A stretch of DNA of 64,000 nucleotides from a virus (IMGVR_UViG_3300031616_000002); one strand, 5' to 3'. Shown: positions 1 to 64,000, counted from the stretch's first letter. Numbers and translations are program-made. The notes: a model not told the origin generated them from the sequence alone.

Positions 1-179
1 GCGTCGGCGCGACCGGAGGGGATGGAGCGGCCGGTCATTCGCAAGGCTGTGACGCTGTGCGCGATGCCGCAGTCCCCGGTGACCCCGATCTGCTACGAGC
101 ACATGTCCGTGACGACCCAGTCGCCGCTGTCCGTGCCGAATGGTGTGCGCCTGCCGCCGCCGCCGAAGGGAGTGCAGTG

Positions 180-548
180 ATGCCGAACACGGCGTTGCTT
201 CGGCGCACGATGTCCTTGGTGGAGTCGGCGACCTTCAGGGGCGAATGGAATCAGGGTCACTATCGCGTTCCGCGCGACGGCGGCGGGTGCGGGACAGCGC
301 TCTGCTTTGCGGGGTGGGCCGTCATCGCCGCCGGTGCGGAATTCGCGTCGGATGACCCGTCGTCGTGGCTCTACGGCTATGTCCGTGATGATCTCGGGGG
401 TGTCTGGGAGATCGCGGCCTGGGCGGCGCATGCCCTGGGGCTGCCTGTGTTCGCTGCCGGGGAGCTCTTCTGCGCCCAGAACACCCTGCAGGATCTCAGA
501 GATATCGTGGAGTACCACTGCAATGACGCCATCGAAGCCGTCGCCTGA
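180..548 (+). CDS. Phage hypothetical protein (CGTxxCFAGWA motif)
   Basis: ORF with ATG at 180; CGTALCFAGWA motif is typical of actinophage hypothetical proteins. Confidence 0.6.
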   Translation: MPNTALLRRTMSLVESATFRGEWNQGHYRVPRDGGGCGTALCFAGWAVIAAGAEFASDDPSSWLYGYVRDDLGGVWEIAAWAAHALGLPVFAAGELFCAQNTLQDLRDIVEYHCNDAIEAVA

Positions 549-564
549 CGCCGGGGAGGAAAGG

Positions 565-756
565 GTGTTGATCTACACCAGGGTTGAGGAGTTCTGCACG
601 CACCGCCGGGGCGATGTCCTCGGCATGGGCCCGAACCCGCGCTGCGGGGAGCGTGCGGTAGTCAAGCGCAACGGCATGCGCCGCTGCGACAATCACCGGG
701 GTGACCTCGACCCGCGCACTTGGCCGGAGGTCATCGGAAGGTATTGCGACGAGTGA
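565..756 (+). CDS. Small hypothetical protein
   Basis: GGAGG RBS upstream of GTG; stop overlaps next start. Confidence 0.5.
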   Translation: MLIYTRVEEFCTHRRGDVLGMGPNPRCGERAVVKRNGMRRCDNHRGDLDPRTWPEVIGRYCDE

Positions 757-962
757 TGGGGATCAAACCACCGGGTGGACTGACCTGGACCTATCGCTGG
801 CACTACGTCAATGAGGGGAATGCCGGGTTTACGCGCGGCATCAGCTTTTGGCCTCGTAATTGGCTGGAGCTGGGCCGTGCCCGGGGCACCTTCGATACCA
901 ACGAGCACATCTTCGTCAATATCGGCCGCCTTCAAGTGAGTTGGGGTATCAAGCAGAAGTGA
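756..962 (+). CDS. Small hypothetical protein
   Basis: TGATG coupling at both ends. Confidence 0.5.
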   Translation: MGIKPPGGLTWTYRWHYVNEGNAGFTRGISFWPRNWLELGRARGTFDTNEHIFVNIGRLQVSWGIKQK

Positions 963-1285
963 GCTTTGCCAAGCTCGTACGCAACAAGGTTCCTGATCTG
1001 CTCCGAAACGGCGGGGCCAACCCGGTGACTCATCGGGCTGGCCCCGCCGAACGGCGTTTGAGGCTCTACGAGAGGCTGCGCGAGGAGGTGGGCAGCTTCC
1101 TCGCCAAGGACTCGGACATCTTCGCCATCGACGAGCTGGCAGACGTTCAGGAAGTCATCCGTGCGCTGTGCGCCGCCCACGGTGCCACCCTCAAAGAGCT
1201 GGAGCAACGGCGCGTGGCCAAGTCGAAGAGCCACGGCACCTTCAGCGAATGGATCGTGTGGACCGGTGATGGGGGAGGCGTCTAG
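959..1285 (+). CDS. MazG-superfamily (house-cleaning) NTP pyrophosphohydrolase
   Basis: KLVRNKVP N-terminus, LREEVGSF and DELADVQEVI acidic helices, RRVAKSKSHGTF C-terminus. Confidence 0.75.
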   Translation: MSFAKLVRNKVPDLLRNGGANPVTHRAGPAERRLRLYERLREEVGSFLAKDSDIFAIDELADVQEVIRALCAAHGATLKELEQRRVAKSKSHGTFSEWIVWTGDGGGV

Positions 1286-1430
1286 TGCACGAGTTCTTTC
1301 GTTGGTATGACACATGGCGCTGCAAGTGGTGCCTCGCGCGCGGCGATGCAACGAGTACTGTCATCTGCCATCAGCGCACCGGCCCCCGGCGCCGCCGGAA
1401 AACAACTCCAAAGTAGTCCACTGTGACGCC

Positions 1431-1459
1431 TTGCGTGTCATGTCCCGTAGTGTTAGCTT
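1431..1459 (+). promoter_or_regulatory. Putative sigma70/HrdB-type promoter
   Basis: TTGCGT-N17-TAGCTT in intergenic gap, followed by short AGAAGCACC direct repeats. Confidence 0.4.
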
Positions 1460-1558
1460 GTAGAAGCACCACTAGAAGCACCCCCAGAAACGCCCCACTG
1501 GTAGCTGGTCTTCATCCCCCCGTCGGCCGCTACCAGTGGGGTCCCCCCAGGAGCCGAT

Positions 1559-1756
1559 GTGAGCCCCTCCCCTGAAGAGTTCTGCTCCAGCTGCGGGAAG
1601 GTCAAGTACGCCACCCGCAAGGAAGCGCGCGAGCGCCTGCGCTTCCGCAGCATCGAGGGAGGGCAGGAGACCACCGTCTTCCCGTGCCCCGTCTCTCCCA
1701 CCTTCCATCTCGGCCAGAAGCCGCGCCGGGGTGGCCAGCGCAAGCCGCGCAGATAG
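1559..1756 (+). CDS. Small basic putative zinc-binding protein
   Basis: CSSCGKVKYATRKEA...CPVSPTFH. Confidence 0.55.
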   Translation: MSPSPEEFCSSCGKVKYATRKEARERLRFRSIEGGQETTVFPCPVSPTFHLGQKPRRGGQRKPRR

Positions 1757-1771
1757 ACACAGGAGACATGC

Positions 1772-2359
1772 ATGCCGATCACTCTCACCAAGGCCGACGG
1801 CGCCGCTGACCTCACCGGCATCACCGATCTGGCCGTGGGCCTCAGCTGGGATGCCACCGGCGGCTCGTCCGGCGGCGTGATGGGGAAGCTCAAGCGCAAG
1901 GTCGGTGTCGATCTCGACGCCTTCGGCATCCTCATGGCCGGAGCGGACCCGCTCCGCTATGTCGGACTGGACGTCACCGACGCCATGGACGACGGCAGTG
2001 TCACGCACAGCGGCGACAACCAGACCGGCAAGGGTTCGGGCGATGACGAGCTCATCTCGATGAAGCTCGACAAGATCCCGCCGCACATCGATCGCATCGT
2101 CTTCGTCGTCGCCGCCTACAAGAAGAACAGCGACTTCGACAAGGCCGCGAAGGTCAGCGTCAAGGTCTACGACAACACCGGCAGCACCCAGACCCAGGTC
2201 GCGGACATCTGGCCGAGCCTCATCGGCACCGGCAACGCCCTGGCCATCGCCAGGGCCGACCGCACCGCCACGGGCTGGACCCTCAGCGTTCTCAGCGAGC
2301 GCGGCCAGGTCGCCCAAGGCGACATCAAGTCACTGCTTCGTTGGGCGGCGAACCAGTGA
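1772..2359 (+). CDS. terD: TerD/TerZ-family stress protein
   Basis: VGLSWD, DLDA, HSGDNQTGKGSGDDE and IVFVV motifs; AGGAG RBS. Confidence 0.85.
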   Translation: MPITLTKADGAADLTGITDLAVGLSWDATGGSSGGVMGKLKRKVGVDLDAFGILMAGADPLRYVGLDVTDAMDDGSVTHSGDNQTGKGSGDDELISMKLDKIPPHIDRIVFVVAAYKKNSDFDKAAKVSVKVYDNTGSTQTQVADIWPSLIGTGNALAIARADRTATGWTLSVLSERGQVAQGDIKSLLRWAANQ

Positions 2360-2547
2360 CCCCTTTCATCCTGACCCGCAGAATGTCCGCCACGCCGCCG
2401 GTCGCGCCGCCGTATCCCGTCCATCGCTACGACCCGGAGCGCCAGTTCAATGTCACGCCGGACGGGCGCGCCCTCGTCGACCAGATCGAGATGTTCGGCG
2501 ACACCTACACCGTCAACTCCGATGGCACGAAGAAAGACCCCACGTGA
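2356..2547 (+). CDS. Graspetide (ATP-grasp RiPP) precursor peptide, TgmA-like
   Basis: 63 aa; PFIL leader start, YDPERQFNV motif, Thr/Ser/Lys/Asp-rich core DTYTVNSDGTKKDPT; coupled to the ATP-grasp gene. Confidence 0.75.
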   Translation: MTPFILTRRMSATPPVAPPYPVHRYDPERQFNVTPDGRALVDQIEMFGDTYTVNSDGTKKDPT

Positions 2548-3470
2548 TGAGAACCAGCACGGTCATCGTCACCAATGACGGCGACCTGACGGCCGACTCC
2601 GTGGTCCGGCACATGGATCCCGACACCGTCATCAGGCTTGATCCAGCCGACCTGCACACCGACTACATCATCACCGCCTCGCTCGATGCGGAGGGCGGCT
2701 GGCGCACCATTATCGAAACCCCGCATCGCGCCATCGAGGTCGGGCCTGGAACCTCCGTATGGTGGCGCAAGCCGACCATGCCCGAGGGCATCCAGGACGA
2801 TGACGAGGCCTGGGTCGCGGATGAGAACCAGGCAGCGCTGCTCGGCCTGCTCCGCGCCGCCCGGGTCCGCGTCTGGGTCAACGATCCCGACACGGCCGCC
2901 AGGGCGGGCCTCAAGGCACCGCAGCTTACCCTGGCCCGCAGGCTCGGCCTGAACACCCCCGAGACCCTCCTCACCAACGATCCCCTCGCCGCAGCGAAGT
3001 TCGTCCAGCGCTACCAGGATGTGGTCGTCAAGGCGATGCGGCAGAAGCGCACCCTCTTCATCCCCACCACGACGGTGCTGCCCGGCGCCGACCTGTCCGA
3101 TGTCGCCGGGGCGATGCACCAGTTCCAGCGCCGCATCGACAAGGCGTGGGATGCGCGGATCGTCGCGATCGGCGAGCGGCTCTTCCCTGTGAAGATCGTC
3201 GCCCCCGGGCTGGATGTCCGCACGGCGCGGCGTGAGGACCAGAGCTACAGCGCGATAGCGGCACCCGGCCATGTCGCGAAAGCGCTCCGGACCTACATGC
3301 GCGAGGAGCGGCTCGCGTACTGCGCCTTCGACTTCGTCGGCGACGCGGCCGGGGCGTGGTACTTCCTCGAAGCCAATCCGGGCGGCGAGTTCCTCTACCT
3401 CCAGGAGGCGACGGGCATGGCCATGGCCAGGGCCATGGCGGAGTACCTGCATCAGCGACCGGCCTGGTAG
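2544..3470 (+). CDS. ATP-grasp ribosomal peptide maturase (TgmB/SAV_5884-like)
   Basis: DLTAD, SVWWRKP, WVNDP, KAPQL..A..LGL.TPETLLTND, FQRRIDKAWDARI, AFDF and FLEANPGGEF motifs. Confidence 0.9.
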   Translation: MMRTSTVIVTNDGDLTADSVVRHMDPDTVIRLDPADLHTDYIITASLDAEGGWRTIIETPHRAIEVGPGTSVWWRKPTMPEGIQDDDEAWVADENQAALLGLLRAARVRVWVNDPDTAARAGLKAPQLTLARRLGLNTPETLLTNDPLAAAKFVQRYQDVVVKAMRQKRTLFIPTTTVLPGADLSDVAGAMHQFQRRIDKAWDARIVAIGERLFPVKIVAPGLDVRTARREDQSYSAIAAPGHVAKALRTYMREERLAYCAFDFVGDAAGAWYFLEANPGGEFLYLQEATGMAMARAMAEYLHQRPAW

Positions 3471-3479
3471 CCGGGCCTT

Positions 3480-3533
3480 AGCCAAGCGAGGCCGCCGGGC
3501 CGTAGCCAAGCGAGCGAACAGAAGGAAACGACC
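3480..3533 (+). promoter_or_regulatory. Start-associated motif CAAGCGAGCGAAC (also near 4005, 4537, and on the minus strand near 52845)
   Basis: Same 12-13 nt motif sits just upstream of the RBS of four genes. Confidence 0.6.
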
Positions 3534-3992
3534 ATGTTCATCACCCTGCAATTGCTGGAAGAGAAGCGGGCCTGCCTGGAACAGCGGGGGCTGTTCCAGA
3601 CGCACTTCCCGGACGGGTTCGAGGTCACCGTCGAGGCCTGCGTCGCGGTCGCGGGCGTCTTCGACTGGGGCTGGGCGGCCGAAGTGCTGCTGCCCTACGG
3701 GGGATACGACCTCTACATGGAAGCCTACTTGGCGGCTTCGAAGGTCTATCACCCCATCGTCGAGGCGGCCTGGGAGACCTTCTATGCGGCCTGTGAGGCC
3801 AAGCAGCGGGAGTTGTCCGACTGGGATGGCGCCGACCACGAGGCCTACTCGGTGTGGCGGTACGAGCCTCGGCGCGTGCGCACCGAAGCCGCGAATGCCG
3901 CCCTGGCGGTCCTGAAGAAGGCTCAGGCAACCGCCTTCGCCACCCAGGCCATGCTGGTCCCGACCCAGGACTCGGCACCCGCACGGCCGTAG
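3534..3992 (+). CDS. Hypothetical protein, tandem paralog 1
   Basis: MFITLQLLEEKRAC...; closely similar to 4033..4497. Confidence 0.75.
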   Translation: MFITLQLLEEKRACLEQRGLFQTHFPDGFEVTVEACVAVAGVFDWGWAAEVLLPYGGYDLYMEAYLAASKVYHPIVEAAWETFYAACEAKQRELSDWDGADHEAYSVWRYEPRRVRTEAANAALAVLKKAQATAFATQAMLVPTQDSAPARP

Positions 3993-4032
3993 CTACCTGT
4001 ATCACCAAGCGAGCGAACGGAAGGAAACGATC

Positions 4033-4497
4033 ATGTTCATCACCCTGGAGTTGCTGGAAGAGAAGGACGCCTGCACCACGCAGCGCAAGCTGTTCCAGTC
4101 GCACTTCCCGAACGGCGTCGAGGTCACCGTCGAGGCCTGCGTCGCGGTCGCGGGCATCTTCGACTGGAGCTGGGCGGCCGAGTACCTGCTGCCCTACGGA
4201 GGGAACAGCGCCTTCGAGGACGCCTTTGCGGAGGCGGAGAAGGTCTACTACGACACCACCGATGCGACCTGGGAGGCCTACGAGGCGGCCATCGCCGCCA
4301 AGCAGCTGGAGCTGCCCGCCTGGGATGGCGCCGACCGCTTGACCTACGAGGCGTGGCAGCGCGAGACCAGCCGGGTTCACACCGAGACCAGGGACGCCGC
4401 CAAGGTGGTCCTGGAGCGGGCTCAGGCGACCGCCTTCGCCACCCAGGCCATGCTGGTCCCGACCCGGGACCCGGCGCCCGCACAGCCGCAGCCGTAG
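4033..4497 (+). CDS. Hypothetical protein, tandem paralog 2
   Basis: Shares long identical blocks (VEVTVEACVAVAG, AQATAFATQAMLVPT) with 3534..3992. Confidence 0.75.
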   Translation: MFITLELLEEKDACTTQRKLFQSHFPNGVEVTVEACVAVAGIFDWSWAAEYLLPYGGNSAFEDAFAEAEKVYYDTTDATWEAYEAAIAAKQLELPAWDGADRLTYEAWQRETSRVHTETRDAAKVVLERAQATAFATQAMLVPTRDPAPAQPQP

Positions 4498-4564
4498 CTG
4501 CACCTGCACCACCAAGCGAGGCCACTAGGCCTCAGTCAAGCGAGCGAACAGAAAGATCACGGAC

Positions 4565-5602
4565 ATGACCACACCCGCTCCCGGGGACTCAAAGTTCCGT
4601 CTCCCGAGCAAGCCCACCAAGATGATCCTCACCCCCGCCATCGCGGCCGACTGGCTGGAGTACCGCAACAGCCCCGAACGGAACCGGCGCATCAGCGAGC
4701 GGATCGCCTTCCGCTACGCCGCACTCATGCAGCGGCCGGGCGGCTGGCGCGAAACCCACCAGGGCATCGCGTTCGACACCGACGGGTGGGTCACCGACGG
4801 CCAGACCCGCCTGCTGGCCCTCAAGGTGGCTGGGGCCGTGCTGCTGCCGCAGCCCGACGAGGTCATCGGTGCGCTCATCCCCCAGAACGGATCGCCGCTG
4901 ACCAAGGAAGGCCAGCCCGTCCACTTCTGGGTGCACCCGAGTGAGGCACGCGACGTCTTCGATGTCCTGGACACCGGGCGCCGCCGCAGCGCGGCACAGC
5001 TGCTGCACAAGGCGCACCCGACCACGACCGCCGGTGCCGTGCGCTTCCTCGTCATCGCGGACCGGCGCTACACCGCGAACAACCCGCGCGAGGCCCGCAA
5101 CGTCGCCATGGACAACACGGAGATCCTCACGTACGTGCGCGAGTACGGCGACGACCTGGACTGGGCCGTCCACGAGGCCACCAAGGTCAGCAGCAAGACC
5201 GGGATCCCGGCGTCCGCGCACGCGGCCGTGCTCTTCCAGGCGCGCCGCAGCCCATACCGGGACCTGCTCGCGGACTGGCTCGTCGGCCTGGAGACCGGGG
5301 CGGTCGGGTTCAACCGGGACGACGCACGCCTGCGCCTGCGGGAAGCCTTCGGTACGCCCCAGAAGCGGGCCTCGTCCTCGCGGACCCGATCCACGCCCTA
5401 CGCCCTGATCGTCAAGGCCTGGACCCGGTACACGGACCGCAAGTCGGTGGCGCAGCTCATGTGGCGCGGCGACGAGCAGATCCCGGAGGTCCCCGGCTTC
5501 ACGCCGACCGGCAGTGCACCCAAGGCCGAGCCCAAGCCGAAGCCGGGAAGTGACGACACGCAGGTTCCCGGCTTCCGCACACCGAGGAACAGCACCAAGT
5601 AG
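4565..5602 (+). CDS. ParB-like/DGQHR-type N-terminal domain protein
   Basis: NRRIS..Y...M..GGW.ETHQGIAFD.DG...DGQTRLLAL motif. Confidence 0.65.
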   Translation: MTTPAPGDSKFRLPSKPTKMILTPAIAADWLEYRNSPERNRRISERIAFRYAALMQRPGGWRETHQGIAFDTDGWVTDGQTRLLALKVAGAVLLPQPDEVIGALIPQNGSPLTKEGQPVHFWVHPSEARDVFDVLDTGRRRSAAQLLHKAHPTTTAGAVRFLVIADRRYTANNPREARNVAMDNTEILTYVREYGDDLDWAVHEATKVSSKTGIPASAHAAVLFQARRSPYRDLLADWLVGLETGAVGFNRDDARLRLREAFGTPQKRASSSRTRSTPYALIVKAWTRYTDRKSVAQLMWRGDEQIPEVPGFTPTGSAPKAEPKPKPGSDDTQVPGFRTPRNSTK

Positions 5603-5666
5603 GACGAGTACTGGAAGGCGCGTCGCTATCGGCGACGCGCCTCCACCCCCCGATCGTGAGGCAGCA

Positions 5667-5885
5667 ATGTCTTTTTCGGTTATCTGGTACCGCTGTGTCA
5701 GCGAAGAGCCATATGATAGCAACACCACGGTGACGCACCACCCGACACTGCTAGAAGCATTCGGTAGCGTTATCGCACAGGTCGGCGAAGCGGCTATGCT
5801 GCACGCCATGAAGGAACTGCAATACCATGTCTGCTGGATCACCGACGACTTCGGGTTCGAAGTCTGCGAAGGATGGGTGAGTTGA
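5667..5885 (+). CDS. Hypothetical protein
   Basis: GAGG RBS; ORF fits the gap. Confidence 0.45.
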   Translation: MSFSVIWYRCVSEEPYDSNTTVTHHPTLLEAFGSVIAQVGEAAMLHAMKELQYHVCWITDDFGFEVCEGWVS

Positions 5886-5897
5886 TATGGGCGGCCC

Positions 5898-6593
5898 GTG
5901 AGCAAGATCTCGCGCGACCTCATGAATCGCTTCAATGAGATGTGGGAACTTGATGCGGCTGGCTGTCATATCTGGAAAGCCGCGAAAGGCGGTTCCGGCT
6001 ACGGCGAATTTAGCCTCGGCAGTTACTATCAGGATGGAAAGCGCAAGACCCCATACGCTCATCGTTGGCTGTTTCAGCAAGTCCATGGCTGGTCAGATGA
6101 GCAGATGCCACCGTGTGTGTGTCATTCCTGCGACATCCCTGCATGCGTGAATGAGTGGCACCTCTTCCCTGGTACGCATAAAGACAACATGGATGACATG
6201 GCGACAAAGGGGCGCACGCCGGACCGACGTGGAAAGAAGGGTCCAAATGCCAGACTGACCGAGGAGGAGGTGCTCTCGGTTTACTTTAGTATTTGCAAGG
6301 CTTCGGAAATAGCCGAACTGTATGGAATCACTGTTGACCATGTATATGGCATTCGCAGAGGTAGGTCCTGGAAACATCTGACAGGAGGTCTACCGCAGAT
6401 TGAGAGAAAACATCGTAACGTTAAATTGACCGAACAGGAAGTGCTTTCTATCTACGCTAGTCGCCTTACGCGTACTACGAACGATGAACTGGCTAGACAG
6501 TATGGCGTAGATAGTTCAGAAATCAGTCGCATCCGCAGTGGCAAAACCTGGAAGCGACTTACCGCTGAGGTACCCACGAAAGGAAAGCCATGA
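5898..6593 (+). CDS. HNH homing endonuclease with two C-terminal HTH repeats
   Basis: CHIW..GYG, YAHR, VCHSCDIPACVNEWHLFPGTHKDNMDDM; repeated LTE.EV...I..G..WK.L; visibly lower GC than neighbours. Confidence 0.88.
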   Translation: MSKISRDLMNRFNEMWELDAAGCHIWKAAKGGSGYGEFSLGSYYQDGKRKTPYAHRWLFQQVHGWSDEQMPPCVCHSCDIPACVNEWHLFPGTHKDNMDDMATKGRTPDRRGKKGPNARLTEEEVLSVYFSICKASEIAELYGITVDHVYGIRRGRSWKHLTGGLPQIERKHRNVKLTEQEVLSIYASRLTRTTNDELARQYGVDSSEISRIRSGKTWKRLTAEVPTKGKP

Positions 6594-6832
6594 GTGCTTT
6601 TCCCCGCAATGCAGCACGGCGCATCGCGCACCCGCTGAAGCGCGTGCGTGAGCACGGCGAGTTGGTCTGGAGCGTGTATTCGACCCCGATCTGGGTCCAC
6701 GAGCACACCAACCCGCGCCACCGCGAGCCTTACGTGAAGCGGGAGAACCGGCAGAAGCTGGCCGACCGGAGCGTCACTGTGCACCGCGTCGTGGCTCCCT
6801 GGGTCCGCGCGAAGAGCAGGAACACGCGATGA
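6590..6832 (+). CDS. Hypothetical protein
   Basis: ATGA overlap coupling. Confidence 0.5.
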   Translation: MSAFPRNAARRIAHPLKRVREHGELVWSVYSTPIWVHEHTNPRHREPYVKRENRQKLADRSVTVHRVVAPWVRAKSRNTR

Positions 6833-7029
6833 GCGACAGCACCGAGCTGCACCGCATGCTGCACGAGAACGCCCTGCGTGAGCGTGCGGTGGCGGCGAGG
6901 GCGGCGGCGCAGGCCATCATCGACGAGATCGACGGCCGGTCCGGTGTCCCGGCGCCGGTCGGCGATATCGACTCGCAGCGCCTCAACGCGACTGACGGGA
7001 TTCCGACGGAAAGAGGATTGCGCCGATGA
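6829..7029 (+). CDS. Hypothetical protein
   Basis: ATGA overlap coupling. Confidence 0.5.
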   Translation: MSDSTELHRMLHENALRERAVAARAAAQAIIDEIDGRSGVPAPVGDIDSQRLNATDGIPTERGLRR

Positions 7030-7544
7030 ACATCACTATCAGCGAGGATCGTCGGCGGCACGGCCGTCATCTCGCGGTGCCCGCGATCTACGCCTTCATC
7101 GTTGTCACCGTCACCATGCAGTGGCTTCCGGAGATGCCGCGCATCGTCAACCTGCTCATGTTCGCGGCCTTGATGGGGCTTTTCTATGCCTACATGCAGC
7201 ACGACCGGGAGCTGTGCGACCGGTGCATGGCGAAGATGCCGCTGGATCCCGACGCGGCGGTGCGCCGCAATCGGCGCCTCCTCAAGGCGCGACACCATCC
7301 GCTCTGGGTCCTCGGCCCGATGGTGGCCCTGGTGGTGACCGAGGATCTGCTTCCCTACCAGTCCTGGGAGGAGAAGGTCGCTGGCACGCTCGTCAACGCG
7401 GTCTTCGCGATCTTCATCACCGTCGCCACGCGGCATCAGCACCTGCAGCCCTGGTGCCCGTGGTGCAGGGGCGGCGGCGGCGATGACGATGCTCTCGCGC
7501 CGGTCGCACCGCCCAACGATCGCATCCCCTCCCCGACCGCATAG
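7026..7544 (+). CDS. Membrane protein
   Basis: About four hydrophobic segments, C-terminal CPWC. Confidence 0.6.
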   Translation: MNITISEDRRRHGRHLAVPAIYAFIVVTVTMQWLPEMPRIVNLLMFAALMGLFYAYMQHDRELCDRCMAKMPLDPDAAVRRNRRLLKARHHPLWVLGPMVALVVTEDLLPYQSWEEKVAGTLVNAVFAIFITVATRHQHLQPWCPWCRGGGGDDDALAPVAPPNDRIPSPTA

Positions 7545-7557
7545 AAAGAAGGACAGC

Positions 7558-8082
7558 ATGTCCGACAGCAAAGTCACGCGCCTCGGTACCGGCTCCAGCA
7601 TCATCCTGGGTCCCCGTGTCAGCCGTGCCATCTACGGCGCACTCATTGGCGAGTGGCCCGTGCCGCTCAGCAGCGATGTGCAGGCCGTCCTCGTCGAGGA
7701 CACCGCCGTCGTCGCGGCCTTCCTGGGCACCGAGGATCAGATAGATGAGCTGGTGCGCGTCAACGAGGAGCTTCGCAAGGCCGGGATCGAGTTTCCGCTC
7801 GGTGCGCGCGGCGTCCATGACCTCGCGTTGATCGTCGCGGGCTATGGCGAGGATATCGACGGCATCCTCGCCGACGCGGGCCTGCCCTATGCCGCGCGCG
7901 GCATCGAGGGTCTCCGGGCGCTGGTGACCTCCTACGCTGCGGCCCGCGCCGAGGTGCAGCGCCTGGACGGCGAGGTGAAGCAGTTGCGTACGGAGCTCTA
8001 TCAGGCCCGGCGCGATACCGACGGGCAGGGCTACGACGTCGAGCAGACCATCCGGCAGCCGATCTACCAGATCGAGGAGTGA
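7558..8082 (+). CDS. Hypothetical protein with C-terminal coiled coil
   Basis: AAGGA RBS; high GC3 codon pattern. Confidence 0.55.
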   Translation: MSDSKVTRLGTGSSIILGPRVSRAIYGALIGEWPVPLSSDVQAVLVEDTAVVAAFLGTEDQIDELVRVNEELRKAGIEFPLGARGVHDLALIVAGYGEDIDGILADAGLPYAARGIEGLRALVTSYAAARAEVQRLDGEVKQLRTELYQARRDTDGQGYDVEQTIRQPIYQIEE

Positions 8083-8438
8083 CGATGACGCTCGCCTCGA
8101 TCGAATTCCTCATCACGTCGGTGCTGCTGCTGGCCGTCGTCGCCACCAATGCCGTGATCATGGCCCGCCTGATGCGCCACAACGAGCACCTGAAGGGCCT
8201 CCTCTCTGCGGCGCAGCGCGGCGGCGACGCGCGTGATTTCTGGAGCCATAAGTGCGTGCACTGCGGGAGAATCATGCGCGATTCGGCGAAGGCGATCTCC
8301 GAGTACACCACGCCGAAGGGCGGAGTCGTCACGGCAGTATTCCACTCCGGCCGGACGAAGTGCTATCTCGACTTCCTCGACTATGACGTCAAGGCCAAGG
8401 CCATTGTCGCGTCGTGGGGTAGCGAGGGGGAGTCGTGA
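8079..8438 (+). CDS. Hypothetical protein with N-terminal TM segment and CxxC
   Basis: Hydrophobic N-terminus, CVHC. Confidence 0.5.
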   Translation: MTMTLASIEFLITSVLLLAVVATNAVIMARLMRHNEHLKGLLSAAQRGGDARDFWSHKCVHCGRIMRDSAKAISEYTTPKGGVVTAVFHSGRTKCYLDFLDYDVKAKAIVASWGSEGES

Positions 8439-8773
8439 TGGACATGGAGCTCGCTCTCGTCGTCAGGCGCATGCGCGGCTATGTCGGTGCGCATCACGCC
8501 TACGGCATCAGCTATCCCGGCCTCGGTGCCGATCTGGAGCGTGTCCTGGAGCAGCACGCCACCGACGCGGAGCGCATCGCGACCTTGAGTGCTTCGGTGG
8601 ACCGTCTGCACAGCGTCATCAAGGCCGTCCTGGACCAGGCCGGGGGGTGGGCGGACCTCGCTCCGCCGGACGACTGGGGCGAAGGTCCGCACGATGCTGT
8701 GCTATCCGATGCCGGTCGCGCTATCCAGAGGATTGTCAAAGACACCTACAAGGAGGCTTCGCATGGAAGTTGA
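8435..8773 (+). CDS. Hypothetical protein
   Basis: Coupled ORF with RBS. Confidence 0.5.
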   Translation: MMDMELALVVRRMRGYVGAHHAYGISYPGLGADLERVLEQHATDAERIATLSASVDRLHSVIKAVLDQAGGWADLAPPDDWGEGPHDAVLSDAGRAIQRIVKDTYKEASHGS

Positions 8774-8951
8774 CACGCCGTTCCCGGAATTCCTCACTCC
8801 CGCCGAAGTCGCTGCGGGGTTGCGCACCAGCACCATGACGATCTACCGGCACCTGCACAGCAACCGCATCTCGTATGTGCGGATCGGCAGGCATTTCCGG
8901 ATCACCAAGAGCGAGTTCGACCGTCTGCTACGAGAAGGGGTAACACTGTGA
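8763..8951 (+). CDS. Excisionase-family/MerR-like HTH DNA-binding protein
   Basis: FLTPAEVAAGLRTSTMTIYR...YVRIGRHFRIT..EF..LL. Confidence 0.8.
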   Translation: MEVDTPFPEFLTPAEVAAGLRTSTMTIYRHLHSNRISYVRIGRHFRITKSEFDRLLREGVTL

Positions 8952-9217
8952 CGACCAGAGGAGACATCGCCGCCGCGCTTCAGGCGGTCCTGGACGATCC
9001 GGCGCTCATCGAGGCCGGTCGCCTTGAGGTCGAGGACGCGCTCGTTGAGTTCCCCGACAGCGCCATGTGGGAGGGATTCCACAACAACGGCCTGACCATC
9101 AAGAACAGGGACGGCAGCCCGTCGGAGATCATTCGCATGGGTCCCGCGATGGGCATCGGGATAGCCCTGCGCGGCATCATCAAGAAGCTGGAGGTGGCCG
9201 ATGGCATCGAAGAATAG
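8948..9217 (+). CDS. Hypothetical protein
   Basis: Coupled ORF. Confidence 0.5.
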   Translation: MTTRGDIAAALQAVLDDPALIEAGRLEVEDALVEFPDSAMWEGFHNNGLTIKNRDGSPSEIIRMGPAMGIGIALRGIIKKLEVADGIEE

Positions 9218-9587
9218 CCGCTACTTCATGGTGACTCATACCGGGCGGAACGGCACCACCCGGAATCGCCGGAGGATGCTCTCCTCGGCCGAGGTGGCGC
9301 ATATCATCAAGAGCCTCCTCGACAACGGCGTCAACTACATCAGCATCACTGCACCGCAGGAGGAGAAGAGTGACGCCGGAGCGCATGGCGGAGATCCGGC
9401 AGTGGGCCTGGACGCAGCGCAGCCGGACGATCGATCCGGGGATCGCCTCCACGGTTGAGGAATTGTGCGAGTACATCGAGTTGTTGGAGTGTGAGAACGT
9501 CACGCTCCAGGGGCACATCGATTCCGATCATAACGAGTGGAATCGGCAGATCCGGGAGAACGATCTAGGAAACGATCGACGAGAGAA

Positions 9588-9845
9588 ATGAAGATGAGAA
9601 TCGCACGCCACATCGGCACCACGCCACAGCGTCACGGAAGCACGCCGTGTCCCAACATGTTCGAGTTGACCGATGGGCGCTTCGCCATCATCGGCGAAGT
9701 GATCGAGACCATCGGTATCGACGACATCGAGAATCTCTCCGCGAGCGAGAGAGATTCTTTGCAGGGTCAGCGTATCGTCATCGTCGAGCGCGGTACGCTG
9801 ATGCATGCGAAGCACGACATCCCCGACAGTGATCTGAGCTTCTGA
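9588..9845 (+). CDS. Conserved actinobacterial hypothetical protein (GT.P...CP.xF.L.DGRFAIIG)
   Basis: Motif shared with 18054..18314. Confidence 0.55.
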   Translation: MKMRIARHIGTTPQRHGSTPCPNMFELTDGRFAIIGEVIETIGIDDIENLSASERDSLQGQRIVIVERGTLMHAKHDIPDSDLSF

Positions 9846-10093
9846 TGACCGCCCCTTGGCGCAAGCTCCTGTTCGCCATGGCACGCACCGAACCGCCGTG
9901 GGAACCCGATCTCGTTGCCCTGCGGGCCAAGCACTTCCGCGAGGCGGCCGACGTCCTCGACAAGATCGGCCGCATGCAGGACTGCTTCGATGATGACGAG
10001 ATGCAGCAGCAAGCACAGGAGACCTACTCGTGCGCGCGCGCCCTGCGCCTGTACGCAACGGGCATAGCCGGAAACAGAAAGGCACCATCATGA
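9845..10093 (+). CDS. Hypothetical protein
   Basis: Coupled ORF. Confidence 0.5.
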   Translation: MTAPWRKLLFAMARTEPPWEPDLVALRAKHFREAADVLDKIGRMQDCFDDDEMQQQAQETYSCARALRLYATGIAGNRKAPS

Positions 10094-10425
10094 CCGGAGC
10101 GAGTACCGAGGAGCTCCTCTACAACATAGGGCGCTGCCTGATCCTCGCCGCCGCCATGCCGCCGACCTGCGATGTGGCGATGGCCCTCGCGGAGCGCATG
10201 GCGCACCCGCGCCCCGGCGACCTCGTCATCGAGGTCAGCTCCATCGGGCGGCCCTTCGACCCGGACAGCGTCGGTCGGCTGCTGCGCACCGAGCTCGCTC
10301 GGCACGACGATCGCCGCTACGTGATCGAGCCGCTGTCCCGGCCGGGCGGGGAGGCGCACTGGCTGAACGCGTCGATCGTCGCCCTGCCGGACGAGCGGCG
10401 CATCCACGTGTGGGCGCAGTCGTGA
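10090..10425 (+). CDS. Hypothetical protein
   Basis: Coupled ORF, RBS. Confidence 0.5.
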   Translation: MTGASTEELLYNIGRCLILAAAMPPTCDVAMALAERMAHPRPGDLVIEVSSIGRPFDPDSVGRLLRTELARHDDRRYVIEPLSRPGGEAHWLNASIVALPDERRIHVWAQS

Positions 10426-10838
10426 GCTACACCCCGACGATGCCGCTGCGCGATCCGACACCGGAGCAGCTGCGGCGCCGCCTCATCGTGCCGCTGTCCC
10501 GCTTCAACGACAACGATATCTGCTCCATGGACTACTCGTCCTGGAAGGCCACCGAGTACTGGTACGACACCGACGCCAAGGAGCGCGCCAAGGTCCAGCG
10601 CCTCATGGCCTCGATCGAGCTGCACGGCCTGCGCGAAAGAGTCGAGATCCGATATGACGGCGGCCCGATTATGGCGAATGGGCACCACCGTATTGTGGCG
10701 CTCCGCAGGCTCGGCTGGACGCACGTACCCTACCGCTGGTACGTCCCGGACCGACGGTGGGACGATTCACGGCCCAATTACGTCCGCGCCATGCTGCCGC
10801 CGCCGGTCATTCCATCAGGTGGGGGAGTGACGCCGTGA
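10422..10838 (+). CDS. ParB/Srx-like domain protein
   Basis: SIELHGLRERV...ANGHHRIVALRRLGWTHVP. Confidence 0.65.
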   Translation: MSYTPTMPLRDPTPEQLRRRLIVPLSRFNDNDICSMDYSSWKATEYWYDTDAKERAKVQRLMASIELHGLRERVEIRYDGGPIMANGHHRIVALRRLGWTHVPYRWYVPDRRWDDSRPNYVRAMLPPPVIPSGGGVTP

Positions 10839-11116
10839 TCATCCTCTTTCGCGAGCATCGCCTCCAGCGATACACCCGACGTCGCTTGGAAGCCCTCGAC
10901 CTGGTGCGGCGCCACCTCGCCGACCACCAGGACTCGACGCAGGACTTCATCTCCTACAAGACCGGCCTGTCCATCAAGCGCGTCCGGGTGTCGCTGACCA
11001 TCATGGTCGGCACCGGCCACGCCACCTGGTATCGCGACCCCCTCGGTGCCGGGACCTACAACATCACCGACGACGGCCTCTTCGCCCTGGAGCGCATCCC
11101 TGTGGAGCAGAGATGA
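10835..11116 (+). CDS. Winged-helix DNA-binding hypothetical protein
   Basis: ISYKTGLSIKRVRVSLTIMVGTG..TW pattern. Confidence 0.45.
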   Translation: MIILFREHRLQRYTRRRLEALDLVRRHLADHQDSTQDFISYKTGLSIKRVRVSLTIMVGTGHATWYRDPLGAGTYNITDDGLFALERIPVEQR

Positions 11117-11510
11117 AGCGGCCGATCCATCGCATCATCTACCGACTGAAATTTCACTGGCAGGGCTGGCGCATCCGTCGGCGCGGTGACTTCGACCTCG
11201 GCGTCAGCGACCCCTATGGCCGGATGTACCTCACGCCACGTGAGGTGGAAAGCCTCGGCCGGAAGCTTGCCGCATGGAAGGCAGAAAAAGAATTCAAGGG
11301 ACGAGAGGAATGAAGTGGCCGTGGCGGCGTAAGCCGAACATCCCCACCCTGAAGCTCACCGGCCCCGACCAGAGATTCAACGTGACCCTCTGGAATGGAC
11401 GTTCCATGCCGATGTATCTGCATGACATGACCTACAGCCAAACGCGCTACAGCGGTGCAGAGCTTACCATCAGATTCGTCTTCGATATCGAACAGCGAAA
11501 GGATTGACCT

Positions 11511-11810
11511 ATGCCATCCATTCAGAGGGTGTCGCTGCCGGTCGACGGGCGGTGGCACGCCATCACACTCAACGGACGCACCCTGCATGTCGCCATGCGC
11601 ATCAGCGGCACCGTCGACATCTTCGTCATCCACAACGACGAGAAGAAGCGGAAGAAGGGGGAGGAGGAGACCGACGCCTTCGTTCCCTTCAAGTACCAAT
11701 TCCGTGCCTTCAAGACCGACGAGCCGCTGCCGTCCGAAGCGGTCCACTACATCGGTACCGCCGCGCCGCTCAACGGCTCCGCCGCCATACACGTATTCCG
11801 GAGAAACTAA
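11511..11810 (+). CDS. Conserved phage hypothetical protein
   Basis: I.R..LPVDG.WH...LHVA...F.AF.T...LP...HYIGTA...HVF pattern. Confidence 0.55.
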   Translation: MPSIQRVSLPVDGRWHAITLNGRTLHVAMRISGTVDIFVIHNDEKKRKKGEEETDAFVPFKYQFRAFKTDEPLPSEAVHYIGTAAPLNGSAAIHVFRRN

Positions 11811-12064
11811 TGGCGATCATACCGAAACCGTGCTACGTCATCGCCTGTGACGAATGCAGGGAGGAGCTGCGCAATCACTTCGCCACCGTCGAAGGCTGGG
11901 TTATGCACTTCGAGTCGGGCGACAATGCCGAGTCCGAAGCCGAAGATTCGGACTGGGTGAAGCTGCCCGACGGCCGGAACATCTGTCAGATATGCGTCGA
12001 CCCCATGGCCAAGGCCAGGAAGATCGTTCGCGACGACAAGGGCGAATGGATGATACTGCCATGA
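11810..12064 (+). CDS. Small zinc-finger protein
   Basis: CDEC...CQIC. Confidence 0.55.
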   Translation: MAIIPKPCYVIACDECREELRNHFATVEGWVMHFESGDNAESEAEDSDWVKLPDGRNICQICVDPMAKARKIVRDDKGEWMILP

Positions 12065-13104
12065 ATCGCACTTACTGCAATTCTATCCCGGGGTACAGGG
12101 AAGTCCGTGTCTCCTTCACCGAGAAGGAGACGGAGCGCTTGTGCTCAATCCTGGGAGAGCTCTACGCCGAGCACCAGGAGGTCGTCGACCTCTTCGACAT
12201 CCTCGACGCGGTGTGCCGTCACTGGGCGCTCCCCGACGCCGAGCGAGCCGGACGCTATATAGGGGACGAGAAGCGGTGAAGGCATCGGCCCGCCGGGCGC
12301 GCTCCGCGCTACGCGCTCGGCGCATACGCCACCGTGGGCTCCAGCAGCCGAAGCGCGACCGCCGCCGGTGGGATCTGCTGGCGCGACTGGCGGCACTCAC
12401 CCCGGACCAGGCGACCCTCCTCTGGTACCGCCTGGGTGACATGGCACTACTGGAGCAGGACGACCTGTGGGAATCACTGGAGCAGATGAGGCGTGGCGAA
12501 GGTGTCACTCTGGCGGAGTATCGCGCGAGTGACACATGAATCATCTGATCGGGTGGTCTTACTGGGCCTGCCGAACCTATCTCTGGACCACGGTCCAGTA
12601 TCCGCATGAATGGACCATCACAACTCCGGCGTGTGGCTCGAACTATCGCTTCCGTGGCATGACGATGAATGATAGTGTCGTGATACTCGGACCCTCGGGG
12701 ATGTACTGGGAGTCCGGGGCCGGGCCGTGGCTGGACGAGGTCTACGCGTATCTGCATTATCGAGAGACTGCGTGGACCTCTGACGACTGCGATCGCTACC
12801 GATAATCATGGACGGAGGTGGGTGGCCATGGACATGTTGGAAGTGCGGAATGCGCCGATGAAGAGCATCAGGCGCTGGGTGAGGGTGCTGAACCTGGCAG
12901 TCAACTGGCAGCAGTTCACCGACATGGCAACCGTCGGTACCTGGATCAAGATAAACCCGGGGATGTCGGACCAGGATATTGAGAGGGGAACCAAGCTCAA
13001 TAGGGCACGTGTTGAACATGCCCTGCACGTACTGCGCTTCATGGATCGCGTGGCGGTCTATCGCATCAGCGATTACCGGCGCGTGTACTACTCGGTAGGA
13101 AAGA

Positions 13105-13533
13105 GTGCATAGCGTGGGCATCTTTTTTATCGTCTTCGGGGCGACCTTGGTGCACATCGGCGTGGCACTGCTGGTGATGCGCGGCCTCTTCGCCCGCTGG
13201 CGCAAGATGAGCATCGAGAAGTACGTCAGGGACAACTCCAAGGATTACGGCTTCCTCGCCGGACTGACGTCCGAGCATCAGGCGCAGAAGGCTACCGAGA
13301 GCTTCAATAACTTCGATCGTGCCAGCGATGCCTTCGCCGCATTCTGGATGGGGCTCTTCTGGGAGGCGGCCATGCCGATCTGGATCCTCATCCGGCTCAT
13401 CAACTTTCTCATCGTCTCGAAGCCGCCTCCGTCCGACCCCGAGCTCAGGGCGCAGATGGCCGCATTGCAGGAGCGCATCCGCGAGCTTGAAGCGGATGAC
13501 CGGGAGTACCGAGAGGAACACGACGGTGTATGA
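13105..13533 (+). CDS. Membrane protein
   Basis: Two hydrophobic segments plus coiled-coil tail. Confidence 0.55.
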   Translation: MHSVGIFFIVFGATLVHIGVALLVMRGLFARWRKMSIEKYVRDNSKDYGFLAGLTSEHQAQKATESFNNFDRASDAFAAFWMGLFWEAAMPIWILIRLINFLIVSKPPPSDPELRAQMAALQERIRELEADDREYREEHDGV

Positions 13534-14248
13534 CAAGAAGATCAACGAGGCCGTGCGGGAAGCGGAGACCGCCCTCGCCGGTGCACTGCTCGTGCGCATC
13601 ACCGCGATGGTCCGGGATGCCTACCCGGACGCGATGGCGATCCACACCTACCGGTCCGACTATGAGCACGGGCAGGTGCTCTGGAAGGTGCTCGGTGCGA
13701 ACGGGCGCGTCCTGTGGGACCGCGAGAAGGGCAGCGGCGACGAGCCCTTCGGCGGCGAGGGCACCTGGCGGATGGACCGGGACGTCCTCGCCTACGAGAA
13801 GCTCGCCGGGAACCGCCTCAAGACGATGGCGTCGGGCGACCGGAGCATGAAGCTGCTGCCGCGCACCTCGGCGACCGTGAACGGCCCGGCCGTGCCGCCG
13901 CAGGCCCGCGTTGCCATCGACTTCCGCAACCCGGGCATTCGCCTCGATGGCGTCTGGAATCGGCCTGAGCCCGTCGAGGAGGCTGCGCCGCTCTCCGGGG
14001 AGGCCTTCACGGTCGAGGGCGTGCGGGCGCTGATGGCCCACGTGCGGACGCTCCTGGACGCTCTCGCCGAGGACGAGGCGGCGCGCTCGCTGGCGGCGTC
14101 GGCGGTGTCGCCGGAGGAGTGGGCCGAGATCTGGCCTCGGGTGGCGTCCGAGGGGGTTGTGACGATCGGGTGCGATTGCGGGCACAACGGGTTCGGCCTG
14201 CTGTGGCATCGCGACTTCTGCGTCTGGAAGGTGGCGGCGAAGTCGTGA
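13526..14248 (+). CDS. Hypothetical protein
   Basis: GTG start, strong GC3 bias, C-terminal C.CGH...HRDFC. Confidence 0.55.
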   Translation: MYDKKINEAVREAETALAGALLVRITAMVRDAYPDAMAIHTYRSDYEHGQVLWKVLGANGRVLWDREKGSGDEPFGGEGTWRMDRDVLAYEKLAGNRLKTMASGDRSMKLLPRTSATVNGPAVPPQARVAIDFRNPGIRLDGVWNRPEPVEEAAPLSGEAFTVEGVRALMAHVRTLLDALAEDEAARSLAASAVSPEEWAEIWPRVASEGVVTIGCDCGHNGFGLLWHRDFCVWKVAAKS

Positions 14249-14444
14249 TGCCGTTGACGATGGCGGAGTTGCGCCTGAAGCACGCCCAGCTGACAGAGCG
14301 GGCGCACCGGTTGCGGCAGCAGAGCCGTGCGCTGTCGGCGCTCTCGCGCCAAGCGGGTGCCCTGGCTCGCGAGGTACGGCAGACTCAGCAGCACGCGGAT
14401 GACTATGCCGTCATCCTGAACATGATCCAGAGGGAGGAGAGTCG

Positions 14445-14708
14445 ATGATTCCTGTCCGTGTTCCCATGGACGTTTCGCTTCACACCGTCGGGGGCGTCCG
14501 CACGCTCGACGTGAATCATCCGCTCTACGAGCGCGAGTGCCCTGTGTGTGATGAGCAGCTCGCGGACGTGCCGATGACGCTGGTGTGCGTCGGCATCGAG
14601 CCGAGGAAGCGCAACTCGGGCGATTGGGCGTCCGGCGCCGCTGTCGGCGTGCATGCGGCCTGCGCCGGACGGGAGCCTGCGCCGGAATGGAGGGGGACCG
14701 ATGAGTGA
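14445..14708 (+). CDS. Small zinc-binding hypothetical protein
   Basis: CPVC...HAAC; GGAGG RBS. Confidence 0.5.
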   Translation: MIPVRVPMDVSLHTVGGVRTLDVNHPLYERECPVCDEQLADVPMTLVCVGIEPRKRNSGDWASGAAVGVHAACAGREPAPEWRGTDE

Positions 14709-14996
14709 CACCTCCATGAACGCGTTCACCGCGAGGGTGCTGGCGGACTCCATCGCGTCGAAGCTGAACCGGCTCGATGCGATGATGAACCGGATGGAGC
14801 CGATAGCGCCGATTCATTTGGCCATTGCGGTCGAGGCGGGGCGCGACGCCATCGTCATCATCGAGGGCCTCATCGGAAGCATCACCGCCGAGGTGAATCG
14901 CCATTATGCCGCCGGTTACATATGGCCTGAAAGCGGGACGGCTGTCAACGCCACCGGCGAGGCAGAGCGCGTCGAAGGACCGGAAGGAGACCCGGC

Positions 14997-15350
14997 ATGA
15001 CCAAGGACCACAACTTCAAGAAGCGGGTGCGGGCGCGCTGTGCCGCCACCGGCGAACCGTATACCGTGGCACGCCGCGCCCTGTTGGCGGAGCGCGGCGA
15101 AACCGCCGACGACGTGAGCGCGGGCGGCACCATGCCCCCGCTGGAGCCGCCCGGCGACACCATCCCTGCCTTCCTCTCGCCCGGCGAGGAGCGCATCCCG
15201 GCCCGCCTCGTCATCGACGAAGCGCACGACTTCACCGACGACGAGATCAAGATGTTCCTGCAGATGCTCCTCGGTCATGACGGGGTTCCGCTCGATGAGG
15301 GAACCTCGCGGCGCGTCGGGATCCTGCCGCCGGAGGAGGAGAAGCCGTGA
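14997..15350 (+). CDS. Hypothetical protein (MTKDHNFKKRVRAR..ATGE.YT.A motif)
   Basis: Recognisable N-terminal motif; RBS. Confidence 0.5.
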   Translation: MTKDHNFKKRVRARCAATGEPYTVARRALLAERGETADDVSAGGTMPPLEPPGDTIPAFLSPGEERIPARLVIDEAHDFTDDEIKMFLQMLLGHDGVPLDEGTSRRVGILPPEEEKP

Positions 15351-15534
15351 GACAGACACGTCGCGGCGAGGCGCCGCCCTCCGGCGAGGGCGCCCTCTAC
15401 TCGCTCGAATACCAGGCCCTCCAGCATGCCAGGCTTCGCGCGGAACAGAAGCGCCTCGACAAAGCGAAGCGGTACGACTGGTGGAATTCCTGGTTCGATT
15501 CGGAAGCACTGCGCGATGCGGTCGAGGGGGAAGG

Positions 15535-15798
15535 GTGAGCAGTCTCGAAGAGCGCGCCCTCATCTTCGGTGCCGTCGAAGACATGGTCACCGACCTGCTC
15601 TCCTATGACCGCAGGGAGGACGAGCAGTTGCCGCGCGGTGCTATCGAGGAGGCCGTTGCCTCCGGTCTCGTAACCGTCGATGAAGTCGTCGCGTGCTTCC
15701 GCCACTACTTCGAGGAGGCCGTTGCCTCCGGTCTCATAACCGTCGATGAAGTCGTCGCGTGCTTCCGCCACTACTTCGAGAAGGGGGTTACCGGATGA
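15535..15798 (+). CDS. Hypothetical protein with internal 22-aa tandem duplication
   Basis: EEAVASGL(V/I)TVDEVVACFRHYF twice. Confidence 0.55.
   Translation: MSSLEERALIFGAVEDMVTDLLSYDRREDEQLPRGAIEEAVASGLVTVDEVVACFRHYFEEAVASGLITVDEVVACFRHYFEKGVTG
15646..15780. repeat. 66-bp tandem duplication (2 copies, 1 mismatch)
   Basis: GAGGAGGCCGTTGCC...CACTACTTC at 15646 and 15712. Confidence 0.95.
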
Positions 15799-16745
15799 AG
15801 GTTATCCTCGGCGGCGACACGCACGGGGACCGAAATCAGGTTCGCTGGTTGCTCGACAAAGCCATCAAGCATGATGCGGCCGGAGTGTTTGTCCTGGGAG
15901 ACTTCGGGATTTTTTGCCACATCGATGCCGGTGCCTTCACTGCGGGCGTCGCCGTGGATGCCGCGCGCAAGGGCCTGAAGATCTGGTTCCTCCCGGGCAA
16001 CCACGAGAACTACGACCTGCTGGAGCGCGTCGAGGAGGAGCACCCGCGCGACGATGACGGCTTCGTGATCTACCACGATGGGTTGTCGAGCCTTCTCTAC
16101 TCTCCGCGCGGTCATCGCTGGAGCTGGGACGGCGTCAGCTTCCTATCCCTCGGCGGGGCGTACAGCGTCGATAAGTACTGGCGTATCGCGGCCGACGGTA
16201 TGACCGTGACGCACGCCGAGGCGGTCGCTAAGCGCGGGCACTCGCTCAACGCGAAAGAGAAGTACGTGCTCCAGCACCCGCACTACCGGTGGTGGCCGCA
16301 GGAGGAGATCACGGACGAGCAGGCCGCGTCAGCGGCTGCTGGAGCGCCTGTCGATGTGATGCTCGCGCATGACAAGCCGATCGCGGCGCACCTGGACTGG
16401 AACCGGAAGGATATCCCTGAGGCGGAGCATAATCAGCGCCGTCTGCAGCGGGTTGTGGATGCGGTGAAGCCTCAGTTGTATCTGCATGGGCACTTTCACT
16501 ATGCCTATACGGATTGGTTGCCGAAGACCATGACGTCCGTGTGTGGCTTGGATTGCGATCCGGAGGCGTCGAAGGATACGGGCGGTTCGGGCGACCGGAA
16601 GCTCTCATGGGGCGTCCTGGATCTCGGTGACGCCTCGTATGGCTTTACGCGCCAATTGGCCGACGGGACCGAGAAGCGGTGGGCCTTCATTCCGTATGAG
16701 ACGAGGGTGTTGAATGAGGACGAGGGCGATTCGGCGCCGCAATAG
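15795..16745 (+). CDS. Calcineurin-like metallophosphoesterase
   Basis: GDTHG, LGDFG, PGNHEN, AHD and LHGHFH motifs. Confidence 0.88.
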   Translation: MKVILGGDTHGDRNQVRWLLDKAIKHDAAGVFVLGDFGIFCHIDAGAFTAGVAVDAARKGLKIWFLPGNHENYDLLERVEEEHPRDDDGFVIYHDGLSSLLYSPRGHRWSWDGVSFLSLGGAYSVDKYWRIAADGMTVTHAEAVAKRGHSLNAKEKYVLQHPHYRWWPQEEITDEQAASAAAGAPVDVMLAHDKPIAAHLDWNRKDIPEAEHNQRRLQRVVDAVKPQLYLHGHFHYAYTDWLPKTMTSVCGLDCDPEASKDTGGSGDRKLSWGVLDLGDASYGFTRQLADGTEKRWAFIPYETRVLNEDEGDSAPQ

Positions 16746-16965
16746 GGCGTTCTATGAGGAGATCGCTCGCCAGCATAGGGCTCATGTTGCTGCCGGTTGG
16801 CCGCCTATCCGTGCTATTGCTCTGGCCAATGGAGTTCACGAGAAGACCGCTTCGAACTGGATTACTGCAGCTCGGGCGCTCGGGTGCGATGTGCCGCGCT
16901 GTTCCGGGATGCGGCATCATTACATGCATGGGACACCGCAGGACTATGCGGATCGAATTAAGTGA
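16714..16965 (+). CDS. Small HTH-like protein
   Basis: PIRAIALANGVHEKTASNWITAAR. Confidence 0.45.
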   Translation: MRTRAIRRRNRAFYEEIARQHRAHVAAGWPPIRAIALANGVHEKTASNWITAARALGCDVPRCSGMRHHYMHGTPQDYADRIK

Positions 16966-16977
16966 GGGTGGGGTCGA

Positions 16978-17232
16978 ATGGCAGGCGTGGATGCTGAACT
17001 GACGGCGACGGTTTACAGCGCTTTCGGTGCGAAGGTGCGAAACGCCCGGAGGATCCGGGGCCTGGACCAGGTCGATCTGGCGGTCGCTGTCGGCATGAGC
17101 CAGGCATCGATCTCGAAGATCGAGACCGGCAAGGGCGAGCCCAATATCGGGCGCGTGCCGCTGCATGTCGCCGTCGCGCTGGCCGACTTCCTCGGCCTGT
17201 CGCTGGATAACCTGTCTAGGGAGGGGCAATGA
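16978..17232 (+). CDS. XRE-family HTH transcriptional regulator
   Basis: VRNARRIRGLDQVDLAVAVGMSQASISKIETGK.EP. Confidence 0.88.
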   Translation: MAGVDAELTATVYSAFGAKVRNARRIRGLDQVDLAVAVGMSQASISKIETGKGEPNIGRVPLHVAVALADFLGLSLDNLSREGQ

Positions 17233-17736
17233 TTATGGTCGGCACGGACGAGAATCCGGACCCGAGAAAGCGGTATCGCTACGTGGTTGAATCCAACCGT
17301 GGCATGTATGGCGTGGTACGCTACGAAGGTCCCAGCGTGTTCGCCTCGTCGGCAATGATCGGGATGTGGCGGGATGAGTACACCGCCGACAGGATCGCAT
17401 TGCTACTGAACGAATCGGTGGGGCATCAGGCGTGAAGATTGAGAATAAGGTGACTTTTCGCTCCCCCGAAGCGGATGCGCTGCTGCGCATGGATGCCTAC
17501 GCGCACACGGTATGCCGAGGCCCGGCCCTGGACGATGCCTTGGCCAGCAACCGGCGCCTCATTGCGGCCGTCCGCGAGTCCGCGATCCGCGACGCAGCCC
17601 TCTGGCTGGAGAAAGAGTCGCATCGCGTCGAGGCGTCGGGCGCGGGGTGGCGCCAGGCGAGTGTGAAGATCAACCCCGACCGGGCCTCGTCGCGCGGCAT
17701 CATCTCGTTCTGGAATCGCACCGAGGAGGAGCGGTA

Positions 17737-18057
17737 ATGGAGTGGACCTACTGCATCGGCAACGGCACGGTCATCCTGGAGCACAGGCCGCTGCGTTGCG
17801 TCATCGCCGTCGCGGTGATCACGTGGCGTCCGCTGAAGGAGCCCCTGCTGCGCACCCGGCCCGGGAATGCCGTATGGAACCGCGTCATCACCTGGGCCGA
17901 TAACAAGGCCGTGGAGGTGCTGGAGCTGCCCATCACCGAGGCGCAGAGGACGCTGCTGGGCGGGGACGACTGGGCGGACGCCTGGGACAGCGACGCGGCC
18001 GTGGTGGAATTCACCAAGGCCGAGAAGAAGGCCGTGACGGGGAGGGAATACTCGTGA
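17737..18057 (+). CDS. Hypothetical protein
   Basis: GGAG RBS; TAATG coupling. Confidence 0.5.
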   Translation: MEWTYCIGNGTVILEHRPLRCVIAVAVITWRPLKEPLLRTRPGNAVWNRVITWADNKAVEVLELPITEAQRTLLGGDDWADAWDSDAAVVEFTKAEKKAVTGREYS

Positions 18058-18314
18058 CTATCCGAGAGAGCGACGAGGGACGAGTCATGATCCGTCGCCT
18101 CGGTACCGCACCGAAGGATCGCACCGGTCGCCAGCGCAGCTTTGGCGGCACCAACTGCCCGGACGTGCTGCAGGGCGGCGACCGCATCATCGTCATCGGC
18201 GAGCTCCTCGACTCGCTGCCCGACGGCGCACCGGCCGACGCGGGCATCGGCCCGACCGAACGCGCCGTCGCCATCCCCCTCAGCATCTTCCGCGACGCCG
18301 CGAAGGAGCTGTGA
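18054..18314 (+). CDS. Conserved hypothetical protein, relative of 9588..9845
   Basis: RRLGTAP...NCPDVL...IIVIGE. Confidence 0.55.
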   Translation: MTIRESDEGRVMIRRLGTAPKDRTGRQRSFGGTNCPDVLQGGDRIIVIGELLDSLPDGAPADAGIGPTERAVAIPLSIFRDAAKEL

Positions 18315-18498
18315 TGGCGCACCTCGGTGGTGGGAGCGGGCCCTCGGGGCCGCCAGTCTTCATCAACGGCATCAAGGCGGGTACCGGCGGCGGAGGCGGC
18401 GATCCGTGCAAGAAGGCGGCGGCCATGGCGATCCTCATGCTGCCGCTCCTCCCCGTCCTCATCCCGCTCGCGCTCTACCGGAAGTGGAAGAGTAAAAC

Positions 18499-19065
18499 AT
18501 GAAGAAGAAGTTCGTCGACCTGCCCGACATCCCGACGAAGCTCACCAAAGAGGAGCGCGAGAAGTCGCGCATCCCGGAGCTGGAGAGAATCCTCGGCAAG
18601 AAGGGGTCCAAGCTCCGCTACCTGCGGCTCCAGCAGGACCGCGAGTCCGAATGGTACGAGATCGTCGAGCGCTTCGAAACCAACCAGTCGCTCTACAACG
18701 CCTACCGCTACATCGAGAACCATCCCGTCTTCTGGCGCTTCCATGAGGTCGGCGACTGGATCACCTTCCACGAGCGCTGCCTGTATCACGAAAGCGGCAT
18801 CCGCGAAGGCATCGAGTTCACGGTCGTCCGCGTCGACCCCGCCACCCAGTCCGCCTCCCTCGACCCCGCCCTCAACACACAGGTGCAGGTCTGGTTCGAG
18901 TTCTCGCTGTCGCACGACTGGAAAACCCCCGACGCCATCCGGCTGCACGACTACAAGCTCGATTCGGGCGCGGCCACCTACGAGGAAGCGCTCATCAAAG
19001 CCGCCAAACGCCTGCACCGCCGCTACGGCAACGACCGGCGGAAGCTCCGCAAGTATGACAAGTAA
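18499..19065 (+). CDS. Hypothetical protein
   Basis: 188-aa coupled ORF with strong C-ending codon bias. Confidence 0.6.
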   Translation: MKKKFVDLPDIPTKLTKEEREKSRIPELERILGKKGSKLRYLRLQQDRESEWYEIVERFETNQSLYNAYRYIENHPVFWRFHEVGDWITFHERCLYHESGIREGIEFTVVRVDPATQSASLDPALNTQVQVWFEFSLSHDWKTPDAIRLHDYKLDSGAATYEEALIKAAKRLHRRYGNDRRKLRKYDK

Positions 19066-19681
19066 CTTCGCCCGGCATGTCGGCTACGGCGTGGTGCCCG
19101 GCGGCTGCACCCGCTACCCCATCATCGACGGTGAAATGATAAACCAGATCTGCTACAACTTCACCGTGGTACCGCTCTACTATTATCGTGGCCGGGCGAG
19201 CAACACCATGCCGAATATCGTCACGGTCAGCAGCTGGGCGCGAGCCTACGCCATCAAGGAAATCCTTGAAGCTGCGGCCGACGAGCCGGAAGGGCCCTGG
19301 GTGACCTTCTAACTCGATGAGGACGGGTGTGGATCGCTGTAGCCGTCCTGAGCTTCCCGGCGGCCATCGGCGTCTTCATCATCATGGGACTCGTGCACTG
19401 GGTCCTCAACCGGATAGGGAGATGGAGGAAGCGTGACTAGCAACATCATCGCTACCATCCAGGGACTCGACACCGGCCTCCTCGACCCGGTGCCTACGGG
19501 AGATCGCGGCGCACTGATCGATGTGCGCCGAAGCCTGGCGCTCCCCTGCGTCTCATGTGGCATACCGAGCGCCTTCGCCTACGTCTGGGACATCTTGATG
19601 GGGACATTCTGGATTGATCTATGTCCGCACTGCTCCAGGGAACTGATCTCGGCCATGTCCCTCTATCCCGAATGGTGAAGC

Positions 19682-19957
19682 ATGTATCCCGCCAACGATG
19701 GTCACACCTGCCCCGAATGTGAAGGCACCGTCGGTTACCGATTCGACTGCCCGCGCTTCATGCAGAACGGCCGACTCATGGCCTGCATGGAATGCGGCAA
19801 TGCCATCCGGTTCGAGTGTGCCAAGCTGGATGAGTACGACGATCTGGACGATGAGCTAGGGTGCGGCTGGTGGTTCCAGTATCCACTGCATCCCATGGCA
19901 TCCGGCTACATGCGCATGGGCGTCACACCCGACTGGGACTACAAGGCCTACCGGTGA
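19682..19957 (+). CDS. Zinc-ribbon hypothetical protein
   Basis: CPEC...CMEC. Confidence 0.5.
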   Translation: MYPANDGHTCPECEGTVGYRFDCPRFMQNGRLMACMECGNAIRFECAKLDEYDDLDDELGCGWWFQYPLHPMASGYMRMGVTPDWDYKAYR

Positions 19958-19964
19958 GGAAGCA

Positions 19965-28121: not shown

Positions 28122-28748
28122 TTGAGCTCATACAACTGGATCCACGACGACGCGGGCCTCTTCGATGACGGCCAGCCGCTGTCCCGCGATGCCCGCCGCG
28201 CCCTCGCCTCCCTCGACAACATCTGCGGCACCCCCACCGGCTGGTACGGCCACAAAAAGTCCAACGAAGTACCGTGCTCCGACTGCGAAGCCGCGCACCT
28301 CAAACAGCCCGGCAGGCCCTCCGTCATCCGCGCCACCTGCGGAACCGAAAAGGGCTGGCGCGACCATCGCTGGCGCTCCGAACTGCCCTGCCCCGACTGC
28401 ATCGAAGCCAAGGACAAGGCGGACGCGGCGAAGTGCGGCAGCTATCCGGGATGGATGCTTCACCGCAGGCGCCGGGAGGCGCCGTGCGCGCCGTGTACGC
28501 GCGCGTCGGCGGAGTACCAGAACGCGCGCCTGCACGGCCGCTCCCGCCTGGCGGGAGCGGCCGGTTCCCTGGAGCTCCAGGAACGGCCCACCTGCCCCGT
28601 GTGCGGGCGCTCCGTGGCCTGGCAGCGCCCGGCCGGGCGGACCCCCCACGCAACCCTGTCGCGCCACAAAGAGGCGCTCGGTGCCGGGCTCGGTGCCGGG
28701 TGGTGCGGCGGGTCCTATGGGCCCAGCGACACCGGCGCGCTAGAATGA
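28122..28748 (+). CDS. Cys/His-rich protein with repeated CG...G...H.....C..C units
   Basis: Three repeats plus C-terminal CPVC..H..C. Confidence 0.6.
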   Translation: MSSYNWIHDDAGLFDDGQPLSRDARRALASLDNICGTPTGWYGHKKSNEVPCSDCEAAHLKQPGRPSVIRATCGTEKGWRDHRWRSELPCPDCIEAKDKADAAKCGSYPGWMLHRRRREAPCAPCTRASAEYQNARLHGRSRLAGAAGSLELQERPTCPVCGRSVAWQRPAGRTPHATLSRHKEALGAGLGAGWCGGSYGPSDTGALE

Positions 28749-28857
28749 GGCCCCGCCAGACATGCAGAGAGGGCCCCCCAGGCGCAACGGGAGGCCCTCT
28801 CTGGCATCCGCTCGACCCGACCACGACCCGGTGCAGGGACCATAACCGAGGAGCACG

Positions 28858-29463
28858 ATGATCAATACCGTAGCATCGCTCGACGACATCGCCGGTCGGG
28901 ACGTCCCGATCGATATCGACGAGGCCCGTCCCGTCCACGGGTACCCCCGGTACTTCGTGACGCGCGACGGGCGCATCAAAGGCCCGTCCGGCCGCTGGAT
29001 CAAGCCCTGGATCCCGAAGAAGAAGGGCGGCCCGCCGCTCGTCAACCTCTTCGATGCCATGGGCCGCAAGCGCTCGCACACGCTGCAGCGCGTCGTTCTG
29101 CTCGCCTGGGCCGGTCCGTGCCCGGACGGCATGGAAGCGGGGCGCCTCGACGGGGATGTCATGAACAACGACATCTCGAACCTGCGCTGGGAGCCGATCG
29201 GCACGAGCGCGTCGCGAGTCATCCGGCACTGGCCCGTCCCGCACGGCGAGCAGTCCAGTCGGTCCAAGCTCACCGAGGAGAACGTCCACGCGATCCGCCG
29301 CCTCATGCGGGAGGGCCGCCTGAACGGGCACGAGATCGGCGCACTCTTCGGTGTGTCCAACAGCGCCGTCTCGAAGATCCGCAGCGGCGAGTCGTGGGGC
29401 TGGTTGCCCGACCGGAGCCTGGATCCGGTGCAGGCCGAGGCCGGGGCCGGAGCGGATCAGTGA
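28858..29463 (+). CDS. NUMOD4-HNH-HTH endonuclease-like protein, possibly degenerate
   Basis: GYPRYFVTRDGRI; LAW.GPCPDGMEAGRLDGD..NN.ISNLRW; C-terminal HTH; expected His residues replaced. Confidence 0.7.
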   Translation: MINTVASLDDIAGRDVPIDIDEARPVHGYPRYFVTRDGRIKGPSGRWIKPWIPKKKGGPPLVNLFDAMGRKRSHTLQRVVLLAWAGPCPDGMEAGRLDGDVMNNDISNLRWEPIGTSASRVIRHWPVPHGEQSSRSKLTEENVHAIRRLMREGRLNGHEIGALFGVSNSAVSKIRSGESWGWLPDRSLDPVQAEAGAGADQ

Positions 29464-29850
29464 TGGCGTCCCGGTCCTTCCACGATGCGGCCCCGCATGC
29501 GTTCCGGCTCGCCATGCTGCTCCGGGAGATCCGGGCGGCTGGCTTCGATGTCCACACCGATGCCGAGGGTGTCGCGGTCTCCGGCACGGACGGGCACGTG
29601 CGCGTGTCGGCCGACGGCGCCGTCATCAGCTGCGGATGGGAGGACTGACCGCAAGCTCAACCAAGGAGTGGAAATGACTGACTGCAAGCAAGCCGATCCT
29701 GTTGCCGGTCCAGCGCTACCTGCGCCGCCGTCCCCTCGCCCCCTGCACCACGGCGGTGCAGAAGTCGGCGCGGATTGTCGACCGGAAGAGCGGCATGGTC
29801 AGCGCCTTCAACAGCAGCATTTGAACGGTCAACGAGAAGAGGCGGGACTG

Positions 29851-30471
29851 ATGCCGCAGCCGAGCGAGGCCGCGAGGCCGCCAGGCCTGAGCGAGGCGAG
29901 GCCGCAGCCGATCGGCTCCAGCTACATCCTGCTCGTCACCGGGAGCCGGGACATCCCGGCTCCCGGCCCTGGTGGGCATGCCGACGACGGGGTCCTGACG
30001 GTGTGGCGCCGCCTCGACGAGGTGCTGTACGGCGTGGCGAGGCCGTCAGGCGAGGCCGCCAGGCCGGAGCCAGGCCGTAGCCGGTCCGGGTGGTCCGCCC
30101 AGGGTCCCGGGGGCTTTGTGCTGCGGCACGGGTGCGCCCCCGGCGTGGACACCGTCGCGGGCGCGTGGGCCGCCGCCCGGGGCGTCGCCGTGGATGAGCA
30201 CCGCGCCGACTGGGACGCGTGCGGGCCCGACTGCCCGCCCAGCCCGTCACACCGGCGCCGTCGCACCGCCGCCGCGCTGCGCGCCCACCCGGGCTCCACG
30301 CCCGACTACTGCCCCGGCGCGGGGGGCCGTCGCAACCAGGCCATGGCCGATGCGCAGCCCCGCGCCCAGCTCTGCCTCGCCTTCCCGACGCCGTCCTCGC
30401 GCGGCACCTGGAACATGGTGCGGCGTGCGACGGCAGCCGGGATCGAGGTCGTGGTGCACCGGCTGCCCTGA
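29851..30471 (+). CDS. SLOG-family protein (DUF2493/YspA-like)
   Basis: LLVTGSRD, HGCAPGVD..A..WA, RRNQAM and CLAFP...SRGTWNMVRRA..AGI. Confidence 0.78.
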   Translation: MPQPSEAARPPGLSEARPQPIGSSYILLVTGSRDIPAPGPGGHADDGVLTVWRRLDEVLYGVARPSGEAARPEPGRSRSGWSAQGPGGFVLRHGCAPGVDTVAGAWAAARGVAVDEHRADWDACGPDCPPSPSHRRRRTAAALRAHPGSTPDYCPGAGGRRNQAMADAQPRAQLCLAFPTPSSRGTWNMVRRATAAGIEVVVHRLP

Positions 30472-30570
30472 ACGTGAAGAGGCCCGGCAGTTGACGCTGC
30501 CGGGCTCTCTGGATGTGACTGCGGCGACAGGGTCCACCATCGCCGGTACTACTAGCAAAGTGAATCTGCT

Positions 30571-30909
30571 ATGAACGAGCGTATCATGTCGGCGGCCGAT
30601 CCCCAGGACGAGTTCTGGCGTACACCCGTTCCGGCAGAGCTGTCATTCCCTATCGTCGCTGCCGTGCCCGACCGGCCGCAGTGGCTGTATCGCCTCTTCG
30701 ACAGCGAGGGGCGCCTCCTCTATGTCGGTGTCACCGACGATGTATGGCGCCGCGTCAACGAGCATGAGCGCAGCCAGGAGTGGGGGGATGACATCGTCCA
30801 GATGAGGCGGCATCGCTATCCCGGCCGTGCGGCAGCCCTGGCCGCCGAGAAGCGCGCCATCCAGACCGAGAAGCCGGTCCACAACATCGTTCATGCGGGG
30901 GCGTCCTGA
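30571..30909 (+). CDS. GIY-YIG nuclease-family protein
   Basis: LYRLFD.EGRLLYVGVT..V.RR..EH...A..AEKRAI..EKP.HN. Confidence 0.82.
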   Translation: MNERIMSAADPQDEFWRTPVPAELSFPIVAAVPDRPQWLYRLFDSEGRLLYVGVTDDVWRRVNEHERSQEWGDDIVQMRRHRYPGRAAALAAEKRAIQTEKPVHNIVHAGAS

Positions 30910-31547
30910 TGTTTGTAGCCCGCATCAACGGCGATCTCACGGGCGTGCCCACGGCCAGTGGCCAGCGCGGTAGCTGTCCGCAGTGCGGCAGCGAAGTTAC
31001 AGGACATTGCGGCGAGCAGAAGACTCATCATTGGGCCCATCTTCCAGGGGTCAGCGATTGTGATTCCTGGGGTTCCGGCCCCATGACTCAGTGGCATCTC
31101 GACTGGCAAGAGCGTGTGCCGATCGAGCAGCGAGAGGTAGTCATCGGAAATCATCGCGCCGACATTGTCGTGTACAACCCTAGTACGTGGCATCTACGTG
31201 TTGTTGAGTTTCAGCATTCATCTATCGGTGCTGATGAGATAAGAGCACGACAGGAGCACTACGGGGACATGCTGTGGGTCTTCGATGCTATCAATCCTTA
31301 CGAAGAGGGTCGACTCACCCTCAATCAGAAATCATCAGGAATTTATGGATTCAGATGGAAGCATGCCAGAACCTCCATCGAGGCATGTCTTCCACGGACT
31401 GTCATCCTCGATATTGGCGATGGTTTCGTACTCCTGGTTGGGGCCATGTGGTGGGAAGGTCGCTCCACGGGGTGGGGAATGCTCACGACCATAGAGGGAC
31501 TCACCAGGTATTGGCCGCACGCTAGCAATGAAGGACGGACGCAATGA
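30909..31547 (+). CDS. CoiA-like PD-(D/E)xK nuclease with zinc ribbon
   Basis: CPQC..HHWAH..C, HRADIV, VVEFQHSSI, MLWVFD. Confidence 0.75.
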   Translation: MFVARINGDLTGVPTASGQRGSCPQCGSEVTGHCGEQKTHHWAHLPGVSDCDSWGSGPMTQWHLDWQERVPIEQREVVIGNHRADIVVYNPSTWHLRVVEFQHSSIGADEIRARQEHYGDMLWVFDAINPYEEGRLTLNQKSSGIYGFRWKHARTSIEACLPRTVILDIGDGFVLLVGAMWWEGRSTGWGMLTTIEGLTRYWPHASNEGRTQ

Positions 31548-32926
31548 CGCCGGAAGAAGAGTTCTTGATGACCGGGTCATTCTCTGCGAACGGATCCATC
31601 CCGCAGAGCGTCGTCACCTGTCCTCATTGCTACGGCACACCGCCAAAGCATGGGACCCGATGCCCCCTGTTTCAGGCAACCATCATCATTCCGGAAGCCA
31701 CCCCGGAAATCCCCGAGGTGGTACCACGTCGTTTGGTCATCACTCCGGCTTCGGACATCCGGCTGCGACGCGTCTCCTGGCTCTGGGATACCACGCCCAA
31801 GGGGGCGCCCCCGACATCGCACGGCCGAATCCCCATGAATGCATTGACGATAGCGGCCGGACACGGCGGAACTGGGAAGACTCAGTTCGCCTGCTGGATG
31901 ACCGCACAGATCACCCGGGGCGTACTGCCGGGCGAACTCTACGGACGCCCGCACTCCGTCTTCTACGCCTCCACCGAGGATTCATGGTCGCAGACCCTCG
32001 CCCCACGACTCATCGCGGCAGGGGCCGACATGGATCGTGTATTCCGGATCGAGGTCCAAGATGACGGCGCTATGTCTGCACGCCTCACGCTGCCAATCGA
32101 TACATCCCTGCTCGGGCAGGCCGCCGAAGAGCACGACGCGGTGCTCTTCGTAGCCGACCCGCTGCTGTCGCTCCTCGACGACGGCATCAACGACTACCGC
32201 GCCCGAGAGGTCCGCTCGGCCCTGGAGCCATTGATCAGCTCTGCCGAACGACACCGTTTCACCATCCTCGGCATCGCCCACTTCACCAAGTCCGGCGGAG
32301 CTGATCCCCTCCAGCGCCTCGCCGGGTCAGGTGCGTTCGGCCAGATGATTCGATCGCTCATCGCCTTCTCGGAGGTGGAGAAGGACGACGAGGACGCGGA
32401 GCCGGAATTCGTCCTCTCCATCGAGAAGAACAACCTCGGCCGAGAGGGCCTGCCGAGCTTCAAGTATGCGATCCGATCTGCAACGGTTGACACCGACGAG
32501 GGGCCGTCGCTCGTATCCCGGTTCGATCTTGGCGACACATCGACGACGTCGGTGAAGGAGCAAATGATCAACGGCATGCAGCCGGAGATGGATCGGGGAG
32601 CCGTCACCGATGCCGCAGTGTGGCTGGAGGGATGGCTCGCAGACAACCACGGCCGAGATGCGGCGGGTGCTATCAAGAAGGCGGCCAGGGCAAACGGCTA
32701 TGCCGAACGTACCATTGACCGCGCAAAAAAGAAGCTTGGTTTGATATCCGCCCACTCCGGATTCGGCAAGGAGAGGAAGTCGGAATGGGTATTGCCGGAC
32801 TGGATTGATCCCGAAGCCGCCTGGGCGTCACCCAGATCCACTCCGGATGAGGGTGCGGAGCCGTCCGAGGTCGATGAAGTGCCTGAGCCTGATGTCCTGC
32901 CTGGTATTGATCATGATGTCGTCTAA
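31544..32926 (+). CDS. RecA-fold AAA_25/RepA-like helicase
   Basis: VSWLW..RIP...LTIAAGHGGTGKT (Walker A), VADPL (Walker B), AHFTK, GSGAFG..IRS. Confidence 0.85.
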   Translation: MTPEEEFLMTGSFSANGSIPQSVVTCPHCYGTPPKHGTRCPLFQATIIIPEATPEIPEVVPRRLVITPASDIRLRRVSWLWDTTPKGAPPTSHGRIPMNALTIAAGHGGTGKTQFACWMTAQITRGVLPGELYGRPHSVFYASTEDSWSQTLAPRLIAAGADMDRVFRIEVQDDGAMSARLTLPIDTSLLGQAAEEHDAVLFVADPLLSLLDDGINDYRAREVRSALEPLISSAERHRFTILGIAHFTKSGGADPLQRLAGSGAFGQMIRSLIAFSEVEKDDEDAEPEFVLSIEKNNLGREGLPSFKYAIRSATVDTDEGPSLVSRFDLGDTSTTSVKEQMINGMQPEMDRGAVTDAAVWLEGWLADNHGRDAAGAIKKAARANGYAERTIDRAKKKLGLISAHSGFGKERKSEWVLPDWIDPEAAWASPRSTPDEGAEPSEVDEVPEPDVLPGIDHDVV

Positions 32927-32936
32927 CGTCATGGCC

Positions 32937-33412
32937 CCCCATGTTCGCCAGGCCGCCTCATGCCACGGCACCGTCTTATGCCATGGCGCCCCCCATGTTC
33001 GCCAAGGCCCCCCATGTTCGCCAATCTTCGCCAATCTTCGCCAATCTTCGCCAGCCGCGCATGTTCGCCAATCTTCGCCAGCCCACCCCCATGTTCGCCA
33101 ATCTTCGCCAATCTTCGCCAATCTTCGCCAGTCGCCCCCCGGGGATCTGGCGAAGATGGATAGGGGCGCGCGCGCACGCGTACGTTCCTGGGTTGGCGAA
33201 CATGGTAATCATGGGGCCGACCTGCGGCTTTATATCTTCGCCACCCCTCGGTCTCTGGCGAACATGGGGCCGACCTGCGGCTTTGTGCTATCACCGCAGG
33301 TCGGCCCCATGTTCGCCAACCTCTCTCCATGTTCGCCAATCTTCGCCACTCTCTCTCTCTATCTTCGCCAATATATATATGCAGGTCAGATCTATCTTCG
33401 CCATCTTCGCCA
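32937..33412. repeat. Cluster of about 22 AT(C/G)TTCGCCA 10-mers, putative replication origin iterons
   Basis: Tandem runs of ATCTTCGCCA/ATGTTCGCCA, three inverted copies at about 33148-33267, ATATATATAT at 33371; lies directly after the helicase gene. Confidence 0.85.
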
Positions 33413-33562
33413 ACTCTGGATGTGTTCACGCGCGAGGCTGGCGACCATGGACACGACACATACTTTTGCAAGCAAGGGTACCCTTCCAAAAAAATCGCTC
33501 CAGACACAGGCCGTCGGACCCACCCCCGACGTTGAATCGCACCCGGATATGAAGCGAGGAAC

Positions 33563-34330
33563 ATGAAAGCCAAATGCGGATGCGGGCGTGGTGCCTACGA
33601 CGAAGATCGCTTCAAGGCGTGCTACTCCTGCTACGAAGACCGACGCTCCAACTATGACGCCTGCGTCATCTGCGGAGGGTGGCACAACCCCTCGTTCGCG
33701 TTGTGCTACAAGTGTCGCCAGGGCGAGGACAAGGAGGAGCGTGACGTTGCCGCTGCCGAGATGCGCGAACTGATCTTCAATCTCGACGGACGCATGTGCT
33801 GCCGGTGCGGCAGTAGCGCCTTCCTCCAGGTCGACCATATCCGCCCGTGCAAGAAGGGCGGCGGACCGCAGACCTGGAACCTGCAAACCCTGTGCCGCCC
33901 GTGCTGCTTCGACAAGAACGGGAAGTGGGACAACAACGCCACCATCGTCCTGATCGACCGCATGGTGATGTTCTACTCGTCCAGCATCCTCACGGCATTG
34001 CTCGAAGGCAACGAAGAGGCGCAACTCATCGCCGCCATGGACGACCTCATGAACACCACCGACTGGCGAAACCGACCCATGCCGCCCCACGACGCCGCCC
34101 GCATCCAGCGCTACATCGACGCGCACCCCGGGGCAGAGCGGCAGTTGGCTGGAGCGACATCGGCACCGGCGGCCGAAGCCATCCCGCCCCGCACCCCCGC
34201 CGTTGACATAGGCCCCTGCGCCGCATGCGCCACACCCATCGTCCGCTACGGCCCCGCAGCGCATGGCACACTCTGCCCCGGCTGCGTTGATAAGCTGCCG
34301 CCCAGCCGCTACAGGAAGAAGAGCCTGTGA
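33563..34330 (+). CDS. HNH endonuclease with additional zinc fingers
   Basis: CCRCGS..FLQVDHIRPC.KGG....NLQTLCRPC. Confidence 0.82.
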   Translation: MKAKCGCGRGAYDEDRFKACYSCYEDRRSNYDACVICGGWHNPSFALCYKCRQGEDKEERDVAAAEMRELIFNLDGRMCCRCGSSAFLQVDHIRPCKKGGGPQTWNLQTLCRPCCFDKNGKWDNNATIVLIDRMVMFYSSSILTALLEGNEEAQLIAAMDDLMNTTDWRNRPMPPHDAARIQRYIDAHPGAERQLAGATSAPAAEAIPPRTPAVDIGPCAACATPIVRYGPAAHGTLCPGCVDKLPPSRYRKKSL

Positions 34331-34764
34331 ACATCACCATCGATATCCCTGATCGCGACATCGAGCACGCCTACGCCCTGGGCATGACTACCGGCGATAT
34401 CTGCGATGTGATGCGCCTGGGCCTGCGCCGCCGCGTCACCCGGAGGGCGCCCTTCCGCGAGGGTGTCATCGAGCGACCATCCTCGATGGTGATCCTCGCG
34501 GCACGTCACCTCGACGAGACCGAGGGGCCGTGCCGCGAGGGGCATGTCCTGACACCCAATGACCGGAGTGCCATCACGACGGTGCTGCGCTACATCTCCG
34601 CCGCGAACACGGCGGCGGGAGTGGCACCGGAGGAGCCGAAGAGGCGGGACGGATGCCGCTGCTACCCGACGTCCTGGCACAACGTCTGCCCGTGCGGATG
34701 TGCCACGGACGATGCCGAGTGCCGCGCCATGGGATGCTGTGGCGTGAGGGGGAAGGATGAGTGA
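34327..34764 (+). CDS. Hypothetical protein with Cys-rich tail
   Basis: GTGA coupling. Confidence 0.45.
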   Translation: MNITIDIPDRDIEHAYALGMTTGDICDVMRLGLRRRVTRRAPFREGVIERPSSMVILAARHLDETEGPCREGHVLTPNDRSAITTVLRYISAANTAAGVAPEEPKRRDGCRCYPTSWHNVCPCGCATDDAECRAMGCCGVRGKDE

Positions 34765-34940
34765 CCCGTCAAGAAGGAGCGCCATGACTCTGTGCGGAGC
34801 GGTCGCTACATTCTGGTTCGACAATGAAGCCTGCGGGGCCGAATGCATGCTGTCCGCCTACCACGGCGGCACGGTGCATGAGGATGAGATGCTTGGCGAG
34901 TGGGACGAGAACGAGTTCATCACTGTCAAGAAGGAGCGTC

Positions 34941-35405
34941 ATGACTGATCGACCGAAGGCCCGCATCTACGACATGCAGGGGACATTGGTGGATGTCAGT
35001 TCCATCCGCCATATGGTCGAGGGCGAGGAGAAGAACTTCGACGCATTCCACTATGCGACGGCGGGATGCCCGCCGCATCAGTGGGTCGTCGATGCGATGC
35101 GGAAGGACTTCCTCGCTCACATCTACCCACTCGTGCTGACGGGCATGAATGCGAAGTTCAAGTCTGTCGTGAACTGGTGGCTGGCCGACAATAAGGCTCC
35201 GGCGCATCTGGTGATGACGCGGGCCGATGGCGACTTCCGCAAGGACTTCGTCATCAAGCGCGAGATGTACGATTATCTCATCCAGTACTACGACATCATC
35301 GGCGCGTACGACGACAACCCCGCCATCGTCGAGTTGTGGGAGAGCCTCGACTTGCCCACCATTGTCGTTCCCGGCTGGGACGCGGCACCGAAGGATGCAG
35401 CGTGA
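34941..35405 (+). CDS. HAD PNKP-phosphatase-like protein with altered motif I (DMQGT)
   Basis: IYDMQGTLVD, FDAFH...CPP, TR.DGDFRKDFVIKRE and AYDDNPAIVELW. Confidence 0.75.
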   Translation: MTDRPKARIYDMQGTLVDVSSIRHMVEGEEKNFDAFHYATAGCPPHQWVVDAMRKDFLAHIYPLVLTGMNAKFKSVVNWWLADNKAPAHLVMTRADGDFRKDFVIKREMYDYLIQYYDIIGAYDDNPAIVELWESLDLPTIVVPGWDAAPKDAA

Positions 35406-35621
35406 TAACACCGGGGGAGTACCGATCGATGAGGCCCTTCAAGGTCGTCACGTGGGGCTGCGACACGGCGAGGGAGGTTGGGTTCTACGACACCCGCGAG
35501 GAGATCGAGGATCTCCTCGCCGACCTGAAGGAGTCGCACCTCCATGTCGAGGTGTGGCGCTGGGACGAGGAGCTCGGCGGCCGAGTCGACGCCCTGCGCG
35601 TGGGGTGGGGTGAGAGCACCA

Positions 35622-36035
35622 ATGCCGGGCTTCCGCAATAGCGCCGCCCTGGCGACGTGCGGCAAGTGCAAGCAGGTCGTCCTCACCGGCTACGAAGGAG
35701 GCAGCCCCTTCACCATCGATCTCGCCGCCCTCGACACCACACAGGAGGTCTTGACTTATGCCGCGAAAGTGACCACCTATGCGCTGCATCACGCGAGCGA
35801 CCCCTCGCATATGCGCGTGAAGTACCGCACCCCGAAGTACATCGGCAACCCGCCACCGTCCGGCTATACCGTGCATCGGGCACACCCGTGTGCGGCGCGA
35901 ATGACGCCACTCGTCGAAGCGCCCCCTGCGGCACAGACCCGCACCCGGCCCGGCGCGTACAACCCCATCACCGGCATGCCGACCAACGGCATGCTGCCCT
36001 TCATCCCCGACGACAACATCCAACCGCCCTTTTGA
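35622..36035 (+). CDS. Zinc-binding hypothetical protein
   Basis: CGKC...HRAHPC. Confidence 0.55.
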   Translation: MPGFRNSAALATCGKCKQVVLTGYEGGSPFTIDLAALDTTQEVLTYAAKVTTYALHHASDPSHMRVKYRTPKYIGNPPPSGYTVHRAHPCAARMTPLVEAPPAAQTRTRPGAYNPITGMPTNGMLPFIPDDNIQPPF

Positions 36036-36485
36036 CGCTGGCAGGCCGGACAGCCTGCCCTTGACTGGAGCCGTCGTTACCACTGGAGCTGCCATGGAAT
36101 TGCCGCTCGCGAAGTGCGAGAAGTGCGGACTCGATGTCGCACCCGGAACCGGGGCATCACTCCATGTCCCCGGACAAGAACCGTGGGGCTGCCACTCCCG
36201 CGAGTACTGCCCCGCAGCACCATCATCCTGGGATGCGGCAGCCGGGCCCGCGCGGATCTACATGCCCGAAGAGGACTACGAGTTCGGGTCCGAAGGCGAC
36301 TATCGCGCCGACCTCCGCGACGATGTATCGCCCCGGATCCAGAACGGCGGCACCTTCAAGCGCAGCGAGTTCGACCGCCGACCCGGACAGCGGATATGGA
36401 AACACACCGTTAACGTCGGTTCCGGGATCGATGACTGGGAGGACGCGGCGTGCGACGGCTGATTGATGCGCTAGTGTTCCGACCC

Positions 36486-36863
36486 ATGCGAATCCACACT
36501 TCCATGGCACTCACCGGCGCTGCACTTCTGTCGCTCGCGGCATGCGCCAGCAGTCACCACACCACCGTCGTGGTGCCGTCCACGCACCCCGCCTCCGCCG
36601 CCACCACCATCCCGGTGCCGACGCACATCGCCACCATCACGCCCGTGGCCACCACCGCCGCACCGATGCCCAGCCACAAGGCCAGCGCCAGCGCATCGGT
36701 GATCGGGCTCTGCCACATCCGCACCGCCAAGGGCGCATGCTTCAGCGCGGGCCAGTTCTGTCCGGCCGCCACGGCTGGACGCACCACCACCGACCCGGCC
36801 AACCGGCCGATCACCTGCACCCTCGTCAAGGGTCACTACATCTGGAAGCTCTCGAAGGCCTGA
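36486..36863 (+). CDS. Putative lipoprotein, Thr/Pro-rich linker plus Cys-rich domain
   Basis: LSLAAC lipobox; C-terminal CH..T.KG.CFSAGQFC. Confidence 0.55.
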   Translation: MRIHTSMALTGAALLSLAACASSHHTTVVVPSTHPASAATTIPVPTHIATITPVATTAAPMPSHKASASASVIGLCHIRTAKGACFSAGQFCPAATAGRTTTDPANRPITCTLVKGHYIWKLSKA

Positions 36864-37251
36864 GGCTCGGAACGGAGAGGGCCCATGGCGACCCCTGGAG
36901 CGGGCTCAGGCGCGTCCGCAGGTGCATCCCGGTACCCCACGTCGACCGACGTGTCCCCAGGGCCGGAGACGGGCCCTCGGCCGTGCAGTCGCGAGGGCTG
37001 CACGGCATCGGCGGTGGCCGCCGTCCGCTTCCACCGCCAAGCCGGTCACGTCCACGAGTGCGCTGCGGACCTGGCCTACCTGCGCGAGTGGTGCGACATC
37101 GCCGAAGTCGCACCACTGCCGTGCCCGTGGGTGCACACCGAGACCCAGTGGATCGACTATCCCAGGGACCTGGAGTGACTCCCTGGCCCCCGGGCCCAGC
37201 ACGGGGGTAGCGTGGCGCTGTCGCTTTCCCCTTCGGTGATTCGGGGCACAA

Positions 37252-37569
37252 TTGAGGCCGACCCACGATGGCGCTCCGGAGCGCCCGGGTGCACTGCCGC
37301 CCGGCGCCATCACCCACGGCGCATGCACGGCCTGGTGGACCGGCGTCAGTCGCGCGCACTGTCCGGTTTGCTGCAGAACCTTCAGCGTGGACTCCGCCGC
37401 CGACCGGCATCGCGTCGGCGCGTACGGCCCCAACGGCGACCGGCACTGCGTCAGTCCCGCAGCGGTCGGACTGGTCGCCCGAGAGATGCCCTACGGGCTG
37501 CTCTGGAGCTGGCCGAGTCCGAGCGGTGACAAAGCCGCGCGCCTCGCCGAAGTGCGCGCCGCCGGATAG
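37252..37569 (+). CDS. FDXHR-like zinc-binding protein
   Basis: AHCPVCCRTFS..SAADRHR...C..P..VGL. Confidence 0.6.
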   Translation: MRPTHDGAPERPGALPPGAITHGACTAWWTGVSRAHCPVCCRTFSVDSAADRHRVGAYGPNGDRHCVSPAAVGLVAREMPYGLLWSWPSPSGDKAARLAEVRAAG

Positions 37570-37666
37570 ACTTTCGATCACGCCGCCGGGGGGTTCATTC
37601 GCTCGCACCTTCCGGCGGCGATCCGCCGCTGTCGATTCGCGGCGTCACGATCGAAGGGCGACGATC

Positions 37667-38221
37667 ATGGATTTTCCGACACCGAAGCACCCTGCGCTCA
37701 ACGCCGTGCATCGGCATCGGGCCGCGAAGCTCGAACTTCGCGTAGCCGACCTGATCACCGCCTTCGCGGGCACAATGAAATTTGTCTATATCCATGTCAT
37801 TGGGTTCACGGTATGGATGCTCCTCGCGGAGAAGTCGCCCTGGCCGACGCTCACCCTCGTGGTGTCGCTGGAGGCTATCTTCCTGTCGACCTTCATCCTC
37901 ATCGCCTCCAACCGGCAGTCGGACTTGCAGCGCGCCAAGGCAGACCACGACTACGTGGAGCAGGAGCAGGAACTCAAAGGCAATACCGAAATCACCCGTG
38001 CCGTCCATGAGTTGCAGATGACCATGGGGCTTGCCATCGAAGAACTCAACGCGAAGATCGACGGGCTCCCCAGGGCGAAGCCACCCCTGACATGCATCGA
38101 GGGATCTCCGCTACTGACCTGGGTCGAGACGTCGGCCGCCGACCTCTCGATGGAAGCCCTGGCCGAAAGGATCGGCTCGACACTGCCCGTCGGCATGCAC
38201 CAGAAGCCGGAGGCCGCGTGA
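37667..38221 (+). CDS. DUF1003-family membrane protein
   Basis: RVAD.ITAFAGTM.FVYIH...PWP.LTL.VSLEAIFLSTFILI.SNRQ. Confidence 0.85.
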   Translation: MDFPTPKHPALNAVHRHRAAKLELRVADLITAFAGTMKFVYIHVIGFTVWMLLAEKSPWPTLTLVVSLEAIFLSTFILIASNRQSDLQRAKADHDYVEQEQELKGNTEITRAVHELQMTMGLAIEELNAKIDGLPRAKPPLTCIEGSPLLTWVETSAADLSMEALAERIGSTLPVGMHQKPEAA

Positions 38222-38892
38222 ACACTCTCTGTCGGGTCTGCAATCTCCGGCTGCCAGAGCCCCCGGCGCGCGTATGTCTGATCTGCCGCAAGAAGACCAC
38301 CGATAATCTGACCTACCTCCCCTATGCATTCAGGGCCCTGTCGAATCTCCTGGAGCCGGGGGCGCATGATCAGTCGGGTATTCGTACGGCGTCGGGCAGT
38401 CGGCCGCCGCTATCGATTCCTGTCCTGTCTCTCCTGGGGCAGGATCAACTCGATGGCGGTATCAGCGGGGATCAGAACGACCAGATCGGTGCCCCGTCAA
38501 TCCTTACCGTCCTCGGTACGTGGCAGCGCATGTGGTATCAGCTGGAGCCGAGGGGGTCGCGACCCAGCGCGCGAGCCTATGACGTGAGCTACACGGCAGG
38601 ATGGTTGATCAACCGGCAGCAGTGGGCCGTGGTAAACCTGGAGCCCTACTTCGATTTCTCCCGCGAAGTCAGCAAGGTTGCGCATGCCTGCCTGATCATG
38701 CTGGCGGAGGAGCGCGATAAAACCATTCGCATTCCCGGGCATTGCCCGGTGCCGGATATGGAGAATGAGGGAAAGCCCTGCGGTGCGCTGCTGTCGGTGC
38801 AATCGAATGATGAGGTCATTCGGTGCTATCGCTGCGGTGGGATATGGCCGCGTCATGCGTGGCCGTTGCTGGGAAAGCTGATGGTGGCATGA
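38218..38892 (+). CDS. Phage zinc-finger protein, possible late-gene regulator
   Basis: CRVC..C..C N-terminus; G.CP....CG..L....I.C.RCG.W C-terminus; typical position before late genes. Confidence 0.55.
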   Translation: MNTLCRVCNLRLPEPPARVCLICRKKTTDNLTYLPYAFRALSNLLEPGAHDQSGIRTASGSRPPLSIPVLSLLGQDQLDGGISGDQNDQIGAPSILTVLGTWQRMWYQLEPRGSRPSARAYDVSYTAGWLINRQQWAVVNLEPYFDFSREVSKVAHACLIMLAEERDKTIRIPGHCPVPDMENEGKPCGALLSVQSNDEVIRCYRCGGIWPRHAWPLLGKLMVA

Positions 38893-39455
38893 CGGAATAC
38901 AGAAGGTGTTGTGTTCGAGATTGCGAGGCGCCTGCCTACAACGATTATCGGCGTTCGCTTCAATTTTGTCGACAGCATGGCATAGAGGCCATGCAATCAT
39001 TGGCACTTGGTGACATACCGGAAAGTACCGCGAGAATGCTTGCCAGCCGAGGGGTGCCAGTTCCGCCCTCTCCTCAGGAAATAGCAGAAGAGGCAGCACG
39101 ATCACAGCGTGAGGCTGCGGCGGCTGCGGCGTGTATGGCTGTAGATATGGATTCGTTCGGCAATGCCAATGAATTGCCGATGGTATATTTTGTTCGGTTC
39201 CCAGGGCTGGGGTTCATAAAGATAGGCACGACAACCAATCTCAAGAAGAGATTGGATGCTCTGCGGACATCCGTGCCGGATGGTGACTTGGAGGTTTTGT
39301 TGCTACTTCCGGGCAGCTATGATCTCGAAAGGAGTATGCATCGACAGTTTCGTCATCTTCGAGTCAGGGGGGAATGGTTTAGGGCCGATGACGAGTTGCT
39401 TGATTTCATCGATGAACGCAGGCCAAAAAATATGCAAATCAAGGAGCAGGGATGA
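38889..39455 (+). CDS. T5orf172/GIY-YIG-like domain protein
   Basis: VYFV....IKIGTT.NL..RL..L...ER.MH.QF...RV.GEWF. Confidence 0.82.
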   Translation: MTEYRRCCVRDCEAPAYNDYRRSLQFCRQHGIEAMQSLALGDIPESTARMLASRGVPVPPSPQEIAEEAARSQREAAAAAACMAVDMDSFGNANELPMVYFVRFPGLGFIKIGTTTNLKKRLDALRTSVPDGDLEVLLLLPGSYDLERSMHRQFRHLRVRGEWFRADDELLDFIDERRPKNMQIKEQG

Positions 39456-39706
39456 GTAGCTCGATCGAATGGTGGAAAGATTCGTTTGATCCAAGGCATC
39501 CTGGCCCGGACTGGGTCGGCATAGATGTCGCTGTCAAGTGGTCAGGGCGTTCAGCTAGCACTATCCGGCTATGGGCAACTAAAGGGCGCGTTCGGTCGAT
39601 GGTGATACGCGGGCATGCTTTCTATCTTCAGGCGGACATCCCGGAGCGCGTCATGCGTGGAACGTGGGAGGTGCACCCTCGGGCCAAATCCTGCCGCCGC
39701 TCTTGA
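39452..39706 (+). CDS. Small HTH DNA-binding protein
   Basis: DVAVKWSGRSASTIRLWATKGRVRS. Confidence 0.55.
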   Translation: MSSSIEWWKDSFDPRHPGPDWVGIDVAVKWSGRSASTIRLWATKGRVRSMVIRGHAFYLQADIPERVMRGTWEVHPRAKSCRRS

Positions 39707-39730
39707 CGCGGAGCAGAATCTGCGTAAGAT
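39703..39730 (+). promoter_or_regulatory. Putative promoter for the late/lysis block
   Basis: TTGACG-N16-TAAGAT, followed by a GGTCGC-TTCG-GCGGCC-T6 hairpin at 39760-39781. Confidence 0.4.
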
Positions 39731-39806
39731 CAACTCATCTTGGAATTTCTGTACTCAGCGGTCGCTTCGGCGGCCTTTTTTCATGCCCGCACCCTGGAGG
39801 TGGACC

Positions 39807-40217
39807 GTGCCCAATGTCCAGAGGTTCACCCGCGTCGAGGGTGATGACCTCGCACATCTCGTCTGGACCATGCATGGCGAGGGCAGCACCGACGGCTATC
39901 CGTACGGCCTCTGCGGGGCCTACGCCCGGTATGAGACACCGCGCGCCCTCGCGCCCTACGAGACCCCGGACGAGGTCCCTGAGGGCGAGCCTGCGCCGGA
40001 GGCGGCCCCGGTCGAGGTGTGTGACAAGTGCGCTCGTCTGGCGAGGGGTGAGCAGTTGCCCCCGGAACCTTACGATCTTGGTCCCAATGAGATCAGCGCA
40101 GAGGAGATGGCCAGGCGTTTTGCTGAAGACGCGGACGAGCCGGAGACGGTTCCTGAGTCGGCGGAAGAAAGTGAGAATGGCCACACGGTCCGGCCGCTGC
40201 CGAACGGGAACAGCTGA
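39807..40217 (+). CDS. Hypothetical protein, acidic C-terminus
   Basis: GGAGG RBS; H...LCG...CDKC. Confidence 0.55.
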   Translation: MPNVQRFTRVEGDDLAHLVWTMHGEGSTDGYPYGLCGAYARYETPRALAPYETPDEVPEGEPAPEAAPVEVCDKCARLARGEQLPPEPYDLGPNEISAEEMARRFAEDADEPETVPESAEESENGHTVRPLPNGNS

Positions 40218-40723
40218 TGACGAGGGTCATGTATGACGCGGTCTCGGTGCCCAATGTCCCGGCTGGGGCGACTCTCGTAGCCGGTTACGATGACGGCTAT
40301 TACACCGACGTGGCTGCCTTTGAGGCTCGCTTTCCTCACGCGAAGGTAGTACCGATCACGGTGTTCGCGTCCGACAATCTGGGTACCGTGCTAGATGTCG
40401 AGACGGGCGATGCCACCCCAGCGCAGGCGCCGGGATGGGTGAAGATGCGGCGCGCTGCCGGTGTCGACCCAACGGTCTATTGCAACAGCTCCACGTGGGA
40501 TGCGGTGAAGGCGGCGTTCTCTATCGCCGGAGTAGCACAGCCCCACTATTGGATTGCTCAGTATGACGGTATTGCCGTCATCCCGGCCGGGGCTATTGCG
40601 AAGCAGTATTCCGATCCCGGTCCGTATGACCTGAGTGTCGTGGCTGATTACTGGCCGGGTGTGGATCCTGCGCCGTCGCCCCCGCCGGTGCAGGTTCACA
40701 AGCTCATCGAATTTGGAGATTGA
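40217..40723 (+). CDS. GH25-like glycoside hydrolase (endolysin component)
   Basis: MYDAV, AGY.DG, LDVETGDATP, PTVYCN.S.W, YWIAQYDG and AKQY. Confidence 0.6.
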   Translation: MTRVMYDAVSVPNVPAGATLVAGYDDGYYTDVAAFEARFPHAKVVPITVFASDNLGTVLDVETGDATPAQAPGWVKMRRAAGVDPTVYCNSSTWDAVKAAFSIAGVAQPHYWIAQYDGIAVIPAGAIAKQYSDPGPYDLSVVADYWPGVDPAPSPPPVQVHKLIEFGD

Positions 40724-40724
40724 G

Positions 40725-41084
40725 ATGTCGTGCGTTCAGGTTCCTGCGGGATTCGGGTGTGATTCGGCGCTTGGTGCGCCTAACTGGAGCAAGGCGGTGA
40801 CTCTCGGCTTTCCGCCCAATGGCGATCCGACCGAGGGCGTCAAGGCGACCTATCTTCGTGTGGGTTGTGACGGTGGTAAGGCCCGCTTGCGTGTGGCGAC
40901 GCGTGGCGGCGCGGGTACTAACTGGGCGGTGCATGATGTCGCGGTTGACGCGGCTGTCGGCCCTGTCAATGTTCCGCTGGCGGCTGGGGTGTGCTTCGCG
41001 AGTGTTCTTCGCGCTCCTTTCTCGGCTACGGATAAGGCTGACGCGGTTCCGGTTGCTGTGTGGTCCTGGTCTACTGCGGCATGA
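40725..41084 (+). CDS. Hypothetical protein in lysis block
   Basis: GGAG RBS. Confidence 0.5.
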   Translation: MSCVQVPAGFGCDSALGAPNWSKAVTLGFPPNGDPTEGVKATYLRVGCDGGKARLRVATRGGAGTNWAVHDVAVDAAVGPVNVPLAAGVCFASVLRAPFSATDKADAVPVAVWSWSTAA

Positions 41085-41120
41085 GGATTGACTTCAAGAT
41101 CAACTGACCGGGGAAGCGAC

Positions 41121-41591
41121 ATGGTTGCGCAGATCTCTTTCCGTGGAGTCCTGCTGGATCAGCTCACCATAGATGCGATCTCTCGGGCTGAGCACCTGCT
41201 CGGGTATCAACTCTCCTTCCCGCAGGGATCGTGGTCGAGCGGGGTCACTCTTTCCGCTGGTACGCATGACGGCGGCGGTGCGGTGGATGTCCACGTTGCA
41301 GGAATGTCCGACGCTCAGCAGATTTCTATCGTGCATGCACTCAGGCAGGCTGGCTTCGCCGCGTGGCGGCGTACCCCGTCTGAAGGATTTGTCTATCATG
41401 TTCATTGCATCCTGATCGGCGATTCGGCTGTATCCCCCGCCGCCGCCGGTCAGATAGTTCAATGGGATGCACATGAAGATGGACTCAAGGATCACGGACC
41501 CGATAGCGACTCTGTGGATGTCGCTGCGGGACGTCCTCCCCTGTGGTCACCGCCACCAGCGGTGAGACCGTTGATTAATCTAGGGGAATGA
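41121..41591 (+). CDS. Zinc (LAS/M15-like) peptidoglycan peptidase (endolysin component)
   Basis: SAGTHDGGGAVD (H-x6-D), GFAAW.R and YHVHCI. Confidence 0.72.
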   Translation: MVAQISFRGVLLDQLTIDAISRAEHLLGYQLSFPQGSWSSGVTLSAGTHDGGGAVDVHVAGMSDAQQISIVHALRQAGFAAWRRTPSEGFVYHVHCILIGDSAVSPAAAGQIVQWDAHEDGLKDHGPDSDSVDVAAGRPPLWSPPPAVRPLINLGE

Positions 41592-41592
41592 A

Positions 41593-41958
41593 ATGAACCG
41601 CAATGCTTTCCTTGGCATCGCAGAGCGCGTCGCGGCGACATTCGCCTTCGCGTTCCTTGCCATGTGGATTCCGGCCGCACTATCGATCGCTGGTACCGGC
41701 AACTGGCAGGGTCTGCTGGCGCTGTCGGTACTACAGAAGGCTGCCGTCGCAGGACTTGCAGCGGTTCTCTCGCTCGTCAAGTCGCTCATCTCTACGCAGG
41801 TCGGCAATCCAAATTCAGGCGCACTGCTTCCGAACTGGCTTCTCAAGTCGGCTGGGGCGGCCACTTGGGAAGCCGCCCCAGCTCCGATCGTGGTTCCTCC
41901 GGTCGCTGCTGGGGCACCACCAAAGACTTATGTTCCTGTTCTGCCTACGGGCCCGTGA
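41593..41958 (+). CDS. Holin
   Basis: ERVAATFAFAFLA...AGLAAVLSLVKSL....G...S; two TM segments; follows the endolysin genes. Confidence 0.75.
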   Translation: MNRNAFLGIAERVAATFAFAFLAMWIPAALSIAGTGNWQGLLALSVLQKAAVAGLAAVLSLVKSLISTQVGNPNSGALLPNWLLKSAGAATWEAAPAPIVVPPVAAGAPPKTYVPVLPTGP

Positions 41959-41977
41959 ATCAACAAGGAGATAGGCG

Positions 41978-42322
41978 ATGCCAACACCGGTCATCATCCC
42001 GCTCACTGAAATCACTCGTGCCGGTGTCGCGCCTCCTACGGCAGTTACCGGGGATACCGTCAATGGCCACTACTTCGTCAATGACGGGCTTGCCATCCTG
42101 ACTGTCGCCAACTCGCTGGGTTCTACCGGCACGGTGACGATCGTGCTGCCGACGCTGTATGACGGTCAGGCGGTCGCATCCAGGGTCATTACCATCCCTG
42201 CCAACGCGGTGGAGCACAAGATCGGTCCATTCCCTGTGTCGAATTACGGGAATCCGGTCAACTTCACTACGAGTGCGACGACCCTGACCTTCCGTGCCTA
42301 CCACATTTCCAATACCGGCTAA
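41978..42322 (+). CDS. Putative virion decoration-type beta protein, paralog 1
   Basis: TEITRAGVAPP...GDT.NGH..NDG...DG.AV..RV.TIPA...IGPFP..YG. Confidence 0.6.
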   Translation: MPTPVIIPLTEITRAGVAPPTAVTGDTVNGHYFVNDGLAILTVANSLGSTGTVTIVLPTLYDGQAVASRVITIPANAVEHKIGPFPVSNYGNPVNFTTSATTLTFRAYHISNTG

Positions 42323-42334
42323 GGAGGGTAAGCA

Positions 42335-42676
42335 ATGCCTCAGACTGCTGTCCCTGTTACTGAGATTGTTCGCGCTGGTGTCGCTCCTCCGGCGGCGACA
42401 ACGGGTGATACCGCCAATGGTCACTCTGTTCCAAATGACGGCTTCATGTATTTCTCGGTGTCGAATTCACTGGGCTCTACCGGCACGGTGACGATCGCGA
42501 GCCCGCGCCTCATCGATGGAAGTGCCGTCAATGGTCGTGTGGTGACGATCCCGGCTAACGCTGTGGAGTTTCGCATCGGACCTTTTCCGACGGCGGTATA
42601 CGGTAGTACGCTGATCTTCACGGTCAGCGCGACGACCCTCACGCTTCGTGCCTATCACTTCACACCCGGGCAGTAA
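42335..42676 (+). CDS. Putative virion decoration-type beta protein, paralog 2
   Basis: Near-identical architecture to the flanking paralogs. Confidence 0.6.
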   Translation: MPQTAVPVTEIVRAGVAPPAATTGDTANGHSVPNDGFMYFSVSNSLGSTGTVTIASPRLIDGSAVNGRVVTIPANAVEFRIGPFPTAVYGSTLIFTVSATTLTLRAYHFTPGQ

Positions 42677-42687
42677 GGAGGAATCGC

Positions 42688-43026
42688 ATGGCTGCAACAG
42701 TAGTTCCCGTTACTGAAATTACTCGGGCCGGAGTCGCGGCTCCTTCTGCCGTTACCGGCGATACCGTCAATGGGCATGCCGTCGCCAACGATGGCAACAT
42801 GCATATCTCGGTATCGAATTCCGCTGGTTCCAGCGGTACGGTAACGATCTCTATCTACCAGACCCTTGACGGTTTGTCGGCTGCATCCAAGGTGGTTACG
42901 GTGCCGAACGGTGCTGTGGAGTATCGCATCGGGCCGTTCCCGACGGCGGTCTACGGGCCGACGCTGAACTTCACCGTGAGTGCAGTGACACTGACCCTGC
43001 GGGCCTATCACACGACTTCGGGGTGA
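42688..43026 (+). CDS. Putative virion decoration-type beta protein, paralog 3
   Basis: Same motifs. Confidence 0.6.
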   Translation: MAATVVPVTEITRAGVAAPSAVTGDTVNGHAVANDGNMHISVSNSAGSSGTVTISIYQTLDGLSAASKVVTVPNGAVEYRIGPFPTAVYGPTLNFTVSAVTLTLRAYHTTSG

Positions 43027-43029
43027 TAC

Positions 43030-43506
43030 ATGGCCACCTACGCACAGATCCTTTCGCTCTACCAGGACAATGCAGAACTGGCATCTCTCATCACCGGGAT
43101 GATGCCAGATGGCGTTACGCCGATCGCTACAGTGCAGCGCTACAGCGCGGGTTTCATGTCGACCGGGCAGTCGGCGAAGCAGTATGTGGGTAAGCAGGCC
43201 ACGAGCGCGACCCTCACCACGACGGTGACGCTGGAGACTGTCACCACGGGCAAGACCTTCTACATCAGCGACATCTTCGTTTCGACTGACGGCATCAAGG
43301 GTGCCACTACTGCGATTGACTTTCGGCTTCAGGCTGCCGGAACTGACATCTTCCGCAGTAACGTTCATGACCTATCGGCCATTGAGATGGCTGGCATCGA
43401 GACGCAGCCCTTCGCTACTTCAGGTCAGGTTGTCACCATTTCCATCCCACCCACCAGTGGCGGCGTGGAGAATGTATGGTACAACGTGTACGGCTGGGAG
43501 CAGTAA
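43030..43506 (+). CDS. Putative structural protein (Thr-rich, beta)
   Basis: Composition and position. Confidence 0.45.
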   Translation: MATYAQILSLYQDNAELASLITGMMPDGVTPIATVQRYSAGFMSTGQSAKQYVGKQATSATLTTTVTLETVTTGKTFYISDIFVSTDGIKGATTAIDFRLQAAGTDIFRSNVHDLSAIEMAGIETQPFATSGQVVTISIPPTSGGVENVWYNVYGWEQ

Positions 43507-43865
43507 TGCCATTGACGATTTCGAACTGGACTGGCGATGGGATCGTCGATCCTAATATCGCCACGGCAATCGAGCTTCCGGATTCGGGTTCCAGCATCTT
43601 GATTACGGGTACGGTTACTGCCACGGGTGGCACTCGCACGTCGGTAACCGGCTCGCCTCTGACCGCCCCGTCGCCCCCGGGCTCTGGCAGCATCTTCTGG
43701 TTGATTCAGGTACATACTGGAACGGGTGCCGCAACAATCAAGCAGTCCACGGTATCTATGCCAGCCGCTGATGCCACCAATGTGGTCGTCTTTCAGCAGA
43801 CCTTGGTTCCCTCGTCTACGGATGAGGCGCTGGTAGCGACGGATGTCACTCCGGATACCTATTAA
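43506..43865 (+). CDS. Putative structural protein
   Basis: TAATG coupling; Thr/Ser-rich. Confidence 0.45.
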   Translation: MPLTISNWTGDGIVDPNIATAIELPDSGSSILITGTVTATGGTRTSVTGSPLTAPSPPGSGSIFWLIQVHTGTGAATIKQSTVSMPAADATNVVVFQQTLVPSSTDEALVATDVTPDTY

Positions 43866-43876
43866 AGGAGAATGTC

Positions 43877-44353
43877 ATGGCCGTAACCCAGCCACGTGCT
43901 GGCGCTGGCGGTGGAACGCCGCCGTCGCCCGCTCCCCTCTTCAGCGATGGCCTGGCTCTCAATGAGATGCAGAAGGGCCAGGACGGCGCCGTTTCCGAGC
44001 ACAACCCGGCATCGTCCGGTGGCGCCCCGGCGTCGCCGCTCTTCTACCCGGCCTCGTATCACGACGACAGCAATACGGACACGCACTCGCCCGACTACCC
44101 GGCGAACTATGACCCCGATAACCCGTACGGGATTGGCAATAAGCCGGGTGCTTCGGGCAATGGTGAGCCGGAGGGTCGCGTCGGCGTGGGAACCGTTCAT
44201 GGCGCTCTCGGTATCTACGAGGGCCAGGAGGTTCAGAACGGGTCGACCGGGGATTTCCCCTTCGTGAATCCGCAGACCACGTATTCCAACAGCGACTCGA
44301 CCTTCGGCGGCGACATCGACTCAGGTGGCGATGCTACCTGGAAAAATATGTGA
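43877..44353 (+). CDS. Gly/Asp/Pro-rich low-complexity protein
   Basis: AAGGAG RBS; acidic, probably disordered. Confidence 0.55.
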   Translation: MAVTQPRAGAGGGTPPSPAPLFSDGLALNEMQKGQDGAVSEHNPASSGGAPASPLFYPASYHDDSNTDTHSPDYPANYDPDNPYGIGNKPGASGNGEPEGRVGVGTVHGALGIYEGQEVQNGSTGDFPFVNPQTTYSNSDSTFGGDIDSGGDATWKNM

Positions 44354-44357
44354 CGTC

Positions 44358-44732
44358 ATGACAGACAATGTGCATGACGCGCGTATCGATGGTGGGTCTG
44401 GATATCCGGCAGCGGATTACACCGGCTATCCGCATGGCGCGCAGGGATCCGATGACGCGGGGCTGAATACCGGCGTATTCCAGGGCACTCTCCCCCCGGG
44501 AGATCGCCTCAAGGACTACGGCACGGACTACCCTTTCCCGGATGCGTTTCCGCGTACTTCTACGGCGACGGAATTCGGGTCGGGTAGTTCGGGTGCGCCG
44601 GATACGCAGACCGATGAGGCGGGGCAGATGGCGGCCTATCAGCAGGGTGTCACTGATATCTTCGGTCAGGTTCGGCCGTCTATGAGTCCGACGACGGCCG
44701 GGCTCAAGCTGGAGCTGGAAGAGCCGCAGTAG
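44358..44732 (+). CDS. Gly/Asp-rich low-complexity protein
   Basis: Similar composition to neighbours. Confidence 0.5.
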   Translation: MTDNVHDARIDGGSGYPAADYTGYPHGAQGSDDAGLNTGVFQGTLPPGDRLKDYGTDYPFPDAFPRTSTATEFGSGSSGAPDTQTDEAGQMAAYQQGVTDIFGQVRPSMSPTTAGLKLELEEPQ

Positions 44733-44745
44733 GAGGGAGGTAGCG

Positions 44746-45024
44746 ATGAGCGATGGCCCCACGGACGATGGCTCGCCGCCGGGTGCGATGAGCGGTATGG
44801 TAATCCATCCTCGCGTTGGTCCGAATGGTGATGGCTCGCCGGATATGGTGGGCGTGAACCTGTTCAGCTCGGACGGCACTTTTGCCCCGATGGATATGGA
44901 TACCGGCCGTGATAATCCGGTGCAGGAAATGCCGGGTGCGCGTCCTGATCCTCCCTTCGGGGCTGCGGATGCGCGTGTCGGCACGTGCACGATTCAGGAT
45001 GCACTCGCATTCCCGGGGCGTTGA
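44746..45024 (+). CDS. Gly/Asp/Pro-rich hypothetical protein
   Basis: GGAGG RBS. Confidence 0.5.
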   Translation: MSDGPTDDGSPPGAMSGMVIHPRVGPNGDGSPDMVGVNLFSSDGTFAPMDMDTGRDNPVQEMPGARPDPPFGAADARVGTCTIQDALAFPGR

Positions 45025-45027
45025 GCG

Positions 45028-45336
45028 ATGCCGGTTTCACATTCTCGCTGTACGGATTGCAATGTACGCATAGAGGGGTCCGGGCTTTGTCCCGCGTGTA
45101 GGCGTGCTCGATATGCGCGCCGCCGTCATGTGTACACGAGCAAGCTATGGAAAGAGCATCTGCGACCACAGGTGCTTAGCGAGGAGCCGGTGTGTCGCCT
45201 ATGCGGATCGCCGTGGGTACGCCAGGTCGACCACAAGATCGATATCGAGGTCCGGCCTGACCTGGCGTATGAGCGGTCCAATCTCCAGGCGATTTGCGAT
45301 GAATGTCACGGCAGAAAGACGCGCAGCGAGGATTGA
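45028..45336 (+). CDS. Small HNH endonuclease (packaging-associated type)
   Basis: EP.CRLCG...QVDH......DL.Y...NLQAICDECH.RKT. Confidence 0.85.
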   Translation: MPVSHSRCTDCNVRIEGSGLCPACRRARYARRRHVYTSKLWKEHLRPQVLSEEPVCRLCGSPWVRQVDHKIDIEVRPDLAYERSNLQAICDECHGRKTRSED

Positions 45337-45347
45337 ATGGGGCAGTC

Positions 45348-45758
45348 ATGACAATACTACCGGGCGATAGTGTATGGCTGCCGAACCCTGAAGAGCATGA
45401 CTTTCCTGCCGCACTGAGCTATCTCGACCTTTTGTGGCCTGATGACGATGTGGATATCGCGCAGGTCGTTGCCGAGCTGCGCGCCGCCGCGACAATCGTC
45501 AAGATGGCCAAGGATATCCTCCGCGCGTCTCGGCTGGAGCTGCTTCCTATGAGCAATGCGCACGTGAATAGGAATATTCACAAGTTCCATAAGGGCAAGC
45601 TGCTCTCGCCGGTGCTCCTGGTGCGTGGAAATCCGCTGATCATTGCAGATGGCTATCACCGCATCTGTGCCGCATATCATCTGACAGAGGATCTCGAAGT
45701 GCCCTGTCGGCTAGTGAGCCCGAGGATGCGCGATGGCATTCGATCTTACGCTTCTTGA
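45348..45758 (+). CDS. ParB/Srx-fold-like conserved protein
   Basis: EEHDFPAA.SYL, AKDILRAS.L and LSPVLLVRG.PLIIADGYHRICA. Confidence 0.65.
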   Translation: MTILPGDSVWLPNPEEHDFPAALSYLDLLWPDDDVDIAQVVAELRAAATIVKMAKDILRASRLELLPMSNAHVNRNIHKFHKGKLLSPVLLVRGNPLIIADGYHRICAAYHLTEDLEVPCRLVSPRMRDGIRSYAS

Positions 45759-46254
45759 TCAGTTCAGGAAGACGCCACTGCCTGCCGGATATCCGGCGGA
45801 CATCAGAACGCTGTACAGCCCGAAGGACGATGTCCACGCAGGCCTGATGATGCTCCTCAAGTCAGCCAAGTCGCGCGTGCATATCGCCATGTACGGGTTT
45901 GACGATGAGGAACTGGCTCAGGTTGTCCTGGAGCGGATGCAGGCCCCGAGTGTCTCGGTCAGCCTCACATTTGATTCATCGCAGGCCAGCGGGGTGCATG
46001 AGCGCAAGCTTCTCGCCGGTGTGAATTACCCCGCCACCTCGATTGCTGTCGGTCGCAGCGAGCGCGGCGCACTGATGCATATGAAGTGCATCGTCGTGGA
46101 TGATATCCGTATCAGTGGCTCGACGAATTGGTCCAGCGGCGGCGAGTCGTTGCAGGACAACGAGCTGACGATAATCTCCAATGCGCTTATTGCGAATGAG
46201 GCTGCCGGTCGTATTGCGGAGATCCACGCATGGATGCTCGCGCGCGCGGCATAA
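45733..46254 (+). CDS. Phospholipase D-family (Nuc-like) protein
   Basis: Single HKD motif HMKCIVVD...SGSTNWS...DNE. Confidence 0.82.
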   Translation: MAFDLTLLDQFRKTPLPAGYPADIRTLYSPKDDVHAGLMMLLKSAKSRVHIAMYGFDDEELAQVVLERMQAPSVSVSLTFDSSQASGVHERKLLAGVNYPATSIAVGRSERGALMHMKCIVVDDIRISGSTNWSSGGESLQDNELTIISNALIANEAAGRIAEIHAWMLARAA

Positions 46255-46275
46255 GAGTGAAAGGTTCTATTCAAC

Positions 46276-46533
46276 ATGGCGACGCCATCTGTTGGCCGAA
46301 GCGTCCACTATGTAAGTTTTGGAACACCCGTTCGACCCGATGGCACCCAGACCTACGCGTCTGTGTGTCGAGCGGCCATCATCACGGAGGTGATGACCAA
46401 CGATGGTGTGGTCGGACTCGCGGTGTTCAACCCCACGGGCATGTTCTTCCACTCGGCCGACCACGACGAGTCGGCACTTGCTGGAGCACGCCCGAAGGGT
46501 GGCACTTGGCACTGGCCGGAACGTGTCATATAG
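46276..46533 (+). CDS. Conserved phage hypothetical protein
   Basis: PSVGR.VHYV...RAAIITEV...GL.VFNPTG...GTWHWPER. Confidence 0.7.
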   Translation: MATPSVGRSVHYVSFGTPVRPDGTQTYASVCRAAIITEVMTNDGVVGLAVFNPTGMFFHSADHDESALAGARPKGGTWHWPERVI

Positions 46534-46611
46534 CCTCTGACCTCCTGTTCTCTCCGTCTCATGTCGGCCTGCTAGCGTCCTAAGCTCCCCCGAGAGACTA
46601 GGAACACGCAG

Positions 46612-47703
46612 GTGAACGTAGTCAGCAAGCTAGCTCGTACGACCAGGGAGCCGAACGGTCGGGCGCAGGCGATTGTCGCCACGGTGCTCAGCCTGATCGT
46701 GGCGGCCGTGGGTCTCGTGATCGCGGCACTCATGGGCGCTCTCCCCTCGCAGGCGGCCTCCTCGACGGTCTGGGACCGTCTGGCCAACTGCGAGTCCTCC
46801 GGCAACTTCTCGAACCGAGACACCGGCGGCAACGGCCACTACGGCGGCTTCCAGTTCAGCATCACCACCTGGCAGAGCGTTGGCGGCGCGGGTAACCCCG
46901 CCAGTGCCTCTCCGGCAGAACAGCTTCTGCGCGCGAAGATCCTCCTCGCCCGATCCGGCCCAGGGCAGTGGGCTTGTGCGGGGAATGCAGGTCTCACGCG
47001 CTCCAACGGGGCCGCTGAAGGTCTCAGCATCCTCGGTACGTCTCACTACGTCGCCCCGCATGCCGCGAAGGCGCACACGCCCTACCACGCCCCGGCTCGC
47101 ACCTACACGGTGCACAGCGGTGGTCGCACCTACACGGTGCGGTCCGGTGACACCCTGTCGAGCATCGCGGGTGCCGGATGGCGTCAGCTGTACCAGCTCA
47201 ACCGTGGACTCATCGGCGGCAACCCGAACGTGATCTACCCGGGTCAGGTGCTGCACCTCCCTGCCGGTGGCGCCAATGTGCCGCCCGCGCACAAGCCGGT
47301 CCCCGGCGGTAGCAAGCCCGCGACGCACAAGCCGCCGAAGTGGCACCCCCCGGTCACCGGTGGCGGCAATGCTCGCGTCGTGGCTTTCGCGCTGGCGCAG
47401 GTCGGTAAGCCGTATGTGTTCGGCGGTAATGGTCCTAATGTCTTCGACTGCTCTGGCCTGACGGCGGCGGCGTGGCGCACCGTCGGCGTGAGCATCCCGC
47501 GTATCAGCTATGACCAGGCGAAGCTTCATCGCGTCAGTTCGCTTCAGTCCGGCGACATCATCATCTACACCGGCGGGAGTCACGTGGGTATCTACATCGG
47601 TGGCGGCAACGTGGTTGTGGCCGAGAATCCGAACACTGGAATCCATGTGCGGCCGATCGGATACGACGCGGGTCACCAGTACTACTACGGAGTCCGCCCC
47701 TGA
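46612..47703 (+). CDS. Secreted Rpf (transglycosylase)-LysM-NlpC/P60 cell-wall hydrolase
   Basis: TM/signal segment; WDRLANCESSGN..GG.QF..TW (Rpf); YTVRSGDTLSSIA...NP.VIYPGQVL (LysM); QVGKPYVFG.NGP..FDCSGL...HVGIY (NlpC/P60). Confidence 0.92.
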   Translation: MNVVSKLARTTREPNGRAQAIVATVLSLIVAAVGLVIAALMGALPSQAASSTVWDRLANCESSGNFSNRDTGGNGHYGGFQFSITTWQSVGGAGNPASASPAEQLLRAKILLARSGPGQWACAGNAGLTRSNGAAEGLSILGTSHYVAPHAAKAHTPYHAPARTYTVHSGGRTYTVRSGDTLSSIAGAGWRQLYQLNRGLIGGNPNVIYPGQVLHLPAGGANVPPAHKPVPGGSKPATHKPPKWHPPVTGGGNARVVAFALAQVGKPYVFGGNGPNVFDCSGLTAAAWRTVGVSIPRISYDQAKLHRVSSLQSGDIIIYTGGSHVGIYIGGGNVVVAENPNTGIHVRPIGYDAGHQYYYGVRP

Positions 47704-47852
47704 CATTGCAGTGGCGGAGATGATTGAAATGGGAGGCGGTTGAAATGGACGGCAACACCTTCAACGTCATCGTCGCCATTGAGATTGGCGTCATCGCATT
47801 CTGTTACCTGCTCAGCCTGTTCCGGGGCTCCTGCCCCCGGCTGTAAAAGGGC

Positions 47853-47894
47853 AAAAAAATAGCCGCCACCCCCGGATACTCGGGGGTGGCGGCT
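47853..47894 (-). terminator. Intrinsic terminator between convergent genes
   Basis: AGCCGCCACCCCCG-GATACT-CGGGGGTGGCGGCT with an A7 tract on its left (U tract on the minus strand). Confidence 0.85.
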
Positions 47895-47902
47895 GCGGTG
47901 TA

Positions 47903-48391
47903 TCAGGACGCGCTTGCACTCGCGCTGGAGAAGAGGGCGGGGAGTGCGGCGCGGGTGTCGGCGACCCACTGGGCGGTGTCGGTCTTCATCAGATCGATGG
48001 CGCCCTGTTCGGTCACGGCGTCGCCGTTGACGCAGGCCGCGTAGCCGGTCTCCGAGTCGTCCAGGAATCTCGTCCAGCTCACTTGCGCTACCGGCGGCGG
48101 CGCTTCTCCCTGGAGCTTCTGGACGATGTTGAGTGCGGTGAGGCAGTCGCTCGGCTGGACGAACTGTAGGGCGCCGATCTTGGCGATGTCGGGCTGGACT
48201 GCCTTATCCCAGGCGAGGTAGTCGGCGATGGTGCCCTGGGTGTAGCTGGGCGACGGCGGCGGGGTGTAGTGCGCGGCGGGGTTGGCTGGAGCGGAAGCGC
48301 ACCCGGTGAGGATGGCGATCAGGGCGACCAGGATGGTGACGGCGAGTAGGGCGATCCCGGCGACCATGAGGGTACGGGCGATGCGGAGCAT
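47903..48391 (-). CDS. Putative lipoprotein
   Basis: Signal peptide ending ILTGC; AGAAAGG RBS. Confidence 0.65.
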   Translation of the reverse strand: MLRIARTLMVAGIALLAVTILVALIAILTGCASAPANPAAHYTPPPSPSYTQGTIADYLAWDKAVQPDIAKIGALQFVQPSDCLTALNIVQKLQGEAPPPVAQVSWTRFLDDSETGYAACVNGDAVTEQGAIDLMKTDTAQWVADTRAALPALFSSASASAS

Positions 48392-48412
48392 GACGGACCT
48401 TTCTTGTAGGAG

Positions 48413-49171
48413 TTGAACAAGGTGACATTGAACTCGCCGATTGGGAACTATCCCTTCCCGGCGTTGGCGGATGTGCCGAATGCGCAGACGTTCGGTCAGC
48501 AGCTCACTTCCGCTCTCGATTTGACGACGGTTCCGCGTTTTGCTTCGGATGCGGCGGTTGCCGCAGCCATACCGTCGCCAACGACGGGCCAGTGTATTAT
48601 GCGCACGGATATCGGGTATGGCGTCTTGATGCATTGGGGCCATAGCCGGTGGATTGCTGAGACTGCGCTCATTGCTGAGTTGTCGAACCTCACAACCGAC
48701 TTTGCCTTCACGTCGATTCCGCAGTACTGGAGCAATCTGCGGATTGTTGGCAATGGCTTCCGTACCTCTTCCGCACTGGTCTCCTTCGCTCCGGCGGTGA
48801 CGTTCAACAGCGATACGGCAAGCAACTACAACTGGGTTGCCGATGGAATGATTGCCAATGCTTCGCCGGTGTTGAATACCGGCACCGCGTCCCTGGGCAC
48901 GGTTAACTGGGCTCAGGCGATTGTCGTTGTCGGAGCTAGCTCCGATGGAAACGGCGGGGGTCATACCGTCATCGACATTCCCGGATACAGCTCCTCCGGG
49001 CCGAAGCATTCCGCGCAGTCCAGCACGATGTGGCTGAGTGCCGGAAACATGGTGAGCAACCGAAGCTTCGTCGGTTGGCAGGGAACGGCCGCCATCACGA
49101 GTGTCACCTTCTCCTTCCTCGGTCACCCCCTGACGTCGACCAATAGTATTCGACTCTATGGGGTTGCGTGA
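48413..49171 (+). CDS. Minor tail/fibre-like protein
   Basis: YPFP..ADVPN...LD..VPRFAS.AA..AAIPSP..G N-terminus typical of actinophage tail proteins. Confidence 0.55.
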   Translation: MNKVTLNSPIGNYPFPALADVPNAQTFGQQLTSALDLTTVPRFASDAAVAAAIPSPTTGQCIMRTDIGYGVLMHWGHSRWIAETALIAELSNLTTDFAFTSIPQYWSNLRIVGNGFRTSSALVSFAPAVTFNSDTASNYNWVADGMIANASPVLNTGTASLGTVNWAQAIVVVGASSDGNGGGHTVIDIPGYSSSGPKHSAQSSTMWLSAGNMVSNRSFVGWQGTAAITSVTFSFLGHPLTSTNSIRLYGVA

Positions 49172-49488
49172 TGACCGTACTGATGGTGAATTGCGGCACC
49201 GGTGGTGATCATTCGTCCGGCATCGAGGTCGAAGAAGATGATCTTCCTGCGGCGATGCTGCGGGCCGAGGCGGCCAACGATGCCGCAGATACGGCCGCAA
49301 TGGCCTCTTGGCAGGCCCGCCACGACGCCCAGGTAGAAGAGGCCCGGCTTGACCACGAGAGGGCCGTACAGCAGCGTATGGCGGCCGAGCCGCTCGTCGC
49401 GATCATCCAGGAACGCTGCGGACAGATCGGTTGCGATCCGGCCATCGTAGCCCTGGCGAAGCTCATGGGCATCGTGCCCATGGAATGA
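49168..49488 (+). CDS. Small protein coupled to the tail-like gene (possible chaperone)
   Basis: GTGA overlap; alanine-rich helix. Confidence 0.45.
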   Translation: MMTVLMVNCGTGGDHSSGIEVEEDDLPAAMLRAEAANDAADTAAMASWQARHDAQVEEARLDHERAVQQRMAAEPLVAIIQERCGQIGCDPAIVALAKLMGIVPME

Positions 49489-49490
49489 GT

Positions 49491-49535
49491 AGGCTGCCGG
49501 GGATCGAACCCGGATGAGCGCCATATGCTCAGCCT
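49491..49535 (-). ncRNA. Minimal tRNA-like element (acceptor stem, one arm, T arm)
   Basis: Minus strand: AGGCTG AGC-ATATGGC-GCT CAT CCGGG-TTCGATC-CCCGG CAGCCT. Confidence 0.5.
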
Positions 49536-49542
49536 GCCTTGA

Positions 49543-50046
49543 TCAGCTGCTCTGTTCCTTGTCGGCTGCCTCGGCCGCCTTGTCGATGGCATCTCTGACA
49601 ACGCGGTTGAGGTTGATCTCACGCGCCTTGACGAAGCTGCTCATCGCTTCCGTTGCTTGTCGCTGCGCGGTGTTCAGCGTGACCCACTGGGCTGCCTCGT
49701 CGGGAGTGAGGTCTCCCAGCGTCGTGCTGAAGCTGTTGAACTGCTCGGACGACCCGTTGTCCCAGCGCACCATGACCTGGCCACTCCGGGCATGGATCGA
49801 AGTAGCGGTTCCTCGCTTGACGGCGTGAGCTACGGCGTAAGACCGCTGGTCCAGGATGGTGAAACGGATCTCGACCTTCACCGTGGCCTTTTTGGCGAGC
49901 TTGCCGACCTGCGCGGCCAGGGCGCTCTTACTGCTGGCGTCGACCGAGTTGCCCTCATAGGTGGCATACCAGCGGCCCTGGTCGTCCACCCGCACGGGGA
50001 TCTCGACCTCGTGCTTGGTGATGCTTCCCGCCTCATACATGGTCAT
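49543..50046 (-). CDS. Hypothetical protein
   Basis: AAGGAG RBS; GC3 bias. Confidence 0.6.
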   Translation of the reverse strand: MTMYEAGSITKHEVEIPVRVDDQGRWYATYEGNSVDASSKSALAAQVGKLAKKATVKVEIRFTILDQRSYAVAHAVKRGTATSIHARSGQVMVRWDNGSSEQFNSFSTTLGDLTPDEAAQWVTLNTAQRQATEAMSSFVKAREINLNRVVRDAIDKAAEAADKEQSS

Positions 50047-50292
50047 GCTGCTTCTCCTTTACGATTGATCGGGTGGCGCGACCGCCGGGGACACCTCGCA
50101 TGTCCCCGACGGTCGCGGTGGGCTAGTAGCCCTTGCGCGGATCCTTGCTCAGGCCGCACTTCCGGCAGTGGCCACGAAGGGGCCCGTTGCCCGTTCCGCA
50201 GCTGAAGCAGACCCACGACAGGATCGCCGCCGCGACAGACTTCGCCATGATTCACCTCCTCTCCCCTATATAGGGGTCAGCGGGGCCGCCGG

Positions 50293-50745
50293 TCAGGCGT
50301 CGTCGGCGGTACGCACCGGCGCGCACTCGGCGGCCTCGACCTGCCGGGCCACGGTGTCGCTGTACTCCACACCGGCCGCGAGGGCGCTGAGCACCTGGAG
50401 CGCCGATTCCTGGTCGGTGGCGAACAGGTACGGCACGGCACCCCACCATCCGCCGGTGATGTCGAGCGCGATCTTCCCGGCGCTGCTGAAGCCCTCGGCG
50501 AAGCTCGTGTCGCTGCGGGCCGCCTTGAACTCGCCCTCTTCCTCGTCGAAGAAGATGGTGTAGCCGTCCAGGTGTGCGGCGAGGACGCCGAGGCACATGG
50601 TCACACCGTCCGGGACGGGGGCGTCCGGGAGGATCCGGGCGTCGTTGCTGAGACCGGTGATCCACGCGTCCATGAGGAGCACGTGCGGGTTGGCCTCCAC
50701 GAAGGCGAGCACCTTGCTCGCCATCTCCTTGCTCTTGTCGGACAT
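50293..50745 (-). CDS. Hypothetical protein
   Basis: GAAGGGA RBS; MCLGVLAA motif. Confidence 0.55.
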   Translation of the reverse strand: MSDKSKEMASKVLAFVEANPHVLLMDAWITGLSNDARILPDAPVPDGVTMCLGVLAAHLDGYTIFFDEEEGEFKAARSDTSFAEGFSSAGKIALDITGGWWGAVPYLFATDQESALQVLSALAAGVEYSDTVARQVEAAECAPVRTADDA

Positions 50746-50826
50746 GTTGATCCCTTCACTGATGGAATCGGGCTGAGTGCCCGTAGCGACGAACGGCCCC
50801 GGAGGACCGTCCGCCACTATGTGAAC

Positions 50827-51981
50827 TCAGACCAGCGACAGCGCCCGGAACGCGGACTCTTCCAAGTCGGCCGCCTTGTCGGCGTCGGGAACGAGCTGGG
50901 AATAGCTCGTGATGGCCTGCATCAGGCCACCGGCCGTCCGGTCCCCACCGTCGATGAAGTGGGCCAGGATGCCCTTCTGGGTCTCCTGGTCGTAGGCCAG
51001 CTTCTTGCCGACGATCTCGATCGTCTCGACCGGCTCGTCGATCTTCTTACCGGCCTTGGCTTCGGTCTCGGCGATGATCTTCCTCATGTACTCGATGTCA
51101 AGGAAGGTCTTGACGGCGTCCCTGGTCTTGGCGGTGATCAACTCCAGGGACTTCTTCTGGGTGTCGGCCGACCAGTCGATGACACCCTCCTCCAGCTTGC
51201 CGCCGAGGTGCACGGCGCGGAAGGCGTCCCGGCCGATGGTCAGCCCGTTGCCGCAGACCTGGATCACCAGACGCGGCGTGATGCTGAATGCGCCGCCGCC
51301 GACCTCCGAATTGCTGATCTGGAAGCCGGAGAACACCACCGGGTTCTCGACGCCGCGCGCGCCAGTGAAGGGCGAACGGTAGTTCTTCAGCAGCTCGGGT
51401 GCGAGCAGCTGGATCTCCGGGGCGGCGACGCGGACGTACATCCGGGAGTCGCTCAGGTCGGCGCCGACAACGTCGGCCTTGACGCCACTGGCGGTAATGC
51501 CGTCCAGTGCCGCCATCAGGACGTCAAGGTTCTCGACGCTCTTGTACCGGTCGGACAGCAGGGCCCGCGCCACACCATCGCCGTCCTCGCCACGGAACAG
51601 CCGCAGCATGAACCGGCGAGCGTCGGCCTCACGGGTCACCGTCAGGGTGCCGTTGCGCACCCGCTTGTGTCCTTGGAGCCATCCGTTGACATTGCTGTCA
51701 TAGAGATCGGGTGCTTCGGCGCGCAGGCGCCGGATGTAGGCCCGGGAGATGTTGAGCTTCGCGGAGACCCCGGCGTCGAACACCTCCGTGGGGAGGTAGA
51801 ACCCGTCGGCCTCGATCAGCTCACCGTCGGCGCCGACGCCGTCCACGCCGTTGAGGTAGACCTTGCCACCGCGTGAGTGGATCTGCGTTGCGGGGAGGAC
51901 GATGTCGAGCTTCCTGGCCTGCTGCTCCTGGAGCAGCTTGACCATGTCCTGGAGATTGGCATTGCGGGTCGTGGTTTGCAT
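50827..51981 (-). CDS. DUF932-like protein
   Basis: ARALLSDRY..VEN.DV, LSDSRMY and GFQISNSEVG.GAF.I.P....VC.NG. Confidence 0.75.
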   Translation of the reverse strand: MQTTTRNANLQDMVKLLQEQQARKLDIVLPATQIHSRGGKVYLNGVDGVGADGELIEADGFYLPTEVFDAGVSAKLNISRAYIRRLRAEAPDLYDSNVNGWLQGHKRVRNGTLTVTREADARRFMLRLFRGEDGDGVARALLSDRYKSVENLDVLMAALDGITASGVKADVVGADLSDSRMYVRVAAPEIQLLAPELLKNYRSPFTGARGVENPVVFSGFQISNSEVGGGAFSITPRLVIQVCGNGLTIGRDAFRAVHLGGKLEEGVIDWSADTQKKSLELITAKTRDAVKTFLDIEYMRKIIAETEAKAGKKIDEPVETIEIVGKKLAYDQETQKGILAHFIDGGDRTAGGLMQAITSYSQLVPDADKAADLEESAFRALSLV

Positions 51982-52020
51982 GGTATGCCTTCTCTGTGAT
52001 GAGCACTCGGGTGAGTGCGG

Positions 52021-52093
52021 CGCCTCCGGTAGGATTCGAACCTACGGCCTGCCGCTTAGAAGGCGGCTGCTCTATCCGCTGAGCTACGGAGGC
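52021..52093 (-). tRNA. tRNA-Arg(UCU)
   Basis: GCCTCCG acceptor stem, D arm GCTCAGCGGATAGAGC, anticodon loop CT-TCT-AA, T arm GTAGG-TTCGAAT-CCTAC; 3' end reads GCCG, so CCA is not encoded. Confidence 0.95.
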
Positions 52094-52124
52094 GGGTGGC
52101 CGGATTACAGTTCCGGCCGTACTG

Positions 52125-52325
52125 TCATGCGTCGTCGTTGTCGAGCCAGAGGTCGGCTTCGCGCAAGCGCCGGTGCTTCCTGATGAGCCGGTCGAGATCC
52201 TTGCGGATCATCGTCATCTCAAGATCGGTCATCCCGGGAAACTTTCCGGGTGCCATCTTTTGGTAGAAGTCGATGATTCGCTCCCGCGCATCGGCGCGCT
52301 TGAGGTAGTCGATTTCCTTGACCAT
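52125..52325 (-). CDS. Hypothetical protein
   Basis: GGAGG RBS. Confidence 0.5.
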   Translation of the reverse strand: MVKEIDYLKRADARERIIDFYQKMAPGKFPGMTDLEMTMIRKDLDRLIRKHRRLREADLWLDNDDA

Positions 52326-52628
52326 GACTATTCACCTCCTGCCGGACGTACGATGGTTGCGTGCTCCGAGTCTGTGTCGAACAGACTGCCGTCAGCCTCA
52401 TCGGAAGCTCGGATGATCACGAGAGTGCCGTAGTTCCTGGCGCTCTCAACGAATCCGAAGCGACCATCGGTGGTCTTGACGATCTGCCCCAGATAGGCCA
52501 GGTTGCGCTGATCGTCGGAGGCGTGCCTTTCGGGCGGGTTATGCATTATCCTCGCTCCCGTTCATCGGGTCGGGCTGAATGCCCATGGACACCGGCACCC
52601 CCAAAGGGCTGTCGGCGACCATGGGCAT

Positions 52629-52841
52629 TCAGGCGTCGAGAAGGAGCACACCGGCCACCGTGAGGGCGTTGCCGCCGCCACGGGCCGGAGTGATGTAGCC
52701 GCGCTTCCGCAGCCCCGCCAACGTGGCCGGGGGCGTAGCGTCGGGCAGCCGGTGATCTTCGCGCAGAAGCGCGGCGTCACGGGCCTGCCGCATCGTTGAG
52801 GTGAGACCGGTCTTGTCGGTTCTCTTGGAACTACTGGCCAT
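52629..52841 (-). CDS. Small winged-helix-like hypothetical protein
   Basis: Preceded by the AAGCGAGCGAAC motif; TLAGLRKRGYI. Confidence 0.5.
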   Translation of the reverse strand: MASSSKRTDKTGLTSTMRQARDAALLREDHRLPDATPPATLAGLRKRGYITPARGGGNALTVAGVLLLDA

Positions 52842-52966
52842 AGCGTTCGCTCGCTTTCGTGTTGTGGTGCGCACCGACGGAGGGTCTGACGGCCAGCTCC
52901 GCCGGTGCGAGTGTCCCGGCCGCCCTTCGCGGGCCACGTCCATGACGACGATGCCGAGACTGTTGA

Positions 52967-53191
52967 TCAGGTGACGCTGTCGAGATACTCCTTCCCCGTC
53001 ATTTGTTCGATCTTGGAGATTGCCTCTCCCTTGTAGTACTCGCCGACCAGTTCGAGAATGTCCTCGAAGGGAATGGCCACGGTGTCGAGCGGCAATACCC
53101 CCGTGGGGCTTGCGGGGTTGAAATAGACGTCCCCGCTGAAGTCGCCGTTGTGGTGGTAGACGGTTCCCGATGATCCGATGGTGGCGTGCAT
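52967..53191 (-). CDS. Hypothetical protein
   Basis: GAAAGGA RBS; HHNGDFSGDV. Confidence 0.55.
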   Translation of the reverse strand: MHATIGSSGTVYHHNGDFSGDVYFNPASPTGVLPLDTVAIPFEDILELVGEYYKGEAISKIEQMTGKEYLDSVT

Positions 53192-53217
53192 GGGTTGATC
53201 CTTTCGATGGTTGTTGA

Positions 53218-53442
53218 TCAGACGAGCCAGGTCCGGTAGCCGCGTGCGCGGGGGAGCTCGACGATGTCTCCGGCCGGAAGTTCCAGGGCGAGCGCCAGTC
53301 GCACCGCGACCTGCTGCTCCGGATCCATGACGGAATGATCGAACGGCATTGTCAGAACCGTGAACGGATCGTTCTCTATCCGGGCCCGGACGAGCTTGGA
53401 AGTGCTGTTCGTCGGCGGTAGCACCTTGGTCTGGATGTTCAT
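53218..53442 (-). CDS. Hypothetical protein
   Basis: GGAAGG RBS; IQTK.LP.T....RA pattern. Confidence 0.55.
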   Translation of the reverse strand: MNIQTKVLPPTNSTSKLVRARIENDPFTVLTMPFDHSVMDPEQQVAVRLALALELPAGDIVELPRARGYRTWLV

Positions 53443-53729
53443 GATCAGCCTTCCTTGGTTGCGCGCGCCGGAGGCGGCTGGAGCACACCTTTGGCGATGA
53501 GGTACTCGCGCGCGAGACGGATGTGGGATGGGGTGATCGGCTCTTCGCCGCCGGTTTCGCCGGTGACGCGGGCTCCCCCGGGGGCGTCGTCGCCAGCGAC
53601 GTAGGCGACGCGTTTGCCGTCGCTGAAGTGGACGTAGCGACTGTCGTGATCTTCGACGTGCATGACCTTCCTTTCGTGGTTGTCCATGAAACCCGACAGA
53701 GCTGCAACTCTGCCGGGCAACATGATCAA

Positions 53730-54014
53730 CTAGCGCAAAGGATGCAAGATCCGGTGCAGCCTGACGCGGCGGTGCTTTGTCTTCGCGGGCTGCGGTGACG
53801 GTACGGAAGTGGTAGCGGCCGAAGGGGCCACCGACGGTTGCGGCAAGGGATCACAGTTCACAACTGTGGCCGGGGCGGGAGCATTCCCACCCCAGCACTC
53901 GGCATTGTACCCCGGCGACTTGATCGGGGTAGGCGAGGATTCCATGGTCGTTACACCCATGAATCCTGCCAAGATCAATGCGAGTGCAATGATCGCGCGG
54001 CGGTAGCGCTTCAT
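53730..54014 (-). CDS. Putative secreted/membrane protein
   Basis: N-terminal hydrophobic segment, Pro/Thr-rich. Confidence 0.45.
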   Translation of the reverse strand: MKRYRRAIIALALILAGFMGVTTMESSPTPIKSPGYNAECWGGNAPAPATVVNCDPLPQPSVAPSAATTSVPSPQPAKTKHRRVRLHRILHPLR

Positions 54015-54291
54015 CGCTGGTGTGATCTCAGGGCGCCGATGAGCCCGCCAGCCATGAGCCCGAAGATCACTCTCGGGTCACCGGTGATTACTCCGATGAT
54101 CGTGGTCAACACTGCTGCCGCGAACCAGAACACCATCATGGGGCCGGACGACAGTGCGCGCCCGGTAAAGCGCCATCCTCGCATGGCCGAATCCTTTCGT
54201 GTATGGACCATGGCGCCCGGGGTACATGCCGTACCCCGGGCGTGATTCGATTCCTTGCACACGGAACACGCCACAGCCGCCACAACTCGCG

Positions 54292-55452
54292 TTACAGGGT
54301 TGCCCACTGTTCCGCGAATTGCGCAGCACGATAGCCGCGTACTGTGGCGTCTCCGTCGCGCCACTTTTCCGGCCCAATCCCATAACGGGACTTGAGAAGG
54401 TTCGCCAGACGCACTGGCGCACCCGTCTGGGTGACCCAGAGGTCACGCCATGTGCTGACGCTGCTACCGAAGAGCACGGTAACGATTTCCTCGCTACTGA
54501 GCCTGTCGGCACCAGCGTCATCGAAGATGAATTTCAGATCTTCGATGATTCTCTGGGCCGGAAGGATGGTGAGAACGTTCTCGCCCTTACCCTGACTCAG
54601 GGAGCGGCAGGCGTCGTATGCCCGCTGCGGCCATTCGCCACCGGCCTGTTCGGCGATGATGAACAGCGGTTCCCAGATCTGCGCGTCGCGGTCCGTGATG
54701 CCTTCCGGCATACCAGGGCGAGACGCTTCGATCTCTCCGAGGACGCTCCGCACCCATGCGTGACATGCGTCGCGCAGCACATTCAGGTACGGATCATCAT
54801 CGGTTGAGCGGTAGGGATCGAGAGTGACTCCCGACCGCTGTGCCATGGTGTACATGATCGTTCGCGACCTGAGCGGGTGCAGTTGCTGCGCCGACTTGAA
54901 CACGCGGCCCAGACCTGCCATCGCCACCGGCCCGAAGATGCTGATCTTCTTCCCGGCCGCCCGAACCGTCTTCGCCTTCTTCCGGTAACCGGAATTCAGC
55001 GTTTCGATGGTCTTGCGGCCAGCACCGCCCGCACCAATGAACATGTCGATCTCATCGATGAGAACGGTTTCGCGGTCGACACCGATAGCGTCGACAACGC
55101 CCCACGCCGTTGGATCGGTCACCCAATCGCCCCGGTTGGTCAGCTCCTCCAAAACCTGGAGCACGACCGACTTTCCGGATGCGGGGTGATCCGAAAGGAT
55201 CGCCAGGCGCGGCGTCGAGTCGAACACCATGCGGCCGTCTTGATCAACGGCATGCGTGTGCGCGGCCCAAAGCGTCGTCGCGTGCAGGGCGGCGATGGAC
55301 GGGAATTGCGCGAAGCGCGAAAGTTCCGCCTCGATATCGTCCAACACCTGCTCTCCATACCCTTTCTCGGGAGAGGGCGCCGCTTCGGCGGCCATTTCCT
55401 CCCGCTCTTGCTCTTGCTCTTCTATCCCTACCTCGACAACGGTCGTTGTCAT
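54292..55452 (-). CDS. DUF3631-domain P-loop protein
   Basis: TLW.AHTH, PRLAILS..PASGKS, LIDEID, LNSGY and DRDAQIWEPL..IA..AGGEWP.RA. Confidence 0.8.
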   Translation of the reverse strand: MTTTVVEVGIEEQEQEREEMAAEAAPSPEKGYGEQVLDDIEAELSRFAQFPSIAALHATTLWAAHTHAVDQDGRMVFDSTPRLAILSDHPASGKSVVLQVLEELTNRGDWVTDPTAWGVVDAIGVDRETVLIDEIDMFIGAGGAGRKTIETLNSGYRKKAKTVRAAGKKISIFGPVAMAGLGRVFKSAQQLHPLRSRTIMYTMAQRSGVTLDPYRSTDDDPYLNVLRDACHAWVRSVLGEIEASRPGMPEGITDRDAQIWEPLFIIAEQAGGEWPQRAYDACRSLSQGKGENVLTILPAQRIIEDLKFIFDDAGADRLSSEEIVTVLFGSSVSTWRDLWVTQTGAPVRLANLLKSRYGIGPEKWRDGDATVRGYRAAQFAEQWATL

Positions 55453-55537
55453 GGTGTCCTCCTTCCTTGCGTGCCCGGACCCCCATCACGAAGGGCGAGG
55501 GACCGTTGACTTCCGGTCCGGGCTGTGTGCATGACGA

Positions 55538-55930
55538 TTAGGCCACGCCGAACTGAAGATCGGATTGCGGCGTCCCCCACGCTCTCATCCCGCCGACACG
55601 GTGGGGATGGAAGGGGGCCCAATTGGTGGGCTTGACGCGCAGGAACTCGCGGGCCTCATGGGCCTCGATCTCGATGATCTTGTTGAGCACGTTCCGCATG
55701 AGCGACAGGTCGTCGCAGTCCGCGACGATCACGGGGAAGGTCGCGTAGGTGTTGATCTCCTCGCTGTAGCCGTTGTCGGCCTGGTCGCGGTTGGAGTTGC
55801 GGGCCGGGTACTCGATCTTGATCACGATCGTGTCTTCGAACCGGTTCGTGTGGTCGGTCGCGGAGATCTTCCACCCCGGCTTGTAGACCAGACTGCTGTT
55901 GATCAGCTCCAAAGCGCTCTCGACACGCAT
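55538..55930 (-). CDS. Conserved actinophage hypothetical protein
   Basis: YKPGW...E.HEAREFLR...PFHPH. Confidence 0.6.
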   Translation of the reverse strand: MRVESALELINSSLVYKPGWKISATDHTNRFEDTIVIKIEYPARNSNRDQADNGYSEEINTYATFPVIVADCDDLSLMRNVLNKIIEIEAHEAREFLRVKPTNWAPFHPHRVGGMRAWGTPQSDLQFGVA

Positions 55931-56095
55931 GGTGTGATCCTTTCGCGCATGCGTCCTGCCGGGACGCGCGGTGATCCCGTAGCGGGATCGAGCGGTTGAA
56001 TCCCCTGGCGAAGGATCCCGACCATGATCGTCGGTAGATTCAACCTGGCCGCGCACGCGCCGTCTCTCATGCGGCATGTGCGCGGCCAAGATCAG

Positions 56096-56437
56096 TCAGG
56101 CCTCGGGGTGGCGGTAGGCGAGAAACTCGTCCTCCGTCACCGGCGCCGGTGCGTCGACCCCGACCGTGAAGGTGTTGCCCTTGTGATCGGCGACGGCGAG
56201 GGGCTTCGCGTCGTTGGCGTACTCCGTGGCATTGGCGTAGACGGCCACGCCGAATGCCGAGAAGTCTTCCCACACGTCGCCAGCGATGTCGACCGGGTCG
56301 GTCTCGCTGCCGGTGTAGACGAAGCCGCGCTTCCCGCCGTTGAACGTGACGTGGATGTACGGCCGGTCACTGTTCGGCACCCTGTCGGTCAGCTCTTCGA
56401 TGGTCTCTTCGGTTGTCTCTTCGGTGGTCATGATCAA
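56096..56437 (-). CDS. Acidic hypothetical protein
   Basis: AGGAGG RBS. Confidence 0.55.
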   Translation of the reverse strand: MIMTTEETTEETIEELTDRVPNSDRPYIHVTFNGGKRGFVYTGSETDPVDIAGDVWEDFSAFGVAVYANATEYANDAKPLAVADHKGNTFTVGVDAPAPVTEDEFLAYRHPEA

Positions 56438-56643
56438 GCCTCCTGGTTCGATGCGAGCTGAAGCCGGTCCGCTATGCGGGTGGCGATGTCACGGTGCGTG
56501 TAGACGTTGACCACGCGCGTGCCACCCTTCGGACCGCGCCGCATGACGGCGACCCGGCCGTTTGACCGGGACTCGGTGTAATACTCGATCTCCCTGGCGG
56601 CTGCAACCGCCTTGGCGATCTCGATGATCTCTTGGATCTCCAT
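56434..56643 (-). CDS. Hypothetical protein
   Basis: AGAGAG RBS; coupled. Confidence 0.5.
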   Translation of the reverse strand: MEIQEIIEIAKAVAAAREIEYYTESRSNGRVAVMRRGPKGGTRVVNVYTHRDIATRIADRLQLASNQEA

Positions 56644-56857
56644 GATCTTCTCTCTCTTGAGAAGGGCCCGCGCCCCTGCCTTATGTGGCTAGGCAGGGGC
56701 GCGGTGATCACGCTGGCGGGCCGCTGATTCGCCCCGCACGCTCGCCCGGACGGACCGGTATGGGTGCGGGGCCGCGTAGCTACCGTGTGCATGATCCGTG
56801 CCCGGACCCCCATCACGAAGGGCGAGGGACCGTTGACTGCCGGTCCGGGCTAGTTGA

Positions 56858-57421
56858 TCAGGGATGCGCTCTGTTGAGTCGTTCGTCGCGGTTCCAAATC
56901 GGGAACCAGCGCATGCCGCCCGCGCCTTCCCAGTTGGACTCTCGCGCAGCCGCTCGCGATGCTTGCGCGATCATGGCTTCTCGCGGGTGTTGCACGGTGG
57001 CGCGCCGGGGCGATTGCGTCATGCCGTCGCCGTTTGCGCCGCCACGGGGCCCGTAGCGGCCCTCTTTGCCGTGGCCTGACCTGAGACTGACGTGCGGGCC
57101 GTCGAGCTCGCGAGTGGGAAGGGCGTACTTGATCGTGTCCTGGTGCTGAGTGGTGGTGAGGCTGTAGATCACGTCGGGGACGTGCCAGCGGCCATCCGCT
57201 CCGTGCCACGCGATCGGAGTTGTGTAGCTGTACACGATGTAGTCCGGCGTGTCGGCGACCATCTGAGACCGGAAGGACTCCGGAATGTCGCCGGAGCTGA
57301 GTGCCAGCGCATCCTTGAAAAGGACGCCGAACATGTTCCCGCTGGTGATCTGAAACGGCTTCAGCGCGATCAGCTTTTCGCGAATCGCCATGCTGTCGCC
57401 GAGCTTGACCGTCCTGGCCAT
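56858..57421 (-). CDS. Conserved early phage protein (YSY.TPIAW...YS.TT..HQ)
   Basis: Motif; GAAAGGA RBS. Confidence 0.6.
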   Translation of the reverse strand: MARTVKLGDSMAIREKLIALKPFQITSGNMFGVLFKDALALSSGDIPESFRSQMVADTPDYIVYSYTTPIAWHGADGRWHVPDVIYSLTTTQHQDTIKYALPTRELDGPHVSLRSGHGKEGRYGPRGGANGDGMTQSPRRATVQHPREAMIAQASRAAARESNWEGAGGMRWFPIWNRDERLNRAHP

Positions 57422-57535
57422 GATGTGATCCTTTCCTATCGCGTCTGCCGACTGGGATTGTCGGCTGAGTGCCCGGACCCCCATCACGAAGGGCGAGGGA
57501 CCGTTGACTGCCGGTCCGGGCTAGTTGATCAGGTG

Positions 57536-57760
57536 TTACGTCTCGGGGAATCCAGCCGCAGCGAGGAACTTGTCTCGCTTGAAAGCGTAGGAACCGTGGT
57601 GGTGCGCGGCGAGCGTGGACGCCAGCTCACGAGCCGCGACCTCCAACGCCCAGAGTGCGGCGTCTTTCTTGATCTGCGTCTTGCCGCTGATCTCGACGAC
57701 TCGCCTCGCTTCGGCTATGGCGTCCGCCACTGTCTGATAGTGGGCGTTGTTGAATGCCAT
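57536..57760 (-). CDS. Hypothetical protein
   Basis: GAAAGGA RBS; F.RDKFL.A.G tail. Confidence 0.55.
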   Translation of the reverse strand: MAFNNAHYQTVADAIAEARRVVEISGKTQIKKDAALWALEVAARELASTLAAHHHGSYAFKRDKFLAAAGFPET

Positions 57761-57928
57761 GATTTGATCCTTTCTAGCGGAATCGATGCTCAGATGCGAG
57801 GTGACCGCATCGGCATGTCTCGGGTGGATCGGTGCGAAGTACGAACGGCATCCAATTCCACTGGAACTGGATACAGCCGCACTCGGCGCGATGGTCGCAC
57901 TCATGGGGAGTCAGCCTGGTTGCCATGA

Positions 57929-58525
57929 TCACCTCGCCGCTCGGTGCGGAAGGTCGGCAGTGTCATCGACATGGACTGTCCACGTGACTGCCTGGACTGT
58001 TGACGGCAGCTCTCCGAGCCGCTGCGCCGCTTCCCGGTAGCAATGCGCCAGTAGCGCATAGCGGGGCCCGTCAAGGCCACGCACGCGGTTTCCGTAGATC
58101 TCGCCAATGGCAAGATCGTGCGCATGCCGGTCAATCACTACAGCGTCATCATCGAACGGGTCGACGATGCAGCGGTAGAAGTTGAGTGTCTTCTGACCCG
58201 TCGCCAGCACCTCGGCCGGATCCGCTCCGGCCATGATCTTGGCAACCTTGGCGAGGCGATCGCGCGTGGAGCCAACGGGCTCACGCCGGAAGATCTTCTC
58301 GGCCATGGTTTGGTTGCGGCGCCAGGATGCTTGCGCCGAAAGGGCCGCGATCACTCCTGCACCCGCAACCGGATTACCGTCGGAGATCATGATGGCAAGA
58401 TCGTGTGCGTTGCGGTACCAGGACCGCCCGCGCGCGAGTTGATCTTCACTGGCGCGATTCCACACAGCGATGATCCGCTGCACGTACTCTTCGCGCGTCT
58501 CGGCGTCCGGCCGAATCGGGATCAT
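57929..58525 (-). CDS. Conserved phage protein, possible HhH-glycosylase-related fold
   Basis: G..WY..AH, AGVIAALS....W..N, G.KT.NFY and VVIDRHA...Y...A....E.P..VQA.TW. Confidence 0.55.
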   Translation of the reverse strand: MIPIRPDAETREEYVQRIIAVWNRASEDQLARGRSWYRNAHDLAIMISDGNPVAGAGVIAALSAQASWRRNQTMAEKIFRREPVGSTRDRLAKVAKIMAGADPAEVLATGQKTLNFYRCIVDPFDDDAVVIDRHAHDLAIGEIYGNRVRGLDGPRYALLAHCYREAAQRLGELPSTVQAVTWTVHVDDTADLPHRAAR

Positions 58526-58612
58526 GGTGTGATCCTCTCTCTATGGGATGGAGTGACCATCCATGCGACGGCCGGTCACACTCCGGCCGAAGCAAAGCGG
58601 GTCAGTCGTTGA

Positions 58613-58840
58613 TCAGTTCGTGGCGTAACCGTCAAGCTCCGCCAAGATCATCAGGCCCTCGGTCAAGCTGGTGATCTTCCAGACTTGGATCTCGCCTTGG
58701 CGCTCAGTGATCTGTCGCGCCAACTCTTCCATGGTTGCCGGAAGGTAGCGGCTCATCGCCCGGTCAAGATCGGCCGCCTTGCACTGGTATCCACCGTGCA
58801 GCGCGCTCCGGAGATTGACTGTGTCAATCGGTTGGATCAT
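58613..58840 (-). CDS. Hypothetical protein
   Basis: AGAGAGGA RBS. Confidence 0.5.
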   Translation of the reverse strand: MIQPIDTVNLRSALHGGYQCKAADLDRAMSRYLPATMEELARQITERQGEIQVWKITSLTEGLMILAELDGYATN

Positions 58841-58870
58841 GGTGTGATCCTCTCTCTATGGGATGGAGTG

Positions 58871-58942
58871 GCGACCAGAGGATTTGAACCTCGGCAAGAT
58901 CGTTGCCTACCATGTCAGTCGCTTGACTGGCATCATGATCGC
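58871..58942 (-). ncRNA. 72-nt tRNA-like cloverleaf with non-canonical arms
   Basis: Acceptor GCGATCA/TGGTCGC, arms CAGTC/GACTG and GGCAA/TTGCC, T arm GAGG-TTCAAAT-CCTC. Confidence 0.5.
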
Positions 58943-58978
58943 TTTGGTGCGGGATATCGGGGCGCACCCCCCGGAAGA

Positions 58979-59227
58979 TCAGAGTGCAGCGAGTTGATCA
59001 CTCAACTCGTTGATCAGGTTGTCGGCGAACGGACCTTCCCAGTCATCGGCAAGGATGATCAGCCGACCGACCATGTCGGCGGCGTCGTCGATCTTGACGG
59101 TGTCCCGGAGACTGTAGATCAGCGGGACGGCGGCGGGGTGCGGGTGCTCCCACCGGTTGATCACATCGTTCATGATCTCGCGCAGGGTGCGGACGCGATT
59201 GCGCCACGCATAGGGGCTGACGGTCAT
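58979..59227 (-). CDS. Hypothetical protein
   Basis: GAAAGGA RBS. Confidence 0.5.
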   Translation of the reverse strand: MTVSPYAWRNRVRTLREIMNDVINRWEHPHPAAVPLIYSLRDTVKIDDAADMVGRLIILADDWEGPFADNLINELSDQLAAL

Positions 59228-59304
59228 TGCATGATCCTTTCATCTCTGATGGTCCATGGCAACGGCCGGACCCGCTACCGGGGCCCGTGCCGCACCATGA
59301 TCGA

Positions 59305-59511
59305 TCAGGGAAGGTCGCTTGCGTCCAGTCGCAAATCCCAGTCATTGCCAGGAAGTGTGCGAAGCCAGCGCGCTATGCAATCTCTGGCGAAGTTGCCTGG
59401 AATGCCCTCTGCGGAAGTTCCTTCGGTGGACTCTTCCCAGAATTCGATCAGGTCTCCCGCTTTCTGCATCAAGCGCAGTGCTACGGCTTGCTTCATTTCA
59501 CGTTCGGTCAT
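59305..59511 (-). CDS. Hypothetical protein (cassette)
   Basis: Lies between repeats B1 and B2; stop codon supplied by the repeat. Confidence 0.55.
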   Translation of the reverse strand: MTEREMKQAVALRLMQKAGDLIEFWEESTEGTSAEGIPGNFARDCIARWLRTLPGNDWDLRLDASDLP

Positions 59512-59583
59512 GATCGTTCCTCTCTCTGATGGTCCATGGCAACGGCCGGACCCGCTACCGGGCCCGTGCCGCACCATGATCGA

Positions 59584-59754
59584 TCAGGCGATCTCTCGGC
59601 CTGCCCATTGGTTCAACTTGGCCGTCACGTCCTCGGCCTGATGGGGCAAGGCGTAGGCAGCGATGACGGTTGTGCGCACGGTCTCGCCCGTTGTGCTGTC
59701 CAGTTCACGTCGGACAACGACAACGTCCTCTTGGACCTCATACGTGCTTATCAT
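59584..59754 (-). CDS. Hypothetical protein (cassette)
   Basis: Lies between repeats B2 and B3. Confidence 0.5.
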   Translation of the reverse strand: MISTYEVQEDVVVVRRELDSTTGETVRTTVIAAYALPHQAEDVTAKLNQWAGREIA

Positions 59755-59836
59755 GAGCGCTCCTCTCTCTGATGGTTCATGGCAACGGCCGGACCCGCTA
59801 CCGGGCCCGTGCCGCACCATGATCGATCAGGGAAGA

Positions 59837-60109
59837 TCACTTGATGCCAGCGAGAGTCTTCAGCTCTGCCTTGATCCGTCGCGCGTCCGGGCCGCGCCAC
59901 GTCGTGGCGTTGCTCAGGAAGTACATGATCACCTCGTCGGCAGGGTCCATGCCGTAGCGGTCCGTGATGTCGACGAGCGACTTCATGGCGTTCAGGTACG
60001 GCACGGCGCCGAAGTAGACCGTACTCTCACCCTTGGCGTTGCGCCACGTGGCGGAGATCTCTCCAGCGATCGTGAAGATCGGGCGAGGGGTGGTAACGGT
60101 GTCGGTCAT
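59837..60109 (-). CDS. Conserved early phage protein
   Basis: YFGAVPYL.AM..L....D.YG.D....I.YFLSNA.TWRG..AR.IKAEL. Confidence 0.7.
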   Translation of the reverse strand: MTDTVTTPRPIFTIAGEISATWRNAKGESTVYFGAVPYLNAMKSLVDITDRYGMDPADEVIMYFLSNATTWRGPDARRIKAELKTLAGIK

Positions 60110-60177
60110 GATCGTTCCTCTCTCTGTGTGTCCATGACCACGCACGGCCGGTTTCCCGGTTCGTGCATGATCAGAAG

Positions 60178-60651
60178 TCACGCACCGAGGGTGTTGATCT
60201 TCGGGTCCAAGCGGCAGACCTCGCACGGGTAGGCCTGCCCGATGAGGCAGTCCATCAGGGCGACGTCATACACGCTCCGCTGGAGCGCTTCCCCGTCGGC
60301 CCGTGCTGTGTCCGCATCGGCGTGCCAGCGGTTGTAGTCCAACTCCACCGTGCCGGTTAGGTAGTTCTGCCAGCCGCCGAAGATCATCTCGGGGTGCTTG
60401 ATCGCGTCGGCGTAGTGGTCGGCGATGAATCCGACCAGGGTCGGGAACAAGATCGAGATCTCATCCCGCTTGAGGGTGATCGTCTCGGCGTGGCCAACGG
60501 TGTGACCGTCAGCCGGTTCGAACCCCTTGCGATCAAGGGAGAATCCCCCATGATCATGCAAGGCGCTGTAGAACTGGTGGGCAAGATCGTTGATCTCGAC
60601 CGGGTAGCGCCGGAGCGCTTCGGTGGCGGTCTCGCTGATTGGCTCAAACAT
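60178..60651 (-). CDS. Hypothetical protein
   Basis: HGGFS....G..P..G..VG...FGGW...VELD; AGAGAGGA RBS from repeat C. Confidence 0.6.
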   Translation of the reverse strand: MFEPISETATEALRRYPVEINDLAHQFYSALHDHGGFSLDRKGFEPADGHTVGHAETITLKRDEISILFPTLVGFIADHYADAIKHPEMIFGGWQNYLTGTVELDYNRWHADADTARADGEALQRSVYDVALMDCLIGQAYPCEVCRLDPKINTLGA

Positions 60652-60718
60652 GGGTTGATCCTCTCTGAGTGGCCACGGGGCCGCGCATCCTTGACGGATG
60701 CGCGCCCCCGGTAGCTGA

Positions 60719-60925
60719 TCAGCTGAGACTGGCCGTGGCGACAGTGGTGCGGGTGTCGCCGAGGTAGGGCAGGCCGGACGGGGTGCGACCGTATGTCTCT
60801 GCGACATAGTCGGCGATCACTGCGCCTGCGATCTTGCGCGCTTCAGACTCCGAAGCGGCTTCGGTTTCGATCTCGTACTCTTGCGCCCCGTTGAGACTGG
60901 TCATCTTGACAACATAGGTGCTCAT
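60719..60925 (-). CDS. Hypothetical protein (cassette)
   Basis: Lies between repeats C1 and C2. Confidence 0.5.
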   Translation of the reverse strand: MSTYVVKMTSLNGAQEYEIETEAASESEARKIAGAVIADYVAETYGRTPSGLPYLGDTRTTVATASLS

Positions 60926-60991
60926 GATCATTCCTCTCTGAGTGGCCACGGGGCCGCGCATCCTTGACGGATGCGCGCCCCCGGTAGCTGA

Positions 60992-61258
60992 TCAGCTAGG
61001 GTCGGAGTTGCGAACGAGCGTTGCGGCCGGAACCATGCGCGGCCCGGACCACACAAGTGCGGACGGGTCGAAACCGGTTACGGTGACGTTTGCGACGTCG
61101 AACCATTGGCCGTGAGTCGCGGCCAAGTCGTCGTCACTTTCCGGCAGCCTGACAAGCACTTCCGGATGGTTATCGTAGTTGTCTCGATCGGTCACAACTC
61201 CCGTACCCCGAGGGGTTGTGACCGTTGCGCCGAGACGTGGCATCGTTGCGTCAAACAT
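60992..61258 (-). CDS. Hypothetical SH3-like protein (cassette)
   Basis: LGATV.TP.G.GVV; lies between repeats C2 and C3. Confidence 0.5.
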   Translation of the reverse strand: MFDATMPRLGATVTTPRGTGVVTDRDNYDNHPEVLVRLPESDDDLAATHGQWFDVANVTVTGFDPSALVWSGPRMVPAATLVRNSDPS

Positions 61259-61329
61259 GATCAATTCCTCTCTGAGTGGCCACGGGGCCGCGCATCCTTG
61301 ACGGATACGCGCCCCCGGAAGCTGATCAG

Positions 61330-61530
61330 CTAGGGCAGTTCCCAACCGGTTTCTCCGATCGGGTAACGGATGCGCCGGTTGTACAGCGGAAGTTCCGGCT
61401 CAATATCGCCGATATCTTCCTTGACCATCTGTGCGGCACGTTGTTCGATTATGCCTCGATCGTTGTAGTCGTAGTTTGCGAGCTCGCGCGCGAGACGCTC
61501 CATGATCTCAAGATCTGTTCGGATGCTCAT
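61330..61530 (-). CDS. Hypothetical protein (cassette)
   Basis: Lies between repeats C3 and C4. Confidence 0.5.
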   Translation of the reverse strand: MSIRTDLEIMERLARELANYDYNDRGIIEQRAAQMVKEDIGDIEPELPLYNRRIRYPIGETGWELP

Positions 61531-61596
61531 GATCATTCCTCTCTGAGTGGCCACGGGGCCGCGCATCCTTGACGGATGCGCGCCCCCGGTAGCTGA

Positions 61597-61812
61597 TCAG
61601 CGAGACGACGCGGCCAGCCATGCGGCTGTACCGGTTGGGCCCAGGTCGTGCGCGTTCTGCATCCCGTCCGCGAAACCGTCATTGAACGACGTTACGGACG
61701 TGTCGACGCCGGTCGTGGGCATCGACGTGAAGTGGTTGCCAGCGAGGAATGCGCCGCTGATTACCAGGATTGCGAGGATCACAAGCGCAGCGAGGTTCTT
61801 TCCACCGGCCAT
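61597..61812 (-). CDS. Small membrane/secreted protein
   Basis: Hydrophobic N-terminus; GAAAGGA RBS. Confidence 0.45.
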   Translation of the reverse strand: MAGGKNLAALVILAILVISGAFLAGNHFTSMPTTGVDTSVTSFNDGFADGMQNAHDLGPTGTAAWLAASSR

Positions 61813-61901
61813 GTTGATCATTCCTTTCGGGGTGACTCTGGACTGACTGTCCATGGCCGTGCACAAGCCAATGAGAGTGACTTGTGCACGGCCATGATCG
61901 G

Positions 61902-62258
61902 TCAGACATGGAACATGTGCTGCATTCCGACCGCGACAATGAAGGCGACGATTCCCGCAACGACAAGGGTTACGAACCCCTGCCAAACCTGCTTTGCGGA
62001 CGCTTCAAAGTGAGCCTTGATCGAAACGTCGAGCTCGACGATCTTGGCGTTGAACACGTGCGGGGGGAAGTGCCGGTGGTCGCGCCCAATCTTGGAACTG
62101 CGCGACACGTGCACCAAACCGGGGCTTTCCCCGTTCGGTGCTTCCCGCACGTTCTCGAATCGCCACGCCTGACCCTTGGCGATTCCCGCGCAGCCGTGAA
62201 GGGTAGACCCTTCCGGAATTTCCTGCGCGGTTTCAACGTGAACCAGTTTCGGGCTCAT
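61902..62258 (-). CDS. Hypothetical protein with C-terminal TM segment
   Basis: GAGAGGA RBS; FVTLVVAGIVAFIVAVG. Confidence 0.55.
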   Translation of the reverse strand: MSPKLVHVETAQEIPEGSTLHGCAGIAKGQAWRFENVREAPNGESPGLVHVSRSSKIGRDHRHFPPHVFNAKIVELDVSIKAHFEASAKQVWQGFVTLVVAGIVAFIVAVGMQHMFHV

Positions 62259-62300
62259 GGGTTGATCCTCTCTCGGTTGATCAACAGCGAGATACTGTCG

Positions 62301-62365
62301 TGGCAAGATCAGGATTCGAACCTGCCTGCAAAGGATCTTGCAGCGCTCCCCTGAACGATCTTGCC
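62301..62365 (-). ncRNA. 65-nt tRNA-like element
   Basis: GGCAAGA/TCTTGCC-A acceptor, mini D arm GTTC/GAGC, arm CTGCA/TGCAG, T arm CAGG-TTCGAAT-CCTG. Confidence 0.55.
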
Positions 62366-62477
62366 TCGACTCAAGTCCTGTCACAGTCCGGGCCAGTGAT
62401 CATCCCCCACAAGGGGATATCGATCATGGCGCGTGCTTGAGATCTTGAGTCGGTGTAGCACAAGCGATCTTTCCCGG

Positions 62478-62584
62478 TTCCCAGTGCCGAGCACTGACCT
62501 ACGGGGTGTGTCACCTGCTTTGATCTTGCCGTCCGTTGTGGCGATCTCGGTGCGTTGGATTCCCAGTGCTCAGCACTGACCTAC
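62478..62584. repeat. 25-bp direct repeat with internal palindrome (62478 and 62560)
   Basis: TTCCCAGTGC(CG/TC)AGCACTGACCTAC. Confidence 0.8.
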
Positions 62585-62999
62585 CAACATCAAACACGTG
62601 AGGGGACGCGAGCGGAATTGAAAGCTTGATCATGACCCTATTAAGGCGTGAGGGTTCTGCCCTCCCGCAACGGCGGGGACGATACCCGGTAGGTGCTCCC
62701 GCGCGGTAAGATCAGATGGACCTTGATCCAATGAAGGAGGGGGATCGCGTTACCCCTGCCCGCACGAACTAGTGGATCATGGTTTCCGGCTGATCATCCC
62801 CGATTTCAAGATCATCGGGGGCGGTTGGCCTTGCCATGCCGATCAAGAGGATCTGAAGATCATCCACAAGATCCACTTGAGTGGATCTCTGCGACGTTCG
62901 CGCGGTTCGCGCGGGGCCGGATGATCAATTCCCTTGATCGGTTGGTACACCTTAAGTGTATCGCCGCAGGTGGACCGCGTCTCGATGGATCTCCCCTGA

Positions 63000-63480
63000 G
63001 TATTCATGATCTTTAGGCTGTATGACCATGCAATACATGATCAAACTGGGAGGGCCACATGCCGTTACCATGGTCCAATGCGAGATGGACCATGGATCGT
63101 AGATGACCATGGTATTGGGGAAGGTCATCCATATGGTGGACCATGATTGTCCACATACCGAGATGGACCATGGTATGCATGGTCATCAGCCGTGATCACA
63201 TGCACATACCATGGTGATCATGCGTGTGTACCATGGATCATTGATCATTCACGTACGTAGATGACCATGGATCACATGATCAGTAGCCATGGTCACGTGC
63301 ACATAGCATGATCATTCGTGGCATCATCCATTGATCACATGATCACGTGCGATCCATGATCACGTGGTGCGCACGTGATGATCACGTGATGATGACCATG
63401 GTTGGACCAAGATCAGTGGGACCATGATCAGCGGTGGGACCATGATCAGTAGCGGTGACCATCCGTAGTCATGGCGATCG
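63000..63480. repeat. Non-coding tract dense in TGATCA, CCATGG and CACGTG palindromes
   Basis: About a dozen TGATCA and about nine CCATGG counted by eye. Confidence 0.8.
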
Positions 63481-63576
63481 TGGATAGTATACCGATCTTC
63501 GCATAGATATTCAGATTCTTGATCAACTCTCGTGTATAGTTATGTGGATCTTTGCATGGTTATATTCAAGATCATC

Positions 63577-63808
63577 TGACGGCGTGTCAGTTTTTTGAGA
63601 AGATCAACTTGAATTGCACCGTGCCGCTTTTGATTTCAAGATCATTATATATTTCGTTAACGAAATATATAGTTTTACTATGCTACGTGAACAAATCGTA
63701 GCAGATCAGAGACTTGTAGCTGACGATCCGTCAAAAAATCTTTAATTGGTCTAGACCGAATTACCCCAGAAACACCATTTAAAGTCATGATCACTTGACA
63801 GATCGTCA
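63577..63808. promoter_or_regulatory. AT-rich control region with a 26-bp perfect palindrome and three TGAC-N5-GTCA boxes
   Basis: TATATATTTCGTTAACGAAATATATA at 63646-63671; boxes at 63577, 63721 and 63796. Confidence 0.65.
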
Positions 63809-63867
63809 GATGGAAAATAGTCTGTGTCCCCTACATGCATAAATAATTCTGAAAGGAGGTGGTGGTC

Positions 63868-64000
63868 ATGTCAGAGTCCCCGGAGAAGGCGGATAATTAT
63901 GCACCGCGACCTCTTCCGATGCCGTTCCGCGTGAAGACGGAGAGTAGCGGCGTCGGCAAGGGCGGCAACGGGGGGAAGGTCGGCGGCACGGGCCTGAGGC
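63868..64000 (+). CDS. 5'-partial ORF, possibly first gene of the packaging/structural operon
   Basis: Strong GAAAGGAGGT RBS before ATG; MSESPEKADNYAPRP...; runs off the window. Confidence 0.45.
   Translation, partial: MSESPEKADNYAPRPLPMPFRVKTESSGVGKGGNGGKVGGTGLR

What the first reader, a model, noticed from the sequence alone, without database searches (positions are those of the whole stretch)
49491..62365. Three non-canonical tRNA-like folds punctuating the early transcript
Seen, all on the minus (sense) strand: a 65-nt element before the first early gene (62301), a 72-nt element mid-region (58871) and a 45-nt element after the last gene (49491). Each has an acceptor-like stem and a canonical T loop (TTCRAAT/TTCGATC) but no proper 7-nt anticodon loop or D arm. 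Established: RNase P/Z recognise the acceptor-T-arm half, and tRNA mimics serve as processing signals or decoys. Inference: processing marks that cut the polycistronic RNA, or decoys for anticodon nucleases and tRNA-sensing defences.
Basis: partly seen in the sequence, partly recalled or inferred. Interest (0 to 1): 0.7.

Follow-up and report, generated by a model that had tools for sequence, protein, structure and literature searches.

The report
tRNA-like folds between phage early genes
Three short RNA folds that copy the acceptor/T-arm half of a tRNA, but cannot decode, sit in gaps of this soil actinophage's early operon; relatives conserve them, and they probably mark where host tRNA-trimming enzymes cut or protect the long early message, though no RNA data could be obtained.

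Summary
All three elements are on the sense (minus) strand in non-coding gaps. Each has an acceptor-like closing stem stacked on a T arm with a canonical T loop, and none has a 7-nt anticodon loop. ARAGORN calls none of them. Rfam's tRNA model gives element 1 only 23.4 bits, below the 29-bit threshold. A shuffle test shows they are not chance.

Relatives keep them:
- Element 1 is the best-conserved segment of its leader, at 94-97% identity against 67-88% for the spacer.
- Element 3 shows two compensatory changes, which is weak evidence (p about 0.04).
- Different tRNA-like elements fill other gaps in related phages. One such pair shows 3 compensatory changes and no broken pairs.
- 80 related viral contigs hold 16 non-tRNA sense-strand hits against about 3 expected. 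The cultured Streptomyces phage phiScoe10 has them too.

The one true tRNA (Arg-TCT) occupies the same kind of gap, and the other gaps hold long hairpins.

My best reading (about 0.48) is tRNA-derived processing or stability signals for RNase P and RNase Z, like plant mitochondrial t-elements. A decoy for anticodon nucleases is unlikely.

This scan has noted the same class on many other phage DNAs. I found no publication describing it.

The parts
62301..62365 (-). E1: a 65-nt cloverleaf-like tRNA mimic in the conserved leader, ending 42 nt before the ATG (62258) of the first early gene. It has an 8/4 acceptor/T-stem layout, T loop UUCGAAU and no 7-nt anticodon loop.
   Evidence: tRNA 23.4 bits, below the 29-bit gathering score; z -2.75. 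It is conserved in L001, L006, L008 and L009.
58871..58942 (-). E2: a 72-nt tRNA-like fold between the 82-aa gene (stop at 58979) and the 75-aa gene (ATG at 58840). It has a 7-bp acceptor stem, a 4-bp T stem, T loop UUCAAAU and a 5-nt 'anticodon' loop.
   Evidence: (z -2.87). It is identical in the close relatives L003 and L006 and absent at this slot in L001.
58958..58973 (-). A GC-rich hairpin (CGGGG-GGUGCG-CCCCG) between the upstream stop codon and E2. The true tRNA and the elements in relatives are preceded by similar hairpins.
   Evidence: Read directly from the sequence.
49490..49535 (-). E3: a 45-nt mini tRNA-like element plus discriminator A. It has a 6-bp closing stem, a small hairpin carrying GG, and a 5-bp T arm with loop UUCGAUC. 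It lies in the 54-nt gap between the last early gene (stop at 49543) and the convergent + strand gene (stop at 49488).
   Evidence: It is conserved in L010-L013, with two compensatory changes against L013.
52019..52093 (-). The true tRNA-Arg(TCT), in the same kind of slot: stop, hairpin GGCCGGA..UCCGGCC, tRNA, CACUC, RBS, ATG.
   Evidence: (73.9 bits).
60646..61604 (-). Context: four copies of the 81-nt intergenic hairpin family D1 (stop codon, about 20-bp hairpin, CCACUCAGAGAGGA RBS). These fill the slots that have no tRNA-like element.
   Evidence: z -7.5.
59229..59831 (-). Context: three copies of intergenic hairpin family D2.
   Evidence: z -4.3.
55471..57533 (-). Context: three copies of intergenic family D3 (9-bp closing stem, 5' linker, inner hairpin stacked on the 3' strand, no T-loop consensus).

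Best explanation
E1, E2 and E3 are tRNA-derived structured RNA elements within the polycistronic early transcript. They have lost the decoding parts of a tRNA (the anticodon loop, and largely the D arm). They keep the acceptor/T-arm stack and the T loop, which is the part that RNase P, RNase Z and the CCA-adding enzyme recognise.

The likely mechanism, all of it inferred:
- RNase P cuts at the 5' end of the fold. The upstream message is then left ending in its protective hairpin.
- The downstream message either starts with a base-paired tRNA-like 5' end, or, after an RNase Z cut behind the discriminator, with a 30-45-nt leader carrying the AGAGAGGA RBS.
- E3 would define or protect the 3' end of the operon.
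- The long hairpin families in the other gaps would play the equivalent role for double-strand-specific RNases, or act as stabilisers.

What is shown: the folds, their positions, their conservation and their recurrence in related phages. What is inferred: transcription through them, and every cleavage step.
For: 1. Not chance. There are 5 acceptor-plus-T-arm hits against 0.54 expected, and 0 of 200 shuffles reach 5. All are on the sense strand of the early region.

2. Same slot as a real tRNA. tRNA-Arg, E1, E2 and E4 (in L001) each lie between a stop codon (often followed by a hairpin) and an RBS/ATG 30-45 nt downstream. Excising the true tRNA must itself cut this mRNA.

3. Purifying selection on E1. 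It is 94-97% identical in L001, L008 and L009, where the adjoining spacer is 67-88% and the start of the CDS is 72%. All 24 pairs are kept in 5 sequences, and the three stem substitutions all preserve the pair.

4. E3. Against L013 (upstream protein 48% identical) the T arm is invariant. Seven of the 8 changes are neutral or favourable to the structure, including 2 compensatory pairs. In a simulation P(at least 2 compensatory pairs) is 0.04.

5. Non-homologous analogues in other gaps of relatives. These are E4 (L001:2800-2888, z -3.6) and E5 (L007:4267-4361, z -3.1). E5 compared with its orthologue in L125 shows 33 pairs, 3 compensatory changes, 6 one-sided changes and 0 broken pairs.

6. Survey of 80 IMG/VR contigs that share the DUF7178 gene (0.8 Mb). 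There are 21 sense-strand hits (16 of them not ARAGORN tRNAs) against 3.2 +/- 1.6 in shuffles. The antisense strand has 4 against 8. The hits range from near-complete tRNAs without an anticodon arm down to 41-45-nt minihelices.

7. The cultured Streptomyces phage phiScoe10 carries such elements in intergenic gaps.

8. Precedent. The tRNA-like module of M. smegmatis YrlA, with a 7-bp acceptor stem, is cut by RNase P and receives CCA (PMC4201824). Plant mitochondrial t-elements are associated with mapped mRNA 5' and 3' ends and are thought to direct RNase P/Z cleavage (PMC1920247).
Against: No RNA evidence of any kind was available. No ends were mapped, and it is not even shown that E1 lies downstream of the transcription start. 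No promoter could be placed.

E1 has no compensatory double changes. The leader upstream of it is almost as conserved (90-93%), so its conservation could reflect a DNA-level regulatory role.

E2 has only identical orthologues, so its conservation cannot be tested.

E3's fold is not significant on its own (z -0.95), and its covariation rests on one divergent sequence (p about 0.04).

No 3' CCA is encoded. The stacks are 11-12 bp with a mismatch in E2 and only a 6-bp closing stem in E3, so their competence as substrates is assumed.

The sense-strand bias would also arise from decayed tRNA genes that were co-oriented with the operon.

My detector requires intact stems, so the observation that acceptor stems are intact is partly a result of how the elements were found.
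Confidence: 0.48

Rival explanations
1. The elements are decaying tRNA pseudogenes. The phage lineage once carried several tRNA genes in its early operon, and E1-E3 are non-functional relics.
For: A true tRNA sits in the same kind of slot. E1 still scores 23.4 bits on the tRNA model. The survey shows a continuum from nearly complete tRNAs to minihelices. The patchy presence of E2 and E4 among close relatives fits gain and loss.
Against: E1 is the most conserved segment of its region. The stems of E1, E3 and E5 stay paired across divergence, with compensatory changes in E3 and E5. The internal arms are rebuilt into stable hairpins rather than eroded. In the survey the non-canonical elements outnumber true tRNAs, 16 to 7, and in the window 3 to 1, which is unexpected for neutral relics in compact phage genomes.
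Confidence: 0.2
2. The elements are released small RNAs that act as decoys or sponges for host factors that recognise the acceptor/T-arm half of tRNA. Candidates are toxins or defence nucleases and nucleotidyltransferases that act on the tRNA 3' end or acceptor stem, modification enzymes, and the CCA-adding enzyme. The phage's Thg1-like tRNA-repair gene could be part of the same strategy.
For: The acceptor/T-arm half is kept and the anticodon parts are lost. The phage encodes a Thg1-like 3'-5' polymerase at 21537-22640 (Pfam Thg1, 3.1e-18), which suggests pressure on tRNA ends. The elements are expressed early, if they are transcribed with the operon.
Against: No target is known. There are only one to three copies per genome here. 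The fixed position just upstream of an RBS is not needed for a decoy. Anticodon nucleases in particular cannot be the target, because there is no anticodon loop.
Confidence: 0.13
3. The function is at the DNA level. The elements would be recombination boundaries for gene-cassette exchange, part of the early operator/promoter region (E1), or an attP-like tRNA 3' segment (E3).
For: Gene insertions and deletions among relatives lie next to the structured elements. Examples are an extra 120-aa gene just upstream of the E2 hairpin in L003/L006 and an extra small gene before E3 in L010/L013 with a duplicated junction. E1 lies in a leader that is conserved throughout and has paired operator-like dyads upstream.
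Against: Both strands of the acceptor stem are present, and their changes are compensated, which an att core does not need. No genome in 185,579 species holds the 3' half of E1. The E3 T-arm pattern hits only scattered, unrelated tRNAs and coding sequences. The T-loop consensus and the strong sense-strand bias point to RNA or to tRNA ancestry.
Confidence: 0.1
4. Chance resemblance, at least for E3.
For: A T-arm motif alone occurs at about chance frequency. The E3 fold has z -0.95. One detector hit inside an ORF (52363-52461) shows that chance hits do occur.
Against: The shuffle tests argue against it, as do the conservation of E3 in four relatives with an invariant T arm and the features E3 shares with minihelices in other phages.
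Confidence: 0.04

Closest known systems
t-elements of plant mitochondria (Forner et al. 2007, PMC1920247) and the mitochondrial tRNA-punctuation model
   Same: They are tRNA-like structures inside polycistronic or long transcripts, next to mRNA 5' or 3' ends, and are thought to act as cis-signals for RNase P and/or RNase Z (abstract read). True tRNAs and degenerate tRNA-like folds are used side by side.
   Different: That system is organellar, not a phage. There the mRNA ends were mapped, and here none are. The phage elements sit at a fixed 30-45 nt before an RBS and alternate with long hairpin cassettes.
tRNA-like module of bacterial Y RNAs (YrlA), Chen et al. 2014, PMC4201824
   Same: It is an actinobacterial (M. 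smegmatis) non-tRNA with T and D arms and a 7-bp acceptor-like stem. It is cut by RNase P in vitro and in vivo and receives CCA. Some mycobacteriophages encode YrlA-like RNAs.
   Different: YrlA also has a Ro60-binding stem and lies beside an rsr gene. No Y-RNA family matched here even at E up to 10. The elements here are embedded between protein-coding cistrons.
RNase III processing hairpins between the early genes of phage T7
   Same: They are intergenic structured signals that cut a phage polycistronic early mRNA into stable single-gene messages. The hairpin families D1-D3 of this window look like this kind.
   Different: The T7 sites are plain hairpins for RNase III. E1-E3 imitate tRNA and would use RNase P/Z.
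Stable tRNA-like RNAs (species 1 and 2) in the tRNA cluster of phage T4, and other non-tRNA RNase P substrates such as the P1/P7 C4 RNA precursor (from my own knowledge; not checked)
   Same: They are phage-encoded RNAs with acceptor-like stems that are matured by host RNase P.
   Different: Those are dedicated small-RNA genes, not spacers between protein genes.
Non-canonical 8/4 and 9/3 tRNAs (Mukai et al. 2017, PMC5389517)
   Same: E1 has an 8-bp acceptor and a 4-bp T stem (a 12-bp branch), a layout reported for some bacterial and phage tRNAs. That paper also notes irregular tRNA-like sequences in soil metatranscriptomes.
   Different: Those tRNAs keep a 7-nt anticodon loop, and many decode. 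E1 has a 6- or 8-nt loop without U33 in all five orthologues.
'tRNA top-half mimic' / mini-tRNA elements noted earlier by this scan in other phages (AI notes, unpublished)
   Same: They share the same architecture (closing stem stacked on a T arm, GG in the linker, sense strand, between early genes of Streptomyces-type and other phages). I found such elements independently in IMG/VR contigs and in phiScoe10.
   Different: Those notes describe arrays of 5-14 near-identical 41-43-nt copies. This window has three dissimilar elements, two of them full cloverleaves without an anticodon loop, mixed with hairpin cassettes.

Membership tests
Canonical tRNA (Rfam RF00005 / ARAGORN) | Scores at or above the Rfam gathering score (29 bits), or is called by ARAGORN | tested here: not met
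   E1 scores 23.4 bits. E2 and E3 have no match at E up to 10. ARAGORN calls only tRNA-Arg.
Canonical tRNA (Rfam RF00005 / ARAGORN) | A 7-nt anticodon loop on a 5-bp stem | tested here: not met
   The E1 loop is 6 or 8 nt (7 or 9 nt in L008, without U33). The E2 loop is 5 nt. E3 has no anticodon arm.
Canonical tRNA (Rfam RF00005 / ARAGORN) | An acceptor stem stacked on a T arm with T loop UUCRANY | tested here: met
   E1 is 8/4 with UUCGAAU, E2 is 7/4 with UUCAAAU, and E3 is 6/5 with UUCGAUC.
Phage intergenic tRNA-like elements (mini-tRNA / top-half mimics; this scan's earlier notes, unpublished) | A closing stem of 6-8 bp directly stacked on a T arm with a canonical T loop, on the sense strand, in a gap between early genes | tested here: met
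   This holds for E1-E3. The same architecture is enriched on the sense strand of 80 related contigs, 21 hits against 3.2 expected, and is present in phiScoe10.
Phage intergenic tRNA-like elements (mini-tRNA / top-half mimics; this scan's earlier notes, unpublished) | About 41-45 nt, with no D or anticodon arm, GG in the 5' linker, discriminator A | tested here: inconclusive
   E3 fits. It is 45 nt, has GG 10-12 nt before the T stem as in L126, L137, L139 and phiScoe10, and is followed by A then CUC. E1 (65 nt) and E2 (72 nt) keep extra arms, so they are larger variants. No covariance model was built.
t-elements (tRNA-like mRNA processing signals) | mRNA 5' or 3' ends mapped at the border of the tRNA-like fold, with cleavage by RNase P/Z | not testable with these tools
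YrlA / bacterial Y RNA | A match to the Y-RNA-like families, with a Ro60-binding stem | tested here: not met
   No Y-RNA family appears among the matches at E up to 10 in 48.5-64 kb. The presence of an rsr gene was not examined.
attP core derived from the 3' end of a host tRNA | A block identical to the 3' part of a host tRNA gene, next to an integrase gene, with no need for the 5' acceptor strand | tested here: not met
   The 3' half of E1 is absent from 185,579 species genomes. The E3 pattern hits only scattered, unrelated tRNAs and coding sequences, none with the E3 flanks. Both acceptor strands are present and compensated. The integrase genes of the window were not surveyed.

The most novel reading that the evidence does not exclude
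Actinophages, and possibly many other phages, run a tRNA-punctuation system of their own. In this reading, tRNA genes embedded in early operons have repeatedly been turned into anticodon-less processing and stability modules (hairpin, then tRNA-like fold, then RBS). Host RNase P/Z would then cut the early polycistronic RNA into defined, protected messages. The window would show the intermediate stages (a true tRNA, full cloverleaves without an anticodon loop, a 45-nt minihelix) side by side with hairpin cassettes. A further possibility is that the released folds also titrate host factors that attack tRNA ends, which would link them to the phage's Thg1-like repair enzyme.
Probability: 0.35. Interest if true: 0.75.

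Novelty: new variant of a known kind. Interest (0 to 1): 0.55.

Why it matters
If host tRNA-processing enzymes do cut or protect phage early messages at these folds, this would be a bacterial-virus counterpart of mitochondrial tRNA punctuation. It would explain many unannotated gaps between early genes in actinophage genomes. It would give annotators a new feature class that tRNA finders reject. It would also make RNase P/Z a host dependency factor for phage early gene expression.

The hypothesis is directly testable, because a cultured Streptomyces coelicolor phage (phiScoe10) carries such elements.

This window adds a useful evolutionary series: a true tRNA, two anticodon-less cloverleaves and a minihelix in equivalent slots.

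Tried and rejected
- Whole genome. None is held for this window, and the records behind L006 and L007 are not held either.
- Near relatives by DNA. There were none in phages or plasmids. Only the DUF7178 gene matched Streptomyces phages, at about 70%.
- Exact 3' halves of E1, E2 and E3 are absent from viral contigs. The E1 3' half is absent from metagenome contigs and genome contigs.
- The search for related loci found nothing with the first early protein in metagenome contigs or with the single DUF7178 protein in viral contigs. Relatives came instead from protein look-ups and from a DUF7178 alignment.
- The attP idea for E3 was rejected.
- A 122-aa ORF over E3 was rejected. It has no homologue other than itself, its frame is broken in L013, and substitutions fall on the third codon positions of the opposite-strand ORF.
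- The hairpin after E3 (about 49459-49483) as a terminator was rejected. It lies inside the convergent gene and is not conserved in L013.
- A tRNA-Sec or suppressor-tRNA reading of E1 was rejected. It scores 22-26 bits against a 47-bit threshold, has no UCA, and has no 7-nt loop.
- The early arm of Streptomyces phage BartholomewSD has no such elements, so they are not universal in this phage group.
- Relaxed T-loop searches found no further credible element in the window.
- A covariance model of the mini elements was not built, because MAFFT could not register the 5' acceptor strands.
- Six literature searches found no description of tRNA-like punctuation in phages.

Full report
**Context.** The window is part of an uncultured actinophage-like genome with 63% GC. 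Genes run on the + strand up to about 47.7 kb. A block of small genes runs on the minus strand from 62.3 kb down to 49.5 kb. The nearest cultured relatives by protein are Streptomyces phages of the Arquatrovirinae, whose right arm has the same layout. No whole genome is held for the window.

**The observation.** ARAGORN and Rfam at gathering threshold find one tRNA, Arg(TCT), at 52019-52093 on the minus strand. The three elements are at the stated coordinates.
- E1 (62301-62365) folds into a compact cloverleaf (z -2.75). It has an 8-bp acceptor stem, a 4-5-bp D-like hairpin with loop AGGG, a hairpin with a 6- or 8-nt loop in place of the anticodon arm, almost no variable region, and a 4-bp T stem with loop UUCGAAU. 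At a relaxed threshold Rfam gives it 23.4 bits for tRNA, below the 29-bit cut-off. Its orthologues score 22-26 bits on the tRNA-Sec model because of the long acceptor stem.
- E2 (58871-58942) has a 7-bp acceptor stem, a long hairpin where the D arm would be, a 5-bp stem with a 5-nt loop, and a 4-bp T stem with loop UUCAAAU (z -2.87). A shorter 52-nt alternative uses a second 5' strand.
- E3 (49491-49535) is a three-way junction of 45 nt: a 6-bp closing stem, a small hairpin, and a 5-bp T arm with loop UUCGAUC. Its fold energy alone is unremarkable (z -0.95).

**Chance.** A T-arm motif alone is found 8 times in the window. My own estimate from motif frequencies, not a tool result, is about 7 expected by chance. 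A T arm followed directly by a strand that pairs with a segment 20-110 nt upstream is found 5 times. Dinucleotide shuffles give a mean of 0.54, and none of 200 reaches 5. All five are on the minus strand between 49 and 62 kb. One is the true tRNA. One (52363-52461; 99 nt, two G-U pairs) lies inside an ORF and I regard it as chance. Relaxing the T-loop pattern adds nothing credible.

**Position.** E1 ends 42 nt before the ATG of the first early gene (62258). E2 lies between a stop codon (58979) and the next ATG (58840), preceded by a GC hairpin and followed by CACUCC..AGAGAGAGGAUCAC..AUG. One pipeline had called a 122-aa minus-strand ORF over E3. It has no homologue other than itself. Its frame is broken in L013, and 36 of 63 substitutions fall on the third codon positions of the opposite-strand ORF 49168-49488. 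E3 therefore lies in the 54-nt gap between two convergent genes, directly after the last early gene.

**The other gaps of the early region.** They hold repeated structured cassettes. There are three families of 65-81 nt, each consisting of a stop codon, a long hairpin and an RBS (z down to -7.5). The true tRNA-Arg has the same context: stop, hairpin, tRNA, CACUC, RBS, ATG.

**Relatives.** Protein look-ups gave contigs of related phages.
- E1 is present in L001/L002, L006, L008 and L009. In the three diverged relatives it is 94-97% identical. The spacer to the ATG is 67-88%, the start of the CDS is 72% and the upstream leader is 90-93%. All 24 pairs are kept in all five sequences. The three stem substitutions are one-sided and keep the pair, and there is no double change.
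- E2 is found only in close relatives, where it is identical. L001 lacks it at that slot. L001 has a different 89-nt tRNA-like element, E4 (2800-2888, z -3.6), in a gap where the window has a plain hairpin.
- E3 is present in L010-L013, even where an extra small gene has been inserted before it. Against L013 it has 8 changes, all transitions and none in the T arm. Two pairs are compensated, one mismatch is repaired and one pair is broken. Two or more compensated pairs arise in 4% of simulations.
- The more distant L007 has a 95-nt tRNA-like element, E5, after its DUF7178 gene, plus a true tRNA-Ile. E5 compared with its orthologue in L125 keeps all 33 predicted pairs, with 3 compensatory and 6 one-sided changes.

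**Survey.** An alignment of DUF7178 proteins retrieved 80 IMG/VR loci totalling 0.8 Mb. My detector gives 21 hits on the sense strand (16 of them not ARAGORN tRNAs) against 3.2 +/- 1.6 in shuffles. On the other strand it gives 4 against 8. The hits form a series: tRNAs with a good D arm but a truncated anticodon arm, then larger rebuilt cloverleaves, then 41-45-nt minihelices with GG in the linker. Many are followed by A-CUC and an RBS 20-45 nt downstream, and several are preceded by a hairpin plus GGUCCA. The cultured Streptomyces phage phiScoe10 has three such elements in intergenic gaps. BartholomewSD has none.

**Earlier notes.** Earlier notes of this scan describe the same class in many other phages. 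I used them as leads and checked the architecture myself.

**Interpretation.** The decoding parts are lost or rebuilt. The part recognised by RNase P, RNase Z and the CCA-adding enzyme is kept, conserved, and placed exactly where a true tRNA also sits in the operon. The most economical reading is tRNA-derived processing or stability signals.

There are precedents. An actinobacterial tRNA-like module with a 7-bp acceptor stem is cut by RNase P and receives CCA (PMC4201824). Plant mitochondrial t-elements lie at mapped mRNA ends and are thought to direct cleavage by RNase P/Z (PMC1920247). From my own knowledge, the hairpin cassettes recall the RNase III sites of the T7 early region.

No promoter could be placed upstream of E1.

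**Rivals.**
- Neutral tRNA relics are disfavoured by the conservation data.
- Decoys for acceptor-end-directed factors remain possible. The phage has a Thg1-like gene. Anticodon nucleases are unlikely targets.
- DNA-level roles are possible, since insertions and deletions among relatives border the elements. They are not favoured, because both acceptor strands are present and compensated and there is no host tRNA match.

**Novelty.** Six literature searches found no description of such elements in phages. The mechanism class (t-elements, tRNA punctuation) is known. I file this as a new variant of a known kind. This window is a modest but instructive example, and the scan has seen the class before on other DNA.

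Noticed in passing
window 52000-64000, especially 62400-63500: GATC is 2.5-fold over-represented in the window (538 against 215 expected). It rises to 52, 70 and 91 sites per 4 kb in the last 12 kb. The roughly 1.1-kb non-coding stretch upstream of the early operon is built largely of TGATCA, CCATGG and CACGTG words. The early arm of BartholomewSD shows no such excess.
   Followed up: partly
window 55471-61604 (minus strand): Three families of repeated intergenic cassettes (stop codon, long hairpin, RBS) separate the small early genes. Gene insertions and deletions among relatives fall at these boundaries.
   Followed up: partly
window early intergenic gaps, e.g. 58865-58870, 60940-60946, 52010-52016: A motif (C)CACUC follows almost every structured element (hairpin families, E2, E3, E4, the true tRNA-Arg) a few nucleotides before the AGAGAGGA RBS. 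Its role is unknown.
   Followed up: no
L007:4261-4266, L125:7682-7687, L137:5498-5503, L139:5545-5550: In more distant relatives the tRNA-like elements are preceded by a hairpin followed by GGUCCA(U). A cut at the 5' end of the fold would leave an upstream RNA ending in hairpin-CCA.
   Followed up: no
window 21537-22640 (+): A Thg1-like 3'-5' nucleotidyltransferase gene (Pfam Thg1, 3.1e-18; PHROG 'tRNA-His guanylyltransferase'). There is no tRNA-His in the window.
   Followed up: partly
window 49156-49524 (-) versus 49168-49488 (+): A pipeline called a 122-aa ORF on the minus strand of a Logan contig. Substitution pattern and stop codons in L013 show the real gene is the 106-aa + strand ORF.
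   Followed up: yes
window 52363-52461 (-): A 99-nt detector hit (T loop TTCGACA, acceptor stem with 2 G-U pairs) lies inside a 72-aa ORF and is conserved in L006/L010. I treat it as chance within coding sequence.
   Followed up: partly
window 56798-56862, 57469-57533, 55471-55535 (-): Repeat family D3 has the same topology as the mini tRNA-like elements: a 9-bp closing stem, a 13-nt 5' linker containing GCAGUC as in L137, and an inner hairpin stacked on the 3' strand. It lacks the T-loop consensus, so it could be a further-derived relative.
   Followed up: no
window 62478-62502 and 62560-62584: Two copies of a 25-nt box containing the dyad CAGTGC-N3-GCACTG lie 82 nt apart, upstream of the conserved leader. 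They could be operators or a promoter of the early operon.
   Followed up: no
window 52019-52093 versus L010:2954-3026: The anticodon stem of tRNA-Arg(TCT) differs between the window and a close relative by a wholesale compensated replacement, while the rest of the tRNA is nearly identical.
   Followed up: no
L026, L050, L052 (Patescibacteria/Saccharibacteria genomes): A second, partial copy of the 3' half of tRNA-Pro lies about 80 nt downstream of the full gene in several CPR genomes. This was seen while testing the attP idea.
   Followed up: no
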